In this document: positions 1 to 64,000 of the stretch, piece by piece
How the letters are laid out: each line of letters starts with the position of its first letter
How positions within the stretch are numbered: position 1 is the first letter of the stretch
From: an uncultured Acidobacteriota bacterium
GTDB taxonomy: Bacteria; Acidobacteriota; Thermoanaerobaculia; UBA5066; Gp7-AA6
DNA: 64,000 nucleotides
Direction of reading: 5' to 3'
Assembly (NCBI GenBank): GCA_963739435.1
Contig: CAVUAN010000024.1
Coordinates: 39,486 to 103,485, forward strand
Notes under the pieces: model-generated
Told to the model about the DNA's origin: nothing
Seen by the model: the letters and a program-made list of their open reading frames with translations, nothing else
The model's database searches: none
Program-made: the position numbers and the translations under genes

Positions 1-609
1 GCGAGCACGAGCTCGACGCCGAGGCGCGAAGCTCCGAGCAGGAAGGAGTTGGGCACGGCCATCGGCAAGCGCCTTCGGATGGTACGCCCACGTGAGCAGC
101 ACCTTGCGCCCTTTTGCGTCGCCCAGGCGCTCCCGGATCGTCATCGCGTCGGCCATCGCCTGGCAGGGGTGATCGAGGGGCGACTCCAGGTTCACGACGG
201 GCACGCCCGAGTAGGCCGCAAAGGCCGAGAGGACGGGCTCGCGCCGGTCCTTCGCGTAGTCCTTCCCGAGCGGAAACGACCGCACGCCGAGCAGGTCGCA
301 GTACCGGCCGAGAACGCCGGCCCCCTCCTGGACGTGCTCCGCCGCCGCGCCATCCATGACGACGCCGTCCTCGTACTCCATTGCCCAGGCGTCGCCTCCG
401 ACCGAGAGGGCGACAGGCGTGCCGCCGAGCTTCGACACGGCGACCTCCATCGAGACACGCGTGCGCAGCGACGGGTTGAAGAAGACGAGCCCCACGTGGA
501 GACCGCTCAGGGCGCGGCTCTCGGCCCCCTGCCGGAATTCCTCTCCGCGAGCGAGCAGGCCATCGAAGTCCCCTTGCGGCAGGCCGCGCGTCGTCAGGAA
601 GTGCCTCAC
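1..609 (-). CDS. argF: Acyl-ornithine (N-acetyl/N-succinyl-ornithine) carbamoyltransferase-type transcarbamylase, N-terminal ~203 aa; continues past the window start
   Basis: Manual minus-strand translation from GTG at 609 gives MRHFLTTRGLPQGDFDGLLARGEEFRQG..VGLVFFNPSLRTRVSMEVAVSKLGGTPVAL..GGDAWAMEYEDGVVMDG..EHVQEGAGVLGRYCDLLGVRSFP..ESPLDHPCQAMAD..LTWAYHPKALPMAVPNSFLLGASRLGVELVLA. The FNPSLRTR, DAW..E, HPCQ and YHPK..AV.NS motifs match the AOTCase/SOTCase family as I recall it. The + strand ORF 49..612 is its shadow. Confidence 0.8.
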   Translation of the reverse strand, partial: MRHFLTTRGLPQGDFDGLLARGEEFRQGAESRALSGLHVGLVFFNPSLRTRVSMEVAVSKLGGTPVALSVGGDAWAMEYEDGVVMDGAAAEHVQEGAGVLGRYCDLLGVRSFPLGKDYAKDRREPVLSAFAAYSGVPVVNLESPLDHPCQAMADAMTIRERLGDAKGRKVLLTWAYHPKALADGRAQLLPARSFAPRRRARAR

Positions 610-613
610 TGAA

Positions 614-1754
614 TCACCCCAGCACCTCGGCGAAGACAGCCAGGAACCGGTCGATCTCCTCGGAGGTGAGGACGAGGGGCGGCAGGAGGCGGAGTGTGTC
701 CGACAGGTCGCGAGCCGCCGACGAGAACGCCCTTGCCGAGCAGGGCTTCGCGCACCGGCTTGCCCGGCCGGTCGAGGGCGACGCCGAGCAGGTACCCTTC
801 GCCCCGCACCTCCCGCACGGCCGCAATCTGCCGCAGGCCCTGCCTCAGGCGTGTCGAGCCGTCCCGGACGCGGTCGAGCAGGCCCTCCTCCTCGATCACG
901 CGCACGGTGGCCTCGGCCGCGGCGCAGGCCAGCGGCCCGCCGCCGAAGGTCGTGCCGTACTCGTCGAACTTCACCGTCTTGGCGATCTCTTCGGAGACGA
1001 GCACGGCTCCCATCGGAATCCCGCTCCCGATGCCCTTGGCGAGCGCGACGAGGTCGGGCGTGACGCCGTGCTTTCCCGCGTAGAAGAAGGAGCCCGTGCG
1101 GCCGAAGCCGGTCTGGACCTCGTCGTAGATCAGCTTGGCGCCCCGGCGGTAGCAGGCCGCCTGGACGCCGCGCAGATAGTCCGGCTCGCCGACGATCACG
1201 CCGGCCATGCTCTGGATCGGCTCGAGGAAGACGGCGGCGACCTGGCCGTCGAGCGAGGCCTCGAGTGCTGCGAGATCGTTGAACGGCACGATCCGGTGGC
1301 CGGGGACGTTGGGCTTGCCGAGCTCCCGGTACTTGGGCAAGCCCGCTGCAGAGATCGCGTCGGCCGTGCGGCCGTGGAAGCCGCCCTCGAAGGACACGAC
1401 GTCCGGCCGCCCTGTCACCCGCCGCGCCAGGCGCATGGCGTTCTCGGAGGCCTCGGTCCCGGAGTTGACGAAGAACACGCTCGCCAGCGGTTCGCGCGCG
1501 TGGGCGAGGATCGCCTGGGCCGCGCGGGTGCGGACCGGAAGCGAAACGACGTTCGAGTAAAAGATCAGCTCCCGGGCCTGCGCGGCGATTGCCTCGACGA
1601 CCTTCGGGTGGCAATGCCCCGTCGCGCAGACGGCGTGCCCGCCATAAAGGTCGAGATAGCTCTTCCCCTCCTCGTCCCACACGGTCGAGCCTGAGCCGCG
1701 CACGAGCGCGATCGGCCAGCGCGTGTAGGTGGGAAGCTCGACGGGCGCCGCCAT
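614..1754 (-). CDS. argD: Acetylornithine aminotransferase (class III PLP), apparent frameshift near 710
   Basis: ORF 606..1754 carries GGHAVCATGHCHP, FFVNSGTEASE, DEVQTGFGRTG and TFGGGPLACAAA. Its C-terminus degenerates after GVLVGGS. The conserved end LRLLPPLVLTSEEIDRFLAVFAEVLG lies in the overlapping frame (ORF 614..826). Confidence 0.9.
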
Positions 1755-1756
1755 GC

Positions 1757-2788
1757 TCAGGGGAAGACTCCCGTCATCTTGAGGCCCGACGTCTCGGGCA
1801 GGCTGAACATGATGTTCATGGCCTGGATCGCCTGCCCGGCAGCGCCCTTGACGAGGTTGTCGATGGCGACGAAGACCTTGGCGACGCGCCCTTGCGAGGC
1901 GACGCCGATGTCGGCGAAGTTCGTGCCCTTGACGGCGGCCACGTCGGGCGAGCCGTCCACGATGCGGATGAAGAACTCCCTCCCGTAGGCCTCTTCGAAG
2001 ATCGCCTTCAAGGCCGCCTTGTCCAGCTCGGAGTTCAGCGGCACGGCCGCCATCGCGAAGATCCCGCGCACGAGCGGGGCCGAGTGCGTCTGAAAGACGA
2101 TCCGGCCCGCGGCGGGTTTACCGATCGCGGAGAGCGACTCCTCGATCTCGGGCAGATGGCGGTGGCCGTCGATCGAGTAGGCGAAGAAAGCCGAGGCGCG
2201 GCGGGGATGGTGCGTCGTCGGGCTCGGCGTGACGCCCGCTCCCGAGGAGCCCGTGATCGCAAAGACCGTGACGGGCGCCGTTTCGTCCACGAGGCCGGAG
2301 CGCCAGAGGGGGGCAACGGCCAGGATCGAGGCCGTGGCGAAGCAGCCGGGCGACGCGACCGCGCGTGTTGCCGCGATTTGCTCGCGAAACAGCTCCGGCA
2401 GCCCGTACACGAACTCCTTCTGGCGGGCGAAGCCCGCGGGGACGGGCCCGTAGAACCTCTCGAAGGAGACCGGGCTTTTCAGGCGAAAGTCGGCCGACAG
2501 GTCCACGACCGGGATGCCCGTATCGAGCAGCGCCGGCGCGATCTCCGAGGCATAACCGTGGGCGCCGGCCAGGAAGATGACCTCCGGCTCGTCCGGTCCC
2601 TTCGGCAGCTCGCTCGAGAAAGTCATGTCGGTCAGGCGCGAGAGGTGCGCATGCACCGCCGAAACAGGCTGGCCCGCCTGCGAGCGCGAGATGACGGCGG
2701 TCGGCTCCGCTTTCGGATGGTCGAGCAGCAGACGCAGGAGCTCTCCCCCCGCGTATCCGCTCGCTCCGTAGATCGCGGCCTTGATCAT
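1757..2788 (-). CDS. argC: N-acetyl-gamma-glutamyl-phosphate reductase
   Basis: Internal ATG at 2788 of ORF 1757..3373 gives MIKAAIYGASGYAGGELLRLL..SPGCFATASILAVAPL..DNLVKGAAGQAIQAMN. The start overlaps the upstream stop by 4 nt. Confidence 0.92.
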   Translation of the reverse strand: MIKAAIYGASGYAGGELLRLLLDHPKAEPTAVISRSQAGQPVSAVHAHLSRLTDMTFSSELPKGPDEPEVIFLAGAHGYASEIAPALLDTGIPVVDLSADFRLKSPVSFERFYGPVPAGFARQKEFVYGLPELFREQIAATRAVASPGCFATASILAVAPLWRSGLVDETAPVTVFAITGSSGAGVTPSPTTHHPRRASAFFAYSIDGHRHLPEIEESLSAIGKPAAGRIVFQTHSAPLVRGIFAMAAVPLNSELDKAALKAIFEEAYGREFFIRIVDGSPDVAAVKGTNFADIGVASQGRVAKVFVAIDNLVKGAAGQAIQAMNIMFSLPETSGLKMTGVFP

Positions 2789-3807
2789 GGCTTGTGAATC
2801 TCCTCGTAAACGATGCCGAAAAGCGCGCGGCCATCCGTCTTTGCGTTGGCCGCCGGCAGCTTCAGCTGCTCGGCGATGTAGTCGGTACCCGTCTGGTTGT
2901 CGGTCACGGGCCCCGAGACGACCGTGATCGGGATCTTCCACTGTTCCATGAGCTTCTGCGCGCCCCACGCGGCGACGAGGTCGTTGGCGCACATGACCAC
3001 GGCCTTGGTCGCCGCGACGAGATCCGGGTGCTCGAAGAAGCTGCCCACGTGGTAGTCGCCGAGGATGCCATCGCCGAGCTCCAGCACGATCACATCGGGC
3101 TTCTTGGCCGCGAGCTCCGCGAGGATCGCACGGGCATAGGGCGCCAGGTCCTTGACGCGCGCCGTGGACGGAAGGCCGCAGTCGAGGAACGAGAGCGTGG
3201 CGAAGGCTCCGTGATCTTCCATGTCGAGCGTGTCCTTCAAGGCCGCGACGCCCGAGAGCTTGGCAGCGGCCACGCGCGTTCCGGCCTGAGCGAAGCGCTT
3301 GACGATCTCGGAGGCCGCCCCGGTCTTGCCGGCGCTCATGCAGGTTCCGGCGACGACCACGAGGGGCGGGCACTTCGGCAGGTCCTCGCGCGGGAGCAGC
3401 GCGTTCTGCGAGATGTTGGCGGGCTTGCCGTTGAGCATCACGGAGCCCAGGACCTCGACTTCGAGGGGAGAGCCCACGTCGGGGTTCTTGCCGATGCAGA
3501 CGCCGAGGACGCCTCCGATGTTCAAGACGTGGATCGTGTCTCCCGTGTGGATGGACTCCGGGATCGTGCCGACGAATCCCTTCAACGCGCGGCGGTACCC
3601 GAGGGTGCCCGCCAGGACGTCGCCCTTGTTGATCTTCGCCATCCGCCCGGATGTCAGCTCCAGGCGGTCATAGACGCTCTTTTCCATGAGGGCGCGCACC
3701 GCGAGCACGTTGCCTTCCTTCGCCTCGACGTGGGGAGAAACCTCCACCTCCCGGGGCAGGCGCAGGCGCGCCGTCGAGGATCCGATCTTGTCCAGAATCG
3801 TCTTCAT
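2785..3807 (-). CDS. Uncharacterised 340-aa protein with a BioD/CobQ/DUF1611-like P-loop (VVVAGTCMSAGKTGAA), translationally coupled inside the arg operon
   Basis: Internal ATG at 3807 of ORF 2785..4989 gives MKTILDKIGSSTARLRLPREVEV.. and the rest reads as coherent non-repetitive protein. It has 4-nt overlaps with both argG (stop at 3804) and argC (start at 2788). The GTxxxxGKT motif is typical of the dethiobiotin-synthase/DUF1611 superfamily. That family assignment is from memory and has not been searched. Confidence 0.75.
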   Translation of the reverse strand: MKTILDKIGSSTARLRLPREVEVSPHVEAKEGNVLAVRALMEKSVYDRLELTSGRMAKINKGDVLAGTLGYRRALKGFVGTIPESIHTGDTIHVLNIGGVLGVCIGKNPDVGSPLEVEVLGSVMLNGKPANISQNALLPREDLPKCPPLVVVAGTCMSAGKTGAASEIVKRFAQAGTRVAAAKLSGVAALKDTLDMEDHGAFATLSFLDCGLPSTARVKDLAPYARAILAELAAKKPDVIVLELGDGILGDYHVGSFFEHPDLVAATKAVVMCANDLVAAWGAQKLMEQWKIPITVVSGPVTDNQTGTDYIAEQLKLPAANAKTDGRALFGIVYEEIHKP

Positions 3808-5012
3808 CGAGTCCGTCCCTTCGCGAGCGAAGACAGCATGCCCGGCAACGCCAGAGTCTTGCCGATTCCCTTGGATTCCTCCGGCGAGAGATACGCATTG
3901 GTCTCGCCGTAACGCACGACCGAGGAGCGCATGAGCGAGTGCGGGCTCCGGACGCCGAGCACGTCGAAGGTCCCGGGCGTGAAGCGCAGGCGAGCCTGTC
4001 CCGTGACACGGGCCTGGCTCGCGCTCAGGAACGCCGCCGCATCGGCGGCCGCCGGATCGAAGGCGAGGCCCTCGTGGAGCAGGCGGCCGTAGGCCTCGGC
4101 GACCTGGACCTTGAGCTGCCGCTGCTCCTTTGTCAGGACCAGCTTTTCCAACTCGGCGTGCGCGGCGATCAGCGCGAGGGCCGCCGGCGCTTCGAAGACG
4201 ATGCGCCCCTTGGCGCCGAGGATCGTGTCGCCGATGTGAATACCCCGCCCGGCGGCGTACCGCCGGCCGAGGGCGTTCAACCGCGCAATCAGGTCGAGCG
4301 CGGGCACCGGCTTGCCGTCGAGCGACACCGGCCGGCCGCGCCGGAACCCGATCGAGACCGTGCGCGGCGTCTTCGGCGCTTCCGCCAGGGTGTTGCCCGG
4401 AAACAGGTCTTCGGGCGGCATCTCCCACGGGTCGTGCGTCTCGCCCCCGCCGATCGTCGTGCCCCAGAGACCCTCGTTGACCGAGTAGCGCGTGGTCTTG
4501 CGCGGGATGACGACCCCGCGCGCCGCGCAATAGGCCGTCTCCGCTTCGCGCGAGAGTCCGCTGTCCCGGATGGGCGCTCTCACCTCGATCTCCGGCGCCA
4601 GGACGCGAAGCGCCGCGTCGAAGCGGAACTGGTCGTTGCCTGCCGCCGTCGAGCCGTGCACGATCGCCTCGGCGCCCGCGCGCCGCGCATACTTGGCCAC
4701 GGCCTGCGCCTGCACGGCGCGCTCGGCCGCCACCGAGAGCGGGTACACGCCGCCCCGCAGAACGTTGCCGAAGATCAAGGGCAGCGCGTAGCGCTCGAGG
4801 ACCTCGCTGCGTCCGTCCACGACGACGTGGCGGGCGACTTTCGCGGCGCGCGCGCGCGAGGCGATTGTCCGCTTCTCCGCCGGAGAAAAGCCTCCCGTAT
4901 CGACGGTCACGGCATGGACGGCGTTGCCCTCCTCGCGCAGGAGCAGCGCGCAGTAGGTGGTGTCCAGACCACCAGAAAAGGCAAGGCACACGACCGGCGA
5001 GCGGCGTTTCAT
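3804..5012 (-). CDS. argG: Argininosuccinate synthase
   Basis: ORF 402 aa with AFSGGLDTT (PP-loop), HGSTAAGNDQFRF, and ..NEGLWG...GGE. Confidence 0.93.
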   Translation of the reverse strand: MKRRSPVVCLAFSGGLDTTYCALLLREEGNAVHAVTVDTGGFSPAEKRTIASRARAAKVARHVVVDGRSEVLERYALPLIFGNVLRGGVYPLSVAAERAVQAQAVAKYARRAGAEAIVHGSTAAGNDQFRFDAALRVLAPEIEVRAPIRDSGLSREAETAYCAARGVVIPRKTTRYSVNEGLWGTTIGGGETHDPWEMPPEDLFPGNTLAEAPKTPRTVSIGFRRGRPVSLDGKPVPALDLIARLNALGRRYAAGRGIHIGDTILGAKGRIVFEAPAALALIAAHAELEKLVLTKEQRQLKVQVAEAYGRLLHEGLAFDPAAADAAAFLSASQARVTGQARLRFTPGTFDVLGVRSPHSLMRSSVVRYGETNAYLSPEESKGIGKTLALPGMLSSLAKGRTR

Positions 5013-5247
5013 GAGGCGGCGGCTTGGTGGGTGTTTACGGGATTAACACACCCGCGCCGTCGCCATGGAGGTGATCCTCCTGGCTGGGCGGGCATGCTCG
5101 GCGCGAATCGAAACCACGATTTGCATAAATGGGCCAAGCGGCCCGGCATGTCAAGTGTTTTTTGTTGCTCGGCGGCCTCGACGCGGGCGACGTCGTCCGC
5201 ATCGCCGGCGACTAGCCGGGCCGCCACCGTGGCGTAGGATGGCCCCG

Positions 5248-6448
5248 ATGGCGGGCAGGCACATCGGGATCCTGACGGGCGGCGGCGACGTGCCGGGCCT
5301 AAACTCCGCGATCAAGTCCGTTTACCACTCGGCCAAGCAGCGCGGCTGGCTCCGCCCGGGGACGTCGGAAGCCAGCGTCACCGGGATCCTGCGGGGATGG
5401 AAAGGCGCGCTGGGGATGGGCGAAGATCCGTCGGCTTCGGCGGGCATCGACACGATGCCCTTGACCGACGCCGCCGTGCGAAAAGTGGACCGTTACGGCG
5501 GCACTTTTCTGCACACGTCCCGCACGCGGCCCGACCGGATCAACGTCCGCGATCTGCCCGAGACGGCTGAAGGCGAAAGCAGGCGAGTTGCCGCGCGTCG
5601 GCGGCGGCGAGGACATCGTCGACGCCACCGACGCCGTGATCCGCAATCTCAAGGGCCACCGCATCGACTGCCTCGTCGCCATCGGCGGGGACGACACACT
5701 GGGCTATGCCCACACGCTCCACCGCCGCGGCTTTCCGGTCATCGGCATACCCAAGACGATGGACAACGACGTGCGGGGCACGGAGTATGCCCTGGGTTTC
5801 TCCACGGCGCTCACGCGCTCTGTCGAGTTCATCAACCGGCAGAGGACGCACCTCGGGTCCAACGAGGTCGTCGGCGTCTTCCGAGTCTTCGGGCGCAACG
5901 CCGGGTTCACGTCGCTCGGAACCGCCATGGCGATCTCCGATATCCGTTGCGCGATACCGGAGCACGCCTTCGACCTCGACGCGCTCTGCAGGCTGGTCGC
6001 CGCCGACCACCGCGAGCACGAGAGCCACTACGCCATGGTCGTGATTTCGGAGGGCGCCATGTGGAAGGGCGGCCAGGTCCAGGAGTACGGCGAGCCCGAC
6101 GGCTTCGGCCACCGCAAGAAGATGAATGTCGGCGAGCAGCTCGCGCAGGAGATCGCGCGGGTCACGAAGCTGCCCACGCGGCCCCAGGATCTGACGTACG
6201 ACCTGCGCAGCGGCGACCCCGACCCCCTCGACCGCATCGTTGCGTCGACCTTCGGCGCGCTGGCCGTCGAGCTGCTCGCCGAAGGCACGACCGGCCGCAT
6301 GCTCGGCATCGAGAAGGGCACCTATACGCATTCCCCGCTGCCCGACGCCAAGCGCGGCGCCCGCACGGTCGACGTGGCGGCCTACTACGACACGGACCGC
6401 TTCCGCCCCCGTTTCGCCACCCAGCTCGGCAAGCCGATCTTTTTCTGA
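5248..6448 (+). CDS. pfk: 6-phosphofructokinase (ATP- or PPi-dependent PFK family), apparent frameshift near 5565
   Basis: The N-terminus MAGRHIGILTGGGDVPGLNSAIK is in the frame of ORF 5065..6456 (alternative ATG at 5239). The rest, LVAIGGDDTLGYA, GIPKTMDNDV and VFGRNAGF, is in ORF 5588..6448. The junction reads DLPET|LKAKAGELPRV, consistent with one extra base. Confidence 0.88.
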
Positions 6449-6452
6449 CATC

Positions 6453-8858
6453 GTGAAACCGGAACGCGCCGCCGCGACACAGACCCGACCGGCCATCGTC
6501 GCGGCGGACTCGGACGCCGTGGCGCGCTACCGGCGGGCGGTCGATTACATCGCCGCGGGGCAGATCTATCTCAAGGCCAACCCTCTGCTCTCCCGGAAGC
6601 TCACGGCCGCGCACATCAAGGACCGGCTGCTCGGGCACTGGGGAACGGCGCCGGGCATCAACCTGCTCTGCGCGCACTTGAATCGCCTGATCGTCCGGAC
6701 CAATGCCAGCGTGATGCTCGTCACCGGGCCTGGCCACGGAGCCGCGGCGAACATGGCGAACATGTGGATCGAGGGAACGCTCACGGAGTTCTATCCCGAC
6801 GTCACGCGCGACCGGCGCGGCCTCGAGCTGCTCTTCAAGCGCTTCTCCTGGCCCTACGGATTCCCCTCCCACCTCTCGCCCGCGCTGCCCGGCGTGATCC
6901 ACGAGGGCGGCGAGCTCGGCTACGCCCTCTCGACTTCCTTCGGCGCGGTGTTCGACAACCCCGACCTGATCACGGTCTGCCTCGTGGGCGACGGCGAGGC
7001 GGAGACCGGGCCGACGGCCGGAGCCTGGACGGGCATCAAGTTCGTCAACCCCGCAACCGACGGCGCCGTGCTTCCGATCCTCGATCTCAACGGCTTCAAG
7101 ATCTCGAACCCATCGATCTCGGCTTCGATGACCGATGAAGAATTGACTGCGCTCTACACCGGCCACGGCTACGCCGTTCGTTTCGTCAACGGCGGAGCCT
7201 CGCTCGACGCCGATACCGACGCGGCTCTCGGCTGGGCGTACGGCGCAGATCCAGCAGATCCAGTCGGAGGCGAGAGCGGGCCGGCCGCCCGAGCGGCCGC
7301 GCTGGCCGCATGCTGATTCTCCGGACGCCGAAAGGTCTCGGCTGCCCGAAGGTGATCGACGGCCTGCCCGTCGAAGGCTCCTTCCGCTCGCACCAGCTTC
7401 CCGTCAAGGACCCGAAGGAGAACCCGGCGCACCTCGCAGATCCTCGAGAAGTGGCTGCGCTCCTACCGGCCCGAAGAGCTCTTCGACCGCGAGGGCCGCC
7501 CGGCCGCGGACATCGATCGCTCTCTGCCCGCCGAGGGAGAAGCGCATCGCCATGAACCCGCACGCCTTCGGCGGAGACCGCCGCGTCCCGCTCGAGCTGC
7601 CGCCGCTCGAGAAGCATGCCGTGCGCGTCGCGACGCCGGGCGCGATCGTGATGAGCCATATGAAGCCCCTGTCGGCCTACCTCTCGGAGGTCATCGCATC
7701 GAACGCGGCGGCGCGCAACTTCCGCATCGTCTGCCCGGACGAGCTCGAGTCGAACCGGCTGGGCGACGTTGCTCGAGGTCACCCGGCGGCAGTACAACTG
7801 GCCGCTGCCTCCGGGGACGGAAAAGACCGGCGCGCGACGGCCGCGTGCTCGAGATCCTCTCGGAGCACGCCTGTCAGGGCTGGCTGCAGGGCTATCTGCT
7901 GACGGGCCGGCACGGCCTCTTCCCCTGCTACGAGGCGTTCCTGCCGATCGTGGACGGGATGATGAACCAGTACGCGAAGTTCCTGAAGGCGTCGGGCGAG
8001 GTCCCCTGGCGCAAGCCCGTCTCGTCCCTCAACTACCTGTTGACCTCGGAGACCTGGCGGCAGGACCACAACGGCTTCTCGCACCAGGGACCGGGGTTCA
8101 TCAACAACCTGCTGACGAAGAAGGGCAAGACCTACCGCATCTACCTGCCGCCCGACGCCAACTGCCTCTTGTCGACGATGGACCACTGCCTGCGCTCGAC
8201 CAACTACATCAACCTCGTCATCGCCGGGAAGCAGCCGAGTCACCAGTGGCTGTCGATGGAAGAGGCGATCGAGCATTGCCGAGTCGGGACGTCCATCTGG
8301 CGCTGGGCATCTTCCAACGACGGCGAGGACCCGCAAGTCGTCATCGCCGGCTGCGGCGACAACCTGACGCTCGAGACGCTCGCCGCCGCCCGGATCCTGC
8401 GCGAAGAAATGCCGCATTGGCGCGTGCGCGTCGTCAACACGACTGACCTCGTCTCGCTCGGCGTGCCCTGGAAGTACCCGCACGGCATCGACGAGGAACG
8501 CTTCGCGCGCATCTTCCCGCCCGGCGTGCCCGTCATCTACAACTTCCACGGCTACACGGCGGCGATCAAGCAGCTCCTGTGGGAGCGGCCCGACAACCGC
8601 CGGTTCGATGTGAACGGCTACCGCGAAGAAGGCTCGACGACGACGCCGTTCGACATGCAGGTGCGCAACCGCACCAGCCGCTACCACGTCGCCATCCAGG
8701 CCGCCGGGGCCGTCGCTCGGGCGCATCCCGAAAGCGCCGCCCGCGCCGAGGAGCTCGTGCGCCGCTACGAGCGCAAGATCGCCGAGCACCGCGACTTCGT
8801 GTCGGAGCACGGCGTCGACCCCACGGAGATCACCGGCTGGAAATGGTCGGCGCGCTGA
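6453..8858 (+). CDS. xfp: Phosphoketolase (xylulose-5-P/fructose-6-P), interrupted by at least five apparent frameshifts (~7250, ~7308, ~7440, ~7770, ~7835)
   Basis: The pieces lie in ORFs 6240..7316, 7310..7555, 7552..7902, 7769..8446 and 7845..8858. Motifs include YLKANPLL, HWGTAPGINL, GPGHGAAA, EGGELGY, PRWP|MLILRTPKG, FRSHQLP, DELESNRLG and GLFPCYEAFL.IVDGM. GTG start at 6453, just after the pfk stop. Confidence 0.85.
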
Positions 8859-10003
8859 CCAGCGGATCCGTCCTCGTCTTCAACGCCGGGTCGAGCAGCC
8901 TCAAGTTCGCCCTCTTCGAGCACGGGAGCGAGACGGAAGCGGCGTCGGGGGCGATCGAAATGGCCTCGCCAGCCGACGCCCTGTCGGCGATTCTGGCAAA
9001 GATCCCGGAGACGGCGATCCAAGCGGTCGGCCATCGGTTCGTCCACGGCGGCACGGAGTTCCGGGAGGGCACGTTGGTCACACCCCGGGTCAAGGACTCG
9101 ATCCACCGCCTCTCTGAGCTCGCGCCGCTCCACAACCCTCCCGCCCTCGCGATCCTCGAGGCCGCGCAGAGGGCTTTTCCCGGCGTGCCGCATGTGGCCG
9201 TCTTCGACACATCCTTTTTTGCCGACCTGCCGGAGCGCGCCGCCGTCTATCCCCTTCCATGGGAGTGGCACGAGACGTGGGGCGTGCGCCGGTTCGGCTT
9301 CCACGGACTCTCGCACGCCTGGTGCGCCGGACGGGCCGCCGAGCTGCTGGGGCGGCCGGCCGAGAGCCTCCGTCTCGTGTCCTGCCACCTCGGCAACGGC
9401 TGCTCGGCAGCCGCTGTCGCCAGCGGCAAGCCGATAGCGACGACGATGGGATTCACGCCTTTGGACGGCCTCATGATGGGCGGCCGCGCGGGCTCGGTCG
9501 ATCCTGGCATCCTCCTCCACGTGATGCGCCACAAGGGCGTGGGCCTCGACGATCTCGACCGCATCCTGAACCGAGAATCGGGTCTTGCGGGCGTCTCGGG
9601 GGTCTCCTCCGATTTCCGAGAGGTCGAGGCAGCCGCCGCATCCGGACACGCGCGCGCCCGCCTGGCGATCGAGATCTACGGCGACCGCCTGCGCCAGGCC
9701 GTCGGTGCCTTCGCCGTGCTGCTCGGCGGCCTCGATGCGCTCGTCTTCACGGCCGGCGTGGGCGAGCACTCCGCTTCGCTGCGCGCCGCCGCCTGCACCG
9801 GCCTCGACGTCCTCGGGCTGCTTCTTTCCGCGGACAAGAACACGAAGGCTGTCCCGGACACCGACGTCGCCGCCGCCGGCTCTACGGGGCGTATCCTCGT
9901 CCTCCACACCCGCGAGGAGCTCATGATCGCCCGGGAGGCGCGGCGCCTCCTGTCGCGTACGAGAAGCTCAAGAGAGCCTCGGAGGCCGCCGAACGGGAGC
10001 TGA
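8843..10003 (+). CDS. ackA: Acetate kinase
   Basis: ATG at 8843 in ORF 8579..10003 gives VLVFNAGSSSLKF, GHRFVHGG, LAPLHNP, FGFHGLSH and CHLGNGCS. It overlaps the xfp stop, the classic xfp-ackA pairing. Confidence 0.92.
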   Translation: MVGALTSGSVLVFNAGSSSLKFALFEHGSETEAASGAIEMASPADALSAILAKIPETAIQAVGHRFVHGGTEFREGTLVTPRVKDSIHRLSELAPLHNPPALAILEAAQRAFPGVPHVAVFDTSFFADLPERAAVYPLPWEWHETWGVRRFGFHGLSHAWCAGRAAELLGRPAESLRLVSCHLGNGCSAAAVASGKPIATTMGFTPLDGLMMGGRAGSVDPGILLHVMRHKGVGLDDLDRILNRESGLAGVSGVSSDFREVEAAAASGHARARLAIEIYGDRLRQAVGAFAVLLGGLDALVFTAGVGEHSASLRAAACTGLDVLGLLLSADKNTKAVPDTDVAAAGSTGRILVLHTREELMIAREARRLLSRTRSSREPRRPPNGS

Positions 10004-10044
10004 AGAAGTTAGGCGGCCTTCCGAGGAACAGCAGGGCTGACGAA

Positions 10045-10488
10045 CTAGAGTGCGCGAACGGTCATCACGGGGCACGGCGCCGTCGAGATGACACGAGAGG
10101 CCACACTCCCGACGAAGTACCGGGAAACTCCTTTGCGGCCATGGGTTCCCATGACGACGAGATCGGCCGCGTTCTTCTCCGCTGCGTCCGAAATGGCCTC
10201 GTAAGGGGCGCCGGAAAGAACCAACGCGCGGGCATCGACTCCGGCCTTCTTGGCGTCCTTCACCATCGGCTCCAGTTTGGCCTCGGCCTTCGTCCGCAGG
10301 TTTTGATCCCACTCGTCGTAAGTTCCAGGCGCGACGGCCTCGGCCTGGGCCATGTTCGGAGCCTGGTAGACATAGGTGATCATCAGCTCCGATCCCTCGT
10401 CCTTGGCCATCTCGATGGCTTCTTTCAAAGCGGGCTCCGAGGCCTTCGTGAGATCCGTGGCAACGATGATCTTTCGAAACGTCTTCAT
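10045..10488 (-). CDS. Universal stress protein (UspA family)
   Basis: 147 aa: KIIVATDLTKAS..ADLVVMGTHGRKG..FVGSVASRVISTAPCPVMTV. Confidence 0.88.
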   Translation of the reverse strand: MKTFRKIIVATDLTKASEPALKEAIEMAKDEGSELMITYVYQAPNMAQAEAVAPGTYDEWDQNLRTKAEAKLEPMVKDAKKAGVDARALVLSGAPYEAISDAAEKNAADLVVMGTHGRKGVSRYFVGSVASRVISTAPCPVMTVRAL

Positions 10489-10522
10489 GGTCCCCTCCTC
10501 TCTCTAAAAGGTGTCGTTCTCC

Positions 10523-11620
10523 TCATGCTGCGAATTGTTCAAGGCGAACCGGCAGGCGCCGCGCTCCCCACTGCCCCGGCTGGTCCTCGAAGATGCCTGC
10601 ACACACCTCGCCGCAGGAAGGGCAGCGCCCCCCGGCATCGAGGTTCCAGGCGGTCAACACATAGCCGTTCCGTCCGATCAGCGGAGCCCCGCAGCCACGG
10701 CAGAGCGTCGCGCCCCCCCGCGAGTCGTCGATGTTTCCCGTGTAGGCGTACCGGACGCCATTACCGGCTGCGATGCGGCGGGCCTCGACGAGCGTGGCCG
10801 GCGGAGTCGGGGAGACGTCGATCATCCTCCAGTCAGGATGGAACGCGGTGAAGTGCATCGGAACGTCCCGCCCCAGGTTCTCGACGACCCACCGGGTCAT
10901 CGCGTCGATCTCCTTTGCCGAGTCGTTGTAGCCGGGGATAACGAGGTTCGTGATCTCGAGCCAGACCTTCGTCTCCTTCTTGAGGTAGACGAGAGTGTCG
11001 AGCACCGGCTGGAGGTGAGATCCCGTCACCTCCCAGTAGAACTTCTCCGTGAAGGCCTTCAGGTCTACGTTTGCCGCGTCGATATGCCGGTAGAAGTCTT
11101 TCCGCGGTTCGGGACACATGTAGCCTGCCGTCACGGCAACCGTTCGCACATTCGCCTCGTGGCACGCCTGGGCGACGTCGATCGCGTACTCGAAAAAGAT
11201 CGTCGGGTCGTTGTACGTGAAAGCCACGCTGCGGCAGCCGAGCTTGCCGGCCGCTCGGGCGATCAGCTCGGGCGGCGCCTCATCGGCCAGCTTTGCGATC
11301 TCGCGCGACTTGCTGATGTCCCAGTTCTGGCAGAACTGACAGGAGAGGTTGCACCCTTCGGTGCCGAAGGAGAGCACGGCGGTTCCGGGCAGGAAGTGGT
11401 TCAGCGGCTTCTTCTCGATCGGGTCGACGCAGAAACCGCTCGACCGCCCGTAGGTCGTCAGGACGACCTGGTCCCCTTCACGTGCCCGAACGAAACAAAG
11501 GCCGCGCTGGCCTTCCCGCAGCGTGCAGAACCGGGGGCAGACGTCGCACTGGATGCGCCCGTCCTCCAGGCGGTGCCAGTACCGCGTGCCGATCACGGGG
11601 CCCGAGCGCAGTGTTGTCAA
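10523..11620 (-). CDS. AmmeMemoRadiSam-system-type radical SAM enzyme (PflA-like activase family)
   Basis: 365 aa: CDVCPRFC, FCVDPIEKKPLNHF, GCNLSCQFCQNW (CxxxCxxC) and NDPTIFFEY, plus a C-terminal Cys cluster CRGCG...CPSCG. Confidence 0.85.
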   Translation of the reverse strand: MTTLRSGPVIGTRYWHRLEDGRIQCDVCPRFCTLREGQRGLCFVRAREGDQVVLTTYGRSSGFCVDPIEKKPLNHFLPGTAVLSFGTEGCNLSCQFCQNWDISKSREIAKLADEAPPELIARAAGKLGCRSVAFTYNDPTIFFEYAIDVAQACHEANVRTVAVTAGYMCPEPRKDFYRHIDAANVDLKAFTEKFYWEVTGSHLQPVLDTLVYLKKETKVWLEITNLVIPGYNDSAKEIDAMTRWVVENLGRDVPMHFTAFHPDWRMIDVSPTPPATLVEARRIAAGNGVRYAYTGNIDDSRGGATLCRGCGAPLIGRNGYVLTAWNLDAGGRCPSCGEVCAGIFEDQPGQWGARRLPVRLEQFAA

Positions 11621-11728
11621 AGCCAGTCATCCTCGGCTCATATTGTCCGCTCCGCCTGATTTCTTCGCATGGTCCGCTTGCATCAGACGGATTCGCAGAT
11701 TCTCGTAACTCGGTTTCCTCGCTTGGGC

Positions 11729-12667
11729 TCAAGCCGCAGTCATTCGCATCTGCTCATAGAGGCGCTCGGCGTCCTCCCGGCGGCAGAGCTGCGTGCCCGG
11801 GTTCATCACCGCGGCTGCGCCCGCCGCCACGCCGAAGCGGGCGGCCTCGGCGAGAGAGAGCCCTCGCGATAGCGACAGGACGATTCCCGCGACCATCGTG
11901 TCTCCGGCGCCCACGCTCGAAGCAACCGGGACGGCCGGAGCGAGCAGCCGCTCGGACTCCGTCCCCGTCACGAAGAGGGCGCCTCCGCCGCCGAGCGACA
12001 GGACCACCACCTCGCATCGCCCCTTGGCGATCAGCCGCCGGGCCGCCGCGGCCAGTTCCGGCTCGCCGCTTGCCGCTCCCCCGGTCAACTGCTGGAACTC
12101 GTGCAGGCTCGGCTTGACGAGAAAAACCCCTTTCTCCAGAGCGAGCCGCAGGGGTTCGCCCGAGGAGTCGAGGACGAAGCGCGCCTCGAGCTCTCGTGCC
12201 ACGCCGGCCGCCAGGGCATAGAAGCCGGCGGGCGCGCCGGGCGGCAGGCTGCCGCTCGCGACGACGAAGGCCGGCTCGGGCCGGACGCAGCGGAGCGACT
12301 CAAGGCATTGCCTCCACTCCGACTCGCTCAGCGTCGGGCCCGGGAAGACGAACCGGTACTGGCGGCCGGTCGCCTCTTCGCGGACATTGAGATTGCGGCG
12401 GGTCCACTCCGCAATCGGGATCGGAACTTGAGAGACACCTTCTCGGTCGAGCAACTCGCACAGCAGCTCGCCCGAAGGCCCGCCGGCGGCAAAGAGCGCG
12501 AGGGCTTCGCCGCCCAATCGCCGGACCGCGCGCGCGACGTTGATCCCGCCGCCCCCGGGCTCGTAATGCGGAGCGAGGCAGCGGAGCTTCGATCCGGAGA
12601 CCACGTATTCGACCGACGAGCTTTCGTCGATCGCCGGATTCAGCGTGAGGGTCACGATCGGGGCCAC
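11729..12667 (-). CDS. PfkB-family sugar-phosphate kinase (1-phosphofructokinase / PFK-2 / tagatose-6-P kinase type)
   Basis: 312 aa: TLTLNPAIDES, GGGGINVARA, VKPSLHEF and GAGDTMVAG. Confidence 0.85.
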   Translation of the reverse strand: MAPIVTLTLNPAIDESSSVEYVVSGSKLRCLAPHYEPGGGGINVARAVRRLGGEALALFAAGGPSGELLCELLDREGVSQVPIPIAEWTRRNLNVREEATGRQYRFVFPGPTLSESEWRQCLESLRCVRPEPAFVVASGSLPPGAPAGFYALAAGVARELEARFVLDSSGEPLRLALEKGVFLVKPSLHEFQQLTGGAASGEPELAAAARRLIAKGRCEVVVLSLGGGGALFVTGTESERLLAPAVPVASSVGAGDTMVAGIVLSLSRGLSLAEAARFGVAAGAAAVMNPGTQLCRREDAERLYEQMRMTAA

Positions 12668-12729
12668 GGGGACAGACTAGGCCGCGGCCCCGTTCCAGGC
12701 TTGATCCATCCGAATCAGGGAGAGGCGCG

Positions 12730-14205
12730 TCAGCGGCGGCTTCGGCCCGTCAGCCAGGCGAGGCGGCGCAGGCGCTCGGCGAGATCGGGCTCCCAGGCGT
12801 TCGATGGCGCCCGCCAGGCCCAGTTGCCGCCGGGCGAGGCGGGGTCGTTCATGCGGGCTTCCGACCCCAGGCCCAGAACGTCCTGGAGGGGCACGATGGC
12901 GCGATCACAGACGGAGGAGAAGGCTGCTCGGATGAGATCCCACTCGATCCGGCTCCCGTCGCCGCCCAGATAGTCGATCACGCGCTGCCTCTCCTCGGCA
13001 CGGAGATGCTCAAACCAGCCGCGCGACGTGTCGTTGTCGTGCGTGCCCGTGTAGACGACGGCGTTGGGCGTGTGGCGGTGAGGCAGGTAGTCGCTGTCCG
13101 GCTCGTAGAAGGCGAACTGCAGGACTTTCATCCCGGGCACGCCGACCGCATCGAGCAGGGCCTCGACGTCCGGCGTGATCACTCCCAGGTCTTCGGCGAT
13201 GATCGGCAGCCCGCCCAGGGCTTCGCGCGCCGCCGCGAAGAGCTTCTCGCCCGGAGCCTCAACCCACCGGCCGTTCAACGCCGTCGTCTCTTCGGCCGGG
13301 ACCGACCAGTATGCCGCGAAGGCCCGGAAGTGATCGATCCGCAGCACGTCGCAAAGGCGCAGGTTCGCCCGGAGGCGCTCGATCCACCAGGCGAAGCCGT
13401 CCTCTTCCATGCGGTCCCAGCGATAGAGCGGGTTGCCCCAGAGCTGGCCGGTCGCGGAGAAGTAGTCCGGCGGAACGCCCGAGACCGCGACGGGGCGCCC
13501 CGCCGGGTCGAGATCGAAGAGCTCGCGGTTGGCCCAGACATCCGCGCTGTCCTGCGACACGTAGATCGGCGCATCTCCCATGACAGCGACACCGCGCTTC
13601 CCCGCTTCGCGCCGCACGCGCTCCCACTGCCGGAAAAAGAGAAACTGGGAGTAGACCTGAAAGTCGACCTCGGCGGAAAGCTCCCGGCGCGCCCGCGCGA
13701 GGGCCGAAGGCTCCCGCGTCGCCAGGTCCGCGTCCCAGCTCCACCACGGCGCGCCTCCGGCGCGCTCCCGGAGGGCGGCGAAGAGCGACCAGTCCGAAAG
13801 CCACGGAACCTGCTCCGGCGCCTCCGAGAAATCCTTGAGGTCCTCGATTTGCAAAGGCCCTGCGTGAACCTGGAAGTGCTCGAAGGAGCGCCGCAGCACC
13901 TGCTCCTTCCATGGAATCACCCGGTCCCACTCGACCAGCTCTTCCCGAAAGACCGGGGTCTCACGCATCGCATCTCCCGGCAGGAAGCCATCGCGCGCGA
14001 GCGCGTCGGGCGACACCAGCAGTGGATTGCCTGCAAATGCCGAAGCGCAACCGTAGGGAGAGTTTCCGGGGCCGGTCGGCCCGAGGGGCAAGACCTGCCA
14101 GAGCGTGAATCCGGCCGAGGCCGCCCAGTCCAGGAAAAGGTCCATCTCGGGACCGAGATCCCCCATCCCCAGGCGTCCCGGCAGGCTGGTCGGGTGCAGC
14201 AACAC
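12730..14205 (-). CDS. malQ: 4-alpha-glucanotransferase (amylomaltase, GH77)
   Basis: 491 aa: LLHPTSLPG, WQVLPLGPTG.GNSPY, LRIDHFRAF and GTHDNDT. GTG start. Confidence 0.92.
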   Translation of the reverse strand: MLLHPTSLPGRLGMGDLGPEMDLFLDWAASAGFTLWQVLPLGPTGPGNSPYGCASAFAGNPLLVSPDALARDGFLPGDAMRETPVFREELVEWDRVIPWKEQVLRRSFEHFQVHAGPLQIEDLKDFSEAPEQVPWLSDWSLFAALRERAGGAPWWSWDADLATREPSALARARRELSAEVDFQVYSQFLFFRQWERVRREAGKRGVAVMGDAPIYVSQDSADVWANRELFDLDPAGRPVAVSGVPPDYFSATGQLWGNPLYRWDRMEEDGFAWWIERLRANLRLCDVLRIDHFRAFAAYWSVPAEETTALNGRWVEAPGEKLFAAAREALGGLPIIAEDLGVITPDVEALLDAVGVPGMKVLQFAFYEPDSDYLPHRHTPNAVVYTGTHDNDTSRGWFEHLRAEERQRVIDYLGGDGSRIEWDLIRAAFSSVCDRAIVPLQDVLGLGSEARMNDPASPGGNWAWRAPSNAWEPDLAERLRRLAWLTGRSRR

Positions 14206-14239
14206 GCCCGCCGCGCGCGGGCGCTTTCCTTCCTTCTCT

Positions 14240-16730
14240 TCAGCTGCCGTAGGCAGTCCCTTCCCGGGGCTTGGCGCCGAACCAGCGGGCTAGACCCGTC
14301 TCGCTGGAAGCCAGGTCGGGATGAGAGGGCCGGACTCGCAGCGCCCAGCCGATGCCATCGTGCGCCGGCCGGCTGTGCTCGCCGCGGAAGACGGCGGCCG
14401 GCTCGTCCGCGCCGGAAGGGAGAAGGGTCACCGCGTATCCCGACTCCAGCGTGCCATCCGGCTCGAGAGGGCCCTCGAAGAGCTCGACAGCCACATCCCC
14501 GGCGTTCAAGCCGGCGAGTTCGAGCCGGGCTTCGATGGCGAACCGTTCTCCCGCGGCGAGCGTCCGGGGATCTGGCAGCGCTTCCCACGACACGAACCGC
14601 ACGCCCGGCCAGAGCTCCAGGAGGCGCCGCTTCCACTCGACGAGATGGCGCAGCCGCTCCCGGTTGTCTTCCTTCAGGCCCCGGCGCCGGGCCCCCCCGG
14701 GCAGGTAGCAGCTCTCGATGTACTGGGAAACCATGCGGTCCGACGAGAAGGCGCGGCCCAGGGCAGAGGCCGACACAAGCATCTTGTCGATCCAGCGCTG
14801 CGGCAGCCCCGAGGCGTCGCGCTCGTAGAAAAGGGGCAGGACCCGGGTTTCGAGCGCCTCGTAGAGCGCTGCGGCAATCACCTCGTCGGGAGCGTGGTCC
14901 GTCGGCGGCCCGATCGTGAAGCCCGCCGTGTCCTGCGGGGCCTCATCCCACCATCCATCGGGAACCGAAAGGTTGAGGACGCCGTTCAACGCCGCCTTCA
15001 TACCGGACGTGCCGGAGGCCTCCCGAGGTCTCTCGGGCGTGTTCAGCCAAACGTCGCATCCCGCCGTCAGCGCCTGCGCGAGCGCCATGTCGTAATCCGA
15101 GAGGAAGACGAATCGCCCCCGCAAGTGCGGCTCCTCTGCGGCGCGCGTGATCGACGCGAGGAACGCCTTGCCGGCCTCGTCGCGGGGATGCGCTTTTCCG
15201 GCGAAGAGAAACTGAACCGGCCGCCCGATCTGGTGCATGAGGTAGTCGAGCCGCTTCGGGTCCGTCAGGAGCAGCGTGGCCCGCTTGTACGTGGCGAAGC
15301 GCCGCGCGAAGCCGACCGTCAACGCTGTGGGATCGAGAGCGTTGGGATTGGACAGCCGTTCCCGCGCCAGCTCCACCAGCCGCTCCCGCTGCGCTTCGTG
15401 GCGCCGCCAGAGCAGCGCCCGGTCCACCTGCTCGGGCCGTTCGAGGACGTTGAGCGACGCGATCTCCGGCGCCGTCCACGTGGCCGGGTGCACGCCGTTG
15501 GTGATCGGCTCGATCGGCACCTCGGACAGCGGAAGGTCCGGCGTCACGTCTCGCCAGAGCCCGCGCGACACGCGGGCATGGAGACGCGACACGGCGTTCT
15601 TGTCGGGCAGAAAGGCGCATCGCGAGAACCGCCATCGAGAACAGGCCTCGCTTCTCGCCCGCCGTTTCTCTGCCGAGGTCGAAGAACTGATCGAACGTGA
15701 TGCCGAGCTCGGGGACGTAGTCGGCGAAGAACTTCCAGAGCAGCTCCTCCGAAAAGACGTCGATGCCGGCCGGAACGGGCGTATGGGTCGTGAACACGTT
15801 GCCCGCTGCCGCCACCTCGCGCGCCTCTTCGAACGAGAGGCCCTCCTCGACCACGAGCTGGCGCACCTTCTCGAGAGACACGAAGGCGGCGTGGCCCTCG
15901 TTGATGTGACGGATCGTGGGCCTCAGGCTCAGAAGTTCGAGCGCGCGTAGCCCTCCGATGCCGAGTGCAATCTCCTGTTTCAGCCGGCACCTTCGCCCGC
16001 CGCCGTAGAGCCTCTCGGTGACGCCGCGGTCGGCCTCGTCGTTCTCCTCGATGTTGGAGTCGAGGAGATAGAGCGATATGCGCGCGACCTGAGCCAGCCG
16101 GATCAAGAGCTGGACCGGGCGGCCCTCGATCTGGACGGTGACGACCGGCGGCCTCCCGTCGGGCGTCTGCGCCAACGAAAGGGGAAGCGCCTCCGGGTCG
16201 AGCCTCGGGTAAACCTCCGTTTGCCTGCCCTCGGGATCGAGAAGCTGGCTGAAGTAGCCCTCCTTGTAGAACAGGCCCACGCCGACGAGCGGCACTCCGA
16301 GGTCGCTCGAGGATTTCAGGTGATCTCCGGCCAGCACGCCGAGACCGCCCGCGTAGATCGGCAGGACGTCCGTCAGACCGAATTCGGCCGAGAAGTAGGC
16401 GATCAGTTCGCCGTGGGCGCGCAGCTCACGGGCGCCTGCATGCCTCGGCGGCGTGGCGTCCTCCGCGGCCAGCCGCTCGATCAGCAGATCGACGGACCGG
16501 AGAAAGCCGGAGTCCTCGGATGCGCTCCACAGCCTCTGGGGCGGCGTCTCGCGAAACAGCGCGACCGGGTTTCCGCGGGAGCGCCGCCACGCGTCCCGGT
16601 CGAGCGACTCGAAGAGCGCCCGCACGTCGGCGCGCCACGCCCACCGGAGGTCGTGGGCGAGAGCGAAGAGCGGCTGGAGCTTTTCCGGCACTCCGGGAAG
16701 TCGAAGCGCCTTCTCGAGAACGGGCGTCAC
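14240..16730 (-). CDS. glgP: Alpha-glucan phosphorylase (GT35, maltodextrin-phosphorylase-like), apparent frameshift near 15595
   Basis: The N-terminal part is in ORF 14943..16730 (YFSAEFGL, PIYAGGLGVLAGDHLKS, INEGHAAF, FTTHTPVPAG). The C-terminal part is in ORF 14240..15592 (VSRLHARVSR, ITNGVH..W, FARRFATYKR, EASGTSGMKAALNG). Confidence 0.9.
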
Positions 16731-16751
16731 GCACGGAAGAACATACCAAAA

Positions 16752-19196
16752 CTATTCGGGAACGAACACGGAGAGCCTCTCCCCGAGCGCGCGGAACGCA
16801 CTGACCCACTGGGCGGCGTCGCTGTCGCCCTGCTCGGCGCGCCCGCGGCTCTCGGGCCATGCGCTCTGCTGCAGCTCGAAAAAGATGTTCTGCGCGTTCC
16901 ACAGCTCGACGGCAAACGGCAGCGATCGGGCGAGGGTTGCGAGGACCTCCAGGTCCTGCAGGGCGGGGAGGCTTGCCGGAGTGGCGCGCCACCGCCGCGC
17001 CAGACGCTCCACGGTCCGCTGGAACGCGTAGCCGAGGCCATCCTCCGGCAGGCGCACTCCCACGCGGGCGGCCTCGGCAAGCGCGGACTCGATCCGCGAA
17101 AGATCCGGCGTCTCGGCGTCGAGGGCCCGCCGCAGCGCGGTTGTCAGCGCGAACTCGGCGGCGACCCGGAAGGCCCGCGGCAGCGGGATACCGTGGTCGT
17201 GCAGAAACCGCATCAGGGGCTCGTGCCGGTCGTAGAGCTGGCGATACGCCGCGTCCGCCTCGGCGAGCGTGTCTTCCAGGATCAGCCGGACGATCTTGCG
17301 CTGCTCGTCTTTGAAGAGGTGCTTCAACGAGTACGTCTCGGACGTGAAGTGGCGGTCCATGAGGCGCAGCACGGCGGCGAGGTCGCCCCGCCCGAAAGTC
17401 TCGGACAGGCTTCGGACCAGGCCGCCGTAGGCTTCGTCGGATTCCAGCCGGCCGATGCCGCCGGCGATGTTCTGGTCGCCCAGGTGGAGGGCGCAGAAGC
17501 TGACGCGCTCGTTCTCCCCCGTGACCTCCGAGATGATGCGCGCGCGCCCGAACGCGAGCCGGGCACGCCCGCCCGTGACGGCCGCGAAGTCCTCCCGCTC
17601 GACCGTGTAGCAGAAGACCCGCGTTCTCTCGGGGTACTCCTCGAACAGGGAGCTGACCGCGTAGTGGGCGGCGACCTTGTCGAGATCCACCCGGGCGGGC
17701 CGCACGAAGTCTTCGTAGACCTGGCGGCCGTCGCCCCGCTCCGGGTCGTTGCTCTTCGCCTTCCCGAGGCGATCGAGAAACGGGTCTTCGAAACCGCGGG
17801 AACCGCGCGGTCCGTCGGCCCGGCCCGCCAGATCGATGGCACGCCCGGCGTACTCGAGGATCTGCTGGCCCTCGAGACCCGCCAGGTCGTCGAAGAACCA
17901 GCCGCAGCTGGTGAACATGAGGAGAGCATGCCGCTGCAGCTCGAGCAGCTCGACTGCCGCAATCCGCTCGGCCGGCGAAAGCTCCCGGCGGGCGTGGCCT
18001 CGCAGGAACGCCTCGAGGCTCGCGGGCGTCCGGTCGAGCACCACGCCGACGTACGCGTCGCGCGCCGCCCAGGGGTCGGCAAAGAACTTGCCGGCCTTCG
18101 CCTCGAAGACGGGCGCGAGCGCATCGCGCAGGGCGTCGAGGGCTTCGCGCAGGGGCGCCCTCCACGCCTGGTTCGTCCTCGGATCCGTGCGGCAGCCGCA
18201 GTCTTTCTCCCACCGCCCGACGCCGTGCGAGCAGCTCCAGGACGTCCTCTCGAGGATGGCAGCCTCGTGAAGGGGCGGATGCGCAGCCAGATACTCGCCG
18301 TAGTTCGTCAGCCGGACGCCTTCCTGCGTCCCGAGGTGGCGCAGAGCGTATGCGAGAGCCATGTCGCCGAACCGGTGATGGTGGCCGAAGGTTTCGCCGT
18401 CGGTGGCGATGTGGACGAGCTGGTCTTCGGCGAGCACAGGGTCGGCGTCGAATTGGCCGAGCAGGCGTTCGACCAGCAGCTCGCCCCTCTGGAGGAGCCG
18501 TTCGAAGGCCACGGCGCGGGAGATCGGGCCATCGTAGAAGAAGACGGCGATCGATCTGCCCGACGGCAGCGCGACGCGGTAGGGGCGGCGCGGGTCGATC
18601 CGTCCGCCCGAAACGTCCTCCCACTGCGCCTGCGCCGATCTCGCGTTCGCGGTCGGCCTGGTGCGGCGAGAGGATGGTGAACAGGATCCCCTGCTCGGCC
18701 AGCACCTCGAGCGATTCCGTATCGACCGCCGTCTCGGGCAGCCACATCCCTTCCGGAAAGCGCCCGAATCGCCTCTCAAAATCGCGGATACCCCAGACGA
18801 CCTGCGTGACTTTGTCCCGACGGGTGGCAAGAGGAAGGATGGCGTGGTTGTAGGCCTGAGCGATGGCGGAGCCATGTCCCGAGAACCGCCCGGCGCTCGA
18901 GCGGTCGGCTTCGAGGACCGCGGCATACACCTCGGGCGAGTTCTTCTCCATCCAGGAGAGCAGCGTCGGCCCGAAGTTGAAGCTGATTCTCGCGTAGTTG
19001 TTCTCGATCGAGACGATTCGGTTCTTCCCGTCGAGGATGCGCGGCGTCGCATTGGGTCCGTAGCACTCCGCCAGGATCCGCTCGTTCCAGTCGTGGTACG
19101 GGTAGGCGGAGTCCTGCAGCTCGATCGCCTCGAGCCACGGGTTCTCCCGCGGCGGCTGGTAGAAGTGGCCGTGGATGCAGATGAAGCGGCGGGAAG

Positions 19197-19200
<4 letters not shown>
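16752..19200 (-). CDS. GH57-family glycoside hydrolase with DUF3536-type C-terminal domain, apparent frameshift near 18650
   Basis: TTG start at 19200 overlaps the glgB stop. The N-terminus ICIHGHFYQPPRENPW...NFGPTLLSWM..HAILPL lies in the frame of the long ORF 16426..21084. From QAQWEDVSGGRIDPRRPY..TDGETFGHHH..SCGWFFDD onward it is in ORF 16752..19052. Confidence 0.85.
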
Positions 19201-21263
<2,063 letters not shown>

Positions 21264-21327
21264 CCTGGCCGGAAAGCCTAACCCCTTCTCCTCCGGGGCG
21301 GCAACCGGGACCCTGTAAACTCGGTGC

Positions 21328-22199
21328 GTGCCGCGTCTGACCGCCGCTCTGCTGGCAGCGGGCTTCCTCGCCGCATCGGCTGTCATCTCACAGGAAGCCC
21401 AGGAGGGTCGGGGACTCGACCGCGCAGGCTCCCACTCCCACGCCGGTGCCCGTCGAAAAGAGCCCTGGTCCCCTTGCTCTCCTCGCCCGCGAGGCGACGA
21501 TCTACTACGACGACTCGAAAGCCCTCTTCTTCGCGCCCTTCCATTGGGACGGAAAGCAGGTGTGGACGGCCGTGGGAGCGGGCGCGCTGACGGGCGGTGT
21601 CATGGTCTTCGACGAGCCGCTCGCCACGTCCGTGCAGGACGCCGCGTCCCACACCACGAACGACATGTCGAAGGTCGTCACGCCGTTTGGTTCGTGGGCC
21701 GCCTTTGCAGCCTCGGGAGCGCTCGTCGTGTCGGGCATCGCGTTTCAAGAGGGAACAGCTGACGACGATGGGCCGCGAGGGCATCGAGGCCTGCCTGATC
21801 GCGGGCCTCATGACGGACATCTTGAAGCCCGTGTTCGGACGATTGCGGCCGTACCAGTCGGACAACGAGACAGTGTTCCAACCGTTCACGAACAACGTCT
21901 CGTTTCCATCGGGGCACGCGACAGTTGCGTTCGCCTTCGCCTCGGTCGTCTCGGCTCGCTCCTCCGGCTGGATCATTCCGACGGCCTCCTACACGCTGGC
22001 CTCCCTCGTTGCCTACAGCCGCGTCAACGACCACCAGCACTTCCCGAGCGATGTCGTGGCGGGCGGGCTGATCGGCACGGTCGTCGGGCGCTTCATCGTC
22101 CACCGTCACGAGCGCGCCGAGTCCGGCGCCCCGGCGCCCAAGGTCGAGCTCTCCCTGTTCCCCGTCCGCAACGGCCTCGGCATCGCCGCGCGCTTCTAG
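21328..22199 (+). CDS. PAP2-family (acid phosphatase / lipid phosphate phosphatase) protein, apparent frameshift near 21755 and possibly another near 21420
   Basis: The PAP2 motifs KPVFGRLRP, PSGH and SRVNDHQHFPSD are in ORF 21597..22199. The upstream part (ATIYYDDSKALFFAPF..) is in ORF 21446..22468. A signal-like N-terminus MPRLTAALLAAGFLAASAV is in ORF 21328..21762. Confidence 0.75.
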
Positions 22200-22258
22200 A
22201 AAAGAAAAAGGCCGCGGGACTTCTGGTCCAGCGGCCTTTCCCCGGGGTCAGACTCCGA

Positions 22259-22565
22259 TCAGTAGCGGTTGCGGCCCCCGCCGCCGCCAAACCCGCCGCC
22301 CCGGTTGCCCCCGCCGCCTTCCGTGCGCGGACGTGCCTCGTTGACCGTGAGGGCCCGTCCGTTGTGTTCCTTGCCGCTCAGAGGCCGACATCGCGGCCTG
22401 GGCCTTGGCATTGTCCGAGAATTCGACGAAACCAAACCCCTTCGAACGGCCGGAGTCGCGGTCCATGATGACCTTGGCCGAATCGGGCTCACCATAGGGA
22501 GCAAAGAGGTCGTGCAGGTCGGTATCGGTTACTTCGTACGACAGATTCCCAACATAGAGCTTCAT
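22259..22565 (-). CDS. RRM-type RNA-binding protein with Gly/Arg-rich tail, apparent frameshift near 22385
   Basis: MKLYVGNLSYEVTDTDLHDLF..SKGFGFVEF (RNP2/RNP1) is in ORF 22248..22598. The continuation LSGKEHNGRALTVNEARPR..GGGGNRGGGFGGGGGRNRY is in ORF 22259..22504. Confidence 0.85.
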
Positions 22566-22747
22566 ACAGAGTCCTTCGTGTCGGGCCGCGCCCGGCACAC
22601 TAATCCGGCGCTACGCTCGCGGAGGCGCCCGCCGAGAAACGCCTACGCCATCCCGTCAACAGAGTCGTTCGGATTTCGGCAGATTGGGTCTGACCAAAAG
22701 GCGAGCGGAACGAGACACAGGGAGTCTACCACGACCCCCGAGCGATG

Positions 22748-23203
22748 TCAGTTGCTTCGGGGCTGGATCGTCGTCGTGCCCGGAGACGGAGCGCTGACTG
22801 TGACCGGGTCCATTCGAGGCGCCGTGTAGATCGGACCCGCCGTGTCGGCGCCTCGATTGGTGTTGAAGCTCCAGTCGCTGTCCGGCCGTGTGACGAGCGG
22901 CGCTCGATGCTCGCGCGGTGCGACGGCCGTGACCTGGCGCGTCGCGGGCGCCTGGACGACGTATTCGGGGTAATAGCCATAGCCGCGCGGGTAGGCGGAG
23001 CACATATCGTCGTCGTAGTAGCCCGCCAGTCCATAGGAAGGCAGTGGGTAGCTGGAGGTCGCCGGAGGATAGAGATTCGTGCAGTCGGGATAGCCCGCGA
23101 ACCCACCCCCACCGCCGCCGCCGCCGTAGCCAGACCCGCCAGAGGCACAACCCGCGGCCGCGACGGTGAAAACGAGCAAGACCGACAGGCGCCGGAGGTT
23201 CAT
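22748..23203 (-). CDS. Hypothetical lipoprotein (Gly- and Tyr-rich)
   Basis: MNLRRLSVLLVFTVAAAGC is a lipobox-type signal peptide. It is followed by a GGGGGGG run and YP/YY-rich sequence. No recognisable family. Confidence 0.6.
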   Translation of the reverse strand: MNLRRLSVLLVFTVAAAGCASGGSGYGGGGGGGGFAGYPDCTNLYPPATSSYPLPSYGLAGYYDDDMCSAYPRGYGYYPEYVVQAPATRQVTAVAPREHRAPLVTRPDSDWSFNTNRGADTAGPIYTAPRMDPVTVSAPSPGTTTIQPRSN

Positions 23204-24831
23204 GACCGTCCCTCGCATGTGTCAAAACAGCCCGCCGTCTCGAAACCTTCCCGGCCATACGACGGCCGGAACCAGTCCGAGAGCCGGCCAGCCACCTCTT
23301 CCCGGGTCAGGGAGAGTTTTCCGGCCCCGTCGAGGACGTCGGCCGCGTCCACGGGATGCCAGTTCCGCCGCTCGGTGCGGCCGAGGCCCGCGATGTCGCG
23401 CAGCGCAACCGTCTGCCGGAGCCTTGCCAGCCAGGCCTGCCGCTCCTCGAGGCTCGAAGCCGCCGCGCTTCGCGGCGGCAATCGCCTCGCGCGCACAGGG
23501 CGAGGAAATCCGGGCCGTAGGCCGGATCCTCCCTCAGCAGAAACGACCGTGGCTTCGTCTTACCGGCAGAGCCGCGTCGCCGCCTCCGAGTAGCTCGCCG
23601 CGGCGAAGTACAGGTGGGTCAGCGCCGTGAAAACGGGAAAATCGTCGAAAAAAGCGTAAAGGGCCGAGACGAGCCGGGCAGCCGCGTCGGCGTCGTCGAG
23701 CGTCGCGCGCGCGTAGGCGTCGAGACCCGCGTCGAAATCCCGGCCGGGCAGGCCGCCTTCGAAGAGATGGAGCAGCCGCTCGATCCCCAGGAGCGTCAGC
23801 GGAAAGCCCGTCGAAAGGAGCGGATCGACGAAGGCAGCGGAAGACGGCAGCAGGGCCCAGCCCGGCCCGGCCGCGACCCCGGAACGAAACGGCAGCGGGC
23901 GGGCGTGGACGAAGGGGCGGATAGCGCGCGAGCCGCCGCGAACTGGTCCCGGACAGTCGGAAGCCGGTCCAGAAGCCGCCGCCAGGCGGCCTCCCCGTCC
24001 TCGAGAGCCAGCTCCCGCGAAAGCGCCGGAGCGGCCGCGACGCCCGCGCTCGTCGTGCCGTCGGCAAAGCGCAGCACCCAGATCCAGCCCCCCGGAAACA
24101 CGTGGTGGAGCGCGGCGTCGTCGGGCGGATAGGGCGGCCGCTCCGTCCCGGGCAGGATCCCCATCTCGTCGATCCGCCGGACGCCGGAGAAATGCGTGAA
24201 GAGGCCCTCGGTTGCGGGCAGATCCGGGAAGGCCGTCTCGGGCAGATCGAGCGCGCGATGCAGGAACCCGCGCGGCCCCGAGGCATCCACAACGAAGCGG
24301 GCGCACAGCGTGCGGCGGCGGCCGAGCCGGACGGTCGTCGAGCGACACGTTCCCGGGCGTGAACGACGCGTTCGTAATCTCGGTCAGGTCCAGGTACTCG
24401 GCCCCCGCCCGCCCGGCCTCTTCGGCCAAAAACCGGTCGAAGTCGGCCCGGAACCAGTGCGTATCCGCCACCTCGTCGTTCGGGCTCGCAGCCACGAGAA
24501 GCTGGTCACCCCGGTCTTCATCGGCAGAGAAGGGCCGCCCCGGATGATGCGCATAAAACGTGAAGCCCCGCTTCAATCCGCAGTTGATCTCAGGATAGGC
24601 GCGCCGCCAGGTGCCCCAGGCCGTCAGCGGCCGGATCCGGTCGAGACCGTAACGGCCGCAGATCTCCTCGAGCAGGAGGTTGGCGAGCGGCGAAGACGAC
24701 TCTCCGATCGCGAAGCGCGGGTGCGAGCCCTTTTCGACGAGAACGACCGAGAGGCCGAGGCGCCGCGCCGCCATCGCCAGCAGAGAGCCGGAAAAACCGG
24801 CGCCGACGACGGCCAGATCGAAGTCGCTCAC
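23200..24831 (-). CDS. FAD-dependent oxidoreductase (tryptophan-halogenase / GG-reductase-like fold), several apparent frameshifts
   Basis: The GTG at 24831 overlaps the radical-SAM stop (GTGA). The N-terminus FDLAVVGAGFSGSLLA..VLVEKG..FAIGESS is a dinucleotide-binding motif. Pieces lie in ORFs 23560..25152, 23796..24290 (FPGGWIWVLRF) and 23200..23496. The true 3' end is uncertain (23560 or 23200). Confidence 0.7.
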
Positions 24832-25826
24832 GTCTGTCCGCCGCACCGGGCGCACGAGACCCTCGGCAACACGGTCTGCGAAAGGTTCATCGCGTTGAGG
24901 CGCTCGCGCCGGACCGGAAAGCAGGCCTCGCAGGAGGAGAAGCGCTCGAGATCCCACAGGTCGGCTAGGACCCGGCCCCTTCCCGACTCGAGGCCGGCCG
25001 CCGCGGCCGCTTCGAGCGCCGAAAGCAGCGGGGGCTCGAACTCTCCCCTTGCCCGCAGCGCGTCGAGGGCGCCGTTGCCCGGCCGCGTCGGAATCACCGC
25101 GACGACCTCGGCGCCGCAATCGAAAGCGAAATCCATCGACCGGGCGGTCCAATCCTGGGCCTCTTCGTCCCGGAGAAACGGAAGACCCACGAGCACGAAG
25201 GCGCGCAGCGCGACGCCGGCCGAAGCGAGCCTCTCGGCCGCCCTCCCGAAGTCCTCGCGAGTCATGCCCTTGTTCAATCTCGCCAGCACCCCCGGGTGGA
25301 TCGTTTCAAGACCCATCGCCACCTCGAGTCGGCCGGGCAGAAGGTCCCGGAAGCGCAACATGTCCTCGCCGACGAGCGAAGGATGAGACTCGACGATGAC
25401 GCGCGAAAAGCGCCCAACCTCCCGCGCCACCGGCTCGTACTCGCTCAATGGAATCGCTCGCGGATCGAAGAAGCTGCCGGCGTTGTAAAGCTTGATCCAG
25501 TCCGTGTGCGGGAGCCGCCCGAGGGCCCGCCTCACCTGCTCGGCGATGGCGCCCTCGGGGACCGTCTCCGGCAGAGTCGCCTGCCAGAGGTCGCACATCA
25601 AACAGTGCCACGGACACTCCCGATTCGCCAGAAACACCGTCGCAACCGAAACTGTCTCGCCCTTCCCCGACGGTTCCCTCTCGACAAGAGCCCCTACAGG
25701 CTCTCGCGGATCGAGGTCTGGCCGTGGACCCCTCCTCGCGAGAATCCAGCGCGTCCGCTCCCTCGCTGCTGCGGGATACGCCGATTCGGTTCGAGTAGCC
25801 GGCGCGGACACGGATCTCCGTGGCAC
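24828..25826 (-). CDS. Radical SAM protein of uncharacterised subfamily
   Basis: 332 aa with FLANRECPWHCLMCDLW (CxxxCxxC), NAGSFFD and a TIM-barrel-like remainder. The C-terminal Cys pairs are CEAC and CARCGG. It overlaps both neighbouring genes. Confidence 0.8.
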   Translation of the reverse strand: MPRRSVSAPATRTESAYPAAARERTRWILARRGPRPDLDPREPVGALVEREPSGKGETVSVATVFLANRECPWHCLMCDLWQATLPETVPEGAIAEQVRRALGRLPHTDWIKLYNAGSFFDPRAIPLSEYEPVAREVGRFSRVIVESHPSLVGEDMLRFRDLLPGRLEVAMGLETIHPGVLARLNKGMTREDFGRAAERLASAGVALRAFVLVGLPFLRDEEAQDWTARSMDFAFDCGAEVVAVIPTRPGNGALDALRARGEFEPPLLSALEAAAAAGLESGRGRVLADLWDLERFSSCEACFPVRRERLNAMNLSQTVLPRVSCARCGGQT

Positions 25827-27148
25827 TACCGATAGGCGGCCATCAGGTGCTCGCGATACGCGGCCTCCGTGTGCGGGAAGAGGCGGCGAGCGAAGCCAGC
25901 AGCGGGAGCGCCGTGCTGGAATCGGCGTTTTTCGAAAACGGGCATCGCGAGCCCGGTCACCGCCTTCACGCCGCGTGCGACGAGGTCCCCCTTCAGGGCA
26001 TAAAGAACGCCGACATCGCCTCCCGCGATCTCACCAAACGGTATGGCCTCGGCTGCGGCGATCACCGAGGGCCGCGTGTAGGGGCTGAATCCCTCGAAAG
26101 AAAAGCGCCGCAAGGGCGCGTAGGAGCGGGACGAGGACCGGCTCTGCCCGCCCGTGTAGGTCAACGAGTGCTTGAGTTTCCCAACGCCCCACCCTTCCTG
26201 GTAGAGGAGGGGGTTGTTGACGACGCTGCGGATCGTCAGCTCCGGGTTCTCCTCGATCGGATAGTCCTTCATGTTCTCGTCGCCGCCGTCGCCGTCCACG
26301 AGCAGGCGCCAGGACGGATACCGCTCGCGGATGCCGCGCGCCAGGGCCAGCGCCATCGTGGCCGACTCGATGTCGAGCGGCTTGTAGTCCTCGACGACGC
26401 GCACCGCCTCGAGCGGGTCGAGCGCCTCGGGACTCGTCTCGATCGCCTCGAGAAAGATCTCGAGCTGGAGCGAGCCGAGAAACGCGTGCGCCTGCTCGAG
26501 GTCGGCCCCGCCCCCGGCCGAAAGCGTGAACGCCTTGAGGCGCGACGGAGACATCCCGAGGGCGCAGAGCGCGTGGTACGTCAGGAGGAAGACAGCCCCG
26601 CTGTCGACTCCCCCCGAAAAGCAGACGCCGATCGGCTCCTCGGGCGGCACAGCCTCCAGCCAGCGCCCGATCTCCCGGGCGAGAGCCCCGACGTACGCCG
26701 CCCCGAGCGCGTCCCGGTCGGTCCCGGCCGTCGCCATCTTCGGCGTGAAAAAGCGCTCGCAGACCGGGGAAGGATCGGGACAGCCGACGAGCTCGATTGT
26801 CAGGACATGGTGAGCGGGCACCATGCGCGTGTAGCTCGGATGGAACTGGCCGGCCAGCCCTTCGCGCCGGAGCCAGGCCGCGATCGAATCGATGCGGTCG
26901 GATACGACGAGAGCCGGGCCATCCTGCCGCTTGGCGAGAAAGTAACGCAGCGGGCGGTCGAGCGAACGCGCGAGGCGCACGGCTCGGCCATCCGGCGCGA
27001 CCAGGGCAAACGAGCCTTCGATCGAAGCTGCCGCCTCGGGCGATCCGCCCGAGAGAAGGCCGCGAGCCTCCTCGACCGGCATGTTCAGGATGCGGTTGGC
27101 CGCGGGATCCGTCAGATCCACCACGCGGTCGATCTCGCGCACGATCAT
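25826..27148 (-). CDS. Asparagine-synthetase-B-like PP-loop ATP-pyrophosphatase lacking the N-terminal Cys nucleophile (beta-lactam-synthetase-like architecture)
   Basis: 440 aa. It starts MIVREID, with no MCG. The PP-loop is GVCFSGGVDSGAV, followed by LLVDGDGGDE. Confidence 0.75.
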   Translation of the reverse strand: MIVREIDRVVDLTDPAANRILNMPVEEARGLLSGGSPEAAASIEGSFALVAPDGRAVRLARSLDRPLRYFLAKRQDGPALVVSDRIDSIAAWLRREGLAGQFHPSYTRMVPAHHVLTIELVGCPDPSPVCERFFTPKMATAGTDRDALGAAYVGALAREIGRWLEAVPPEEPIGVCFSGGVDSGAVFLLTYHALCALGMSPSRLKAFTLSAGGGADLEQAHAFLGSLQLEIFLEAIETSPEALDPLEAVRVVEDYKPLDIESATMALALARGIRERYPSWRLLVDGDGGDENMKDYPIEENPELTIRSVVNNPLLYQEGWGVGKLKHSLTYTGGQSRSSSRSYAPLRRFSFEGFSPYTRPSVIAAAEAIPFGEIAGGDVGVLYALKGDLVARGVKAVTGLAMPVFEKRRFQHGAPAAGFARRLFPHTEAAYREHLMAAYR

Positions 27149-27175
27149 CGGATCCTCCTCCGGCTCGATCCTATG

Positions 27176-27646
27176 TCAGGGAAGGCCAGCGGCCTGATTC
27201 TTCCGAATGTAGATCGTCTTCTCGATCGTGGCGTGAACGACGCCGGCCGCGTCGGCAAGGTCAACCGCATAGACGCGGTCGATCGAGCGCGCCTCGGCCG
27301 TGAGCTTTCGGATCGTGGCGATCTCCTCGTCCGTCAGGAGAAAGCGGGCGAAGAGAGTGGTCTTTCCCGGCTTTCGGAAGCGGATCGAGGCCGCTTTGTC
27401 CCAGACGGTGTAGCCGGGGCCGAGGATCTGCATGAGCAGGATCATGTACACGGGGTCGACCGCTCCATAGAGGCTTCCGCCGAAGATCGTGCCCACGCGG
27501 TTGCGCGTGCGCCGGGAGAGAGGCAGCTCGACGTGCGCTTCGTGAAAGTCGCTCGAGACGTAGGTGACGCGGCCCCCGGTGCCGCGGTAGGCGGGGAAAA
27601 GCCGGAACCACCACCGCACCCGGCGGCTTTCCGAAGATTCGGGCAT
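27176..27646 (-). CDS. Hot-dog-fold thioesterase-like protein (DUF4442/YiiD_C-like)
   Basis: 156 aa: NRVGTIFGGSLYGAVDPVYMILL..WDKAASIRFRKPG. First gene of the four-gene minus-strand operon. The family call is from memory. Confidence 0.6.
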   Translation of the reverse strand: MPESSESRRVRWWFRLFPAYRGTGGRVTYVSSDFHEAHVELPLSRRTRNRVGTIFGGSLYGAVDPVYMILLMQILGPGYTVWDKAASIRFRKPGKTTLFARFLLTDEEIATIRKLTAEARSIDRVYAVDLADAAGVVHATIEKTIYIRKNQAAGLP

Positions 27647-27745
27647 TAGTGAATGCTAAACCGTCGCGCCCGGGCCGCATTCCTGACAGAATGTTGACGC
27701 TCCCGGCGGGGCAGGTTCTGCTACCGTCCGGGCGAGGAGGACAAG

Positions 27746-28426
27746 ATGAAGAAAATGATCGCTCCCTGCGCTCTCGTTGCAGCGGCCCTGCTGCTTCCGG
27801 GTGTCGCCTCCGCTTCGGGCTCGTCCTCGATGTCCCGGCCCCAGCAACAGCAGCCGCAGGCCACGCCGGAACAGGAGGCCGTCGATCTCTACAACGACGG
27901 GATTTCCTACCGCGACAAGGCCGCCCAGCTCGACAAGGAGGCGGCCGCCGAGGCCGACGTCAAGAAAAAGGCAAAGCTCGAAGAGAAAGCCCTGGACCGG
28001 ACCGAGTCCTCGGCGAAGAAGTTCGCTCAGGCCACGAAGAAGAACCCCCGGCTCTTCCAGGCCTGGGGAAGCCTGGGCTTCGCGTACCGGAGGATGGGCA
28101 AGTTCAACGAGTCGCTCGAGGCCTACAACGCGGCTCTCGAGATCGAGCCGACCTACACGCCCGCCATCGAGTACCGCGCGGAGACGTTCCTCGGCCTCGG
28201 CCGTTTGGACGACGTCCAGGCGGCTTACATGGTCCTCTTCCGCGCCGACAGGCCGAAAGCCGACGAGCTCTCGGCGGCGATCGACAAGTGGCTGCAGAAG
28301 AAGCAGGCCGACCCCGCGCCGCTCGACCCCGCCGCCGTCGAGAGCTTCGCGAAGTGGGCCGCGGAGCGCAAACAGCTCGCGTCGCAGACGAGCTCACTCC
28401 TCGCGCCCGCGCATGAGGGCTGGTAG
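27746..28426 (+). CDS. Secreted TPR-repeat protein
   Basis: The signal peptide is MKKMIAPCALVAAALLLPGVASA. TPR-like repeats include AWGSLGFAYRRMGKFNESLEAYNAALEIEP. Confidence 0.75.
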   Translation: MKKMIAPCALVAAALLLPGVASASGSSSMSRPQQQQPQATPEQEAVDLYNDGISYRDKAAQLDKEAAAEADVKKKAKLEEKALDRTESSAKKFAQATKKNPRLFQAWGSLGFAYRRMGKFNESLEAYNAALEIEPTYTPAIEYRAETFLGLGRLDDVQAAYMVLFRADRPKADELSAAIDKWLQKKQADPAPLDPAAVESFAKWAAERKQLASQTSSLLAPAHEGW

Positions 28427-29465
28427 AGCTCTCGCGACCTTTCTCCGGCGAGCTTCCGTCCTGATCCTGGCGGCCGCGCCGCACGTCGGCGGCGCGCCGC
28501 CCGCCCGCCGCTACGTCCCCACTCCTGCCTGGGACTGGAAGCTCCCCCAGGGCTTCCCCGCTCCGTGCGTGCCGGCCGACAACCCGATGAGCGCCGAGAA
28601 AGTCTCGCTGGGAAGGCGCCTCTTCTTCGACCCGATTCTTTCGGGCAACGGCACCCAGGCTTGTGCGACGTGCCACAAGCCGGAGCTCGCTTTCACCGAC
28701 GGCAAGGCCCACGCCCTCGGCTCGACGGGTCAATCGCATCCCCGTGGAAGCATGAGCCTCGCCAACGTCGCGTACAACGCGTCGTTCACGTGGGTCGATG
28801 CGGGCCGCACCAGCCTGGAGGATCAGGCGCAGGGACCCATGTTCAACCAGGACCCCGTCGAGCTCGGGCTGGCCGGACTCCAGGCCGAAGCGGCCGCGCG
28901 CATCGCCGCGGACAACCGCTACGCCGAAGATTTTGCCGTGGCCTTTCCGGAGGAAGCTCAGCCCATCACCCTCGACAACGCTCGGAAGGCCATCGCCTGC
29001 TTCGAGAGGACCCTCTTCTCCGGCGACTCGCCCTATGACCGGCTCGTCTGGCGAGACGACCGCGCCGCGCTGTCGGATTCCGCGCGGCGGGGCATGACGC
29101 TCTTCTTCTCCGACAGACTCGCCTGCTCGAAGTGTCACGCCGGATTCACGTTCTCCGGCCCTGTCTCCTACGACAGCTCTCCTCCCGGCCAGGCCACGTT
29201 CCACGACACGGGTCTCGACGGCCGGTTCCGCGCCCCGACACTTCGCAATATCGCCGTCACCGCTCCGTACATGCACGACGGACGGTTCGCCACGCTCGAG
29301 CAGGTCATCGATCACTACGCGAGCCCGGGCGCCGCGACGCCGGGTCGGAGCCCCCTCATCAAAGGATTCGCAATCACGCCTGAAGAAAAGAAGGACCTCG
29401 TGGAGTTCTTGAAGAGCCTCACGGACCAGACATTCCTCGAGGCCATGGTCAAGGAGAAACAATGA
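28413..29465 (+). CDS. Di-haem cytochrome c peroxidase / MauG/MbnH-like enzyme
   Basis: ATG at 28413 in the frame of ORF 27777..29465. Two CxxCH motifs (CATCHKP and CSKCHAG), plus FRAPTLRNIA.TAPYMHDG. Confidence 0.85.
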   Translation: MRAGRALATFLRRASVLILAAAPHVGGAPPARRYVPTPAWDWKLPQGFPAPCVPADNPMSAEKVSLGRRLFFDPILSGNGTQACATCHKPELAFTDGKAHALGSTGQSHPRGSMSLANVAYNASFTWVDAGRTSLEDQAQGPMFNQDPVELGLAGLQAEAAARIAADNRYAEDFAVAFPEEAQPITLDNARKAIACFERTLFSGDSPYDRLVWRDDRAALSDSARRGMTLFFSDRLACSKCHAGFTFSGPVSYDSSPPGQATFHDTGLDGRFRAPTLRNIAVTAPYMHDGRFATLEQVIDHYASPGAATPGRSPLIKGFAITPEEKKDLVEFLKSLTDQTFLEAMVKEKQ

Positions 29466-30166
29466 AGCGGACCCGATTCTTGATCCTCGCGAGCCTCTTC
29501 CTGGCGCCATGGAGCGCTTCGGCGCAGCCGGCTCCCGGCACGATTTGGGAGTTCAAGGTGAACGACGCCTGGGGCCGCGACACGGTTCAATTCCTGACGG
29601 CCGCGCCTCTCGAAGACATCGTCGGGACCACGAACCAGCTCACGGGCGTCCTCCGCGCCGACCCGAAGAACCTCAAGGGACCCTCGACCGCCGTCCGTCT
29701 CGAGGTCACCCTCGCCTCGTTCAAGACCGGGATCGAGATGCGAGACGGTGCCGTTGCCAAAGCGCTCGGGGCCGAGCAGAATCCGCGTTCGACCTTCACT
29801 CTCGACCGAGTCCTGTCCGCTTCGGCAAGCACTCTCGAGCCCAACATCCTTGTGGACATCCAGGCCGAGGGAACCTTCGAGCTCAAGGGCGTGAAGAAGA
29901 GAATCGAGGTCGCCGCGAAGATCACATTCATCCCGAAAGGCGGCCCGTTCAGCCAGATGCGGCCGGGCAACTTCGTGAAGATCGTCGCCAAATTCGACAT
30001 CAAGCTCGCCGACTTCAGCGTCGAGCGCGCAGGCCCCGTGCTGCCCCTCCAGGTCGCCGACACCGCGCACATCACGGTCATGGCCCTGGCCAGCGACGCC
30101 ACCCCCGAAGAAGCCGAGGCCTACCGCCAGAAGGCCGTCAAGTACATGGGCAAGGCAGAAAACTAG
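29462..30166 (+). CDS. YceI-like periplasmic protein
   Basis: 234 aa with a signal peptide and a YceI-like beta-barrel pattern (..TFELKGVKKRIEV..). Start overlaps the upstream stop (ATGA). Confidence 0.7.
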   Translation: MKRTRFLILASLFLAPWSASAQPAPGTIWEFKVNDAWGRDTVQFLTAAPLEDIVGTTNQLTGVLRADPKNLKGPSTAVRLEVTLASFKTGIEMRDGAVAKALGAEQNPRSTFTLDRVLSASASTLEPNILVDIQAEGTFELKGVKKRIEVAAKITFIPKGGPFSQMRPGNFVKIVAKFDIKLADFSVERAGPVLPLQVADTAHITVMALASDATPEEAEAYRQKAVKYMGKAEN

Positions 30167-30711
30167 CGGGTTGAGCCGGGTGCCGTAAACGCGTCGCGCA
30201 GGCGAGCGCTACGCAGATATCCGAGCATGACGGCGAAGAAGGAGCCGAGCAGAAGGATGGCGCCAGCGCCGGCGAAAAGAGCCAGGGACCGCATCGATTC
30301 CGTCAACGAGGGATCCATGGTCGTCAGGCCGGCGTGACTCCAAAGCCCCAGCCAGAAGATCAGAAACCCAGCGGCGTAGCAGATTCCCAGACCGCAGACC
30401 GTCTGGATCGCGATCCGCGCCCAGGGCCGCAGCCGCAGGAGGTTCCACGCGGAGACGATGACGAGTGTCCAGAACGTGGCCTGCGCAAGAAACATCACGC
30501 CGGCGTGAGCCAGCATCGTCTGAACGAGCGGTACGTTCGCGAAACGCTCCCCGAAAGCCTGCAACAGAGCTGGAGCTGCCGAATGCAGAACGGACCAGGT
30601 CAACAGATTCATCAGCGCCTTGAGCACCAGGATCCCGCCCAGAACGATCCACACCCACCCGATGACCGTCACCGCCCGCGGCCGCTCCGGTTCCTCCGCC
30701 TGACCAATCAC
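30163..30711 (-). CDS. Hypothetical integral membrane protein (about 4-5 TM helices)
   Basis: 182 aa of hydrophobic segments: VIGWVWIVLGGILVL, VMFLAQATFWTLVIVSAW, GLGICYAAGFLIFWLGLW and LFAGAGAILLLGSFFAVMLG. Confidence 0.65.
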   Translation of the reverse strand: MIGQAEEPERPRAVTVIGWVWIVLGGILVLKALMNLLTWSVLHSAAPALLQAFGERFANVPLVQTMLAHAGVMFLAQATFWTLVIVSAWNLLRLRPWARIAIQTVCGLGICYAAGFLIFWLGLWSHAGLTTMDPSLTESMRSLALFAGAGAILLLGSFFAVMLGYLRSARLRDAFTAPGSTR

Positions 30712-30792
30712 TCAGCCCAAGAATACGCCCTAAAAAGACGTCGGGTTCGCCGGGGTCGACGTGGGGAGAAAACCTATAATCGCGGATCTCCC

Positions 30793-31923
30793 ATGACTAT
30801 CCCCGAAGTTGCGACTGTCCTCCCGCCTCTGTACGCGCGATGGATGGACGCTCTGCTCGCATCGCCGATCCCTCCCGAGAAGCGCGCAACGTGCGACGAC
30901 TGCGCCATGTGCGCGCCCGAAGGAACGGACCCGCTCGGCAGCATTCTGTACTTCAGCCCGCGCACGAAGTGCTGCACCTACCATCCGACGTTGTCCAACT
31001 ACCTGGTCGGACGGGCCCTCGAGGACCGCGACTTCGCGTTCTCGGCCGGGCGGGCGACCCTCGAGAAGCGTATCCGGGCAGGCGTCGGTGTGACTCCGCT
31101 CGGCGTCGGGGCGGCCCGGACCTTCAGCGTGCTGTACGAAAACGGCAGCCAGGCCTTCGGCCTTGCAGAATCCCTGCGCTGCCCCCACTACCTGGAGGAA
31201 GGGGGCGGGCGCTGCGGCATCTGGCGGCATCGGAACTCGATCTGCGCGACCTGGTTTTGCAAGTTCGAGCGGGGCGCCGTGGGAGAGGCATTCTGGGACC
31301 GGCTGCGCAACCTCCTCATGACGGTCGAGCGCGCGCTCGCCATCTGGTGCGTGCTGGAAGCGGGCCTCGAGACTGAGGCCCTCGGCGCGGTCTTCCCGCA
31401 GGACCAGCGGCCCGGCGGACGCGAACCCTTGACGGCGGCCGAGCTGGACGGTGTTCCGGACCCGCCCGTGGCTCGGAAGCTCTGGGGAGCCTGGTTCGGC
31501 CGCGAGGACGAGTTCTACCGTCTGTGCGGCCGGCGCGTGGAAACCCTGACGTGGCCCGACGTCGAGCGCATAGGCGGCTCGGAAGTCACCGCCCTGGCTC
31601 GACTGACGTCTCGCGCGTTCCACGCGCTTCGTTCCACGGAGCTGCCGGGGCGCCTCACCACGGGACCGTTCCAGGTGCTCTCCACGGGTCGCGAGGGGGT
31701 TCGGGTCATCGCCTACACGGGATCCGATCCTCTGGATCTCGACCCGGCGGTCATGGAGATTCTGCCTCACTTCGATGGCCGCCCCACCGGCCAGGTTCTG
31801 GCCTCGATCGAAAAGGAGCTTGGTGTCCGAGTGGAAGAGGATCTCGTGCGTAAGCTCGCCGACTTCGAGATCCTCAAACCATCTGGCTCGTCGAGCTCAT
31901 CTCGAGGGCCTCGCTCTTCTTAG
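30793..31923 (+). CDS. Cys-rich YkgJ-like (putative Fe/Zn-binding) protein with a PqqD/RRE-like C-terminal segment
   Basis: ATG at 30793 in ORF 30334..31923. Cys motifs are CDDCAMC, KCCTYHP and LRCPHYLEEGGGRCGIWRHRNSICATWFC (YkgJ-type C..C.I...R...C..F.C). The C-terminus AVMEILPHFDGRPTGQVLASIEKELGVRVEEDLVRKLADFEILKP fits the PqqD-like pattern ..DG..t..ei...l......e.l..dv..fl..l... Confidence 0.7.
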   Translation: MTIPEVATVLPPLYARWMDALLASPIPPEKRATCDDCAMCAPEGTDPLGSILYFSPRTKCCTYHPTLSNYLVGRALEDRDFAFSAGRATLEKRIRAGVGVTPLGVGAARTFSVLYENGSQAFGLAESLRCPHYLEEGGGRCGIWRHRNSICATWFCKFERGAVGEAFWDRLRNLLMTVERALAIWCVLEAGLETEALGAVFPQDQRPGGREPLTAAELDGVPDPPVARKLWGAWFGREDEFYRLCGRRVETLTWPDVERIGGSEVTALARLTSRAFHALRSTELPGRLTTGPFQVLSTGREGVRVIAYTGSDPLDLDPAVMEILPHFDGRPTGQVLASIEKELGVRVEEDLVRKLADFEILKPSGSSSSSRGPRSS

Positions 31924-32102
31924 ACCTCACCCTTCGATTTGTCCCGGCCCTTTGCCCTTTTTCCCGGTTGTCGAGCCGGTTGTTCCTGTCTTCCGAGGCG
32001 TTCGCCGAACACCCGTTTGGAGCTTCCACCTCGAACGTCCTTGCGGGGGGCCAGGTCGTTCAAGAGGATTACGTCCGGACGCCGGCGACGATCCTTCTTC
32101 AT
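31920..32102 (-). CDS. Stand-alone double-glycine-leader peptide (60 aa), seventh member of the peptide system
   Basis: Manual translation gives MKKDRRRRPDVILLNDLAPRKDVRGG|SSKRVFGERLGRQEQPARQPGKRAKGRDKSKGEV. An SD-like AAAGGGG lies 7-8 nt upstream, and a sigma-54-type promoter lies ~49 nt upstream. The ending DV(K/R)GG is shared with the array leaders. The ORF track lists it as 31920..32135 from an upstream ATG. Confidence 0.55.
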   Translation of the reverse strand: MKKDRRRRPDVILLNDLAPRKDVRGGSSKRVFGERLGRQEQPARQPGKRAKGRDKSKGEV

Positions 32103-32149
32103 TCGACACCCCTTTGACCTGCCGGCAGGAGGCATCGCGCTCTTCCTGG

Positions 32150-32165
32150 AGCAGTTTCCTTGCCA
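32150..32165 (-). promoter_or_regulatory. Sigma-54 (-24/-12) promoter candidate: TGGCAAggaaaCTGCT
   Basis: The minus strand reads TGGCAA-N5-CTGCT. The GG and GC have exactly the canonical spacing of TGGCAC-N5-TTGCW. It lies ~49 nt upstream of the peptide ATG at 32102. Confidence 0.6.
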
Positions 32166-32280
32166 TCCGTCGGGGCCGAAGCAAACCGCTCGCCAATCAG
32201 GAGTTCGGCAAGGGGCCGGGACCGGAACGCGCGCTCATGGTCGCGAACGGAGGCCATCGATGGTCTCGAAACGTATCCAG

Positions 32281-33279
32281 TCATCGCCGCACGGCCGGAC
32301 GATCCGAGAGCTTGCGGTCCAGCCGCGATCGGGAGATTCCCAGCGCCTTTGCCGCCCGCCGCTTGTTTCCTCCCAGCCGCGAGAGGACCTCTCGGATGTG
32401 CCGGCCCTCGGCGGCCGCCAGAGTGAGGCTTCCGTGCGGTGAGCCATCGCCTGCAGGATCCGGCGGATAGAACGCCGGCAAAGCCGGGATCTCGCGGTCC
32501 CCCTCCAGGAGCAGAGCCCCGGCCGTAACGATCTCCTGCGGTGAAAGAGCCACGGCTGCGTCGATGACCCGCGCCAGCTCCCGGAGGTTGCCGGGCCATG
32601 AGTAGGAAAAGATCCGCTCGGCCGCCTCCCGCTCGAGGCCCACGATCGGCTTGCGCTGCTGGCGGCTGGCACGGGCGATCTCGGAGGCGAGCAGCAACGG
32701 CAGGTCTTTTCGCCGATGCCGCAACGGCGGGACCGTGATCGTCAGACCGCTGACCCGAAAGAAAAGATCGCGCCGGAACCTGTCCGACTCGGTGAAGGTC
32801 ACCGCCGGGAAATGCGTGGCCGAGATGACCCGCACGTCGGCGACCTGGATCTGCTCCGAGCCCAGCCGCTCGAACTCGCCGTACTCGATCGCGCGCAGGA
32901 TCTTGGCCTGGCCGGCCGGGCTCATGTCGGCAATCTCGTCGATGAAGAGCGTGCCGCCGTCGGCCAGCTCGAACTTTCCCCGCACGCGGCTCTGAGCCCC
33001 TGTGAACGCCCCGCGCTCGTGGCCGAAGAGCTGGCTGTCCAGGAGCGTGTCGGAGAGCGCGGCGGCATTGAACGAGACAAAGGGTCCGCGAACGCGCGAG
33101 GAGCTGTTATGGATCGCCCGGGCCAATAGCGTCTTGCCGGTGCCCGACTCGCCCAGGATCAGGATCGGCAGGTCGGTCCGCGCCGCCAGCTTTGCCCGCT
33201 CGAGGCAGGCGGCCATCGCCGGATCGACGCTGTGGTAGGAGTCGAGCTTGAGGTCCGAGGAGCCGTCGGGGCGCGTCAT
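32281..33279 (-). CDS. Sigma-54-dependent transcriptional activator (bEBP) with AAA+ and Fis-type HTH domains only, no N-terminal sensor or receiver domain
   Basis: 332 aa: Walker A GESGTGKT, the GAFTGA motif (ERGAFTGAQ), LFIDEI, WPGNLREL, and a C-terminal HTH GGNKRRAAKALGISRSRL. Confidence 0.92.
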   Translation of the reverse strand: MTRPDGSSDLKLDSYHSVDPAMAACLERAKLAARTDLPILILGESGTGKTLLARAIHNSSSRVRGPFVSFNAAALSDTLLDSQLFGHERGAFTGAQSRVRGKFELADGGTLFIDEIADMSPAGQAKILRAIEYGEFERLGSEQIQVADVRVISATHFPAVTFTESDRFRRDLFFRVSGLTITVPPLRHRRKDLPLLLASEIARASRQQRKPIVGLEREAAERIFSYSWPGNLRELARVIDAAVALSPQEIVTAGALLLEGDREIPALPAFYPPDPAGDGSPHGSLTLAAAEGRHIREVLSRLGGNKRRAAKALGISRSRLDRKLSDRPAVRR

Positions 33280-33286
33280 GCTTTGA

Positions 33287-34510
33287 TCACTTCTCGCTGG
33301 CCAGGTTCTCCTTCAACTGGCGCAGCGGCTCGAAGGCGTACGAGAGGAGCGACCGCCGGCCCACGATGACGCGGGCGCGTCCGGCCATGCCGGGGACCAC
33401 GGGTCGGGGCTGTCCGTGGACCAGGACCTGCGTCTCACGCAGGTCCGCAAGGGCGCGGAAGGCCGACGTGCCGCCCTTGCCGCCGACTGTCTCGGGGCTG
33501 ACCCAGCGGATGGTCGCCTGGCGCACTCCGTAGCGCTGATAGGGGAAGGCGTCGTACAGGAGCTTGACGGGCTGGCCGGTTCGGACGAGCGCCATCCCAT
33601 CCTGCGGCAAGGTCAGCTCCGCCTGGAGCGTCTGGCCCTCGCATGCCAGTTCGGCCAGAAGGTCGCCCTCGCGGACGGTCGCGCCGGCGCTGCGAACGTG
33701 CAGCTGGAGGATGCTCCCGGTACAGGGGGCTGGCACAGTCAACTGGTTTCCCGTCCGGGCGAGCTCCTTCTCGAGCATTGCCGTGCGGATGTTCGCCCGG
33801 GAGAGCTCTTCGGCGAGACCGCGCTGGACCTCCTGGAATTGAGCCTGTCGCGAGCGCCGCTCGAAGCGCAGCTTCTCCGCGGCACGCCGCGTGTCTTCGC
33901 GTTGGGATTTGGCCTGCTCGGCCTCGACCTCGAGCCGGTTGATCTCCAGCCGCAGGCGCGCGAGATCCATCCAGCTCGACACTCCCTCGTCGAGGGTCTT
34001 CTTCTGGCGGTCCGCGAGCTCGGCCGCGAGAGCGAGCTGCTCGCCGTTCTTGACAATCGTCCGATCCAGGCTCTCGAGGCGCGCCTTCAGCTGCTGCTCC
34101 TCTTCGCCGTCTGCCTTCTGCTCACCGTCGTACTTCTGCCGGGCGTTGGCGAGGCGGTCCCCGGCGCCGGCAATCTGAGCTTTCAGGCCTTCCCACTCCG
34201 CCGCGCGGTCACCGACCGGCGGAGAGGCAATCGTGAACATCGTTTCACCCTCCCGGACCGGCTGCGCGTCGAAAGCCTTGACCTCCGTCACGATCCCGTC
34301 CTTGAAGGCGCGTATCGGGTCGGTGCCACGGACGGGAGCGAGGACGAACGTAGCCGCCACCGTCTCCGGGACGCGGAGGAGGACCGCCGCCAGGGCCGCA
34401 AAGGCAAAGAGCGCGAGAAGGATCGAAGCGAGCGCCCGGGCGGCCCACGGGGGCGGCTCCCGGTCGAGAAAGGGCTCTGCGCTTTCGGGAGATCCGGCGA
34501 CAGCGTTCAT
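33287..34510 (-). CDS. HlyD-family membrane fusion / secretion adaptor protein
   Basis: ATG at 34510 in ORF 33287..35101. One N-terminal TM helix (ILLALFAFAALAAVLL), a long coiled-coil (QLKARLESLD..RLEINRLEVEAEQAK), and a C-terminal beta-barrel ending GMAGRARVIVGRRSLLSY. Confidence 0.88.
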   Translation of the reverse strand: MNAVAGSPESAEPFLDREPPPWAARALASILLALFAFAALAAVLLRVPETVAATFVLAPVRGTDPIRAFKDGIVTEVKAFDAQPVREGETMFTIASPPVGDRAAEWEGLKAQIAGAGDRLANARQKYDGEQKADGEEEQQLKARLESLDRTIVKNGEQLALAAELADRQKKTLDEGVSSWMDLARLRLEINRLEVEAEQAKSQREDTRRAAEKLRFERRSRQAQFQEVQRGLAEELSRANIRTAMLEKELARTGNQLTVPAPCTGSILQLHVRSAGATVREGDLLAELACEGQTLQAELTLPQDGMALVRTGQPVKLLYDAFPYQRYGVRQATIRWVSPETVGGKGGTSAFRALADLRETQVLVHGQPRPVVPGMAGRARVIVGRRSLLSYAFEPLRQLKENLASEK

Positions 34511-37500
34511 CAGTCCGACACCCCGAGCTGCTGGCTCGAAAGATAGTAGTAGAGGCCCTTTCGCTGGAGAAGCTCGTCGTGCGTGCCGCGTTCGACCAGC
34601 CTCCCCTTCTCGAGCACCAGGATGGTATCCGCGTTGCGGATGGTGCTCAGGCGGTGGGCGATGACGAAGCAGGTGCGCCCCTCGAGCAGCCGGTCCATGT
34701 TCTCCTGCACGGCGCGCTCGGATTCGGTGTCGAGCGAGCTCGTCGCCTCGTCGAAGATCAGAACGGGTGGCTGGGTATAGACCGCCCGGGCGATGGCGAC
34801 CCGCTGCTTCTGGCCGCCGGAGATGGCCAGGCCGCTCTCGCCGATCTTCGTTTCGTAGCCCAGCGGCAGCCGGTCGATGAACTCGTGCGCATTGGCCACG
34901 CGCGCCGCCCAGAGCACTCGATCCATGTCGGGCTCCGCCTCGCCGAAGGCGATGTTCCGGGCGATCGTGTCCGAGAAGAGATAGTTCTCCTGGAGGACGA
35001 ACCCGATCTGGCGCCGCAGGTCGCGGTAGTTCAGGGTCTTCAGATCGACGCCATCGTAAGTAATCGAGCCCTGCGTCGGCTCGAGCAGGCCCGCCAGGCA
35101 CTTGACCAGAGTCGTCTTGCCCGAGCCGCTGCGGCCGACGATCGCCACGAACTGGCCGGGCGGAGCCTCGAAGCTGATGCCCTCGAGAATCGGCAGGCGC
35201 TTCGGGGCCGCCGTAGCGAGAAGCCGAGGTTCGTCAGCTCGATCGCGGCCCTCGAGGCTCTTGACCGGATGGAGGCGCGAGCGGTCGGCGCCCTGCTCGG
35301 GCTCCTGCTCGAAGACGTCGTTCAGGCGGTTCAAGAGAACCGAGGAGCGCTGCCAGTTGTCCCAGATCGTGAGCAGCGTCAGCACCGAGACGTTGGCCAG
35401 CGCGACGAGCGAGTTGAAAGCAACCAGGCCGCCGATGGTGAGCGGACCCGGCCATCACCTGGCGGGCGCCGGCCCACAGGAAGAGCACGGTCGTCAGGAT
35501 GGTCACGGTCTGCACGCCTCCCAGGTACGACATCACCGTGAAGTCGGCCCGGAACATGCGCCGTCGCCACGCTCAGGAACTGATTCAAGCATGATCTCGC
35601 GGAAGGAGCCTTCGGCGCCCAACGCCTTCACCGTCTCGATGCCTTTGATGGCGTCGATCTGGTGGGAGTGGTACTTGCCGAAGGAGTCCTCGAGGGTGTC
35701 GAAGACGGGGCGCAGCCAACGGGCGGAAAGAACCATCAATAGCCCGTAGAGGGGAGCCGTCAGCAGGAATACGACGGTCAGCGCACGGCTGTAGATGAGC
35801 ATGAGGATGAGGCTCGCGCCGAGCTGGGTCGCCGCCGCGAGCCCCGCAACACCGCTCTGGACCAGGAACTCCCGGACATTCCGCATGCCTTCGAGACGCC
35901 GCTGAATGTCTCCCGTGCGGCGCGTCGAGAAGTAGACATCGGAAGGGCCAGGAGCTTGCGGGTCAGGAAGTCGAGCGATGACGCGTCGATCCGCACGGCG
36001 ACGAAGCTCAACAGATAGCGCTGGACGCCCATCGATAGGACCTGGAAGACCAGGACCGCGATCATCGAGACGACGATCATGTTCAAGAGCGACGCGTCGT
36101 CGTTCGACGAGCACCCGATCAACGATGACCTGCGTGAAGATGGGCAGAATCATCTGCAGGGCGGCACCGATCAGGCCGAGCCCGAGCGCCTGGAGCAGGA
36201 TGCGCTGGAAGGGCCGGAAGAACGGTACGAGCCACGCCAGATTCGACGGCGTGACCGGCGCCGTCTCGAACGCGTCGGTGTAGTCGAAGAGGGCGGCATA
36301 GCCGGACCAGCGCTCTTCGAACTCGGAACGGGTGAACCGCCGCAACCCGAAAGCCGGGTCGGCAACGCGGCAGTGCGTCGGCGTGACGTCGTGGAGCACC
36401 ACCCAGTGGTTGCCCTCCCAGTGAACGATGGCGGGCAGCGGCATCTGCGCAAGGTTCTCCGGGGAGGCCTTGACCGACCGCGCGGCGAGGCCAAGCTCGG
36501 TCGCGGCGTGGCAGAGCCCCTTCAAGCTCGTGCCGTCCAGGGACGTGTGCACGAGCTGGCGGATGCGCGCCAGGCTGACAGCCCGCCCGTAGTGCCGGCA
36601 CACCATGGCGAGGGACGCGGCGCCGCAATCCATCTCGTCGATCTGCCGCACGACGGGGAAGCGCCGGATGCGGCCGGCCGACTTGACGAAGCGGCCGTCC
36701 TCGGCGAAGGGGGCGCCCTCGACCTCGCCGCCCGCCTCGGTCTCCTCCTCGCCCTGCTCGACCTGATCCGGGCCAACCATCTCCTGGACGGCAGCCTCGG
36801 CGGGCAGGATCTCCTCGGCGAAGTCGAGGGGTACGCGCGCGGTCTGCCGGTAATCGTATTGCGCAATCCGTTCTTCGATCTGGGCCCCGAGGCCGGGAAC
36901 CTCGGCGAGGAGCTTGCGGAAAGTGTCGGGGCGCAGCACGAGGAGCCGGCACGGCGAGACGGCTTCCACGCTCGCGGTGCGCGAGACCCCCTGGAAGACG
37001 GACATCTCCCCGAAGAAATCTCCCTTGCGAAGATAGGCGACATAGCGGCGGCGGCCGTCCTCCTCGGTGAAGACGCGCAGGTGCCCGTCTTCCACGATGT
37101 AGAGCGGCCCGGCCGAATCGCCCTGACGCACGACGACTGTTCCCTTCGTGACTTCGAGCGGAGCGAGCTCCGACAGAAGCGTCGCGAGAGCGGCCGGGGG
37201 AAGCCGGGCGTACGGGATGTAGTGGTGAAAGAAGTTCTCGAGCTTGCGGTGCTTGATTTGGAGCTCGAAGTATTGGCGGATGTCCGGGCTGCGTCGCACG
37301 AGCGCTTCGAAGACGGACTTGTCCAGCCGCAGAGCCTCCACGTCGCTGGACGCTCGAACGGTCGCCGTGCGGGTCGAGTGGTCCAGCAGACCCATCTCGC
37401 CGAAGCTTTGTCCGGGCCGCAGGCTGGTCAGGGCGATCTCCTCCCCCTGCTCGCCGAGCTTGACGACGCGCGCTTTTCCGGACACCAGGACGTAGAACGC

Positions 37501-37641
37501 GTCCGCTGAATCGCCTTCCCGGACGATCAGGTCGCCGAAGGCGAACGATGCCGGCTCGAAGCTCTCGACGACGAGGGCCCGGGTGTCGGCAGGCAGGAAC
37601 CGCAGGATCGGCAGGTCTTCGAGCCGCTCGCGTCCGGTCAT
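34510..37641 (-). CDS. Peptidase-C39 ABC exporter (PCAT) with two N-terminal cyclic-nucleotide-binding domains; at least five apparent frameshifts (~36100, ~35945, ~35590, ~35560, ~35450)
   Basis: ATG at 37641. There are two CAP_ED-like domains (FGEMGLL..RTATV.A and FFGEMSVF..SRTASVEA). The C39 domain is VVRQIDEMDCGAASLAMVCRHYG..HWVVL. The TMD pieces lie in ORFs 35533..37995, 35778..36122, 35379..35588 and 35234..35557. The NBD in ORF 34510..35385 carries GRSGSGKTT, LSGGQKQRVAIARA and LIFDEATS. A stretch GRDRADEPRLLATAAPKR at ~35170-35250 looks locally out of frame, where GRIELTNLGFS.. would be expected. Confidence 0.85.
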
Positions 37642-37645
37642 GGCG

Positions 37646-38707
37646 TCAGATCCGCTGGACCCAGCGAACGCGCGCCTGGATCTCGTGTTCGACGGCGGCC
37701 GCCCGCAGGTGGAACTCGGCGCGCCGCCGGACCTCCGGGTCCCTCTCCGAGGGCAGGGCCTTGTCACGGACGAGAAGGAGATGGAACTCCTCTCCGAGCC
37801 GGAGCGGGCCCACGAGATCGCCCGGACCGGCCCCGAGCAGCTGGGGCCTTGCGGTCTCATCGACGTCTTCCAGGTACAGACGCGACTCCCGCGGCGCGGT
37901 GTGCGCGTTGGCGGCGACCGCTTCGAGCGAGTCGCCGTCCTCTCGCAGGCACAGCAGCGCCTCTTGCGCGGCGGCCTCCCGGGTGAAGCCGACATCCTGG
38001 ACGTCCAGCCGGACCCAGTCGAGGTTTCGCGCCTCGATCGCTCTGCGGACGGCCGGCGGCGTGGCGAGGCGGCGGCAAATGTCTTCGAACACGAGAGTCA
38101 GCCTCGCCAGCTCCGCGATCCGCTCGGCTCCAGGCGGTACCAGGTCGGGAGGTCCGGACCGCTCGAAAACGCTCGAGACCTCGACAACGGCGCGCTTCAT
38201 GTCTTTGGGCGTCGGCTCTGCGTGCTGGCCCGTCCCTCCGGCTGCAGACGCCTGCCCGAGGGCGGCTTGCCCGGCGAGGGTCTCGGCGAACCGGGACAGC
38301 GCTCCGGAACAAACCGACTCGGCCAGGATGCACTCCGAGATCTCGTCGTTCTCGGGAGCGAAGGCGGACAGGTCCTCATCGGGAGTGCCGCCAGCCCGCA
38401 GGAGCGCCCGCTCGATGTACTCCATCCAGTCGTCGACAGAAAGCCCGGCGCGGGCCAGCCACGCCTCCATTTCCTCGGCCGCAATGAGCTCGCGCTCGTA
38501 TCGGAACTCCTGTGCGGCCGCTTCGAGCTCCTCCTCGGAGACCGTCTCTCCGGCCTCTTCCGCGCGGTGGGAGAGGGCGAGGCCCTGGCGGACCTGCTCC
38601 TCGAGTGCGGACCAGTCTCCCCGCAGCACGGCGGCGGCAGCGACATCCCGCCACATGTAGGTGTGCTCACCTACGGTGAACGCCGGACGAGTCCAAAAAG
38701 TGTCCAT
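37646..38707 (-). CDS. Parvulin/PpiC-like C-terminal-domain protein, putative peptide maturation or chaperone component
   Basis: ORF 37646..38863. The likely start is ATG 38707 (MDTFWTRPAFTVGEHTYMWRDV); the alternative is GTG 38863. The C-terminus PGDLVGPLRLGEEFHLLLVRDK resembles the end of rotamase domains (G.vs.Pv.t..G.Hii.v). It lies 4 nt upstream of the PCAT start. Confidence 0.7.
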   Translation of the reverse strand: MDTFWTRPAFTVGEHTYMWRDVAAAAVLRGDWSALEEQVRQGLALSHRAEEAGETVSEEELEAAAQEFRYERELIAAEEMEAWLARAGLSVDDWMEYIERALLRAGGTPDEDLSAFAPENDEISECILAESVCSGALSRFAETLAGQAALGQASAAGGTGQHAEPTPKDMKRAVVEVSSVFERSGPPDLVPPGAERIAELARLTLVFEDICRRLATPPAVRRAIEARNLDWVRLDVQDVGFTREAAAQEALLCLREDGDSLEAVAANAHTAPRESRLYLEDVDETARPQLLGAGPGDLVGPLRLGEEFHLLLVRDKALPSERDPEVRRRAEFHLRAAAVEHEIQARVRWVQRI

Positions 38708-38874
38708 GTCGTGGCGGCGAAACGATACCAGCGAAGCCGAAGTCCACGGCGAGACAATTGGTTTCACTTCGATACCATCATGTCCCGTTTCGATCGGCAG
38801 TCCGTACTCGGCGCCGGGGCAGCCCTCTCGGCAAAGCCCCTTGAGAGCAAGAAGTTCGGACACCTCCGGGCGGC

Positions 38875-38890
38875 TGGCACCGATGCTGCT
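38875..38890 (+). promoter_or_regulatory. Sigma-54 (-24/-12) promoter candidate: TGGCACcgatgCTGCT
   Basis: A perfect TGGCAC -24 box, N5, and a CTGC -12 box with canonical spacing. It lies ~33 nt upstream of the GTG of the first peptide gene and shares the CTGCT -12 element with the promoter at 32150..32165. Confidence 0.7.
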
Positions 38891-38921
38891 ATACGATCAG
38901 GGAACGAAGGGAGGACGCATC

Positions 38922-39110
38922 GTGAGCAAGAAGAAAGCGGCGAAAGCGAAAACGGCCCGAGGCATCCGGAATCTTCCCGCGAAGACGCTGACCGCCAAGA
39001 ACGCCCGGAACGTCAAAGCCGGCAAGGCTCAGAATGCCGACGGATCACTGGATGCGGGCATACATTTCAAGTACGACATCAAGGCCCAGAAAAACTTTCG
39101 CACTCGTTGA
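38922..39110 (+). CDS. GG-leader peptide 1 (62 aa)
   Basis: GTG start preceded by GGGAGG. Sequence: VSKKKAAKAKTARGIRNLPAKTLTAKNARNVKAG|KAQNADGSLDAGIHFKYDIKAQKNFRTR. It is the C-terminal part of track ORF 38661..39110. Confidence 0.75.
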   Translation: MSKKKAAKAKTARGIRNLPAKTLTAKNARNVKAGKAQNADGSLDAGIHFKYDIKAQKNFRTR

Positions 39111-39154
39111 TCGGGGGAAAGGTCCCGCGAGGCCTGAGATCAATTGGTTCCGAC

Positions 39155-39283
39155 GTGAGCAAGGTGAAAGAGAAGGCGGCCCGTGGCACCCGGGATGTTC
39201 CCGTGAGGACGCTGACCGCCAACCATGCTCGGGACGTCAAGGGGGGGCGAGGCGCCGGAGTGAAGCGACACCAGTACATGTAG
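39155..39283 (+). CDS. GG-leader peptide 2 (42 aa, most divergent, no clear SD)
   Basis: VSKVKEKAARGTRDVPVRTLTANHARDVKGG|RGAGVKRHQYM. It is the C-terminal end of the spurious track ORF 37583..39283. Confidence 0.5.
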   Translation: MSKVKEKAARGTRDVPVRTLTANHARDVKGGRGAGVKRHQYM

Positions 39284-39347
39284 TCGCCCCAGGAATCTCG
39301 GCTGACATCGGTACGGCTGCTGTGAGCGAAGAAAGAAAGGGGACACC

Positions 39348-39500
39348 ATGAGCAAGAAGAAGGCAGCGAAAGCGAAGACGGCCCCAGGCATCCGGAAGCT
39401 TTCCCCGAAGACGCTGACCGCCAAACAGGCCAGGGGCGTCAAGGGTGGCAAGCACATCGGCAACGTCAAGTACACAGACAACACCGGACTCAAGCGATGA
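39348..39500 (+). CDS. GG-leader peptide 3 (50 aa)
   Basis: Manual translation: MSKKKAAKAKTAPGIRKLSPKTLTAKQARGVKGG|KHIGNVKYTDNTGLKR. An SD-like AAAGGGG lies upstream. Not in the ORF track (<60 aa). Confidence 0.75.
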   Translation: MSKKKAAKAKTAPGIRKLSPKTLTAKQARGVKGGKHIGNVKYTDNTGLKR

Positions 39501-39544
39501 TGACCAGGAGGCCTTAGAAAAAAGGACGTTAAGGAGGAGGCGAC

Positions 39545-39697
39545 ATGACCAAGAAGAAAGCGGCCAAAGCGAGCAAGGCCCGAGGCATTCGGAAGCTTCC
39601 CTCGAAGACGCTGACCGCCAAACAGGCGCGGGACGTCAAGGGCGGCAGGAAGATCGGCGACATCAAGGGGGAAAGCCTCGGAATAATCAGGCGATGA
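39545..39697 (+). CDS. GG-leader peptide 4 (50 aa)
   Basis: Manual translation: MTKKKAAKASKARGIRKLPSKTLTAKQARDVKGG|RKIGDIKGESLGIIRR. A strong SD, AAGGAGGAGG, lies upstream. Not in the ORF track. Confidence 0.8.
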   Translation: MTKKKAAKASKARGIRKLPSKTLTAKQARDVKGGRKIGDIKGESLGIIRR

Positions 39698-39738
39698 CGA
39701 CAAGGAGAGCTTAAGAAAAACGTTGAGGAGGGGGCAGC

Positions 39739-39894
39739 ATGAGCAAGAAAAAGCCAGCGAAAGCAAAAACGGCCCGAGGCATCCGGAATCTTCCCGCAAA
39801 GAGCTTGTCCGCCAAATCGGCCCGGGACGTCAAGGGGGGCCGCAAGGCCGGCAAGGGCCAACAGGAGTTCTTGAGCGCCATCCGAGAAAGGTAG
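39739..39894 (+). CDS. GG-leader peptide 5 (51 aa)
   Basis: Manual translation: MSKKKPAKAKTARGIRNLPAKSLSAKSARDVKGG|RKAGKGQQEFLSAIRER. The SD is GAGGAGGGGG. The intergenic spacer is homologous to the one before peptide 4. Not in the ORF track. Confidence 0.8.
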   Translation: MSKKKPAKAKTARGIRNLPAKSLSAKSARDVKGGRKAGKGQQEFLSAIRER

Positions 39895-39900
39895 GGCGAC

Positions 39901-40095
39901 ATGGACAAGAAGAAGACCGGGAAGACCAGGAAGTCCAGGGCGGCCACCTCGGTGAGAAATCTTCGCGTGAAAACGCTCGACGCCAGGAGCGCGAAGGGCG
40001 CCAAGGGAGGCGCCACGAGCGAGCTGACGATAACGCGCGTCGTCGACAAGTCCAGCCCGGTCTTATACCAGTCCGAGCCGAGCCTGAAGAGATAA
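39901..40095 (+). CDS. GG-leader peptide 6 (64 aa)
   Basis: Track ORF: MDKKKTGKTRKSRAATSVRNLRVKTLDARSAKGAKGG|ATSELTITRVVDKSSPVLYQSEPSLKR. The leader is divergent but keeps RNL..KTL.A..AKG.KGG. Confidence 0.75.
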   Translation: MDKKKTGKTRKSRAATSVRNLRVKTLDARSAKGAKGGATSELTITRVVDKSSPVLYQSEPSLKR

Positions 40096-40168
40096 CCAGA
40101 GAGCGACAGCTCGTCCCCCGAAGCAACTGAGGGAGGAGGCGCGCGCCGCGCGGACGCGCGAGCGACGG

Positions 40169-40621
40169 TTACACCTCGCTGTACTCCGGGACGTAGCCCG
40201 CCATCAGGCTGTCCTTGGGCAGGATCGTCTGGCCCGGGCCGGCGCCTGGATCGCCCGTCTTGACCCAGTGCCAGGCGTGAACGATCTCGGCGGCCGGGTA
40301 ATAGCGCGTCTCCGCCTGGACCAGGACCGTGCCGGCGAGGATCTCCGCCTTGATGTCCTCCCAGCGGTGCGCGCCCACGACGGCCACGCGCTCGATCTGC
40401 TTCGCGTGCCTGGAGAGGAACTTGATCTCTTCCCACCGGGCAGCCCATTCGGTCCCCTTCATGGCGGAAAGATCCGCCAGGATTCCGATCGTCCGCTTGC
40501 CCCGATCGCCCATTGCCGTCTCGATCTGAGGTTCGAAGGCTTTGACCTCGGCAGCTGTGACCGTCCCGGTCACCTTGAACCCGAACGCCTTTCCCCCGCT
40601 CTCCTTCAGCTTCTCGATCAT
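40169..40621 (-). CDS. STAS/SpoIIAA-like protein (DUF3478-like)
   Basis: 150 aa: FGFKVTGTVTAAEVKAFEPQIE..IGILADLSAMKG..ERVAVVG. The family call is from memory. Confidence 0.65.
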   Translation of the reverse strand: MIEKLKESGGKAFGFKVTGTVTAAEVKAFEPQIETAMGDRGKRTIGILADLSAMKGTEWAARWEEIKFLSRHAKQIERVAVVGAHRWEDIKAEILAGTVLVQAETRYYPAAEIVHAWHWVKTGDPGAGPGQTILPKDSLMAGYVPEYSEV

Positions 40622-40828
40622 GAGCTCCTCTTCTCCATTTCTTTGAGCAGCCTACCATCCGCTCGCAACGCGAGGAGTCTCCCGAGCGAACGCGAGGGAG
40701 GAGCCTCCCGCCGCGGGAGCGGAGCGCGAGCGCCGGACGAGGCTCGCGGTCGAGCCCGCATCCGGGCGAGCCGCGCGGCGGTGCGCCCGCAGGGCGCAGA
40801 TCCCCCGCGCAGCGCGGAGCGACGGTAT

Positions 40829-40903
40829 TGGAGCGGGAAACCGGGGTCGAACCGGCGACATCCACCTTGGCAAGGTGGCGCTCTACCACTGAGCTATTCC
40901 CGC
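40829..40903 (-). tRNA. tRNA-Gly (anticodon GCC), CCA encoded
   Basis: The minus strand reads GCGGGAATAGCTCAGTGGTAGAGCGCCACCTTGCCAAGGTGGATGTCGCCGGTTCGACCCCGGTTTCCCGCTCCA. It folds as a cloverleaf with a 7-bp acceptor stem, the anticodon stem CCACC/GGTGG with loop TTGCCAA, and a GTTCGA T-loop. Confidence 0.93.
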
Positions 40904-40939
40904 AAGGGAGCGAGAGGATAGCCGAGGGGGGAAGCCCCG

Positions 40940-41578
40940 TCAAGCCTGCGGGAGCTCCTTGACCGGACCCCCGCAGTGCTGGCACACGCGGATGATCGTT
41001 GCGCCGAACTTCTTGGTCGGGGCGCACTCTTCGCACAGCGGCCTCGACGACTCCGTGCACTGAAAGAACGCCACGTGGTCGGTGTGCGTCCGGCAGCACA
41101 TCGGGGGTGTGACGCGTGCCGTCTTTCGCAGGGCAAAGAGAGACTTCAGATAGGGAAGATCGCCGGCCGGCACCGCGCCCCCGTCATTGACGCGGATGCG
41201 GTCCCGATCGTTGACCTCGCCGGTGCGGATCAAGGCCCGCATGCCGCGCCGGTCGAAGACGTCATTCTCGAAGCCAGGCTTCTCGATGTGGAAGCGGGTG
41301 CTGTCCCCGGGACTCGCCGCGCCCGCCGGTTCGTCGGCTGCCGCGGAAGGCCGGCTCGCAGGAGGGTCGGCCGGGGCTCGCGAAGGGGCGGGCGCCGTTG
41401 CCTTGACCTGGAGGGAGGCGTACACCCTTGCCTCGTCGCGAGACGGGAAGTCCATGGGTTGCGTACAGCTGGGACAACGGAAGCGAGCCTTGACCGGAGG
41501 GATCCGCTCGAGCTCGATCGAGAAGTTCCCGCCGCACTTTGGGCATGTAAAGGTGTAGCTGGGTGCGGGGTCGGTCAA
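40940..41578 (-). CDS. Zinc-ribbon (MJ0042-type) / GYF_2-like / B-box-type zinc-finger protein, hypothetical
   Basis: 212 aa. The N-terminus is CPKCGGNF..FRCPSCTQ. The C-terminus is a Cys/His cluster, CCRTHTDH..FQC..PLCEEC..VCQHCGG. Confidence 0.7.
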   Translation of the reverse strand: MTDPAPSYTFTCPKCGGNFSIELERIPPVKARFRCPSCTQPMDFPSRDEARVYASLQVKATAPAPSRAPADPPASRPSAAADEPAGAASPGDSTRFHIEKPGFENDVFDRRGMRALIRTGEVNDRDRIRVNDGGAVPAGDLPYLKSLFALRKTARVTPPMCCRTHTDHVAFFQCTESSRPLCEECAPTKKFGATIIRVCQHCGGPVKELPQA

Positions 41579-41626
41579 GCGATCGCCCTCCGGATCTTAC
41601 GGAAGTTTAGCATCCCGACGGCGAAC

Positions 41627-42052
41627 TCAACGCGGGCGCGGCGCGGGAGGCGGACCCTCGAAGGCGCCCCGCAGAAGATCCAAGCGGGCCGGGTGGCCGG
41701 AAGCATCGATCGCGACGACATCGAAGCGGCACACCGGCCGAACGCGCGCCTTCCGGAGGTAGAGCTGGGCCGCGTTCCAGATTCGGCGCTGCTTCTCGGG
41801 CGTGACCGCCTCCGCCGGCGGTCCGAAGGCGAGCGTGCGCCGGGCCTTGACCTCGACGAAGCAGAGCGTGGAGCCGTCCTCGGCCACGAAATCGATCTCG
41901 CCGGCTTTCGTGCGGTAGTTGCGCGCGAGGATCCTGTACCCCTCGCGCTGCAGGTGGCGCGCCGCCGCGTCTTCCCATTCCTGTCCGACGCCCCGCAGGC
42001 CGCGGTAACGCTGCGCGCCCCGCCGCACGGCGGCCCGGAGCCGTCCTATCAC
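41627..42052 (-). CDS. YraN-family (UPF0102) endonuclease-like protein
   Basis: The C-terminal part of track ORF 41627..43150 reads GQEWEDAAARHLQREGYRILARNYRTKAGEIDFVAEDGSTLCFVEVKAR..RFDVVAI. The GTG start appears to overlap the upstream stop (GTGA). Start coordinate is +/-2 nt. Confidence 0.8.
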   Translation of the reverse strand: MIGRLRAAVRRGAQRYRGLRGVGQEWEDAAARHLQREGYRILARNYRTKAGEIDFVAEDGSTLCFVEVKARRTLAFGPPAEAVTPEKQRRIWNAAQLYLRKARVRPVCRFDVVAIDASGHPARLDLLRGAFEGPPPAPRPR

Positions 42053-44081
42053 GCGGAAGACTCGCTTCGTCCTGCCATCGAGCGCCGGGCCAGCTCGAGG
42101 ACATCGAAGGGCTGAGTCGCAGCGCCGATCTCCTCCTTCGCGTTGCCGATCATCACCATGCAGAACGGGCAGGACACGCCGACCGAGCCGGCGCCCGAAT
42201 CCACGATCTCCTTCATCCGGGTCTGGTTGATGCGGGACCCGAGCTTTTCCTCCATCCACATCCGCCCGCCGCCAGCCCCGCAGCACAGGCCCTTCTCGCG
42301 CGAGCGTTCGAGCTCCGTGAGCTTCAGGCCCGGGATCGCGTTCAGGATCTGGCGCGGCGCGTCGTACACGCCGTTGTAGCGGCCGAGGTAGCAGGGGTCG
42401 TGGAAGGTGATCGTCTCCGGGATCTCCCCCGCCATCCGGATGCGGCCCGACGCGATCAGGTCCGCCACGAGCTGCGAGCCGTGCACGACTTCGAACGTGC
42501 CGCCGAAGTCCTTGTACTCGTTCTTGAGGCAGTTCAGGCAGTGCGGGCAGTTCGTCACGATCTTCTTGACGCCATAGCCGTTCAGGATTTCGATGTTCTG
42601 CTGCGCCAGCGTCTGGAACAGGTACTCGTTGCCCATGCGGCGGGCGGAGTCGCCCGTGCAGGTCTCCTCGCTGCCGAGAATCGCAAAGGACACGCCCGCC
42701 GCGGTCGAGGATCTCGACGAGCGCCTTCGAGACGCGCTTCGCGCGGTCCTCGTAGGAGCCGGCGCAGCCGACCCAGAACAGGACCTCGAAGGCCTTACCC
42801 TGGGCCTCTTTCATCGTCACGACGGGCAGCCCTTTCGCCCAGTCGCCGCGAGCGGCGGCCGCCATGCCCCAGGGGTTGCCGTTGGTCTCCATCCCGCGAA
42901 ATGCGGTCTGCATCTCTTTCGGAAACTCCGCCTTCTCGAGCACGAGGTAGCGGCGCATCTCGATGATCTTGTCCACGGCCGGCACGATGAAGACCGGGCA
43001 GGCTGTCGTGCACCACCCGCAGGTCGTGCACGCCCAGATCGTGTCCTCGGAGATCCATCCGCCGATGAGCGCCTTGCGGCGAATCCGCCGGAGCCTTGGC
43101 GGAGGCGGAGGCCTGGAGGATCTCCGGTGTCGCCGCGTAAACCGCGTCACGGACTTCGCCGATGAAGGCCTTCGGGTCGAGCGGCTTGCCGGTCAGCACC
43201 GTCGGGCACACCACGCGGCAGCGCCCGCACTCCGTGCAGGTGTAGCCGTCGAGCATCTGCTTCCAGGTCAAATGCTCGACCGTCGATGTGCCGAAATGCT
43301 CGGCCTTCTCGATGTCCACCGGGGCCAGGCGCCCCATCGGATCGAGGCTCATGAAGAAGATGTTCGGAATGGACGTGACGATGTGGAAGTGCTTGGAATA
43401 CGGCAGGTAGTTGGCGAAGACCAGGATGACCACGAGGTGCACCCACCATCCCGAGGAGTAGAGCGCGGCCAGCGTCGCCGGCGCCGACCCCGCAAGCATG
43501 CCGGCCAAAGCGCCGACGGCCGGAGCCCACACCGTGGCCTGCTCCGGCTGGAGAGCGACCTTCGCCGCTTCGGAGACGAGGTCGGCTGAAATCAAGAGAG
43601 CGATCAGGGACAGGATGAGCCACGCATCGAGTGTCAGGTCGAGGCGCTTGGGCCTCGCGAACGCCCTGCGGAAGGCGGCCATGCCCACCCCGACCAGGAC
43701 CAGCACCTCGAAGATGTCCTTGAGCAGCGTGTAGAGGTCGCCGGCGCGGCCGGACAGGAGCTGGAAGCCCGGGACGAGACCCTCGACGACGAGGGAAAAG
43801 ACGCGGACCGTCAGAACGACGAACCCGCCGAAGATGAAGATGTGGAAGACGCCCGCGTAGAAGTCCCGGAACATCCGCTTTTGCAGGAAGGCGTATTCAA
43901 GAGTCTTCCGGATTCGCTCCGGAATTCGCGTGAAGCGGTTGTCGGGCGCCCCCGCCATCAGCACCCGTACCCGCCGCATGACCGAGTACGCGAACGCGAG
44001 ACTGGCCGCCAGGACCAGGAGCCCGAAGATGAGCCGGCCGGACAGGCCGAGAATGAGCCGCTCAGTGGGCAGCGGAAGCAT
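42049..44081 (-). CDS. Membrane-anchored Fe-S oxidoreductase (HdrD/GlpC-like, CCG domains) associated with etfAB; two apparent frameshifts (~43100, ~42695)
   Basis: The N-terminal TM domain and CTECGRCRVVCP are in ORF 42795..44081. The second cluster, CTTCGWCTTACP, is in ORF 41627..43150. The CCG domains (CPHCLNCLK..FHDPCYLGR, CCGAGGG, SCPFC) are in ORF 42049..42693. Confidence 0.85.
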
Positions 44082-44107
44082 CGTGGCTACTCTACCTCCC
44101 GTTCCAA

Positions 44108-44205
44108 TGTCATCCCGAGCGAAGTCGAGGGATCAACTCCGATGACACTCTGGCGGCCAATACGACGAGAGCAGATTCCTCGTCACTCCGCTCCTCGGAA
44201 TGACA
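44108..44205. repeat. REP/MITE-like imperfect inverted-repeat element in the etfA / Fe-S oxidoreductase intergenic region
   Basis: The left arm is TGTCATCCCGAGCGAAGTCGAGGGATC (44108-44134). The reverse complement of the right arm (44174-44205) is TGTCATTCCGAGGAGCGGAGTGACGAGGAATC. A related half-site, CCCGAGCGAACGCGAGGGA, occurs at 40681-40699. Confidence 0.6.
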
Positions 44206-44216
44206 GCAACGTGGCC

Positions 44217-45182
44217 CTACTCCGCTTTGGCGGCCCGCACGGCCTTCGTGAGCTCGGGCACGATCTGGAAGAGGTCGCCGACAATGCCGTAGGTCGCGAC
44301 CTTGAAGATGGGCGCCTCGGGATCCTTGTTGATCGCGACGATGACCTTGGAGGTTCCCATTCCCGCCAGGTGCTGAATGGCTCCCGAAATGCCGCACGCG
44401 ACGTAGAGAGTGGGAGAAACGACCTTGCCGGTCTGCCCGACCTGGTGCTGGTGGTCGATCCAGCCGGCATCCACCACCGCGCGCGATGCACCCAGTGCCG
44501 CGCCCAGGGCCTCCTGGAGACCGCGGATGACCGGCCAGTTCTCCGGACCCTTGATGCCGCGTCCGCCCGACACGATGATGTCGGCCTCCGAGACGTCGAG
44601 CTCCTTCGATTCGGGGACCTCGACCTTGACGACCCTCGCCCGCGGCTCGATCGGCCCGAGCTCCAGGGCCTGGACCTTCGGGTCCGCGCCGTCCCGGGCC
44701 TCGGCTGGGAACACGTTCGGCCGTGTCGTCGCGATCTGGAGCTTCGCGGCGCCGCAGTCGACCTCGGCGCGCGCCTTGCCCGAGTAGACCGGCCGCGAGC
44801 CAACGAGCCTGTCTCCCTCGACCCGCAGCTCCATCACGTCCGCGAGCGCCGAGACGTCGTGCCGGGCCGCGAAACGCGGAGCAACGTCCTTGCCCATCGA
44901 CGTAGCGGCGACGAGAACCGCGTCCGGGCTCTCCGCTTTGGCCGCCGCGTCGAGCGCGCCGACGTAACCCTTCGTGCTGTACAGCGCGAGCTCGTCCCGG
45001 TCGGCGACATACACGGTCCCGGCCCCGTACCGGCCGAGGTCCTTCGCGAGGGCCGAAACGCCTTTGCCCGGCAGCACCGCTGCCACAGGCCCTCCGGCGA
45101 GCTTTCTGGCGAGCGAGAGGGCTTCGAGCGAGGCCTTTCGGACCTTTCCGTCCCGCTGCTCGATGAAGACGAGGAACTTCAT
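44217..45182 (-). CDS. etfA: Electron transfer flavoprotein alpha subunit
   Basis: 321 aa: IIVSGGRG, ASRAVVDAGW, QVGQTGKVVSPTLYVACGISGAIQH. Confidence 0.93.
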   Translation of the reverse strand: MKFLVFIEQRDGKVRKASLEALSLARKLAGGPVAAVLPGKGVSALAKDLGRYGAGTVYVADRDELALYSTKGYVGALDAAAKAESPDAVLVAATSMGKDVAPRFAARHDVSALADVMELRVEGDRLVGSRPVYSGKARAEVDCGAAKLQIATTRPNVFPAEARDGADPKVQALELGPIEPRARVVKVEVPESKELDVSEADIIVSGGRGIKGPENWPVIRGLQEALGAALGASRAVVDAGWIDHQHQVGQTGKVVSPTLYVACGISGAIQHLAGMGTSKVIVAINKDPEAPIFKVATYGIVGDLFQIVPELTKAVRAAKAE

Positions 45183-45264
45183 AAGAATTGATCCATTGGC
45201 TCATTGATCCATGGACTCATTGAGCTCAATTCAACAATGAACCGATGAATCAATGAATCAATCC
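45183..45264. other. AT-rich (~37% GC by eye) palindromic intergenic spacer between etfB and etfA with repeated TCATTGA/TCAATGA motifs
   Basis: The sequence is aagaattgatccattggctcattgatccatggactcattgagctcaattcaacaatgaaccgatgaatcaatgaatcaatcc. It has a central perfect palindrome ATTGAGCTCAAT and flanking arms of ATTGAT/ATCAAT repeats. Confidence 0.6.
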
Positions 45265-46050
45265 TCACAGGACCTTCGCCTCTTCGCGGAGCAGCCGGAC
45301 CAGTTCTTTTGCCGAGGCCGCCGGATCATCGGGTGGGATGAGCTTCGCGGCCTGCCGGGCCGGCGGGAGCTCGAGCTTGCGCCAGCGCACCTTCGCGTTG
45401 GCCGGATCCGCCTCGGGGACGTTGAGGTCCGCGAGCTTCTTTTCTGCAATCGGCTTCTTCTTGGCGCCCATGATGCCCTTGAGCGACGCGTACCGCGGCT
45501 CGTTCAAACCCTTCTGCGCGGTGAGCGCGACCGGCAGCGTGCACTCGACGACCTCGTGCGCGCCTTCGATCTCGCGGTGCGCCACCGCCCGGCCGTCGCC
45601 GATTTCGAGCTGGATGACGTTGGCCACGTGGGGCAGGCCCATCAATTCCGCCGTCATCGGCCCCACCAGCCCCTCGTCGTAGCCCACTCCCTTCTGGCCA
45701 AACCAGAGGAAGTCGTGCGCGACGGTTTTCGCAACGGCGGCGAGCGCCTTGGCCGTCGCCAGCGCGTCGAGGTAGCGGGAGTCGCCCGAATCCACCCAGA
45801 TGGCCTCATCCGCGCCCCGCGCGAGGCATTCGCGCAGAGACGTCTTGGCGCGCTCGGGCCCGATCGACACGACCGTCACGGTGCCCGCCCCCTTCGCCTC
45901 CTTGATCTTCAGCGCCTCTTCGAGCCCGTACTCGTCGTAGGGCGAGACGATCCACTTGACGTCCGTCTCGTCGATCGACTTGCCGTCGGCGCCGATCTTG
46001 ATCCGGGTCTCGGTGTCGGGCACGCAGGCGATGCAGACGAGCGAGTTCAC
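45265..46050 (-). CDS. etfB: Electron transfer flavoprotein beta subunit
   Basis: GTG at 46050 in ORF 45265..46173 gives VNSLVCIACVPDTETRIKI..VSPYDEYGLEEALKIKE..VVSIGP. Confidence 0.9.
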   Translation of the reverse strand: MNSLVCIACVPDTETRIKIGADGKSIDETDVKWIVSPYDEYGLEEALKIKEAKGAGTVTVVSIGPERAKTSLRECLARGADEAIWVDSGDSRYLDALATAKALAAVAKTVAHDFLWFGQKGVGYDEGLVGPMTAELMGLPHVANVIQLEIGDGRAVAHREIEGAHEVVECTLPVALTAQKGLNEPRYASLKGIMGAKKKPIAEKKLADLNVPEADPANAKVRWRKLELPPARQAAKLIPPDDPAASAKELVRLLREEAKVL

Positions 46051-46055
46051 TCCGG

Positions 46056-47315
46056 TCAGTCCATCTTCTTCAGGATCAGGCTCCCGTTGGTTCCGCCAAA
46101 CCCAAAGGAGTTCGAGAGGACATACCGGAGGCGGCCCTTCCTCGCGGTGTTGGGAACGTAGTCGAGGTCGCACTCGGGGTCGGGCGTGAAGTAGTTGATC
46201 GTGGGAGGCATGACCTGCTCGTGAACCGCCAACGCGCAGATGCCCGTCTCGAGACCTCCGGCCGCGCCGAGCAGGTGCCCGGTCATCGACTTCGTCGAGG
46301 AGACCGCCAGCTTCCTGGCATGCGCGCCGAAGACCTTCTTGATCGCGAGGGTCTCGGCCTTGTCGCCCAGGGGCGTCGATGTCCCGTGGGCGTTGATGTA
46401 GTCGACGTCCTCGGCGTTGATCCCGGCGTCCAGGAGGCCGTTCTTCATGACGCGCGCCGGCCCGTCTCCATCCTCCGACGGTGCGGCGATGTGGTACGCG
46501 TCCCCCGACATGCCGTAGCCGACGAGCTCGGCATAGATGCGCGCGCCGCGCTTCTTCGCCGCCTCCATCTCCTCGAGAACGACGAGCCCGGCTCCCTCGC
46601 TGATCACGAAACCGTCCCGGTCGCGGTCCCAGGGACGCGAGGCGTGCTCCGGATCGTCATTGCGTGTCGACAGGGCGCGCATCACCGCGAACCCGCCCAC
46701 GGCCAGGGGCGTTATGACCGATTCCGTGCCGCCGGCGATGGCCGCGTCGGCGTCGCCGTACTGGATCATCCGGTACGCCTCGCCCACGGCGTGGGCGCCC
46801 GTCGTGCAGGCCGTGACCGTGGCCAGGTTCGGCCCTTTCAGGCCGTACTTGATCGAGATGTTGCCGGCCGCCTCGTTGACGATGAGCCCCGTGATGAAAA
46901 AGGGCGAGATGACTTTCGGGTTGCCGTTCGACTCCACGTACCTTCTCTGCATCTCCTCGATCAAAGGCAGGCCGCCGATCCCGGAGCCGACCACGACGGC
47001 GATGCGCTCGCGGTTGCCGTCCGAGACGGGCAGACCCGAGTCCTCCATCGCGAAGTGCGCGGCGGCGATCGCGAAGTGGATGAACGTGTCCATCTTCTTG
47101 ATTTCCTTCTTCTCGATGTAGAGAGAAGGATCGAAGCCTTTCACCTCGCCGGCGATGCGCGAGGTGAGGCGCGACGCGTCAAACCGGGTGATCGGGCCGA
47201 TGCCGCAGCGGCCCGCAAGGAGGGCGTCCCAGTTCTCCTTGTTCCCGATTCCGAGAGGAGAGACGAGACCCACCCCCGTCACGGCCACGCGGCGCGGGGA
47301 GGAAAGGCGGGGCAT
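46056..47315 (-). CDS. fabF: 3-oxoacyl-ACP synthase II
   Basis: 419 aa: RVAVTGVGLVSPLG, TVTACTTGAHA, NAHGTSTPLGD and NSFGFGGTNGSL. Confidence 0.95.
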   Translation of the reverse strand: MPRLSSPRRVAVTGVGLVSPLGIGNKENWDALLAGRCGIGPITRFDASRLTSRIAGEVKGFDPSLYIEKKEIKKMDTFIHFAIAAAHFAMEDSGLPVSDGNRERIAVVVGSGIGGLPLIEEMQRRYVESNGNPKVISPFFITGLIVNEAAGNISIKYGLKGPNLATVTACTTGAHAVGEAYRMIQYGDADAAIAGGTESVITPLAVGGFAVMRALSTRNDDPEHASRPWDRDRDGFVISEGAGLVVLEEMEAAKKRGARIYAELVGYGMSGDAYHIAAPSEDGDGPARVMKNGLLDAGINAEDVDYINAHGTSTPLGDKAETLAIKKVFGAHARKLAVSSTKSMTGHLLGAAGGLETGICALAVHEQVMPPTINYFTPDPECDLDYVPNTARKGRLRYVLSNSFGFGGTNGSLILKKMD

Positions 47316-47330
47316 GGCTTAGGTCTATTG

Positions 47331-47570
47331 TCAGTTTTGCGAGGAGTTCTTCCCGATGTACTCGATGGCGTCCTTGACCTTCTGGATCTTCTCCGCGGCT
47401 TCGTCCGGGATCTCGATGTTGAAGGCCTCTTCGAACGCCATGACCAGTTCGACGGTGTCGAGCGAGTCGGCGCCGAGATCGTCGACGAACGACGCTTCCG
47501 GTGTGACTTCGTTCGCGTCCACGCCGAGCTGCTCGACGATGATGCTCTTCACCTTTTCTTCGACAGACAT
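47331..47570 (-). CDS. acpP: Acyl carrier protein
   Basis: 79 aa with the [18 protein letters not shown] phosphopantetheine site. Confidence 0.95.
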
Positions 47571-47646
47571 TCTTCGCTCCCTTCTTCGGTCGAGATAGAC
47601 GCCGTATTCTTCCCCAGATATCCCGCCGGGGCAAGCGCCCCGATTC

Positions 47647-48390
47647 TCACATGTAAAGGCCGCCCGAGACGTTCAGGACGTGCCCGGTGACGTAGGAGGC
47701 TTCCTCGGAGGCCAGGTATGCGATGGCGGCGGCAATGTCGTCGGTCGAGCCCAGCCGACCCAGCGGGATCTGGCCGGCGAGCGCCGCCTTCGCCTCTTCG
47801 GTCATCTTGTCGGTCATCGCCGTGGCGATGAAGCCGGGCGCGACCGCATTGCAGGTGATGTTGCGCGAGGCGAGCTCGCGTGCGACAGACTTCGTCAGCC
47901 CCACGAGACCGGCTTTCGACGCCGCGTAGTTGGCCTGGCCCGCGTTGCCCATGAGCCCGACGACGGAGGTGACGTTCACGATGCGCCCGTAGCGCTTGCG
48001 GACCATCGATTTCACGACCGCCTGGGTGAGAAGAAAGACTCCCGTCAGATTCGTGGCCAGCACGCGATCCCAGGCTTCCTTCGACATCCGCAGGATCAGG
48101 TTGTCCTCGGTAACGCCGGCGTTGTTGACGAGAACGTCGATCTGCCCGTGGGCGGCGAGAGCGGACTTGATGGCCGCCTCGATCGAGGCCGGATCGGCCA
48201 GGTCGAGCGCACAGACCTCCGCCTTTCCGCCGGCCGCCTGGATCGAGGAGACGACCCGGCCCAGCGTATCGGCTGTCCGAGCCGCGGCGATGACCGTGGC
48301 GCCCTCCCCGGCCAGCCGGCGAGCGGCGGCCTCTCCGATGCCGCGCGAGGCGCCGGTCACGAGGGCCACTTTGCCTTCGAAGCGTTTCAT
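47647..48390 (-). CDS. fabG: 3-oxoacyl-ACP reductase
   Basis: ATG at 48390 in ORF 47647..48456 gives [31 protein letters not shown] and [12 protein letters not shown]. Confidence 0.93.
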
Positions 48391-48409
48391 CGCGGCGGAG
48401 TGTACCGGA

Positions 48410-49366
48410 TCACTTCGGCTTCTCCACGATGTCCGGCAACTGGCGGCTCCAGGCATCCACGATCCACCTGGCCGCGTCGGCGATGGCGAGCACCGAGGGA
48501 TGATCGGCCGAGCTCGCCGGGGCGGCCTGGCTCCGGTCCGTCAGGATCGCGAGCACGAACCTCCCCTTCTTCGTCCGCAGGATCCCGGAGTCGTTTCGCA
48601 CGCCGCTCATGGACCCCGACTTGCCCGCAAAGAGGTCGGATGCGTCGAATCGCCTCGCGATCCGCAGCCGTGTCGGGTCCTTGTCCAGGTACTCGAAGAT
48701 GCGGGCCGAAGACTCGGAGTCGAGGAGCTCGCCGCGAGCCACTTGCGCCATCCACTCCTCGACCTCGCGCGGCGCGATCTCCCCCAGGTGGAATCCTGTC
48801 CACGGCGAGGGCTTCTCGGCCCGGCGCGAATACGCCGGAAGGAGTGCGAGGAGTCGGATCCTCTGGAACCCGAGCGATGTCATCCGCGCGTTGATCTTCT
48901 CGATGCCGAGCCGCTCGATCCAGGCGTTGGTGGCGGTGTTGTCGGAAGGGCCGATCATCAGGGTGATGAGATCGCTCCAGGTCGGGTCCAGGCCCGGATC
49001 CAGCATCAGGAGCACGCCAGAGCCGTCGGCCTTCTTGTCCGCCGAGAGCGTCCAGCGCTCCGAGAGGTCTACCCGGCCTTCCTTCACGCCGGCCATCGCC
49101 TCGGTCACGATCGCGATCTTGATGACCGAGGCCGACTCGAACGTCTCGTCGGCCTGGAAGAAGTAAGTCTTCCCGCTCTCGAGATGCCTGGCCGCGACAC
49201 CCATCCGGCAGCCGCACCGCTTCTCGAGCGAGACCATCTTCGCGTCGAAGCCGGCATCGGGGGACGCGGGCTGCGTGCTGGCACAGCCGGCAGCGAGAAA
49301 GAGGAACGCAAGAGAGGGCAGAAGCCAGGCCCGCGCCACGGGGGTCCGCCCAGTTTCATCCGCCAT
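48410..49366 (-). CDS. Class-A beta-lactamase-like serine hydrolase, predicted lipoprotein, inserted in the fab operon
   Basis: 318 aa. The lipobox is LAFLFLAAGCAS. The SxxK motif is ASVIKIA, the SDN motif is GPSDNTATN, and the KSG motif is GKSGSM. It overlaps the fabD 3' end by ~11 nt; an alternative GTG start is at ~49339. Confidence 0.75.
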   Translation of the reverse strand: MADETGRTPVARAWLLPSLAFLFLAAGCASTQPASPDAGFDAKMVSLEKRCGCRMGVAARHLESGKTYFFQADETFESASVIKIAIVTEAMAGVKEGRVDLSERWTLSADKKADGSGVLLMLDPGLDPTWSDLITLMIGPSDNTATNAWIERLGIEKINARMTSLGFQRIRLLALLPAYSRRAEKPSPWTGFHLGEIAPREVEEWMAQVARGELLDSESSARIFEYLDKDPTRLRIARRFDASDLFAGKSGSMSGVRNDSGILRTKKGRFVLAILTDRSQAAPASSADHPSVLAIADAARWIVDAWSRQLPDIVEKPK

Positions 49367-50264
49367 AGGCCTCCACCTTCACGTTCCGGTCGATCCGCCT
49401 CGCCAGGCCGGTCAACACGTTGCCCGGTCCGATTTCGAGCCCGCGGTCCACACCCTCTCGGGCCAGAAGCTGCATCGAGGCGAACCACCGCAGGGGCGAG
49501 TCGATCTGCCGCACGAGCGCCTCGCGCAGGCGCGACCCGGATGTCTCGGCAGCCGCGTCCACGTTCGTCACGATGGGCCACTTCGAATCGGAGAAAGCCG
49601 CCGCGTCCAGCAAGGGCTTCATCTTCCGCCGCGCCGGCTCCATGAGCGACGAGTGAAACGGCGCCGAGACCGGAAGCGGGATCGCGCGCTTTGCTCCTCG
49701 CGCCGTGCAGGCGGCCGACGCGCGCGCGACCGCCGCGGCGCTTCCGGCGATCACGGTCTGCTCGGGCGAGTTGAAGTTCACCGCCTCGACCGCTTCGCCC
49801 TGGGCGGCCTCCCGGCAAGCTGCCTCGACCTCCTCAGGGGCGAGACCCACGATGGCCGCCATCGCGCCGGCGCCGGCCGGCACCGCCTCCTGCATGAAGC
49901 GCCCGCGCTCGCGGACGAGACGCACGGCGTCGGCAAATCCGAGCGACCCCGCGGCGACGTTGGCCGAGTACTCGCCGAGCGAGTGGCCGGCGGCAAACGC
50001 CGCGCCCTGGAGGCGTTCGGGAAACCGCGAGGAGAGATCGCGGAAGGCCGCGATCGAGTGCGTCAGGATGGCGGGCTGCGTGTTGGCCGTCTGCTTCAGC
50101 TCGTCCTCGGGCCCCTCGAAGCAGAGACGCGAGAGCGGAGAGCCCAGCGCCGCGTCCGCCTCCTCGAATGTCGCCCGGGCGACGGGAGAAGCGTCGCAAA
50201 GCGCCTTCCCCATACCGACGAACTGGGAGCCCTGACCGGGGAAGAGCAGGGCGAGCTTGCCCAT
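49356..50264 (-). CDS. fabD: Malonyl-CoA:ACP transacylase
   Basis: 302 aa: LLFPGQGSQFVGMG, GHSLGEYSA and VSAPFHS. Confidence 0.95.
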   Translation of the reverse strand: MGKLALLFPGQGSQFVGMGKALCDASPVARATFEEADAALGSPLSRLCFEGPEDELKQTANTQPAILTHSIAAFRDLSSRFPERLQGAAFAAGHSLGEYSANVAAGSLGFADAVRLVRERGRFMQEAVPAGAGAMAAIVGLAPEEVEAACREAAQGEAVEAVNFNSPEQTVIAGSAAAVARASAACTARGAKRAIPLPVSAPFHSSLMEPARRKMKPLLDAAAFSDSKWPIVTNVDAAAETSGSRLREALVRQIDSPLRWFASMQLLAREGVDRGLEIGPGNVLTGLARRIDRNVKVEAYGG

Positions 50265-50271
50265 CTGCCCT

Positions 50272-51255
50272 CTACCAGCGGACGAGCACCGAGCCCCAGA
50301 CGAGCCCGGCGCCGAAAGCCGTCAACAGCACGAGATCACCGGTCTTGATGCGCCCTTCGCGCAGGCACTCATCGAGGGCGATCGGGATCGAGGCGGCCGA
50401 CGTGTTGCCGAAACGATCCACGTTGCTGTACACGCGCTCGGCGGGAAACTTCATGCGCTCTCCCACGGCGTCGATGATGCGGGAGTTGGCCTGGTGCGGA
50501 ATGAAGAGAGAGACGTCGCTCATCTCGAAACCCTGCTCCTTCAAGAGCTCGGCGGAGACATCGGCCATCGCCTTGACAGCGATCTTGAAGGTCTCGTTGC
50601 CTTTCATCCGGATGAACGCCACGCGGGCTTCGAGAGTCCGGGGGTCGTTGGCCGGGTGGTTCGAGCCTCCGCCCGGCATGCAGATGAAGTCCTGGTACTC
50701 GCCATCCGACTTCATGACAGAGCCCAGGATGCCGTGGTCCCCCTTGGTCGCCTGGAGCACCGCGGCGCCCGCTCCGTCGCCGAAGAGGACGCAGGTGGAC
50801 CGGTCCGTCCAGTCCACGTACCGGGTCAGGATTTCGCCCCCGATGACCAGGACGTTGGAGGCCTTGCTCGACTTGATGAGGCCGTCGGCCACGTGGAGGC
50901 CGTAAAGGAAACCGACGCAGGCCGCCTGGATGTCGAAGGCCGCCGCCCGGCTGGCGCCGATGTTCTTCTGGACGAGACATGCGGTTGCCGGAAACGGCAT
51001 GTCGCCCGAGATCGTCCCGACGATGATCGTGTCGAGGTCTGCCGCCTTCATGTGAGCGCGCTTCAGGGCGGCATCGGCCGCCTTCGTGCAGAGTTCGGAG
51101 AACCTCTCCCCCTCGACGACGACGTGGCGCTCCTTGATGCCCGTCCGCTTGACGATCCACTCGTCCGAGGTCTGGACGATCTTCTCGAGGTCCGCGTTGG
51201 TGAGCAGCTTCTTGGGGACGGCTGACCCAATGCCCAGGATGCGCGCGCGGTTCAT
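50272..51255 (-). CDS. fabH: 3-oxoacyl-ACP synthase III
   Basis: ATG at 51255 in ORF 50272..51342 gives MNRARILGIGSAVP, SDEWIVKRTGIKER, ACVGF, PHQAN and GNTSAASIP. Confidence 0.93.
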   Translation of the reverse strand: MNRARILGIGSAVPKKLLTNADLEKIVQTSDEWIVKRTGIKERHVVVEGERFSELCTKAADAALKRAHMKAADLDTIIVGTISGDMPFPATACLVQKNIGASRAAAFDIQAACVGFLYGLHVADGLIKSSKASNVLVIGGEILTRYVDWTDRSTCVLFGDGAGAAVLQATKGDHGILGSVMKSDGEYQDFICMPGGGSNHPANDPRTLEARVAFIRMKGNETFKIAVKAMADVSAELLKEQGFEMSDVSLFIPHQANSRIIDAVGERMKFPAERVYSNVDRFGNTSAASIPIALDECLREGRIKTGDLVLLTAFGAGLVWGSVLVRW

Positions 51256-51259
51256 CCCG

Positions 51260-52279
51260 TCAGGCCTTCTGGAGCGACTCTTCGCGATCGTGCAGGTCGG
51301 CGACCGACGCCCGGATCTTCTCGGCCAACCCCTGGCGGGCAAACTCGGCGGCGAGCCGGATGGCGTTCTTGACCGCCTTCGCGCTCGACCGGCCGTGGCA
51401 GATGATGACGCAGCCCTTGACGCCCAGAAGCGGCGCCCCTCCGTACTCCGAGTAGTCGAGGCGCGACTTGAAGCTGCGGAAGGCCGAGCGCGAGAGCAGG
51501 AACCCGACGGAAGCCTTGAGCGTCTTCTTGATCTCTTCCCGGAGGAGCTCCTCGATCATCTCGGCCAGGGCCTCCGAGACCTTGAGGATGACGTTGCCCG
51601 TGAACCCGTCGGTCACGATCACGTCCACCCGCCCGTTGAAGACGTCGCGGCCCTCGACGTTGCCGATGAAATGCAGGCCCGTCTCCTTCAGGGTCTTGAA
51701 GACTTCCTTCGTGCGGTCGGTGCCCTTGGAGTCCTCCTCGCCGATCGACATCAAGCCAATCGAAGGGTTCTTCTTGCCGAACACGAGCTCCGCATAGATC
51801 GACCCCATGACCGCGAATTCCTTGAAATGCGCGGTCTTGGCATCCGGGTTGGCCCCCACGTCGAGCAGCAGGCTGTGGCCCTTGAGATTCGGGAGAACCG
51901 TTGCGAGGGCCGGGCGGTCGACTCCCTCGATCGTGCCGACGACCATCTTCGCGGCGACCATCGCCGCTCCCGTGTGGCCTGCGGAAACGAGGCCGGCCGC
52001 GCGCCCGTCGCGCACACAGTTGGCCGCGATCCGGATGGAGGAGTTGCGCTTCTTCCGGATCGGCGCCGTGCCGGGGTCTTCCATCGTCACGACGTCGGCG
52101 GCCTCCGTGATCTCGATGTCGGGCCCGGAGTACCCCGCTTCGGCGAGCAGCCTTTTCAAGACGGCCGATTTGCCGACGAGCAGGGTCTGGATCCCGAACT
52201 CGCGCGCGGCCGCTATGGCCCCGTCGACGTTGACCGTCGGGGCGTAGTCGCCACCCATCGCGTCTACAGCAATGCGCAC
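51260..52279 (-). CDS. plsX: Phosphate acyltransferase PlsX
   Basis: GTG at 52279 (SD GAGGG upstream) in ORF 51260..52339 gives VRIAVDAMGGDYAP, TDGFTGNV and GAPLLGV.G..I..HG.S. Confidence 0.9.
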   Translation of the reverse strand: MRIAVDAMGGDYAPTVNVDGAIAAAREFGIQTLLVGKSAVLKRLLAEAGYSGPDIEITEAADVVTMEDPGTAPIRKKRNSSIRIAANCVRDGRAAGLVSAGHTGAAMVAAKMVVGTIEGVDRPALATVLPNLKGHSLLLDVGANPDAKTAHFKEFAVMGSIYAELVFGKKNPSIGLMSIGEEDSKGTDRTKEVFKTLKETGLHFIGNVEGRDVFNGRVDVIVTDGFTGNVILKVSEALAEMIEELLREEIKKTLKASVGFLLSRSAFRSFKSRLDYSEYGGAPLLGVKGCVIICHGRSSAKAVKNAIRLAAEFARQGLAEKIRASVADLHDREESLQKA

Positions 52280-52372
52280 TCGGACCCTCGCTGCCTGATG
52301 GATACCACGAGTGCCGGGATTATATCGGCCCGCGGGCAACCCTGAAGCTCGCTCCGGGCCTCACGCCTCGCC

Positions 52373-52546
52373 TCAGGTATTGATCGTCTGCTTGCCCTTG
52401 TAGTGCCCGCAGTGGGGACAGACGCGATGCGGGAGCTTGGGCTCCTTGCAGTTGGGGCACTGCGAGCGGGCCGGGGGCGTCAGCGCGTCGTGCGCGCGGC
52501 GCTTGTCGCGGCGGGCCTTGCTGTGGCGGCGTTTGGGATTGGGCAT
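52373..52546 (-). CDS. rpmF: 50S ribosomal protein L32
   Basis: Manual translation, 57 aa: [57 protein letters not shown]. Not in the ORF track (<60 aa). Confidence 0.92.
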
Positions 52547-52553
52547 CGTCGAC

Positions 52554-53081
52554 CTACACTTTCTGCTTCAGAGCCTTGAGGGCTTCCCACCGGGGGTCGG
52601 CGATCTCGGCGACACAGCCGCAAGCCCTTTCGTTCAAATCCTGTCCGCACTCCGGGCAGAGGCCCTTGCAATCCTCCCGGCACAGCGGCTTCATCGGTAC
52701 CAGCATCTGGATGCGTTCTTCGACAATCGGCGCCACGGGCACGACCGTGTCGTCGTAGAAGGAGACGTCGAGGTCGTCTTTCTCGAGGGCGACCTCTTCC
52801 CCCAGGGGACCCCGGGGACACAGCACGAGCGAAAACGTCTCGTCCGCCTCGAAGGGGTAGGCCGCGAGGCAACGGGAGCACTCGAGCTCGCCGCCGTAGG
52901 CGATGTGGGCGTCGAGCGCGTATCCCTTCTCGATGCGCGAGACCTCGCCGTCCACCCGAATGGCGGTCAACGAGACGAGCGGCTCCCGGCCGAGCGTCTC
53001 GGCCGATAACGGCACGACGAACTCGAAGGCGACCGGGTCGTCGTGGATGGCTTCCAGCGAGAGAGTGTTCTGGTGTTGCAT
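52554..53081 (-). CDS. yceD: YceD/DUF177 family protein (large-subunit ribosomal-protein-L32-associated)
   Basis: ATG at 53081 (alternative 53096) in ORF 52554..53498, giving ..[27 protein letters not shown]. The position upstream of rpmF and plsX is canonical. Confidence 0.85.
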
Positions 53082-53156
53082 GGCCGAACCGCGCATTTTA
53101 GCGAAGCCTCCGCTCCAGTCAAATGGAAGCGGTTGGGAGACTGTAAACTGCTCCAA

Positions 53157-54260
53157 ATGCGAGTCGCGATCGATGCCCGAGCCCTCATGGGAGCGCAAAC
53201 GGGCATCGGCACCTACACGCGCGGCATCGCAAGGGCTCTTTCCCGGCGCCCGGACACGCAGGTGGGCCTTTTCTCGCCGCGCCCGCTGCCCGACGGGCCG
53301 AAAGGCGAAGGCCTCACGGCGCTCCACGGGCCGGATCTGCCGGGCATCCTCTGGACCCAGACGGCCTTTGCCGGCCGCGCTGCCGCCTGGCAGGCCGATG
53401 TCCTGCTCGCGGCGCTCACGATCGCGCCTTTCTCCTCCCCCCTGCCCGTCGTGTCGGTCGTCCACGATCTGACGCCGGTCACCAACCCCGAGTGGCACGC
53501 CGCGCGGACGCTCATCGGTTTCCTGCCCTTCTGGGACCGCACCGCCGAGCTGGCGGCGCGCTTCGTCTGCGTCTCCGAAGCGACCGGGCGCGTGCTCGCG
53601 CGGCTCTATCCCGACACCGCAGGCCGTCTCCGCGTCGCCCCCAACGGCGTCGACCCCGAATTTGCTCCCGGCGGCAATGACGCCACGCGCCGGGAGGCGC
53701 GGGAGCGCTTCGCCAACGGACGGCCCTTCGTCCTGTACCTCGGTACGCTCGAGCCGCGCAAGAACGTCACGGCCTTAGTCGAGGCCTGTGAACGTCTCTG
53801 GGAGGAGCGCGCCGATCGCCCCGACCTCGTGCTCGCCGGAGGTGTGGGCTGGAAGGCTTCGCCCATCCTGGCGCGCATCGAAGCTTCGCCCTTTCGAAGC
53901 CGCATCCACCTGGCGGGTTACGCCGCGCGCGAAACCGCCCTCTCGCTGTACCGCTCGTGCGAGGCCTTCGTCTACCCGTCGTTCGTCGAGGGGTTCGGCC
54001 TGCCGCTGCTCGAAGCGATGGCCTGCGGAACGCCTTGCGTAGCATCGACGGCCGACGCTTTAGTCGAGGTCGGCGGAGACGCCGCACTCTACGCCCCGCC
54101 CGGGGACCCGCAGGCGCTCGCCCGGCTCATCGCCCAGGCTCTCGAGGATTCCGAAACGAGAAGGCGCCTGGCTGCAGCGGGACCCCGCCGGGCCGCCTTG
54201 TTCACCTGGGAGGCGGCTGCGGCGGCAACGGCCGCTGCCCTCGAAGAGGCCGCGGCATGA
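53157..54260 (+). CDS. Glycosyltransferase family 1/4 (GT-B)
   Basis: ATG at 53157 in ORF 53043..54260 gives MRVAIDARAL, LGTLEPRKN and the E-x7-E region YPSFVEGFGLPLLEAMACGTP. Confidence 0.88.
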   Translation: MRVAIDARALMGAQTGIGTYTRGIARALSRRPDTQVGLFSPRPLPDGPKGEGLTALHGPDLPGILWTQTAFAGRAAAWQADVLLAALTIAPFSSPLPVVSVVHDLTPVTNPEWHAARTLIGFLPFWDRTAELAARFVCVSEATGRVLARLYPDTAGRLRVAPNGVDPEFAPGGNDATRREARERFANGRPFVLYLGTLEPRKNVTALVEACERLWEERADRPDLVLAGGVGWKASPILARIEASPFRSRIHLAGYAARETALSLYRSCEAFVYPSFVEGFGLPLLEAMACGTPCVASTADALVEVGGDAALYAPPGDPQALARLIAQALEDSETRRRLAAAGPRRAALFTWEAAAAATAAALEEAAA

Positions 54261-55405
54261 GCCGCGTCCGGCATCCGCCCCGCCCGCTCGTCGGTATCGA
54301 CGCGCGCAAGCTCAGAGACTTCGGCATCGGTTCCTATGTCCGCAACCTCCTCGAGGCCCTCGCGCGGCGGCCCGAGTCGATGGCGTACCGGTTCCGGGTG
54401 TTTGCGCGCCGTGTCGACCGCGATGCCCTGCCTGCCCTGCCTCCGCACTTCGACGTGGCGACCGAGGAGGCGCCGAGCTACTCCCTCTCCGAGCTGACCG
54501 GATTTGCCTGGCGCCTGTGGCGCCACCGCCTGGACCTCTTCCACGCGACGCACTACGTGCTGCCGCCGCTGCCCCGCGGCCGCGCCGTCGTCACGATCCA
54601 CGACATCATCCACTTGCTCTACCCGCAGTTCCTGCCCAACCGAGCCGCCCACGTCTACGCCCGCATCATGATCCGCCGGGCCTTGAAGCGCGCCGACAAG
54701 ATCATCACGGTCTCGCACAACTCGAAGCGCGACCTCGTGGAGCACTTCGGCATTGCCCCCGCCGGCGTCCAGGTCATCTACAACGGCGTCTCGCCCCGCT
54801 TCCGCCCCGACGTGCCCGGCGAGGAGCGCCGCCGCGTGGCCGACAAGCTCGGCCTCCCCTCGCCGTATCTCCTCTTCCTGGGCGGCGAACGGCCGCACAA
54901 GAACGCCCGCAATGTCGTGCGGGCCTTCGCGGAGGCCCGAAGGGGCCACCAGCTGCCGCACGTTCTCGTGCTTGCCGGGCCCATGCCCCGGAACGAGGGC
55001 CGAGTCGCGGCGTTGATCTCCGCCCTCGATCTTACGGATTCGATCCGGCGGCCAGGGCTCGTGGACGATGACGACATGCCGGGCCTCTTTGCCGGCGCGG
55101 ACGCGTTTCTCTACCCGACCCTGTACGAGGGATTCGGCCTTCCGGTCGTCGAAGCCATGGCCTGCGGCACTCCGGTCCTGACGTCTTCGACCTCGGCGCT
55201 GCAGGAAATCGCGGGCGGCCACGCGCTGCTCGTCGACCCGATGGACGCCACCGCGATCGCGGCGGGCATCGTCACGCTGGCGACCGAGCCCGCCAAACGG
55301 GCCGAGTTGACGAAGCTGGGACTCGCGCGCGCCGCAGACTTCTCCTGGAACAAGACCGCCGAGGCGACGCTCTCCGTCTATGCCAGCACCCTGACGGGCC
55401 GATGA
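54257..55405 (+). CDS. Glycosyltransferase family 1/4 (GT-B)
   Basis: The ATG at 54257 overlaps the upstream stop. Motifs: GIDARKL, GGERPHKN and YPTLYEGFGLPVVEAMACGTP. Confidence 0.88.
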   Translation: MSRVRHPPRPLVGIDARKLRDFGIGSYVRNLLEALARRPESMAYRFRVFARRVDRDALPALPPHFDVATEEAPSYSLSELTGFAWRLWRHRLDLFHATHYVLPPLPRGRAVVTIHDIIHLLYPQFLPNRAAHVYARIMIRRALKRADKIITVSHNSKRDLVEHFGIAPAGVQVIYNGVSPRFRPDVPGEERRRVADKLGLPSPYLLFLGGERPHKNARNVVRAFAEARRGHQLPHVLVLAGPMPRNEGRVAALISALDLTDSIRRPGLVDDDDMPGLFAGADAFLYPTLYEGFGLPVVEAMACGTPVLTSSTSALQEIAGGHALLVDPMDATAIAAGIVTLATEPAKRAELTKLGLARAADFSWNKTAEATLSVYASTLTGR

Positions 55406-56493
55406 AGACCGCGGTCGTCCACGACTGGTTGAACGGCATGCGGGGCGGGGAGAAGGTCCTCGAGGCGATCCTCCCGCTCGTGCCCGACCCGACGGTCTTC
55501 ACGCTCTTCCACGTGCCCGGCTCGGTTTCGGCGGCGATCGAGCGCTACCCCATCCGCGCGTCCTACCTGAACCTGCTTCCCTTCTCCCGCGGCGGGTACC
55601 GCAATTACCTGCCGCTCTTTGCCCGTGCCGTCGAATCCTTCGATCTCTCGGGCTTCGACCTCGTCGTGTCCTCGTCGCACTGCGTGGCGAAGGGCGCGAT
55701 CGCTCCCGGGCAGCGTCCCCCATCTCTGCTACTGCCACACGCCGGTCCGGTACGCGTGGGACCAGTTCGACGAGTACTTCCCGGATGGAACTTCGCTGCG
55801 CGGCCTCAAGCGCTTCTTCGTCGAGCGCCTGCGCGAATGGGACAGGCGCACGGTCGAGCCGGCCGACCCGCTATCTCGCCAACTCCATCGGCCGTGGCCG
55901 AGAGAATCCGGCGCCACTACGGCCGCGAAGCGACGGTTTGTCATCCCCCCGTCGACGTCGCCTTCTACACACCCTCCGAATCGCCGCGGCGCGACTTCCT
56001 GCTCTGCGTCGGGGCGCTCGTTCCCTACAAGCGTTTTGGCGACGCCGTCGCCGCCGCAAAGAGCGTCGGCCGCCCGCTCACTCTCGTCGGGCGCGGCCCG
56101 GAAGAAAAGCGCCTCCGCGCGATGGCCGGCTCCTCCGTAAACATCGTGGCTGACCGGGCGCCGGAAGAGCTGCGCGAGCTGTACCGGACATGCGCGGCCT
56201 TCGTACAGCCAGGAGAGGAGGACTTTGGCATTGCGGCTGTCGAGGCTCTCGCCTGCGGCGCTCCGGTCATCGCCCTCGCCCGCGGCGGCGCTTGCGACAT
56301 CGTCGAGGACGGCAAGAACGGCGTCCTCTTCACGGAACAGGGTCCCGCGGGCCTCGCCGCGGCCGTGAAACGCGCCGCCGGCATCCCCTTCGATTACAAT
56401 TCGTTGCGGGCTTCGGCGCTCCGATTTGCGCCTGAAGCGTTCAAAAAGCGATTTACTGATGCCTTGCACAGCGTGAGCTCGAGCCTCCGATGA
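55402..56493 (+). CDS. Glycosyltransferase family 4, two to three apparent frameshifts (~55715, ~55870)
   Basis: ORF 55402..56493 carries HDWLNGMRGGEKVLE at the N-terminus and QPGEEDFGIAAVEALACGAPVIA at the C-terminus. The conserved middle, HLCYCHTPVRYAWDQFDEY..LREWD, lies in ORF 55619..56140, and RYLANSI lies in a third frame. Confidence 0.8.
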   Translation: MKTAVVHDWLNGMRGGEKVLEAILPLVPDPTVFTLFHVPGSVSAAIERYPIRASYLNLLPFSRGGYRNYLPLFARAVESFDLSGFDLVVSSSHCVAKGAIAPGQRPPSLLLPHAGPVRVGPVRRVLPGWNFAARPQALLRRAPARMGQAHGRAGRPAISPTPSAVAERIRRHYGREATVCHPPVDVAFYTPSESPRRDFLLCVGALVPYKRFGDAVAAAKSVGRPLTLVGRGPEEKRLRAMAGSSVNIVADRAPEELRELYRTCAAFVQPGEEDFGIAAVEALACGAPVIALARGGACDIVEDGKNGVLFTEQGPAGLAAAVKRAAGIPFDYNSLRASALRFAPEAFKKRFTDALHSVSSSLR

Positions 56494-57895
56494 CCATGAT
56501 CCGCAAGCACCGCCACATCGCCGCTGCCTTCCTGGCGTCGGACTTGATTGCGACGTTCGCGGCACTGACAGGTGCCTACTGGCTGCGCTTCCGGGCGGAG
56601 ATCGTCCCGATTCGAAACGGGGTTCCCGAGTTCTCGGCCTACCTCGCGCTCTTTCCGCTGATGGCCGCCGTCTGGCCGATCGTCTACTACTTCTACGGCC
56701 TCTACCACGTGCGGCGGCACCGCTCGCGGATGGAGGAGGGCCTGGCCATCCTCGTCGCGACAGGGCTCGCGACGCTGATCCTGACGGGACTCGCGGCCTT
56801 CTACAGGGACTTCTCGTACTCGCGCGTCGTGCTGATGCTCTTCTTCGGCTCGGACGTGCTGCTCGTCTTCGCCGGCCGCACTGCCATCCGGCGCTATCTC
56901 GAGGAGGCCTCCCGCCACGGTGTCGGCGTGCGCAACGTCCTCGTCGTCGGCGCGGGCCACCTGGGACATGCGCTCATCGACAAGATTCTCGAGCACCCGG
57001 AGGCTGGCCTTCGCGCACAAGCGCTCGTGGACGACGACCCGCAGCGCGCCCGGGAGGGCTACCGCGGCGTGCCCGCCCTCGGAACGACAGCAGACGTCAA
57101 CCGCGTCATCGAGGAGCTCGGCATCGACACGGTCTACCTGGCCCTTCCCCTCGAGGAGCACCGCACGATGCTCGCGGTGTTGAAGGATGTCGGCCGCACG
57201 GTGGCCGAGGTCCGCTTCGTGCCGGACCTCCTCCAACACATCACCTTCCGCGCCGGCGTCGAGGACTTCGACGGCCTGCCCGTCGTGCACCTGACGCAGG
57301 TCCCGCTCTCGGGCTGGATGAGCCTCGTGAAGCGCCTCGTGGATGTCTCGATCGCCACCACGGCGCTGGCTGTCCTGTCGCCCTTTCTCGGCGGCGATCG
57401 CGATCGCCATCCGCCTGACGGACAAGGGCCCGATCTTCTACCGCCAGATTCGCATGGGCTTGGACGGCCGCTCCTTCGAGATCCTGAAGTTCCGGACCAT
57501 GCACGTCGGCGCCGAGGACGAGACCGGCCCGATGTGGGCGACGCCCGACGACCCGCGACGCACAGGCCTCGGCCGCTTCCTGCGCCGCACGAGCCTGGAC
57601 GAGCTGCCGCAGCTCGTCAACGTCGTCAAGGGCGAGATGTCCTGGTCGGCCCCCGCCCCGAGCGCCCCGAGTTCGTGAGCGAGTTCAGGAGAAGTTCCCC
57701 CAGTACATGCTCCGCCACCGCGTCCGCGCCGGCCTCACCGGCTGGGCCCAGGTCCACGGCTGGCGCGGCAACACCAGCCTCACCAAGCGCATCGAGTACG
57801 ACCTCTACTACATCGAGAACTGGTCGCTGTCTCTCGACCTCAAGATCCTCTGGCTCACCCTGAAGCACGGGCTGACGCACCGCAACGCGTACTAG
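56490..57895 (+). CDS. Polyprenyl-phosphate hexose-1-phosphate transferase (WbaP/WcaJ-type initiating sugar transferase), about three apparent frameshifts (~57390, ~57640, ~57690)
   Basis: The N-terminal TM helices and a Rossmann-like [10 protein letters not shown] are in ORF 56490..57863. The catalytic domain [12 protein letters not shown]...KFRTM and DELPQL.NV..GEMS is in ORF 57343..57678. GLTGWAQV.G is in ORF 57707..57895. Confidence 0.85.
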
Positions 57896-57931
57896 CCCGA
57901 CTCCCGCGGTCAAGTAGTCAGGCCGGACTCC

Positions 57932-59953
57932 TCAGAGATTCTTCAAGCGCCAGAGGCGGGCCGCCAGGTCGCGCTCGGCGCCCGCATCCAGGGTGCGGCC
58001 TCCGAAGGCGGCGGAGCAGTAGGCGTCCACGATGGCGAGGGCGTCGAGGCGGCCCTGCGGCACGACGGACGCGAACAAGCGGGCGACATCGGCCGGGGCA
58101 ACCGAGGGCGAAACGAACCCCGCGCGGCGAGCGGTGAGACGGCGCAGGGCGAGGTAAGCGCGCGTGGGTGCGGGCAGAAACACGCGCCGTTTCCAGAGCC
58201 GGAGGCCGAGCGCCGACAGGCCGAGAGCGGCCAGGACGCCCGCCGCCGCCGCGAGCGGCCGCGAGACGAAGAGCCTCTTTGCCGCGTTCTTCCAGGCGAT
58301 GAAGGTTTCGACGACGGTGCCGAGCGACTGGCGCGCCGCGTCGAAAGCCTGCGCCTGGTCGAGCGAGTCGAAGCCGAGGATCCGGCGGTCGTAGAAGAAC
58401 TCGACCTCGCGGCCGATGCTGGTCACGCGCTCCCAGAACGATCGGTGCGACAGGTCGGCCGGGATACCGGTCGGCGGCGTCGGGTCGAGCACGTCGAAGA
58501 CTCCCCCGCCGAGATTCGCCTCGACCCACGCGTGCAGGTTTCCTCCGCGCACGATGTACGCGTTCGAGAGGAACCCCGACTCGAACCCGTAGGAGCCCGT
58601 GACGAGGCGCGCCGGAACTCCTCGGGCCGAGAGCATCAAAGCCGCGGCCGAAGCGAAATACTCGCAGTGCCCCGCCTTCGACTGCAGAAGAAAGTGCACG
58701 ACCGGATCGCCGGGGGCCTTCGGCGGATCGAGCGTGTAGACGAAGTCCGATTCCAGGTGGCGCCGGATCCGGTCCCAGATCGCCCGAGGCTCCGAAAGAT
58801 CGCCCGTCAGCTTGTCGGCATAGGCGCGGACCTCGCGGGGCACGGCGCGCGGATCGATGATGGACCGGCCCGGGCCGTGCGGCGTAACGCGCGCGACGGA
58901 CGCGGAATACCGAATCGCTCTCTGCCCGCCCTGGACCGAGACGACACCGTCGGTCTGCGGGGCCGGCACGCCGCTGTCAAAGGACAGGTCGTACGACCCA
59001 TAGGGCAGGAAGAGGAAGCCTCGCGCGACGAGATTCATCTCGACGGAGATATGGGCCGCGGGCCCGCCCCCTGTGGGAGACACGCGGGGTATCCCCATCG
59101 CCGGACGCACCTGGCCGTCGGACGCCGTCGGGGTCCCGCGCAGCCAGCTTCCGTCCCGGTACTCGGTGAAGACGGCCTCGCGCAGGCGAAAGACGCGCGC
59201 AATCTCGCGCTCGGAATCGAGGTCGAAGCGCAGCACGACACGATCGCTTTTTTTGGCCGACGAAAAAGCCTCGAGGTCGACGCGGTCGGCCGTCAGGGTC
59301 GTGGCGAAGGCGTCGTCCATGCGAAACCGCACGTTGGCATAAGGGGAGCGCAGGCGCGGCAGCGCGTAGAAAAGCGGCCCGCCGAGGAGAAACGCTCCCG
59401 CCATTGCCGCCGCCGCCAGACCGCCCGTGGGGATCGAGCGCAGGACCCTGTCGGGCGGCGCCGTGTCGAAGTCGGCGAGGACCGCGAGCCGCGAAAGCAG
59501 GCGGAAGCCGATCCACGCCATAGCGCCGAAGTAGAGCAGCGAGGAGTAATGGAACGAAGAGGACGCTGCGGCCAGAGCGAGAAGGAACAGCACGAGCAAG
59601 GCCGTGCGGGCTTCGCCCGGGAACTTGAGCGACGCGAGCTTGGCGATCGCGGTAAACAGGAGCAGGTGCACGACCGTCTGCAGGCGGCCGGACCTCACGA
59701 TGAAGACCTCGAGGCCCAGCCAGAAGAGGTAGGAGAGCCCGATGGCGTTCAACACGGCGTTCGAGAGGCGCACGGGCCGGCCGATCCGCGCGCGCCACCA
59801 GAGCAGCAGCAACGCGGCCTCGTAAACGGCGAGCGCAAGCGCCTTTGCCCCGTTCGTCCAGAAGAGCGGCAGCGGCGCCAGGGCGGCAGCGGGCGCCAGC
59901 GTGAGCATGTAGGCGCGCCGCAGCCCGTCGGGAATCTCGATCTTTGCCCTCAT
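57932..59953 (-). CDS. Transglutaminase-domain membrane protein (TgpA-like, DUF3488 N-terminus)
   Basis: 673 aa with multiple N-terminal TM helices and the transglutaminase core KAGHCEYFASAAALMLSARGVPARLVTG..HAWVE. Confidence 0.88.
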   Translation of the reverse strand: MRAKIEIPDGLRRAYMLTLAPAAALAPLPLFWTNGAKALALAVYEAALLLLWWRARIGRPVRLSNAVLNAIGLSYLFWLGLEVFIVRSGRLQTVVHLLLFTAIAKLASLKFPGEARTALLVLFLLALAAASSSFHYSSLLYFGAMAWIGFRLLSRLAVLADFDTAPPDRVLRSIPTGGLAAAAMAGAFLLGGPLFYALPRLRSPYANVRFRMDDAFATTLTADRVDLEAFSSAKKSDRVVLRFDLDSEREIARVFRLREAVFTEYRDGSWLRGTPTASDGQVRPAMGIPRVSPTGGGPAAHISVEMNLVARGFLFLPYGSYDLSFDSGVPAPQTDGVVSVQGGQRAIRYSASVARVTPHGPGRSIIDPRAVPREVRAYADKLTGDLSEPRAIWDRIRRHLESDFVYTLDPPKAPGDPVVHFLLQSKAGHCEYFASAAALMLSARGVPARLVTGSYGFESGFLSNAYIVRGGNLHAWVEANLGGGVFDVLDPTPPTGIPADLSHRSFWERVTSIGREVEFFYDRRILGFDSLDQAQAFDAARQSLGTVVETFIAWKNAAKRLFVSRPLAAAAGVLAALGLSALGLRLWKRRVFLPAPTRAYLALRRLTARRAGFVSPSVAPADVARLFASVVPQGRLDALAIVDAYCSAAFGGRTLDAGAERDLAARLWRLKNL

Positions 59954-60937
59954 GTCACGAGCTGGCGCATGTCGCCTCGCCGCAGCGCCGGAAAATCAGG
60001 CGCTCCGTCGAGCGGGACCGCCTCGAGGCGGGCCAACGCTTCGAGAATGCGAGCCCGCTGGGGCCGGCCGCCGTGCGCGGCCACCTTCACGCCCCGGGCC
60101 TGGAGGCCGATCTCGCCCCCGCGGGAAAGAAGCACGAGGGCCTGGCCGGCGCAGCGCGAAACACGCCGCTCGAAGTCCTCGAGCGCCAGCGGGATCGGTC
60201 GGGTCGGGCATCGCGTTGTCGACAGCCAGGACGACGACGCGGTCCCGTTCCGCCTCGCGCTCCCGCACGATCCAACGCCGCATCCGCGCGGATTGCTTCC
60301 AATGCAGGTCGCGCAGATCGTCGCCGGGCACGAAGTCCCTCAGCGTGCGGATGTCGGAGCCGCCGCCGCGCCGTCTCGCGTGCGCGCGGCCGCCCACGGC
60401 TTCCTCGGGAGGGACCTCCGGCACGCCCAGGCGCTCGGGCAGCGGATACACCACGATCTCCCTTCCCAGCCGGGCGCGCTGGTACTTGCGGAAGAGGCCG
60501 AGAGGGAATCGCGAGAGGAGGCCCGCGTCCGGCCGCAGAACGACGCCGCGCCGCGGGAAGAGGCCCTCGATGATGACCTCTCTCTTTTCGCCTGGCTTCA
60601 ATGGGTCGATCCAGAGCGGTCCCGGCAGACCTTCGTGAAGGAAGAAGAGCGCCTGCGCCGTCTCCGCCGGGAGGCGGTTCTCGAGGCGCACTCGGAGGAG
60701 CGCGGGCCGCGTGGCCGTCACCTCGTCGATTGCCTCGATCTCGCAGGAAACGCCCCGCACGTTGCGGCGCGAGACGAATCCCGAGACAACCATCGCCGCG
60801 AGCATGGCCGACAGAACGACGTAGAGGTTGTTGTTGCCCGTGTTCGTCGCCGCAATCGCGACGACCAGACACATGAGGATGTAGCCCAATCCGAAGTTGG
60901 TGATCCGGATTTCCCAGTCAGGAATCAGCCGGGTCAC
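59950..60937 (-). CDS. DUF58 (vWA-like) protein, apparent frameshift near 60200
   Basis: A GTG at 60937 is proposed as the start, because the ATG at 60964 lies inside the repeat. Motifs: AATNTGNNNLYVV, LRDFVPGDDLRDLHWKQSAR and VVVLAVDN in ORF 59996..60964. The C-terminus PLALEDFERRVSRCAGQALVLLSRGGEIGL.. is in the frame of ORF 59950..60135. The stop overlaps the transglutaminase start. Confidence 0.82.
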
Positions 60938-60944
60938 GAGAAGA

Positions 60945-61029
60945 GTCCAAAGTCCAAAGTCCAAAGTCCAAAGTCAATGCCGGAGCCGGGCTGCCAGCTC
61001 CTTTGGACTTTCAACTTTGGACTTTGGAC
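60945..61029. repeat. Hairpin-forming element: 4 x GTCCAAA heptamers, ~29-nt loop, then 4 inverted heptamers (TTTGGAC/TTTCAAC)
   Basis: 60945-60972 is GTCCAAA x4. 61002-61029 is TTTGGAC TTTCAAC TTTGGAC TTTGGAC. It lies in the moxR-DUF58 intergenic region. Confidence 0.8.
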
Positions 61030-61036
61030 GCCCACG

Positions 61037-61984
61037 TCACACGGGGACTGGCGTCGAGCTGATGATCTTCTTTACGATCTCTCGCTCCCGGCCGCCCGCG
61101 CCGAAGCCGTCGGAGGCTGTCGAAAGAATGCGGTGCGCGAGCACGGGCTCGGCCACGGCCTGCACGTCATCGGGTGTCGCGTAGTCGCGTCCCGCCACGA
61201 GCGCATAGGCCTGAGCGGCGCGGAAGAACGCCTGGGCGCCGCGGGTCGAGACCGGCAGCCGCAGCTCCGGGTTTCTCCGGGTCGCCCGGACGAGGGCATG
61301 CAGGTAATCGAGCAGCGCGTCGGAGACCGTCACGTTCTCGGCGGTGTTCTGAAGCTTCAAGACCTCCTCCGGGCCGACGACCGCTGGAATCGCCGCCAGG
61401 GCGCGCTCGGTGCCGCCTCGGCGCAGCAGCATCTTCTCCTCGTCCTCGCCCGGGTAACCCAGCGACAGGCGCAGGAAGAAGCGGTCCATCTGCGATTCGG
61501 GCAGCGGGTAGGTCCCCAGGTACTCGACCGGGTTCTGCGTCGCCACGACCATGAAGGGCCTCGGCAGCTCGCGCCGCTCGGTCTCGACCGTCACGGCGCC
61601 TTCGTTCATGGCTTCGAGAAGCGCCGACTGCGTCTTGGGTGTGGCGCGGTTGATCTCATCGGCCAGCACGATGTTGGCGAAGATCGGCCCGGCGTGGAAC
61701 TCGAAGCGGTCCGCCGGCGCGTGGAAGACGGAAATGCCGAGCACGTCGGCCGGCAGCGTGTCGCTCGTGAACTGGATGCGCCGGAACTCGAGCGACAGGC
61801 TCTTACCAAGAGCGCGCGCCAGCGTCGTCTTGCCCACGCCCGGAACGTCCTCGATCAGGATGTGCCCGCGGGCGAGCAGGGCCGTCAGCAGCAGGTCCAC
61901 GGTTCGCTCCGCGCCGCGATAGACGAGCGTGATGTTGTCGCGCAGGCGGCGCAGCGTGACGGAATCCGGCGTTGGTGTCGGCAT
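61037..61984 (-). CDS. moxR: MoxR-family AAA+ ATPase
   Basis: 315 aa: EDVPGVGKT, VLADEINRATPKTQSALLEAM, FMVVATQNP.E..GTYPLPE.Q.DRF. Confidence 0.93.
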   Translation of the reverse strand: MPTPTPDSVTLRRLRDNITLVYRGAERTVDLLLTALLARGHILIEDVPGVGKTTLARALGKSLSLEFRRIQFTSDTLPADVLGISVFHAPADRFEFHAGPIFANIVLADEINRATPKTQSALLEAMNEGAVTVETERRELPRPFMVVATQNPVEYLGTYPLPESQMDRFFLRLSLGYPGEDEEKMLLRRGGTERALAAIPAVVGPEEVLKLQNTAENVTVSDALLDYLHALVRATRRNPELRLPVSTRGAQAFFRAAQAYALVAGRDYATPDDVQAVAEPVLAHRILSTASDGFGAGGREREIVKKIISSTPVPV

Positions 61985-61992
61985 CGGCCTCG

Positions 61993-62994
61993 CTACCCTT
62001 CCTTCTTTTCCGCCTGCTCCCGGCGCAGGCGCTCGACGGCGGCCCGAAGCTCTCCTTCCCGCTCGAACGGCATGACCAGGACCCCGTCGGGCCCGACCAC
62101 GACGGCGCTGTCGCGCACGCCCGGGGCGAGCACCGGCACATCCGAGACGATCAGGTTCCCGCGCTCATCCGAGGCGCCTTTCAAGTCCCGCACCGCGCGC
62201 CAGGTGCCGACGTCGCTCCAGCCGGCGCGCAGCGGCAGCGCCCGGACATGGGACGCCTTTTCCATGACCGCGTAGTCGATCGAGATCGACGGGAGCGCAG
62301 CGTAGGCCTCCCGAGCCCCGGCGTCGTCTCCCCTGGCGACCCGGTCGCGGTAAGCCACCACGCCGGCTGTCAGCTCCGGCGCGGCGCGGCGCGCCTCGCC
62401 GAGCAGGCGCGAGGGACGGAAGACGAAGATGCCGGCATTCCAGTAGTGGCCGGCGCGAACGTACTCCTCCGCCTGTGACTTCTCGGGTTTTTCGATGAAT
62501 CGCACCACGTCCAGGCCCTCGCCTCCCGCGCCCTCGCGGAGCTCGAGATAGCCGAAGTCGGTCTCGGGCCGGGCCGGCGGAACACCCAGCACGACGATCG
62601 ACGCCGAGTCGGCGGCGCGCGCCGCGGCGGTAAGGGCCTTGCGGAAAGCATCCGCGTCGGCGACGGTCTGATCGGAGGGAACGGTCGCCGTCACGTCGTC
62701 GCCTTCTTCTTCGAATCGCATCGCCGCGGCGAGGATCGCCGGGCCCGAGTTGCGGCGGCAGGGCTCTGCCATGATGCGGTCGGCCCGCAGGCCTCGAAGC
62801 TCCTTGCGGACTCGCGGGGTCAATTCAACCGTCGTCGCAACGAACACGGCCTTTGCGACGGGCTTGACGCGCTCGTAGGTGTCCGCCAGCAGGCTCTTCT
62901 GCGACAGGAGCGAAAGGAACTGCTTGGGCCGCTCCTCGGTCGAAAGCGGCCACATCCGCGTCCCACCCCCGCCGGCCATCAGCAACACCCTCAT
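61993..62994 (-). CDS. Mannose-1-phosphate guanylyltransferase (nucleotidyltransferase domain only)
   Basis: 333 aa: LMAGGGGTRMWPLS...PKQF, EP..RNSGPA, FGY and YWNAGIF.F. Confidence 0.85.
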   Translation of the reverse strand: MRVLLMAGGGGTRMWPLSTEERPKQFLSLLSQKSLLADTYERVKPVAKAVFVATTVELTPRVRKELRGLRADRIMAEPCRRNSGPAILAAAMRFEEEGDDVTATVPSDQTVADADAFRKALTAAARAADSASIVVLGVPPARPETDFGYLELREGAGGEGLDVVRFIEKPEKSQAEEYVRAGHYWNAGIFVFRPSRLLGEARRAAPELTAGVVAYRDRVARGDDAGAREAYAALPSISIDYAVMEKASHVRALPLRAGWSDVGTWRAVRDLKGASDERGNLIVSDVPVLAPGVRDSAVVVGPDGVLVMPFEREGELRAAVERLRREQAEKKEG

Positions 62995-62998
62995 GGAT

Positions 62999-63895
62999 CT
63001 AGTCCCACTTCAGCCCCAAAAGTTCCACCTCTGGAACAAGGGTAACCCCGAACTTCTCCCGCACCGCGTCCCGCATTGTCCGCATCAGGAACAAGACGTC
63101 TACGGCCGTCGCGCCGCCGGCGTTGACGATGACGTTGGCATGGCGCTCGGAGACGAGGGCCCCGCCCCGGCGCGTCCCCTTCAGGCCGCAGGCTTCGATC
63201 AGGCGGCCCGCGTAGTCGCCTGGAGGATTCTTGAAGACGCTTCCGGCGTTGGGCTCGGACGGGAGCGCCCCGCGGCGCTTCTCCGCCACGGCCTTCGTCT
63301 TTGCCTCGATCTCCTCTTTGGGCGCACTCGTGAGCGCCAGCACGGCCCACACCACGATCTCCCTGGTCTCGATCAAGCCCGACGTTCGATAGCCATGCGA
63401 GATCTCCGCGGCCGCGGCCGTGCGCGCCCGGCCCTCTCGCGAGACGAGGCGCACGCTCTCGAGCACCTGGAAGATCTCGCCACCGTAGGCGCCGGCGTTG
63501 ATGCGCACGGCGCCGCCTATCGAGGACGGGATCCCGGAGATCATTTCGAGGCCCGAGAGCCCCGCCCGCGCCGCCGCGGCGCACACGCCCCCGAGAGCCG
63601 CGCCGCCGCCGGCCTTGACCCGAGTGCCCTCGATTCCGACGGACAGGAACTCGCCTGCCAGGCGCACGACGAAGCCCGGAAAGCCTTCGTCGCCGACGAG
63701 GATGTTCGAGCCCATGCCGAGCAGGGCGAGCGGCTCGCCCGATTGCGCCGCCGCGTAAAGCACTCCCGTCAGGCCCTGCTCGGTGGCGACGCGGCAGTAG
63801 GCCCGCGCCGGCCCGCCGATGCGCCAGGTCGTGTGGCGCGAGAGCGGTTCGGCGATGAGAACGACCCCGTCCTCCGGGGCGAGGGACAGCTCCAT
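62999..63895 (-). CDS. murB: UDP-N-acetylenolpyruvoylglucosamine reductase
   Basis: 298 aa: TWRIGGPA, LGMGSNIL, GGAVRINAGAYGGE, GSVFKNP and HANVIVN. Confidence 0.93.
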   Translation of the reverse strand: MELSLAPEDGVVLIAEPLSRHTTWRIGGPARAYCRVATEQGLTGVLYAAAQSGEPLALLGMGSNILVGDEGFPGFVVRLAGEFLSVGIEGTRVKAGGGAALGGVCAAAARAGLSGLEMISGIPSSIGGAVRINAGAYGGEIFQVLESVRLVSREGRARTAAAAEISHGYRTSGLIETREIVVWAVLALTSAPKEEIEAKTKAVAEKRRGALPSEPNAGSVFKNPPGDYAGRLIEACGLKGTRRGGALVSERHANVIVNAGGATAVDVLFLMRTMRDAVREKFGVTLVPEVELLGLKWD

Positions 63896-64000
63896 CAGAG
63901 GCGGGTCAGCCCGAGAAAGCAGGCGGCTGCCGTCGTCCCGGCCGCCAGCAGCCCGGCGGCAACGTCGTCCATCACGACTCCCCAGCCCCCGGGCAGATCC
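63895..64000 (-). CDS. pgpA: Phosphatidylglycerophosphatase A, C-terminal fragment (gene starts beyond the window end)
   Basis: Manual minus-strand translation gives ..DLPGGWGVVMDDVAAGLLAAGTTAAACFLGLTRL*, which matches the PgpA C-terminal GG.G.M.DD..AG motif. The stop overlaps the murB start. Confidence 0.7.
   Translation of the reverse strand, partial: DLPGGWGVVMDDVAAGLLAAGTTAAACFLGLTRL

What the first reader, a model, noticed from the sequence alone, without database searches (positions are those of the whole stretch)
32150..38890. Two near-consensus sigma-54 promoters sit in front of the peptide genes, next to a sensor-less sigma-54 activator
TGGCACcgatgCTGCT (38875-38890, + strand) lies ~33 nt upstream of peptide 1. 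TGGCAAggaaaCTGCT (32165-32150, - strand) lies ~49 nt upstream of the stand-alone peptide at 32102. Both have the exact GG-N10-GC spacing of the TGGCAC-N5-TTGCW consensus and share an identical -12 box, CTGCT. The last gene of the exporter operon (32281..33279) encodes a bEBP with only an AAA+ domain (GAFTGA present) and a Fis-type HTH. It has no receiver, GAF or PAS input domain, as in PspF or HrpR/S. Such activators are normally controlled by a protein antagonist rather than by a ligand. I found no -24/-12 element for the exporter operon itself. Bacteriocin/RiPP precursor genes driven by sigma-54 and a constitutively active-type bEBP, paired with an exporter that carries cNMP-binding domains, is an unusual regulatory design.
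Basis: partly seen in the sequence, partly recalled or inferred. Interest (0 to 1): 0.65.

Follow-up and report, generated by a model that had tools for sequence, protein, structure and literature searches.

The report
Sigma-54 switch for exported peptide genes
Two genuine-looking sigma-54 promoters, each preceded by a conserved binding site for the sensor-less activator encoded next door, drive small exported-peptide genes in a cassette shared by soil Acidobacteriota and Gemmatimonadota, and several of the peptides turn out to be fragments of the type VI secretion tube protein Hcp.

Summary
TGGCACcgatgCTGCT (38875-38890, +) and TGGCAAggaaaCTGCT (32165-32150, -) lie 31 and 47 nt upstream of GG-leader peptide genes, and the 332-aa activator (32281-33279, -) has only an AAA+/GAFTGA domain and a Fis-type HTH. 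Match quality alone is not significant: 13 sites with two or fewer mismatches were found against 15 expected. Context decides the case. The two sites are the top PWM hits of the window. A -24/-12 block (TGGCA-N7-TGCT) recurs after the orthologous activator gene in about 20 loci from two phyla. It is the only conserved block in otherwise diverged spacers. No locus has such an element upstream of the exporter operon. I also found a 17-bp dyad, GGTnTCG-N3-CGAnACC, 80-137 nt upstream of the -24 elements. A matrix trained only on Gemmatimonadota sites picks 38760 and 32262 as the two best hits in the whole window. The likely mechanism is that the exporter operon delivers the activator, which then turns on the cargo genes. 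What controls the activator is unknown. Unexpectedly, several peptide cores are collinear fragments of Hcp, whose genes are classically sigma-54/VasH-controlled. I rate this a new variant of known kinds, of moderate to high interest.

The parts
38875..38890 (+). P1: sigma-54 -24/-12 element TGGCACcgatgCTGCT. The predicted transcription start is about 38900-38901. It drives the six-gene peptide array.
   Evidence: Sequence. One mismatch to the consensus. PWM score 14.3 bits, second best in the window. An orthologous site, TGGCACCGGGTCTGCT, sits in front of the divergent peptide array in L003.
38760..38776 (.). Candidate activator-binding dyad (UAS) for P1, GGTTTCACTTCGATACC, 115 nt upstream of the -24 element and 53 nt upstream of the divergent exporter operon start codon.
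   Evidence: Best hit in the whole window (19.9 bits) for a matrix trained only on Gemmatimonadota sites. 19.4 bits with the pooled matrix.
38713..38729 (.). Possible second, weaker dyad for P1, GGCGGCGAAACGATACC, 47 bp from the main one.
   Evidence: 10.1 bits. Tandem dyads are seen in many related loci. This copy is weak on its own.
38922..40095 (+). Array of six tandem genes for 42-64-aa peptides with K/R-rich leaders that end in a GG (or AG) cleavage motif: 38922-39110, 39155-39283, 39348-39500, 39545-39697, 39739-39894 and 39901-40095.
   Evidence: Translations. Homologous peptides are found in related loci. Only P1 precedes the array; there are no internal -24/-12 sites. Several cores are Hcp fragments.
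32150..32165 (-). P2: sigma-54 -24/-12 element TGGCAAggaaaCTGCT. The predicted transcription start is about 32139-32140. It drives the stand-alone peptide gene.
   Evidence: Sequence. PWM score 16.3 bits, the best in the window. It lies in the only invariant block (TGGCAAG.A...TGCT) of the alignment of activator-to-peptide spacers from four Acidobacteriota loci. L012 has TGGCAAGGAACCTGCT at the same place.
32262..32278 (.). Candidate activator-binding dyad (UAS) for P2 (minus strand GGATACGTTTCGAGACC), 113 nt upstream of the -24 element and 3 nt after the activator gene's stop codon.
   Evidence: Second-best hit in the window (13.8 bits) for the matrix trained only on Gemmatimonadota sites. 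16.7 bits with the pooled matrix. A weak second copy lies at 32239-32255 (6.7 bits).
31920..32102 (-). Stand-alone peptide gene pepS (60 aa; leader ...VILLNDLAPRKDVRGG, core SSKRVFGE...). It is the one cargo type found in 11 of the 12 loci (all but the truncated L005).
   Evidence: Translation. Orthologues are found in L001-L004, L006-L012, L015 and L026.
32281..33279 (-). Sigma-54 activator (bEBP) of 332 aa with an AAA+ domain (GESGTGKT, GAFTGA), a lid and a Fis-type HTH, and no N-terminal sensor domain. It is the last gene of the exporter operon.
   Evidence: Pfam. Sequence. NCBIfam matches are generic and all below the equivalog cut-offs. Orthologues start 15-60 nt after the end of HlyD in all 10 genome loci.
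33287..34510 (-). HlyD-family membrane-fusion protein (407 aa).
   Evidence: Pfam HlyD_3 and HlyD_D23. TIGR01843 and TIGR03794 matches are below their cut-offs.
34510..37641 (-). Peptidase-containing ABC exporter with two N-terminal cNMP-binding domains, C39, a transmembrane domain and a nucleotide-binding domain. In this window the reading frame is interrupted by two compensated frame-shifted stretches (about 36100-35935 and 35563-35450).
   Evidence: The intact orthologues are 1042 aa.
37646..38707 (-). First gene of the exporter operon: a 353-aa cytoplasmic protein distantly related to the PpiC-like TIGR04500 'peptide maturation' family.
   Evidence: TIGR04500 scores 43.5 bits against a cut-off of 180. 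The family is small, with 34 clusters, mostly unnamed. It was used as the marker to fetch related loci.
32180..32212 (-). Weaker sigma-54-like 16-mer (TGGCGAgcggtTTGCT, 32195-32180) overlapping a terminator-like hairpin (32212-32189), between the activator gene and P2. It is probably the operon's terminator region, not a promoter.
   Evidence: The GC of the -12 element is not kept in L001 or L004.

Best explanation
The two elements are functional sigma-54 promoters of a conserved peptide-export cassette.

Proposed sequence of events:
1. The exporter operon (PpiC-like protein, cNMP-C39-ABC exporter, HlyD, activator) is read from a promoter that is not sigma-54 dependent and that I could not identify.
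2. The product of its last gene, a sensor-less activator (bEBP), binds as dimers to 17-bp dyads (GGTnTCG-N3-CGAnACC). These lie about 113-115 nt upstream of each -24 element in the window and 80-137 nt upstream across related loci.
3. The bound activator oligomerises, loops to sigma-54 RNA polymerase held at TGGCA-N7-TGCT, and uses ATP to open the promoter.
4. This switches on the six-gene peptide array (P1) and the stand-alone peptide gene (P2).
5. The peptides carry double-glycine leaders. The C39 domain cleaves the leaders and the ABC/HlyD machinery exports the peptides.

Because the activator has no input domain, cargo expression is set mainly by how much activator the exporter operon supplies. 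This is an 'exporter first, cargo second' cascade, like VasH and the auxiliary hcp clusters of Vibrio cholerae. The P1 dyad lies 53 nt from the start codon of the divergent exporter operon, so the activator may also autoregulate its own operon, as PspF does.

Shown here: the sequence elements, their positions, and their conservation and co-occurrence. Inferred: binding, sigma-54 dependence, the cascade logic and any autoregulation.
For: 1. Site quality and position. P2 and P1 are the first and second best PWM hits of the window. They lie 47 and 31 nt upstream of Shine-Dalgarno-preceded peptide genes. The chance of this is about 3e-5 and 2e-4 per gene.

2. Conserved gene order. PpiC-like, exporter, HlyD, activator, then peptides is kept in 10 genome loci from Acidobacteriota and Gemmatimonadota, in L012, and in the metagenome loci long enough to show it. 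In L026 the order is permuted, but activator, dyad, promoter and pepS stay adjacent.

3. Conserved promoter. A -24/-12 element follows the activator gene or precedes a peptide array in nearly every locus, giving 16 sites with consensus TGGCA-N7-TGCT. It is the only invariant block in a spacer alignment with 44% mean identity.

4. Cross-validated dyad.
- A matrix trained on Gemmatimonadota sites alone ranks 38760 and 32262 first and second in the 64-kb window. It also ranks the correct spacer first in L001, L003 and L004, and joint second in L002.
- The reciprocal test, with an Acidobacteriota-trained matrix, ranks it first in L007, L008, L009 and L011 and second in L010, but not in L006.
- In L012, which was not used for training, the two best sigma-54 hits (14025, 17221) lie 91 and 90 nt downstream of the two best dyad hits (13934, 17131).
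- In 247 kb of new metagenome loci there are 6 dyad-plus-promoter pairs. All are on the operon strand and just downstream of the activator gene. The reversed-sequence control gives 0.

5. Negative control. No -24/-12 element lies upstream of the exporter operon in the window or in the 12 related loci tested.

6. Sensor-less architecture is conserved.

7. Precedents in the literature. RpoN and VasH activate auxiliary hcp clusters only after the main cluster that encodes VasH is expressed (PMC10482370). Sfa3 is a bEBP without an N-terminal domain in a secretion gene cluster (PMC8855297).
Against: - There are no expression data, transcription start sites or binding data.
- rpoN is not in the window or in any fetched locus, so the presence of sigma-54 in the organism is assumed from the presence of a bEBP.
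- My sigma-54 PWM is an approximation written from memory of published frequencies.
- Match quality alone is not above chance for 64 kb.
- Some related loci have weak elements: L009 at 6.8 bits, L007 at 8.4 bits, and L044/L045/L049 with TGGT in place of TGC at -12.
- I first spotted the dyad by eye, so the pooled matrix is partly circular. Only the cross-phylum test and the L012 test are independent.
- The exporter gene in this window is frame-shifted. If that is real, the system is decaying here.
Confidence: 0.8

Rival explanations
1. The activator does not simply act in proportion to its amount. It is held inactive by a partner protein acting in trans, in the style of PspA-PspF or HrpV-HrpS, or as Hcp does with VasH. 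Candidates are unexported precursor peptides, the PpiC-like protein, or the cytoplasmic cNMP domains of the exporter. This would couple cargo transcription to export capacity. It elaborates the main model rather than excluding it.
For: The absence of a sensor domain is conserved in all orthologues. Known sensor-less bEBPs are controlled in trans (PspF and HrpS, from established knowledge). In V. cholerae, high Hcp levels bind VasH and repress its targets (PMC10482370), and several cargo peptides here are Hcp fragments. The exporter carries ligand-binding domains, and the related HetC domain binds ppGpp.
Against: No PspA-, HrpV- or HrpG-like gene is in the cassette. No interaction can be tested with these tools. 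The cassette keeps only four proteins, each with another obvious role.
Confidence: 0.25
2. The two 16-mers are chance matches in GC-rich DNA. The peptide genes are read from ordinary promoters or by read-through, and the activator regulates something elsewhere.
For: Consensus matches with two or fewer mismatches are no more frequent than in shuffles: 13 found against 15 expected. Shuffled windows reach comparable top scores.
Against: The top two hits of the window both land in the two short spacers in front of peptide genes and in the right orientation. The element is conserved across two phyla, while the flanks are not where spacers were aligned. It is coupled at a fixed distance to a cross-validated dyad. 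No sigma-70-type consensus was found in 31700-40400.
Confidence: 0.04
3. The 17-bp dyad is an RNA hairpin, that is, a terminator or processing site after the activator gene, and not a protein-binding site.
For: In several loci the dyad lies just after the activator gene's stop codon, and perfect copies such as GGTCGCGAAACGAGACC could form a 7-bp stem.
Against: The dyad also occurs where no gene ends: upstream of P1 in the divergent spacer (38760) and before second peptide arrays (L012 17131, L011 17596-17655). Window copies are imperfect as stems but keep specific bases (G2 95%, T3 75%, C6 82% in the matrix). It is not followed by a T-run. It often occurs in tandem about 22-24 or 42-47 bp apart, as activator sites do.
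Confidence: 0.05

Closest known systems
VasH / RpoN control of hcp operons in Vibrio cholerae type VI secretion (also Sfa2 and Sfa3 in Pseudomonas aeruginosa)
   Same: A bEBP encoded inside a secretion-machinery operon activates sigma-54 promoters in front of separately transcribed cargo genes, so the cargo follows the machinery (PMC10482370). Sfa3 lacks an N-terminal domain, like this activator (PMC8855297). Some of the cargo here is Hcp-derived.
   Different: The machinery is a type I-like peptidase-ABC/HlyD exporter, not a T6SS. The cargo consists of 40-64-aa leader peptides, not full-length Hcp. VasH and Sfa2 have N-terminal domains. No T6SS gene is in the window or in the fetched loci. 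Orthology of the activator to VasH or Sfa3 was not tested.
PspF (with the divergent pspF / pspA-E promoters) and HrpR/HrpS
   Same: A bEBP made only of an AAA+ domain and an HTH. Its binding sites lie in a spacer shared with its own divergently transcribed operon, which allows autoregulation (the PspF case is from established knowledge). The AAA+ domain matches PspF structures at E = 2e-57.
   Different: It is not a PspF orthologue: TIGR02974 scores 246.6 bits against a cut-off of 443.55. ZraR, NifA and NtrC1 match as well or better. There is no PspA- or HrpV-type antagonist gene, and the targets are exported peptides, not stress or type III secretion genes.
Peptidase-containing ABC transporter (PCAT) systems for double-glycine peptides: class II bacteriocins and microcins, the NHLP export set TIGR03796/TIGR03794, and HetC
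   Same: A C39 peptidase-ABC exporter with a HlyD partner and tandem small genes with GG leaders. N-terminal cNMP-type domains as in HetC, which binds ppGpp (PMC10986499), and as in the TIGR03896 family.
   Different: Known GG-peptide loci are typically controlled by peptide-sensing two-component systems or Rgg-type regulators (established knowledge; e.g. PMC7018657, listed). I found no report of sigma-54/bEBP control. No immunity gene or modification enzyme is evident.
TIGR04500 PpiC-like partner proteins (MirC) of graspetide clusters
   Same: A PpiC-like protein encoded next to a TIGR03796-type PCAT (PMC13097080).
   Different: The similarity is weak (43.5 bits against a cut-off of 180, covering residues 13-101 only), and there is no ATP-grasp enzyme here.

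Membership tests
Sigma-54 (-24/-12) promoter | GG and GC doublets exactly 10 nt apart within TGGCAC-N5-TTGCW | tested here: met
   P1 has 1 mismatch and P2 has 2 mismatches, and both keep GG and GC. PWM scores of 14.3 and 16.3 bits are the top two in the window.
Sigma-54 (-24/-12) promoter | Correct placement: upstream of a gene, same orientation, leaving a short 5' UTR with a ribosome-binding site | tested here: met
   The gaps to the start codons are 31 nt and 47 nt. The predicted 5' UTRs of about 21 and 37 nt contain GGGAGG / AAAGGGG.
Sigma-54 (-24/-12) promoter | Conservation of the element at orthologous positions while the flanks diverge | tested here: met
   Searches give 16 sites with consensus TGGCA-N7-TGCT in two phyla.
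Sigma-54 (-24/-12) promoter | A cognate bEBP and an upstream activator site about 80-150 bp from the promoter | tested here: met
   The activator gene is adjacent. The dyad lies at -113 and -115 and was cross-validated between phyla and in L012.
Sigma-54 (-24/-12) promoter | rpoN present in the genome, and transcription start and expression dependent on RpoN | not testable with these tools
   No RpoN box was found in the window or in any fetched locus. No genome or expression data are available.
bEBP without a regulatory domain (PspF / HrpR/S / Sfa3 type) | AAA+ sigma-54 interaction domain with Walker A and GAFTGA, plus a C-terminal HTH | tested here: met
   Sigma54_activat E = 2.2e-59, HTH_8 E = 3.9e-9. 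GESGTGKT and GAFTGA are in the sequence.
bEBP without a regulatory domain (PspF / HrpR/S / Sfa3 type) | No receiver, GAF, PAS, V4R or other N-terminal input domain | tested here: met
   The AAA+ domain starts at residue 19 of 332. Orthologues start directly after HlyD in all 10 genome loci.
bEBP without a regulatory domain (PspF / HrpR/S / Sfa3 type) | Control by a dedicated antagonist protein acting in trans | not testable with these tools
   No PspA- or HrpV-like gene is in the cassette or its flanks. Absence of a recognisable gene is not proof.
PspF (equivalog TIGR02974) | Score above the curated equivalog cut-off | tested here: not met
   246.6 bits against a cut-off of 443.55. No NCBIfam equivalog cut-off is reached by any bEBP model.
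PCAT / double-glycine peptide export system | C39 peptidase domain fused to an ABC exporter, with a HlyD-family partner | tested here: met
   Peptidase_C39 E = 1.3e-37, ABC_membrane, and a nucleotide-binding part matching TIGR01846 and TIGR03796. HlyD_3 E = 4.6e-16.
PCAT / double-glycine peptide export system | Substrate genes with N-terminal leaders ending in GG, GA or AG | tested here: met
   Seven peptides in the window and about 65 unique ones in related loci.
PCAT / double-glycine peptide export system | Intact exporter reading frame in this window | tested here: not met
   There are two compensated frame-shifted stretches. Orthologues are intact at 1042 aa. This is probably long-read indel error, because other ORFs in the window and in L012 are also broken.
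Type VI secretion tube protein Hcp (PF05638) | A full Hcp domain scoring above the Pfam gathering score | tested here: not met
   Single peptides score 14-23 bits against a cut-off of 23.5 and cover only 20-45 profile positions. They are fragments, not Hcp proteins.

The most novel reading that the evidence does not exclude
The cassette may be a repurposed piece of type VI secretion biology. A VasH/Sfa3-like sigma-54 module that once drove hcp would now drive mini-genes encoding single Hcp strands fused to double-glycine leaders. The exported peptides would act as Hcp mimics that interfere with, or report on, T6SS tubes of neighbouring cells. Unexported precursors would feed back on the sensor-less activator, as Hcp does on VasH.

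The evidence establishes the Hcp-fragment cargo and the sigma-54/activator wiring. It neither supports nor excludes the evolutionary link or the anti-T6SS and feedback functions.
Probability: 0.15. Interest if true: 0.85.

Novelty: new variant of a known kind. Interest (0 to 1): 0.62.

Why it matters
Double-glycine peptide systems (bacteriocins, microcins, signalling peptides) are usually described as wired to quorum-sensing two-component or Rgg-type regulators. Here a cassette conserved in at least two poorly studied soil phyla uses a tightly closed sigma-54 promoter and a dedicated activator with no input domain, encoded as the last gene of the exporter operon.

That gives a testable 'machinery before cargo' design and a defined regulon signature: a dyad, about 90-115 nt of spacer, then TGGCA-N7-TGCT. 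The signature can be used to find cargo genes too short for ordinary annotation.

Part of the cargo is a set of Hcp fragments, and hcp genes are the classic sigma-54/VasH targets. This raises a possible link between type I peptide export and type VI secretion that I did not find described in the papers I could search.

Tried and rejected
- Counting consensus matches and comparing top PWM scores with shuffles showed no enrichment, so match quality alone cannot carry the claim.
- The 26-sequence alignment A1 was too diverse for a locus search. The 13-sequence alignment A2 worked.
- A sigma-70 consensus scan of 31700-40400 found nothing, so the exporter operon's own promoter stays unidentified.
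- An Rfam scan of 30000-42000 found only a tRNA.
- NCBIfam has no model for the peptides, and Pfam hits only some of them.
- The contig of P0004, a closer relative, could be listed but its DNA could not be fetched.
- I considered a composite DNA pattern scan (dyad plus promoter) of metagenomes to find other regulon members such as full-length hcp. I dropped it because real dyads are too degenerate. An exact pattern would miss most true sites, and a degenerate one would give roughly 1000 chance hits by my estimate.
- The third sigma-54-like site at 32195-32180 was rejected as a promoter. It is not conserved and overlaps a terminator-like hairpin.
- The automated picks for L003 and L011a were wrong sites. 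The real L011a element is CGGCACGCCACCTGCC at 16690.
- Six literature searches found no prior description of sigma-54-driven GG peptides or of Hcp-fragment peptides. The library lacks most subscription journals, so this is not proof of novelty.

Full report
**1. What is in the window**

On the minus strand there is one operon:
- a 353-aa protein distantly related to the PpiC-like TIGR04500 family (38707 to 37646);
- a peptidase-containing ABC exporter with two N-terminal cNMP-binding domains (37641 to 34510);
- a HlyD-family adaptor (34510 to 33287);
- a 332-aa sigma-54 activator, or bEBP (33279 to 32281).

After a 116-nt spacer comes a 60-aa peptide gene, pepS (32102 to 31920). Divergent from the operon, on the plus strand, lie six tandem genes for 42-64-aa peptides (38922-40095). 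All seven peptides have K/R-rich leaders ending in GG (AG in the first), which is the cleavage motif of C39 exporters.

The activator has GESGTGKT, GAFTGA, an AAA+ lid and a Fis-type HTH, and only 18 residues precede the AAA+ domain. Its nearest relatives are Acidobacteriota metagenome-assembled genomes. The window is 63-70% G+C.

**2. The observation**

They lie 31 nt and 47 nt upstream of the start codons. The predicted transcription starts, about 38900 and about 32139, leave 5' UTRs that contain good ribosome-binding sites.

Quality alone is not significant:
- the consensus with two or fewer mismatches occurs 13 times against 14.95 expected;
- shuffled windows reach a mean top PWM score of 13.9 bits.

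Position is what stands out. With an approximate PWM of my own, the three best hits of 128,000 positions all fall in the two spacers in front of peptide genes (16.3, 14.3 and 11.8 bits). At background rates of 3.3e-7 and 2.3e-6 per position, the chance of such a hit within 100 nt upstream of a given gene is about 3e-5 and 2e-4.

**3. Comparative evidence**

I used the PpiC-like protein as a specific marker. It fetched 11 genome loci from Acidobacteriota, Thermoanaerobaculia and Gemmatimonadota, one closer relative, L012, and 42 metagenome loci.
- The order PpiC-like, exporter, HlyD, activator, peptides is kept wherever the contig is long enough.
- The activator always begins 15-60 nt after HlyD, so the lack of a sensor domain is a family trait.
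- A -24/-12 element follows the activator gene or precedes a peptide array in nearly every locus. Acidobacteriota have TGGCAAGGAAGGTGCT-type sites and Gemmatimonadota have TGGCCCATCGCTTGCT-type sites. The overall consensus of 16 sites is TGGCA-N7-TGCT.
- In an alignment of four Acidobacteriota spacers with 44% mean identity, this element is the only invariant block.
- The P1 arrangement (promoter in the divergent spacer) recurs in L003 with TGGCACCGGGTCTGCT.
- None of the 13 loci has a -24/-12 element upstream of the exporter operon (best score 7.8 bits or less).

**4. A candidate activator-binding site**

Upstream of the promoters I noticed a 17-bp dyad, GGTnTCG-N3-CGAnACC, 80-137 nt from the -24 element. 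It often occurs in two copies, 22-24 or 42-47 bp apart. Because I found it by eye, I tested it across phyla.
- A matrix built only from Gemmatimonadota sites ranks 38760 (19.9 bits) and 32262 (13.8 bits) first and second in the entire window. These lie 115 and 113 nt upstream of P1 and P2. The same matrix ranks the right spacer first in L001, L003 and L004.
- The reciprocal test ranks it first in L007, L008, L009 and L011.
- In L012, which was not used for any training, the two best sigma-54 hits (14025 and 17221, at 15.5 and 15.7 bits) lie 91 and 90 nt downstream of the two best dyad hits (22.4 and 17.3 bits).
- In 247 kb of metagenome loci there are six dyad-plus-promoter pairs. All are on the operon strand and just downstream of the activator gene. 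A reversed-sequence control gives none.
- In L026 the gene order is permuted, yet activator, dyad, promoter and pepS remain adjacent.

The dyad is not a terminator hairpin. It also occurs where no gene ends, it keeps specific bases rather than pairing, and it is not followed by a T-run.

**5. Mechanism**

The best-supported reading is a two-step cascade. First, an unidentified promoter expresses the exporter operon; no sigma-54 element and no sigma-70 consensus was found for it. Second, the operon's last product, the sensor-less activator, binds the dyads and activates sigma-54 polymerase at P1 and P2. Cargo peptides are therefore made only once the exporter is being made.

The P1 dyad is 53 nt from the exporter operon's start codon, which would allow autoregulation as in pspF. 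I could not establish what, if anything, restrains the activator. There is no PspA- or HrpV-like gene. The exporter's cNMP domains more likely gate export, by analogy with HetC, whose domain binds ppGpp (PMC10986499). Binding, sigma-54 dependence and the cascade logic are all inferences. rpoN itself is not in any sequence I hold.

**6. An unexpected feature of the cargo**

Several peptide cores are fragments of the T6SS tube protein Hcp.
- Pfam T6SS_HCP is the only family hit for window peptide 6 (E = 0.005) and for L001_17536 (2.4e-4) and L003_9042 (0.057). It is the top of two hits for L003_17756 (1.3e-4).
- Cores joined in Hcp order score E = 2.9e-17 against PF05638. They align collinearly with P. 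aeruginosa Hcp1, PDB 1y12, at E = 1.4e-11. I chose the order of that concatenate myself, but the per-peptide tests do not depend on it.
- Eight cores have z-scores of 6-11 against Hcp1 in shuffling tests. They map to residues 11-30, 53-88, 90-111 and 140-151. In the window, peptide 4 carries KIGDIKGES, peptide 6 carries ITRVVDKSSPVLYQ, peptide 5 carries RKAGKGQQEF and peptide 1 carries ADGSLDAGIHFKYDIK.
- Only about 8-12 of roughly 65 unique cores are Hcp-like, and these are mostly in Acidobacteriota.
- A search of 1.84 billion representative proteins with peptide 6 found a few more such peptides. It also found long proteins with 6-8 tandem copies of the TKxxDKxSPxL module.

hcp operons are the textbook targets of RpoN and VasH, and Hcp binds VasH to repress them (PMC10482370). 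Sfa3 is a T6SS-associated bEBP without an N-terminal domain (PMC8855297). A T6SS origin for this regulatory module is therefore an attractive hypothesis, but it is untested. No T6SS gene is in the window or in the loci I hold.

**7. Comparison with known systems and novelty**

The promoter type, the bEBP class and the exporter class are all known kinds. The activator is not an orthologue of PspF or of any curated bEBP equivalog and is generic by PDB comparison. What I could not find described is sigma-54/bEBP control of double-glycine peptide genes, the conserved cassette itself, or the Hcp-fragment peptides. The searchable library is incomplete. I rate the finding a new variant of a known kind, with confidence 0.8 that the promoters are real and served by the adjacent activator, and interest 0.62.

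**8. Caveat on sequence quality**

The exporter gene in the window has two compensated frame-shifted stretches (about 36100-35935 and 35563-35450). Orthologues are intact at 1042 aa. Several other ORFs in the window overlap as if shifted, and L012, another 'contig_' assembly, shows broken gene calls in the same gene. Long-read indel errors are the likelier cause, but a pseudogene is not excluded.

Noticed in passing
window 38922-40095 (peptides 1, 4, 5, 6); L001 17536-17700; L003 9042-9817, 16759-17168, 17756-17923; L004: The cores of several GG-leader peptides are collinear fragments of the T6SS tube protein Hcp. Cores joined in Hcp order score E = 2.9e-17 against PF05638 and E = 1.4e-11 against PDB 1y12. 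Eight cores have z-scores of 6-11 in shuffling tests. Pfam T6SS_HCP was the top or only Pfam family for four single peptides. Their function is unknown.
   Followed up: partly
proteins P0036, P0037, P0040, P0041, P0044 (sequences of P0037, P0040 and P0044): Long proteins (562-2481 aa) from metagenomes contain 6-8 tandem copies of the same Hcp-like module (...FQDLSVTKYIDKATPKLL... or ...TKRIDKSSPLLYE...). This Hcp segment seems to be reused as a free-standing repeat unit.
   Followed up: no
window 31920-32102 (-); orthologues in L001-L004, L006-L012, L015, L026: pepS has a leader type different from the array peptides (..V.LL[KN]DLAPR..[VI][KR]GG) and a conserved core start (GKR.FGE). It was found in 11 of the 12 loci checked (all but the truncated L005), plus L015 and L026 among the metagenome loci. 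It is often the first gene after the sigma-54 promoter. It could be a signal or regulatory peptide rather than a toxin.
   Followed up: partly
window 34510-37641 (-), especially about 36100-35935 and 35563-35450: The ABC exporter gene has two stretches read in another frame, with the frame restored each time. Orthologues are intact at 1042 aa. This is either long-read indel error or an early pseudogene.
   Followed up: partly
window, e.g. 47647-49378, 50272-52360, 52554-55405, 61037-63009: Several pairs of long, high-GC3 ORFs overlap on the same strand as if single genes were split by frameshifts. This suggests indel errors across the whole window.
   Followed up: no
window 32180-32212 (-): A third sigma-54-like 16-mer (TGGCGAgcggtTTGCT, 11.8 bits) sits 30 nt upstream of P2. 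It overlaps a terminator-like hairpin just downstream of the activator gene, and its -12 GC is not conserved in L001 or L004.
   Followed up: partly
L011 16540-18363: A tandem duplication covers the 3' end of the activator gene, the dyads, the promoter and a trio of peptide genes. This gives two complete regulatory-plus-cargo units.
   Followed up: partly
L026 8071-10001: The gene order is permuted. The activator, dyad, promoter and pepS lie upstream of the PpiC-like gene on the same strand, so the exporter operon there may itself be read from the sigma-54 promoter.
   Followed up: no
L007 838-853 (-) and 2182-3452; L008 3093-3108 (-) and 4450-5461: A good sigma-54-like site (TGGCTAAGTCATTGCA, 13.4 bits) points away from the PpiC-like gene with no dyad nearby. 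Between the PpiC-like and exporter genes lie two GG peptides of a different type (..IKDLPLP...GG).
   Followed up: no
L044 6932, L045 7592, L049 6325: In the most distant relatives (29% identity in the marker protein), the element after the activator gene reads TGGCACAGATACTGGT, with GG instead of GC at -12. This is either a non-canonical promoter or a decayed one.
   Followed up: no
window 40832-40903 (-) and 40169-40651 (-): A tRNA gene (Rfam, 69.4 bits) and a SpoIIAA-like (STAS-type) gene lie just downstream of the peptide array on the opposite strand. There is no evident link to the cassette.
   Followed up: no

Follow-up and report, generated by a model that had tools for sequence, protein, structure and literature searches.

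Class II bacteriocins, class II microcins, the ComA/ComC system and PCAT1 have a precursor peptide with a leader ending in GG or AG and hydrophobic residues at positions -4 and -12, encoded adjacent to an ABC exporter with an N-terminal C39 peptidase domain. The NHLP and Nif11 precursors of Haft form large families of GG-cleaved peptides, exported by related PCATs, in which part of the peptide is derived from a known larger protein; in these, it is the leader that comes from the protein, and the core varies. In the cyanobacterial bacteriocin clusters of groups I, II and VI, a long-type PCAT, a HlyD protein and a SurA/rotamase-like protein are found beside GG precursors, in a survey in which the T6SS tube protein Hcp is unmentioned (Wang, Fewer and Sivonen 2011, PMC3140520). 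HetC-type cNMP-PCATs (PMC10986499) and the TIGR04500 system are related to these clusters.

The window analysed here, a 64,000-nucleotide stretch of DNA from an uncultured Acidobacteriota bacterium, contains a locus that shares the architecture of long PCAT, HlyD protein, rotamase-like protein and GG precursors with the cyanobacterial groups I, II and VI. It differs from these clusters, and from the TIGR04500 system, in belonging to another phylum and in the addition of a sigma-54 activator and a Cys-rich, RRE-like protein. The locus is made up as follows:

30793-31923, plus strand: Cys-rich protein of 376 amino acids, with four invariant, close-set Cys pairs in the N-terminal part and a C-terminal beta3-alpha3 domain
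31920-32102, minus strand: pep7, a seventh GG-type minigene (MKKDRRRRPDVILLNDLAPRKDVRGG / SSKRVFGERLGRQEQ...), with a different leader and a non-Hcp core
32150-32195, minus strand: two tandem sigma-54-type motifs (TGGC-N7-YTGCW), upstream of pep7
32281-33279, minus strand: sigma-54 enhancer-binding protein with AAA+ and HTH domains only and no sensor domain (Sigma54_activat, 2e-59; HTH_8)
33287-34510, minus strand: HlyD-type membrane fusion (periplasmic adaptor) protein (Pfam HlyD_3, TIGR01843)
34510-37641, minus strand: PCAT with two cNMP-binding domains and C39 peptidase, ABC membrane and ABC ATPase domains
37646-38707, minus strand: PpiC/SurA-like protein, a distant TIGR04500 relative with no obvious signal peptide
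38875-38890, plus strand: sigma-54-type promoter TGGCACCGATGCTGCT, 32 nucleotides upstream of the p1 start codon
38922-39110, plus strand: minigene p1, GTG start, leader ending in AG
39155-39283, plus strand: minigene p2, GTG start, no SD sequence, deletion of three codons in the leader
39348-39500, plus strand: minigene p3, leader ending in GG
39545-39697, plus strand: minigene p4, leader ending in GG
39739-39894, plus strand: minigene p5, leader ending in GG
39901-40095, plus strand: minigene p6, leader ending in GG
40121-40141, plus strand: vestigial, SD-bearing copy of a spacer (repeat family D4) with no gene behind it

A divergently transcribed C39 ABC exporter and a HlyD gene had been placed beside the array in the preliminary description, and Pfam and NCBIfam searches confirm the domains of both. 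The C39 domain (Pfam Peptidase_C39, 1e-37) has an intact Cys/His/Asp triad, which aligns with that of PCAT1 (PDB entry 4RY2). As assembled, the window PCAT gene contains several frameshifts, with the protein sequence continuing in alternate frames; the orthologous genes are intact, and the window protein is 69% identical over 1040 amino acids to the intact protein of the related locus L002. The best NCBIfam match of that L002 exporter is TIGR03796, at 530 bits and thus below the cutoff of 853. The start codon of the HlyD-type gene overlaps the stop codon of the PCAT gene, and the adaptor and the sigma-54 activator are 63% and 73% identical to their L002 orthologs, respectively. The adaptor is as found in Gram-negative microcin systems, while the two N-terminal cNMP-binding domains of the exporter set the locus apart from the GG-leader/PCAT systems named above. 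The PpiC-like protein matches TIGR04500 ("putative peptide maturation system protein") with an E-value of 4e-11, but at 42.8 bits against a cutoff of 180; to judge from these scores, the relationship is only distant. Rotamase_2 is matched with an E-value of 0.011 in both orthologs compared, and the SurA parvulin domain is matched at 0.05.

The neighbourhood is conserved, and the nearest relatives of the window are MAGs of Acidobacteriota. The window, L001 and L002 share the order Cys-rich protein, pep7, activator, adaptor, PCAT, PpiC-like protein and array. L006 and L008, where the PpiC-like protein is also syntenic, have this protein together with the PCAT, the adaptor, the activator, pep7 and arrays; a homolog of the Cys-rich protein lies elsewhere on those contigs. 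The arrays of L012, L013 and L016 are without a nearby exporter. A scan of contigs with the PpiC-like protein gave only three loci, and a metagenome scan with the leader only five, one of them spurious. A non-systematic look at the loci showed no evident immunity gene. Among the locus proteins scanned with Pfam and NCBIfam, no known tailoring enzyme was recognised; PADLOC returned generic domain matches only, hence no catalogued defence system.

All six plus-strand minigenes of the array were recovered as open reading frames with the translations given in the preliminary description, and the Lys-rich leader common to them ends in GG in five cases and in AG in p1. The origin of the array by tandem duplication is borne out at the DNA level: its units are direct repeats of 93-133 nucleotides with 70-82% identity, and the spacers preceding p4 and p5 are homologous, both carrying an SD sequence. 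No unit lacks a leader or a start codon of its own, and an SD sequence precedes every unit except p2. On account of the missing SD sequence and the deletion in its leader, p2 looks like a degenerate copy. A resemblance of p2 to p5 was also observed. The spacer copy that follows p6 is probably the remnant of a lost unit. An HMM of the leader recognises the six peptides with E-values between 2e-11 and 2.5e-20, except for the weaker p2 (3.5e-7); the array is far beyond chance. The differences between orthologous minigenes are mostly synonymous: at a pS of about 0.5, the pooled pN/pS is 0.44 for the leaders and 0.48 for the cores, and several pairs of cores have a pN of only 0.02-0.17 at a pS of 0.3-0.78. 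These values indicate that the minigenes are translated and under purifying selection.

Homologous minigene products, 45 in number, were found in other genomes and metagenomes. An exhaustive search with HMMER, covering 1.84 billion representative proteins, yielded 110 clusters with E-values of 1e-3 or lower. Their products mostly have 40-70 amino acids and come mostly from Acidobacteriota, and related arrays lie near PCAT genes in several loci. Among 145 family members, the leader ends in GG in 137, in AG in seven and in SG in one. The AG of p1 is also present in its ortholog in L001. At about 34 residues, the leader is long and strongly basic in comparison with those of the known GG-leader/PCAT systems. 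Where a double-glycine leader is expected to have hydrophobic residues, at -4, -7, -12 and -15, the alignments show a conserved Val at -4 and Leu at -12, with an extra Leu at -17, and Ala at -7 and -15. The leaders match no NCBIfam model, and neither the NHLP nor the Nif11 models recognise the peptides. The length of the cores in the family ranges from 6 to 72 residues, with a median of 23.

The preliminary count of GG peptide genes was one short, having overlooked pep7. Its orthologs occupy the same position beside the activator gene in L001, L002, L006 and L008. The window as a whole has four motifs of the form TGGC-N7-YTGCW where 1.5 would be expected, three of them upstream of GG-peptide genes. 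A sigma-54-type motif is present upstream of the array in five loci (the window, L001, L002, L012 and L013), and an equivalent one is found upstream of pep7 in L002. Scans for sigma-70 promoters and terminators gave nothing above chance, and Rfam detected only a tRNA-Gly.

The cores had been described as hypervariable and unrelated to one another. Neither term applies. Comparison by HMM and with the homologs reveals that they are different pieces of a single protein, the T6SS tube protein Hcp, and within each type of piece, conservation between genomes is no lower for the core than for the leader. With Pfam and NCBIfam, the six window peptides gave only a weak Hcp match, for p6, and a phmmer search with p6 alone against the PDB returned only noise; the link to Hcp became firm once homologs were gathered. 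The window cores, with scores against an Hcp HMM, are assigned as follows:

p1, core KAQNADGSLDAGIHFKYDIKAQKNFRTR: C-terminal piece, Hcp residues 135-158 (type F); 36.1 bits, equalled by none of 500 shuffles; 83% identical to Hcp (tblastn)
p2, core RGAGVKRHQYM: weakly like the RKAGKGQ.EY piece, Hcp residues 88-96; marginal, 12 of 500 shuffles
p3, core KHIGNVKYTDNTGLKR: diverged paralog and tandem duplicate of p4, N-terminal Hcp piece; no significant match of its own to the Hcp HMM
p4, core RKIGDIKGESLGIIRR: N-terminal strand, Hcp residues 8-17 (type A); 9.9 bits, none of 500 shuffles
p5, core RKAGKGQQEFLSAIRER: Hcp residues 87-97 (type D), truncated; 11.4 bits, none of 500 shuffles
p6, core ATSELTITRVVDKSSPVLYQSEPSLKR: Hcp residues 54-72 (type B); Pfam T6SS_HCP (PF05638) E=0.005; 9.3 bits, none of 500 shuffles

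In the relatives the pieces are more complete. Type A cores orthologous to p4 (AADIFAKLGDIKGESRR and similar) are present in L002, L012 and L013, the ortholog of p6 is P0037 in L001, and full-length type D cores are identical to Hcp in up to 23 of 23 residues. Four relatives (P0017, P0010, P0009 and P0041) exceed the Pfam gathering cutoff for Hcp, each at different Hcp positions, and single cores share 90-100% of their residues with authentic stretches of Hcp. When concatenated, the cores match Hcp proteins of 158 amino acids with E-values of about 1e-63 and 62-73% identity over 98-100% of the length. A set of five pieces (A, B, C, D and F) recurs in L002, L012, L013 and L016. Of 72 unique cores, 47 could be mapped to Hcp, as could 38 of 100 from the exhaustive search; the mapped cores tile residues 2-27, 50-110 and 123-159, while residues 28-49 and part of 111-122 are covered only very rarely. 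A large minority of the family cores is without a match to the narrow Hcp HMM. To the eye, some non-Hcp cores of relatives resemble the N-terminus of type IV pilins (FTLIE..., LLPAVQKVRE) or a gp19-type tail tube (GRLKWxxITLKRG). In profile searches the only match was that of one peptide to PF06841 (E=0.077), NCBIfam giving nothing, and neither likeness is claimed here.

The cores are thus co-linear with genuine segments of Hcp1-type tube proteins (PF05638, PDB entry 1Y12), but differ from Hcp in being fused to a secretion leader and in lying outside T6SS clusters. The stretch of Hcp in each gene is short, at 10-35 residues with a maximum of 72, and amounts to one or two secondary-structure elements. 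None comprises the complete domain of about 160 amino acids of the beta-barrel and hexameric ring, and none could form the Hcp fold or ring alone. The window cores are shorter and more diverged than those of the relatives, with basic C-terminal tails added (LKR, IRR, RER, RTR) that are not derived from Hcp; by charge count from the sequence they are mostly cationic, at about +3. The full-length relatives are true Hcp proteins of the T6SS: P0110 is located between the VipA/B and TssF/G/ClpV/VgrG genes, and P0069 matches Pseudomonas aeruginosa Hcp1 (1Y12) with an E-value of 8e-44. No T6SS genes or full-length hcp were found in the window or in the 10-kb flanks of the related loci examined. Locus L009, a real T6SS cluster, serves as a contrast to the array loci.

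The RKAG loop of Hcp is where type D cores start, and type F cores span the C-terminal tail; the strand boundaries are approximate, being taken from an AF2 model of full-length Hcp based on a shallow alignment (pLDDT 45). Engineered cysteines of Hcp1cc reportedly cross-link stacked rings, according to the original work on Hcp nanotubes. Hcp1cc is the double mutant G90C + R157C (PMC11011275), and by manual residue count in the P0069-Hcp1 alignment, types D and F contain the equivalents of G90 and R157. The window peptides are the opposite of NHLP and Nif11 precursors in that the core, not the leader, is derived from a protein. They also differ from the known GG-leader/PCAT systems, whose cores are dedicated toxins or pheromones and not fragments of a conserved structural protein. 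A description of Hcp-derived leader peptides was not found in the literature, nor was a curated family model.

The possible RRE noted in the Cys-rich protein also deserves attention. The protein is kept beside peptide arrays in at least seven loci (the window, L001, L002, L010, L012, L013 and L016), with 65% identity to its syntenic counterpart in L002. In L011 it likewise adjoins GG-peptide genes, clustered there with LanB- and LanC-like genes, a setting that makes a general role in RiPP pathways probable. Its family comprises at least 575 homologs, all unnamed; Pfam CxxCxxCC is matched below threshold (E=0.027). In the AF2 model (pLDDT 88), the beta3-alpha3 topology of the C-terminal domain is visible. 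As in RRE-dependent RiPP pathways, leader-and-core precursors are accompanied by a protein with such a domain, which superposes locally and weakly on TbiB1 (5v1v; Foldseek probability 0.89, TM-score 0.52, E-value 0.46) and on PqqD (probability 0.51, E-value about 0.5), neither match being significant. Different from those pathways is the attached Cys-rich domain, which has no characterised homolog. Foldseek found no global structural relative, and a sequence search of the PDB was empty. We regard the protein as a candidate leader-binding or modifying partner. With an RRE-like protein accompanying the peptides, modification becomes possible, and given that both it and the TIGR04500-related protein are conserved in the locus, the earlier statement that the products are probably unmodified linear peptides is not safe.

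We infer the following course of events, from transcription through any modification, cleavage and export to, above all, the biological target. The sensor-less activator would drive transcription from the TGGC-N7-YTGC promoters before the array and pep7. In the cytoplasm, recognition of the Lys-rich leaders would fall to the RRE-like Cys-rich protein, with possible modification of the cores, to the PpiC/SurA-like protein, as a possible means of keeping the beta-strand-prone peptides soluble, or to both. The C39 domain of the cNMP-gated transporter would cleave after GG (after AG in p1), and the transporter, working with the HlyD adaptor and a channel of the outer membrane whose gene lies elsewhere, would export cores of 11-28 amino acids. 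These may then bind Hcp, or an Hcp recogniser, and disturb, or report on, T6SS tube assembly. Exported peptides would have to reach an Hcp that polymerises inside the cytoplasm, which presupposes that they are taken up, or that the two meet in the periplasm or outside the cell.

Because the cores are held near the native Hcp sequence under purifying selection, their activity would depend on mimicry of Hcp, and the function that best accounts for them would be mimicry, after export, of the strands and ring faces of Hcp. The likeness could instead be kept by gene conversion from a resident hcp gene. On balance we consider it rather probable that this is a conserved GG/PCAT peptide-export locus whose cores, pieces of Hcp, act by Hcp mimicry. 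Only tentatively do we propose the more specific form of this reading, in which secretion of the tiled strand and ring-face mimics is controlled by sigma-54 and cyclic nucleotides, their target is another secretion machine, and they serve soil Acidobacteriota as inhibitors or sensors of T6SS tube assembly, directed at T6SS-armed neighbours or at the producer's own T6SS.

It is rather unlikely that the peptides are antimicrobials like class II bacteriocins or microcins, acting on the membranes or receptors of competitors, with descent from Hcp a historical accident. The class II bacteriocin label of the preliminary description stands as far as the export route is concerned, but says nothing reliable about activity. 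The architecture of GG leader, PCAT and HlyD protein agrees with it, as do the small size of the window cores and their charge and non-Hcp basic tails. However, piece types conserved across genomes and up to 100% identical to authentic Hcp are hard to explain by charge or amphipathicity alone, five different Hcp pieces are inherited together as a fixed set, and no immunity gene is evident on a non-systematic look at the loci.

The peptides might also act inside the producer, binding its Hcp or an Hcp partner as strand mimics until export by the PCAT removes them and thereby controls its own T6SS, much as FlgM is exported. The cNMP-binding domains, which make export probably signal-gated, would fit, as would the near-identity of the cores to Hcp of the same bacterial group and the PpiC-like protein, probably cytoplasmic since inspection shows no obvious signal peptide. 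We consider such regulation improbable: T6SS genes were not seen in the window or the 10-kb flanks of related loci, the hcp gene of the one real T6SS cluster examined has no upstream sigma-54 motif, and three of the arrays are without a nearby exporter.

Still less credible is the export of a split protein, of which five or six pieces, exported separately, would co-assemble outside the cytoplasm into an Hcp-like or cross-beta structure, for example a component of a matrix or fibril. Conservation of recurring pieces that jointly cover most of Hcp speaks for it, as does the SurA/PpiC-like chaperone beside them, but residues 28-49 and part of 111-122 hardly ever occur among the cores, the piece boundaries overlap and vary, the window pieces are truncated to 11-17 amino acids, and stable refolding from five short peptides is unlikely. 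That the minigenes are functionless, decaying relics of hcp or an assembly artefact, as the indel errors of the window assembly, the look of p2 and the vestigial spacer after p6 might suggest, is largely refuted and can hardly be true, given the own leader and start codon of each unit and the SD sequence of all but p2, the presence of the same genes on other contigs (a SPAdes-style NODE contig assembled from short reads in L002, and JGI metagenome contigs), the near-saturated synonymous divergence with a pN/pS below 0.5, and the conserved promoters.

Returning to Hcp mimicry as the preferred reading, the export machinery of the locus is familiar and its cargo is not: a "peptide library" cut from the T6SS tube protein. 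For genome mining this carries a warning: what look like "hypervariable cores" can turn out to be separate fragments of a single conserved protein. The analysis also brings to light a precursor family of about 110 clusters that is unannotated and escapes normal gene calling, and a Cys-rich, RRE-like partner family of at least 575 members that is without prior study. Across the Acidobacteriota, and in at least one member of the Rokubacteriota, the set of Hcp pieces is conserved and selection holds its sequence near that of native Hcp. Should the more specific proposal be true, ribosomal peptides would gain a new functional class, whose defining feature is that its members imitate a structural protein at the molecular level. 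If the peptides act by mimicry, no natural peptide would have been described before them as a modulator of T6SS assembly, and they would offer a ready source of inhibitor designs.

Six consecutive minigenes lie on the plus strand between positions 38922 and 40095, exactly as the preliminary description had them, and share the leader M/V-SKKKAAKAKTARGIRNLPAKTLTAKxARxVKGG:

38922-39110, plus strand: p1, leader ending in AG
39155-39283, plus strand: p2, GTG start codon, no Shine-Dalgarno (SD) sequence, three-codon deletion in the leader
39348-39500, plus strand: p3, diverged tandem copy of p4
39545-39697, plus strand: p4
39739-39894, plus strand: p5
39901-40095, plus strand: p6

The units are direct repeats of 93–133 nt with 70–82% DNA identity, and DNA comparison shows the SD-bearing spacers 5′ of p4 and p5 to be homologous; the tandem duplication first proposed is therefore confirmed. 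The second unit, p2, looks degenerate. After p6, at 40121-40141, the SD-containing spacer (AAGCAACTGAGGGAGGAGGCG) occurs a third time with no gene behind it, apparently the remnant of a lost unit. Directly 3′ of the array, and convergent with it, are genes on the minus strand for a SpoIIAA/STAS-like protein (40169-40621) and tRNA-Gly(GCC) (40829-40903), with no apparent conservation with the peptide system.

From other assemblies, 45 small proteins of 50–111 aa were recovered with a profile built on the six peptides. A profile of the leader alone, run exhaustively with HMMER against 1.84 billion representative proteins, gave 110 clusters at E ≤ 1e-3, mostly of 40–70 aa. Of 145 family members, 137 have GG as the cleavage motif, seven have AG and one has SG, and the median core length is 23 aa. 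In orthologous minigenes from five genomes pS is about 0.5, and pN/pS comes to 0.44 in the leaders and 0.48 in the cores, a pattern that fits translated genes under long-term purifying selection. The minigenes are not an artefact of the window assembly, because JGI metagenome contigs carry the same genes, as does a short-read contig of SPAdes style (L002). Judged from these comparisons, all six are real genes.

The cores, previously regarded as unrelated to one another, are fragments of the type VI secretion system (T6SS) tube protein, Hcp. By itself, p6 gives a sub-threshold match to PF05638 (E = 0.005, profile positions 38-68), and four collected family proteins (P0017, P0010, P0009 and P0041) match different parts of the Hcp profile with scores above the Pfam gathering cutoff. 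Concatenated cores of different peptides match 158-aa Hcp proteins with E-values around 1e-63, at 62–73% identity over 98–100% of the length. Single cores were scored with an HMM built from 119 of the full-length proteins matched by the core concatenate, with 500 shuffles as control. No shuffle scored as high as the cores of p1 (36.1 bits, Hcp 135-158), p4 (9.9 bits, Hcp 8-17), p5 (11.4 bits, Hcp 87-97) or p6 (9.3 bits, Hcp 54-72); the p2 core is marginal (Hcp 88-96, 12 of 500 shuffles as high) and the p3 core is not significant by the same measure. In the family as a whole, 47 of 72 unique cores map to Hcp, as do 38 of another 100, and they tile positions 2-27, 50-110 and 123-159, with the glycine-rich loop 28-49 essentially absent. 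Identity to authentic Hcp reaches 100% (25/25, 23/23 and 18/18 residues), and is 70/72 for the longest core.

The full-length relatives are genuine T6SS Hcp proteins; one (P0110) is located between VipA/B and TssF/TssG/ClpV/VgrG genes, and another (P0069) matches Pseudomonas aeruginosa Hcp1 (1Y12) at 8e-44. Neither the window nor the flanking DNA of any related locus has a T6SS gene. In a genuine T6SS cluster on another contig (L009), hcp is directly followed by a second, truncated Hcp-like ORF of another subtype (94 aa, 10494-10778), probably a frameshifted paralog. A substantial minority of family cores has no match to the narrow Hcp HMM. By eye, some of these resemble other Hcp subfamilies, and some non-Hcp cores (in P0169, P0253, P0238, P0201, P0213 and P0252) resemble the type IV pilin N-terminus (GG|FTLIE..., ..LLPAVQKVRE) or a gp19-type tail tube (GRLKWxxITLKRG); the pilin or tail-tube identity was not borne out by profile searches, whose sole match was to PF06841 (E = 0.077).

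The pieces form recurrent types with recurrent boundaries:

Type A, about Hcp 2-16: ...FAKLGDIKGES..
Type B, about Hcp 52-72: ..DLSFVHxVDKASPVL..
Type C, about Hcp 62-86: ..KASPVLMQACATGTHMKEATITH
Type D, about Hcp 87-107: RKAGKGQQEYLVVKMNDVIIT
Type F, about Hcp 135-158: KPQKADGSLDAGIHFKYDLKAQKEG

One of each type is present in each of four related loci (L002, L012, L013 and L016). The window array has the order F, degenerate D, A′, A, truncated D and B, lacking C, and several of its cores carry short basic C-terminal tails that do not come from Hcp (LKR, IRR, RER, RTR). The cores in one array differ because they come from different regions of the same protein, and the "hypervariable core" of the preliminary description has to be given up: within a piece type, genomes differ less in their cores than in their leaders (identity 0.84 versus 0.69 for type F, 0.74 versus 0.62 for type D), and many A, D and F comparisons give core pN of 0.02–0.17 at pS of 0.3–0.78. 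The array of the window's closest relative (L001) also contains the Hcp-like fragments GSLDSGVHFQHDIQGYKEG and KASPLLAQYCVTGQIIKKVVL, at 10510-10566 and 10973-11035, uncalled as genes.

The array is divergent from a set of export genes on the minus strand, beyond which lie a seventh GG-type peptide gene (pep7) and a gene for a cysteine-rich protein:

37646-38707, minus strand: PpiC/SurA-like protein (TIGR04500, 4e-11, well below cutoff; Rotamase_2, 0.011; SurA parvulin domain, 0.05)
34510-37641, minus strand: peptidase-containing ABC transporter (PCAT) with two cNMP-binding, C39, ABC membrane and ATPase domains
33287-34510, minus strand: HlyD-type adaptor
32281-33279, minus strand: sigma-54 activator, AAA+ and HTH domains only
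31920-32102, minus strand: pep7, with another leader (..LLNDLAPRKDVRGG) and a conserved non-Hcp core KR[VL]FGERI... (KRVFGERL... in the window)
30793-31923, convergent with pep7: Cys-rich protein, 376 aa

TIGR04500 is named "putative peptide maturation system protein". The Cys/His/Asp triad of the C39 domain is kept in the alignment to PCAT1. As assembled, the PCAT gene contains at least five single-base frameshifts (around 36100, 35930, 35588, 35563 and 35448, with another near 35250), after which the protein sequence resumes in alternate frames at 67–75% identity to L002. Recent inactivation of the transporter is possible; related MAGs, however, have isolate names beginning with "MFD", which we take to denote long-read Microflora Danica bins, and the frameshifts are therefore read as assembly indels, probably long-read errors rather than signs of a pseudogene. 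Overlapping same-strand ORF pairs of high GC3 at 5588-7316, 7845-10003 and 53043-55405 suggest further such errors in housekeeping genes.

Orthologs of pep7 are found in L001 (2633-2809), L002 (1742-1909), L006 and L008; the gene always adjoins that of the sigma-54 activator, has its own sigma-54-type promoter motif and could encode a regulatory or inducer peptide. The sigma-54 -24/-12 pattern TGGC-N7-YTGCW has four matches in the 64-kb window, where 1.5 are expected, and three of them are directly 5′ of GG-peptide genes: at 38875-38890, 32 nt 5′ of the p1 start codon, and at 32150-32165 and 32180-32195, 5′ of pep7. It also precedes the arrays in L001, L002, L012 and L013, and several mis-called long metagenome ORFs read through it. 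A scan for sigma-70-like promoters or terminators found none above chance.

L001 and L002 keep the entire gene order between the Cys-rich gene and the array. In two further Acidobacteriota MAGs (L006 and L008), the genes from the PpiC-like one through pep7 are kept together with the arrays, and a Cys-rich homolog lies elsewhere on the same contigs. The flanks of L012, L013 and L016 are those of L002 (PadR ... AhpC/TSA, SnoaL, acetyltransferases, RnfD, DUF2330, Ddl), the block encoding the activator, adaptor, PCAT and PpiC-like protein is missing, and only the Cys-rich gene and five peptides are left. From this comparison of loci, the export module seems to come and go as one block.

The Cys-rich protein, in which a possible RiPP recognition element (RRE) had been suspected, is the most faithful companion of the peptides, adjoining the five-piece arrays that have no exporter nearby, and the suspicion proved a good one. 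It is 65% identical to its L002 counterpart and has at least 575 homologs, none informatively named. Its AF2 model is confident (pLDDT 88, pTM 0.89); Foldseek found no global relative, and gave local matches of the C-terminal beta3-alpha3 domain to two RRE proteins, TbiB1 (prob 0.89, TM 0.52) and PqqD, with E around 0.5. The N-terminal region has a sub-threshold CxxCxxCC match. The protein is tentatively read as a partner that probably binds the leader and may be a modifying enzyme, so that the peptides cannot be assumed to be unmodified, as had been supposed. A Candidatus Rokuibacteriota MAG (L010, 10001-11807) has a homolog followed by three GG minigenes, one with a type D Hcp core (RKAGEPPVEYLKVKMTDILISG), so Hcp-core peptides reach beyond Acidobacteriota. 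Another locus (L011, 5290-20857; its Cys-rich protein is labelled Pyrinomonadaceae by NCBI) has Lys-rich ...KVKGG leaders of the same style, in a cluster of GG-leader precursors, LanB- and LanC-like genes, a cNMP-PCAT, a rotamase, two adaptors and a Cys-rich homolog; some cores there contain Cys and Ser/Thr. From this content, the Cys-rich family seems to be a general component of RiPP clusters.

The export route is of the double-glycine/PCAT kind. A matching trio (long PCAT, HlyD and SurA-like protein) is found in cyanobacterial bacteriocin clusters of groups I, II and VI (PMC3140520) and in the TIGR04500 system, and cNMP-PCATs such as HetC are already known (PMC10986499). For precursors whose cores are tiled Hcp fragments, no model was found in Pfam, NCBIfam (June 2026) or PADLOC, and no relevant description in a full-text literature search; the known part is the route, and the tiled-Hcp cargo is without a counterpart found. 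In the proposed mechanism, transcription of the array would be sigma-54-dependent, the leader would be recognised by the Cys-rich protein, the PpiC-like protein or both, and the C39 domain would cut after GG or AG. Export would be cNMP-gated, via the PCAT, the adaptor and a putative outer-membrane channel.

The best clue to function is that selection holds the cores near native Hcp while the leaders drift, which points to mimicry, whereby the cores may bind Hcp or something that recognises Hcp. Generic antimicrobial peptides whose Hcp ancestry is incidental seem rather unlikely. Control of Hcp within the producing cell, lifted by export of the peptides, is improbable, and co-assembly of the pieces outside cells still more so; that the genes are non-functional relics is scarcely credible.

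With regard to mimicry, type D cores begin at the RKAG loop of Hcp and type F cores span its C-terminal tail. In the original nanotube work, engineered Hcp1 cysteines reportedly cross-link stacked rings into tubes. By residue count on the P0069/Hcp1 alignment, the D and F cores include the equivalents of Hcp1 G90 and R157, the two positions substituted in the double mutant Hcp1cc (G90C + R157C; PMC11011275). If these substitutions are the ones that cross-link the rings, the D and F peptides would carry the two faces of Hcp rings that meet in the tube, which serves as a lead rather than as a test of mimicry. A role directed at the T6SS, either interference or sensing, is a tentative possibility for these peptides.

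Follow-up and report, generated by a model that had tools for sequence, protein, structure and literature searches.

Class II microcins and double-glycine bacteriocins (colicin V CvaAB; PCAT1) are made as precursors whose leader ends in GG and carries hydrophobic residues at positions -4, -7 and -12, and their several small precursor genes stand in tandem, adjacent to a C39-peptidase ABC exporter and a membrane-fusion protein. The locus described here, located in a 64 kb window (the whole stretch of DNA analysed, 64,000 nucleotides from an uncultured Acidobacteriota bacterium), displays the same organisation. In contrast to these microcins, its cores are fragments of the structural protein Hcp rather than dedicated toxins, no immunity gene was recognised, the exporter bears two extra cNMP-binding domains, the cassette adds a predicted SurA/PrsA-like cytoplasmic protein and sigma-54 control, and no curated model recognises the leader. 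A nucleotide-binding regulatory domain ahead of the peptidase and ABC exporter domains is also present in HetC of Nostoc PCC 7120, which combines a cNMP-binding domain, a C39 peptidase and an ABC exporter, requires its cNMP domain and binds ppGpp (PMC10986499). HetC serves heterocyst differentiation, with another cargo and context, whereas the array exporter carries two cNMP domains and belongs to a conserved four-gene cassette.

Similarly, NHLP/Nif11 systems with TIGR03796-type exporters have their precursors encoded in multi-copy arrays, use an exporter from the same broad family (TIGR03796 is the best NCBIfam model for the array exporter, matched below its cut-off) and show precursors one part of which derives from an unrelated protein family. 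There, the protein-derived part is the leader, and the cores are hypervariable and modified, while in the array the leader is new, the cores are protein-derived and the window holds no modifying enzyme. The double-glycine peptides of Bacteroidetes (PF14406, Bacteroid_pep) share a K-rich leader ending in VKGG, and 3 of 139 members of the array family match that model weakly; the PF14406 peptides occur in a radical SAM context, in contrast to the array, which lies in a different phylum with different cores and context. The resemblance to Hcp/TssD (PF05638; P. aeruginosa Hcp1, PDB 1Y12) is one of local sequence homology, segment by segment. Unlike Hcp/TssD, however, no array peptide holds a foldable Hcp domain; in each peptide the export leader is followed by one or two elements of secondary structure, and the genes lie outside T6SS clusters. 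The export route is of a known kind, and for its cargo, tiled fragments of polymer-forming proteins, no description was found; neither a paper nor a curated model describing the dicing of Hcp came to light, in agreement with the original prediction that no described system dices Hcp into double-glycine-leader peptides.

Precursor array and promoter

The six small forward-strand ORFs fill positions 38922-40095, exactly where the original prediction had placed them, and share a leader beyond which the cores diverge (Table 1). The leader is a lysine-rich double-glycine sequence with the consensus ...IRNLPAKTLTAKQARxVKGG, which terminates in GG, but in AG in pep1. With V at -4, A at -7 and L at -12, it corresponds to the double-glycine type (a GG, GA or GS end and hydrophobic residues at -4, -7 and -12), as seen in ...L(-12)TAKQA(-7)RGV(-4)KGG. 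Across 24-37 leaders the L, A and G vary little or not at all, and the Glu usual in the consensus at -8 is a Gln in the array leaders. With the leader HMM, pep2 scores 28 bits, below the 41-66 bits of the five remaining precursors. Mature window peptides are short and for the most part cationic, their cores being shortened to only 10-24 Hcp-like residues followed by basic tails.

Table 1. Predicted features of the peptide array and its cassette, in window coordinates.
Feature	Position	Strand	Description
Sigma-54-dependent activator	32281..33279	-	AAA+ domain and Fis-type HTH, no N-terminal sensor domain, PspF-like
HlyD-family membrane-fusion (adaptor) protein	33287..34513 (start approximate)	-	Pfam HlyD_3 and HlyD_D23; TIGR01843 match
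Peptidase-containing ABC exporter	34510..37641	-	Two cNMP-binding domains, C39 peptidase, ABC membrane domain, ATPase (Pfam)
Accessory protein	37646..38707	-	353 aa from M53 of the ORF; putative SurA/PrsA-like chaperone, inserted parvulin domain, no signal peptide
Sigma-54 (-24/-12) promoter	38875..38890	+	TGGCACCGATGCTGCT, ~30 nt upstream of the pep1 start codon; predicted from motif
pep1 precursor	38922..39110	+	62 aa, GTG start, leader end VKAG; core KAQNADGSLDAGIHFKYDIKAQKNFRTR, Hcp C-terminal strands, class E
pep2 precursor	39155..39283	+	42 aa, GTG start, diverged leader, no clear ribosome-binding site; core RGAGVKRHQYM
pep3 precursor	39348..39500	+	50 aa; core KHIGNVKYTDNTGLKR, class A, Hcp strand beta1, apparently a diverged pep4 paralogue
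pep4 precursor	39545..39697	+	50 aa; core RKIGDIKGESLGIIRR, Hcp N-terminal strand, class A
pep5 precursor	39739..39894	+	51 aa; core RKAGKGQQEFLSAIRER, shortened Hcp RKAG turn and next strand, class D
pep6 precursor	39901..40095	+	64 aa, leader more divergent; core ATSELTITRVVDKSSPVLYQSEPSLKR, Hcp strand and DKSSP motif, class B

The pattern TGGCAYN5YTGCW finds a single match in the 64 kb window, the predicted promoter, with 0.09 matches expected by chance. The same motif lies directly upstream of the peptide genes in the related loci L001 and L003/L004/L005, and a search of 38600-40400 revealed no sigma-70-like site. Upstream of pep3, the sequence itself shows a further, degenerate version of the sigma-54 motif.

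Homology of the cores to segments of Hcp

The cores were compared with an Hcp HMM built from 120 real Hcps, using 2000 shuffles per core as control. The cores of pep1 (36.5 bits, Hcp positions 134-157), pep4 (10.4 bits, positions 8-17), pep5 (11.0 bits, positions 87-97) and pep6 (9.9 bits, positions 54-72) align to distinct segments with scores reached by none of their 2000 shuffles, and together span ~64 of the 158 Hcp positions. The matches originally claimed for these four cores thus stood up to the shuffled control, the P. aeruginosa PA0085 segments then quoted agree with the 1Y12 sequence, and the Hcps of this lineage do share the motifs of the cores. The pep2 core had been taken for the glycine loop, an assignment rejected by its alignment to the RKAG...EY(L/M) segment at positions 88-96, itself weak (-0.7 bits, reached by 43 of 2000 shuffles); this core is probably a decayed class D copy. 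The pep3 core had been read as a weak match to the N-terminal strand, and taken alone it is not significant against the Hcp HMM (1356 of 2000 shuffles reach its score); what holds is its co-linearity with pep4, whose core is equally long and ends alike, because of which pep3 looks like a diverged pep4 paralogue.

None of the window peptides passes a curated Hcp cut-off. The best of them, pep6, attains E=0.005 and 17.5 bits with PF05638 (cut-off 23.5; profile positions 38-68 of 129) and E=0.012 and 15.6 bits with TIGR03344 (cut-off 58.9). The cut-off is exceeded solely by artificial concatenates from related arrays; for L003, the merged cores of the array give 65.9 bits (E=5.6e-18) against PF05638. 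Neither tblastn with the proteins of an acidobacterial-type T6SS cluster nor the Hcp HMM detects a full Hcp or another T6SS gene in the window, and the absence of other T6SS genes had been predicted; the cluster proteins match only the pep1 core, which is 70% identical to the Hcp of that cluster over 23 aa. Hidden Hcp continuations were sought by eye in other frames downstream of pep2, pep4 and pep5, and none was convincing. As judged from their sequences and those of their relatives, the cores share ancestry with separate structural segments, some of them overlapping, of the Hcp1-type T6SS tube protein.

Related arrays and selection on the cores

Leader-bearing peptides of other metagenomes contain Hcp fragments that overlap one another and, taken together, cover nearly the entire protein. 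When family cores are joined into a composite, it aligns along 100% of its length with real 158-aa Hcps at 62-69% identity (E~1e-60); the gene for one of these Hcps is flanked by VipA/B and ImpE/TssF within a canonical T6SS cluster. The proposal that Hcp is diced into separately leader-tagged double-glycine peptides is strongly supported, and the arrangement recurs beside an export system in these metagenomes. At least 232 clusters at 50% identity match the leader-plus-core profile, and the family is found, on sequence grounds, in Acidobacteriota-type soil metagenomes. PF05638 is the only Pfam family matched by more than 3 of 139 cluster representatives (25 matches), and Hcp motifs occur in 113 of 182 cores compared to 2.8 in shuffled cores. 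Chance similarity and assembly chimeras were rejected, as JGI, ENA, NCBI and Logan data independently carry the family in synonymously diverged form. With a narrower leader alignment, the L003 MAG was the sole match among GTDB representative genomes and no match was obtained in JGI metagenome contigs.

The tile map displays six recurring fragment classes with shared boundaries. Orthologues of pep1 are present in L001 and L003, and that of pep6 in L001; L003 also holds the pep4 orthologous cores RIGNIKGESLDPKHPDTMDI and AVDVFAKLGDIKGESLDSKRRGY, while other family members carry a full-length class D core, RKAGKGQQEFLVVKMNDVIIT, longer than that of pep5. The Hcp donor clade is Hcp1-type, with 1Y12 as the nearest solved structure (E=8e-44, using the related full-length Hcp P0072 as query); an AF2 model of full-length Hcp from a shallow alignment (pLDDT 47.5) gives rough secondary structure of the C-terminal half only. 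Different lineages tile different Hcp subtypes, a second lineage (L006/L007/L010) tiling an Hcp3-like one. Some related arrays also dice DUF1559/H-X9-DG prepilin-like proteins, a second filament protein; the '...GDGSVR...' cores of L006/L007/L010 were rejected as Hcp C-termini in favour of H-X9-DG prepilin C-termini, which fit better. Arrays whose cores are unrelated to Hcp do exist elsewhere, confined to distant relatives of the cassette; the machinery thus does not require Hcp-like cargo.

The cores evolve with dN/dS of 0.29-0.54 at dS of 0.5-1.2, and the DGSLDAG codons vary at synonymous sites, including a TCA/AGT serine switch. The peptides are ~76% identical to the Hcp consensus with the same positions constrained, and their per-column conservation tracks that of full-length Hcp (Spearman 0.63, for cores pre-selected as Hcp-alignable). 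The Hcp-likeness of the cores is thus, by these sequence comparisons, maintained by purifying selection, and because this selection is seen at dS around 1 a pure relic appears unlikely for the family as a whole.

Two readings bear directly on these data. In one, the fragments would be exported singly because the exporter accepts only small cargo, and would then assemble, extracellularly or in the periplasm, into a structure resembling Hcp or amyloid, held together by beta-strand complementation or by overlaps of a domain-swap kind. A set covering most Hcp segments, with overlaps, co-occurs in one genome (L003), the conservation profile of the pre-selected cores equals that of a folding Hcp, and a SurA-like chaperone would suit aggregation-prone strands; but arrays differ in the classes they hold, the window array lacks class C and contains stubs, arrays seldom include the beta2 and glycine-loop segments, and no case of non-covalent reassembly out of six or more pieces is known to us. 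Such co-assembly is very improbable. Alternatively, the peptides could be ordinary class II microcin-, bacteriocin- or pheromone-like double-glycine peptides, with cores anciently recruited from hcp and prepilin genes for their physical properties and an activity unrelated to Hcp. Substitutions particular to the peptides, for example L to M at column 79, which mark a lineage separate from Hcp, are consistent with this origin, as are the standard export by a peptidase-containing ABC exporter with HlyD, the short cationic products and the unrelated cores of the distant cassette relatives. It is, however, at odds with the retained identity and constrained positions, with the tiling of different Hcp subtypes by different lineages, with the near-complete set of L003 and with the conserved cassette, where no immunity gene is evident; we regard it as rather unlikely. 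No small membrane-protein gene is conserved in the cassette, and the SurA-like protein could in principle provide producer protection.

Export cassette and proposed function

The genes keep the order accessory-exporter-HlyD-activator in all loci that extend far enough to reveal it. The accessory protein yields a confident AF2 model (mean pLDDT 92.8), whose top Foldseek matches are SurA (2pv3/1m5y), PrsA (6vj2/4wo7) and PEB4, each with probability 1.0, along with a weak PF13145 sequence match, and is inferred by homology to be a cytoplasmic chaperone of this type. It has 34 homologue clusters and at least 456 metagenome relatives, and its gene lies directly upstream of the exporter gene in 64 of the 80 kept loci, those with an exporter match. 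A 393-aa ORF of L001 was rejected as a homologue. The exporter matches Peptidase_C39 (1e-37) with the motifs DCGAAS, NHWVVL and VADPA, providing Cys, His and Asp. HlyD is 63% identical to its L003 counterpart, and the activator (Pfam Sigma54_activat, 2e-59, plus HTH_8), 73% identical to the L003 gene, occupies the same cassette position wherever detected (16 of 80 loci).

Read in one frame, the window exporter shares 69% identity with the intact 1041-aa L003 protein, and it is interrupted by three short off-frame stretches with stop codons (~36090-35920, 35570-35420 and 35240-35200), while orthologues are intact in L003, L006, L007, L010, L013 and L015. Relic status is possible for this particular copy, given the disrupted exporter gene and the shortened cores. 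That it is a decaying, non-functional remnant of the family is nevertheless improbable: such decay would account for the off-frame stretches, the missing ribosome-binding site of pep2, the lost Hcp signal of pep3 and cores shorter than those of relatives, but the leaders, start codons, four ribosome-binding sites and sigma-54 promoter of the array are all intact, the flanking cassette genes align full-length, and assembly indels are plausible since the same ENA project has broken genes in a T6SS cluster.

By homology, the PspF-like activator would drive the sigma-54 promoter upstream of pep1, and the chaperone would hold the strand-prone precursors in the cytoplasm. The C39 domain of the exporter would cut the precursors after the GG, and the ABC/HlyD machinery, together with an unlinked outer-membrane channel, would expel the basic 11-28 aa peptides, with the two cNMP-binding domains possibly gating export on a nucleotide signal. 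The mature peptides might then compete for the contacts of the native segment as Hcp folds or assembles into rings or tubes, either in rivals or within the producer itself. An operon of double-glycine-leader precursors with a function in Hcp-segment mimicry is the best overall explanation of the six ORFs, held with slightly less than even confidence. Tentatively, the mature peptides may mimic single Hcp structural elements and act as interference or regulatory peptides against a polymerising nanomachine, not as generic toxins; that peptides copying Hcp and, in sister arrays, DUF1559/H-X9-DG prepilin elements are strand-competition inhibitors or regulators of tube or pilus assembly, secreted or removed through the gate, is conceivable and rather doubtful. 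Mimicry gains support from the sister arrays, because the prepilin-like proteins they dice are another polymerising subunit. It is weakened because Hcp assembles in the cytoplasm, to which exported peptides have no evident route, because the window copy has shortened cores, no class C fragment and a disrupted exporter gene, and because peptides and Hcp could stay alike through independent constraint on each.

In the producer itself, precursors still uncleaved could bind its Hcp or prepilins and so keep them from polymerising; once cNMP triggered cleavage and export of the precursors, the machine would quickly be freed. The two cNMP-binding domains, the dependence of the related HetC on its cNMP domain and its binding of ppGpp (PMC10986499), and the placing of the peptides in the cytoplasm, where Hcp assembles, are compatible with such a brake. 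It would be a costly mode of regulation, however, and it presumes a T6SS in producers; no T6SS core gene (TssBC, TssK, TssM, ClpV, VgrG) lies within 10 kb in 80 related loci, the arrays being always apart from T6SS clusters in the DNA examined, and we consider it highly improbable.

If the preferred reading, segment mimicry, is true, the array would be the first known case of a structural protein of a secretion nanomachine tiled into individually exported, selection-maintained peptides. These would constitute a novel class of protein-mimic interference peptides, with a new mechanism for counteracting or controlling the T6SS. They would also provide natural, directly testable probes or inhibitors of Hcp ring and tube assembly and possibly of pseudopilin assembly, and reveal leader capture of resident gene fragments as a new evolutionary route to peptide natural-product cores. 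Even as ordinary bacteriocins or signals, the peptides would be unusual in their origin and conserved fragment boundaries and would deserve a curated family model. The cassette, with its SurA-like cytoplasmic chaperone, putatively cNMP-gated exporter and sigma-54 control, is uncharacterised and, by the number of accessory relatives, widespread in soil metagenomes.

PADLOC gave only generic domain matches. No modifying enzyme was found beside the precursors in the window or in L003, and an ApyD-like B12 radical SAM protein follows the arrays in L006/L007/L010 only.

The peptide array and its cassette

The six precursor ORFs (pep1–pep6, 42-64 aa each) share a lysine-rich N-terminus ending ...IRNLPAKTLTAKQARxVKGG, with AG at the leader end of pep1 and a more divergent leader in pep6, and lose all mutual similarity beyond it. 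No curated model matches the leader. GGAGG-type ribosome-binding sites precede pep1, pep4 and pep5 and a weaker one precedes pep3, pep6 starts 6 nt past the pep5 stop, and pep2 displays a GTG start, the weakest leader of the six and no obvious ribosome-binding site. The sigma-54 element located ~30 nt upstream of pep1 is the single match to TGGCAYN5YTGCW in the 64 kb (0.09 expected), the same element precedes the peptide genes of three independent related loci, and no sigma-70-like promoter was seen in the array region of the window. The degenerate copy before pep3 (CGGCTGACATCGGTACGGCTGCTG, compared with GCGGCTGGCACCGATGCTGCT upstream of pep1) suggests that promoter and peptide gene may have been duplicated together. 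The tRNA-Gly(GCC) gene just downstream of the array, flanked by a SpoIIAA/STAS-like gene on the array side and a zinc-ribbon protein gene, is not conserved beside arrays in other loci, and neither are its two neighbours.

Coordinates of the array, the cassette and features of related loci (L-numbers)
Feature	Locus	Position	Strand	Remark
Peptide array	window	38922-40095	+	pep1–pep6
Sigma-54 -24/-12 element	window	38875-38890	+	TGGCACCGATGCTGCT
Degenerate sigma-54 promoter region	window	39284-39347		upstream of pep3
Accessory protein	window	37646-38707	-	353 aa
Exporter	window	34510-37641	-	two cNMP-binding domains, C39 peptidase, ABC membrane domains, ATPase
Off-frame stretches in exporter	window	about 36090-35920, 35570-35420, 35240-35200		short, with stops
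HlyD adaptor	window	about 33287-34513	-
Sigma-54 activator	window	32281-33279	-	AAA+ domain and HTH only
SpoIIAA/STAS-like	window	40169-40621	-
tRNA-Gly(GCC)	window	40829-40903	-
Zinc-ribbon protein	window	40940-41578	-
B12-binding radical SAM	L006	19325-21056
B12-binding radical SAM	L007	18735-20903
B12-binding radical SAM	L010	11360-12994
Prepilin-like cores	L015	16484-19500
Prepilin-like cores	L001	876-3001	-	second array
GG-leader peptides, very short or unrelated cores	L032	16702-17100
	L038	7670-8200
	L058	8081-8593
	L071	16741-16914
	L081	16722-16895

The cassette genes are divergent from the array, and the order accessory protein, exporter, HlyD, activator is kept in every sufficiently long locus. 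The accessory protein, for which Pfam returned a weak parvulin match and nothing else, is predicted to fold (pLDDT 92.8) as a chaperone module of the SurA/PrsA type into which a parvulin domain is inserted, the best Foldseek matches being SurA, PrsA and PEB4 (probability 1.0). Since it has no signal peptide it is probably cytoplasmic; at least 456 relatives occur in JGI metagenomes. Read in a single frame, the window exporter shares 69% identity with an intact orthologue of 1041 aa, and it retains the Cys, His and Asp motifs of the C39 peptidase. Its three off-frame stretches, lying within one overall frame, represent either assembly indels or real decay. Split or broken genes are also present in a T6SS cluster (L008) of the same ENA project, which makes indels plausible, and a decaying array and cassette in the window is considered unlikely.

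Hcp homology of the cores

Each core was scored against an HMM of 120 full-length Hcps, themselves recovered with a composite of family cores, and compared with 2000 shuffles of itself. No shuffle reached the scores of pep1 (36.5 bits, Hcp positions 134-157), pep4 (10.4 bits, 8-17), pep5 (11.0 bits, 87-97) or pep6 (9.9 bits, 54-72). The proposal that every core matches a distinct Hcp segment thus holds for these four, is weak for pep2 (-0.7 bits, positions 88-96, reached by 43/2000 shuffles) and fails for pep3 taken alone (-1.6 bits, no meaningful placement, 1356/2000). The placement of pep2 on the glycine loop was rejected, as the HMM aligns its core, weakly, to the RKAG...EY(L/M) segment. 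Being co-linear with pep4 and identical to it in core length and core end, pep3 is best read as a putative diverged paralogue of pep4. With curated models pep6 remained below cut-off (PF05638 E=0.005, TIGR03344 E=0.012), and the PA0085 strings quoted in the original prediction agree with the 1Y12 sequence.

The homology is settled by the relatives. In JGI, ENA, NCBI and Logan assemblies, a profile built from the six peptides matched 46 proteins whose cores are likewise Hcp fragments and fall into recurring classes with common boundaries, covering Hcp residues 2-24, 49-75, 58-92 (ending ATITH), 84-112 (RKAG...IIT), 122-140 and 125-158; protein P0041 carries the entire C-terminal half of Hcp behind a leader. 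Merged in Hcp order, the six or seven peptides of L003 (Acidobacteriota MAG, GCA_039933215.1) reach 65.9 bits with PF05638 (E=5.6e-18), and the family-core composite, over its whole length, shares 62-69% identity with real 158-aa Hcps (E around 1e-60). One matched Hcp, P0137, lies within a canonical T6SS cluster (TssK, DotU, IcmF, VipA/B, ImpE, TssF, TssG, ClpV, VgrG). Among solved structures, P. aeruginosa Hcp1 (1Y12) is the nearest to the matched Hcps. An exhaustive profile search gave 232 cluster representatives at E<=1e-3, of which 139 were searched with Pfam; PF05638 alone recurred in more than three members (25 matches at E<=0.1). Hand-made Hcp motifs were found in 113/182 cores against 2.8+-1.7 in shuffled cores, a rough figure because the motifs were written once the data had been seen. 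Taken together, the family's cores cover every Hcp segment, beta2 strand and glycine loop among them.

Selection, Hcp subtypes and a second donor

The peptide genes are under purifying selection. For the window genes against L003 (dS about 1.1-1.2) dN/dS is 0.29 in the leader and 0.40 in the core, and against L001 (dS about 0.5-0.8) 0.35 and 0.54, respectively. Nearly all degenerate sites of the invariant DGSLDAG differ among loci, including a TCA/AGT serine switch, so that the Hcp similarity is maintained by selection; the same divergence excludes recent gene conversion as its cause. Across the 99 columns occupied by >=6 peptides, the 73 cores that align to the Hcp HMM (E<=1e-3) share 76% identity with the Hcp consensus and, pre-selected as they are for this alignment, follow full-length Hcps in per-column entropy (Spearman 0.63, p=4e-12). 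Peptide-specific substitutions, e.g. L to M at column 79, indicate a lineage of their own.

A second lineage (L006, L007 and L010; accessory protein 52-53% identical to that of the window) carries cores including ARDAAAGLPTGKRMHKP and ITKLVDKSSAVLFQKCATGEHFAK, which when joined form a contiguous match to residues 74-114 of P. aeruginosa Hcp3 (3HE1, E=5e-5); its concatenated cores exceed the Pfam cut-off. The Hcp subtype that is tiled thus varies with the lineage. A B12-binding radical SAM gene follows these arrays, with a truncated copy best matching NF050148 (RiPP maturase ApyD, Tyr beta-methyltransferase; E=1.9e-195), so some peptides there may be modified; none was found in the window or L003.

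Fragments of DUF1559/H-X9-DG prepilin-like proteins (FTLIE..., VIAIIA...LLPAVQKVRE, DGTSNTVFFGE, MGDGSVRFVR) form some of the cores in L015, in a second array of L001 and in proteins P0216, P0299, P0317, P0319, P0325 and P0333. One exceeds the TIGR04294 cut-off (27.4 bits, E=2e-6) and another matches PF07596 at E=0.0037; behind the same leader type, these matches identify a second polymer-forming family diced likewise. Like Hcp, these proteins are subunits that polymerise into secretion-related filaments.

The expectation that homologous arrays would also carry Hcp-like cores was borne out among close relatives, but distant cassettes (accessory protein 28-38% identical) retain K-rich GG leaders with unrelated cores. 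Dicing of Hcp thus belongs to one subclade, and the machinery does not require Hcp cargo. Examples of the distant cores are RKQPR, TTTAKPKFPK and VIVDVSTQTHQQS...

Proposed export and possible function

The export route is of the kind already known for class II microcin or bacteriocin-type double-glycine peptides, and the exporter resembles HetC-like exporters in its cNMP-binding domains. The peptides are not Hcp proper, as they lack a complete domain and a T6SS context; no T6SS gene was found within 10 kb in any of 80 cassette loci. The literature searched yielded no description of diced-Hcp leader peptides, and the underlying biology may well be of a categorically new kind.

Gene anatomy, Hcp homology of the cores, purifying selection, the conserved cassette and the promoter motif are shown by the sequence data, whereas the mode of operation is suggested by what is established for SurA, sigma-54 activators, double-glycine peptides and ABC exporters with a peptidase domain. 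The activator would open the sigma-54 promoter, the SurA-like protein would hold the precursors, and the C39 domain would cut after GG, releasing peptides of 11-28 aa for export via the ABC/HlyD system. Transport might be gated by the cNMP domains, with a precedent in HetC, whose cNMP domain is needed and binds ppGpp (PMC10986499).

As to function, mimicry of Hcp segments is tentatively favoured, since the peptides are still constrained residue by residue as the parent protein is, the Hcp subtype matched differs between lineages and the second donor is likewise a subunit that polymerises. Against it stands above all the cytoplasmic assembly of Hcp. Exaptation of the fragments as ordinary bacteriocins or signals, for a machinery that does without Hcp cargo in distant cassettes, is only slightly less likely. 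Extracellular co-assembly of the peptides and an intracellular brake relieved by export, acting where Hcp assembles, both appear improbable.

Most family cores begin with Lys or Arg directly after GG, many have basic C-terminal residues, and fragment boundaries recur between genomes (e.g. the ends ...ATITH and ...IIT), a pattern that could reflect cleavage-site preference or the mode of fragment capture.
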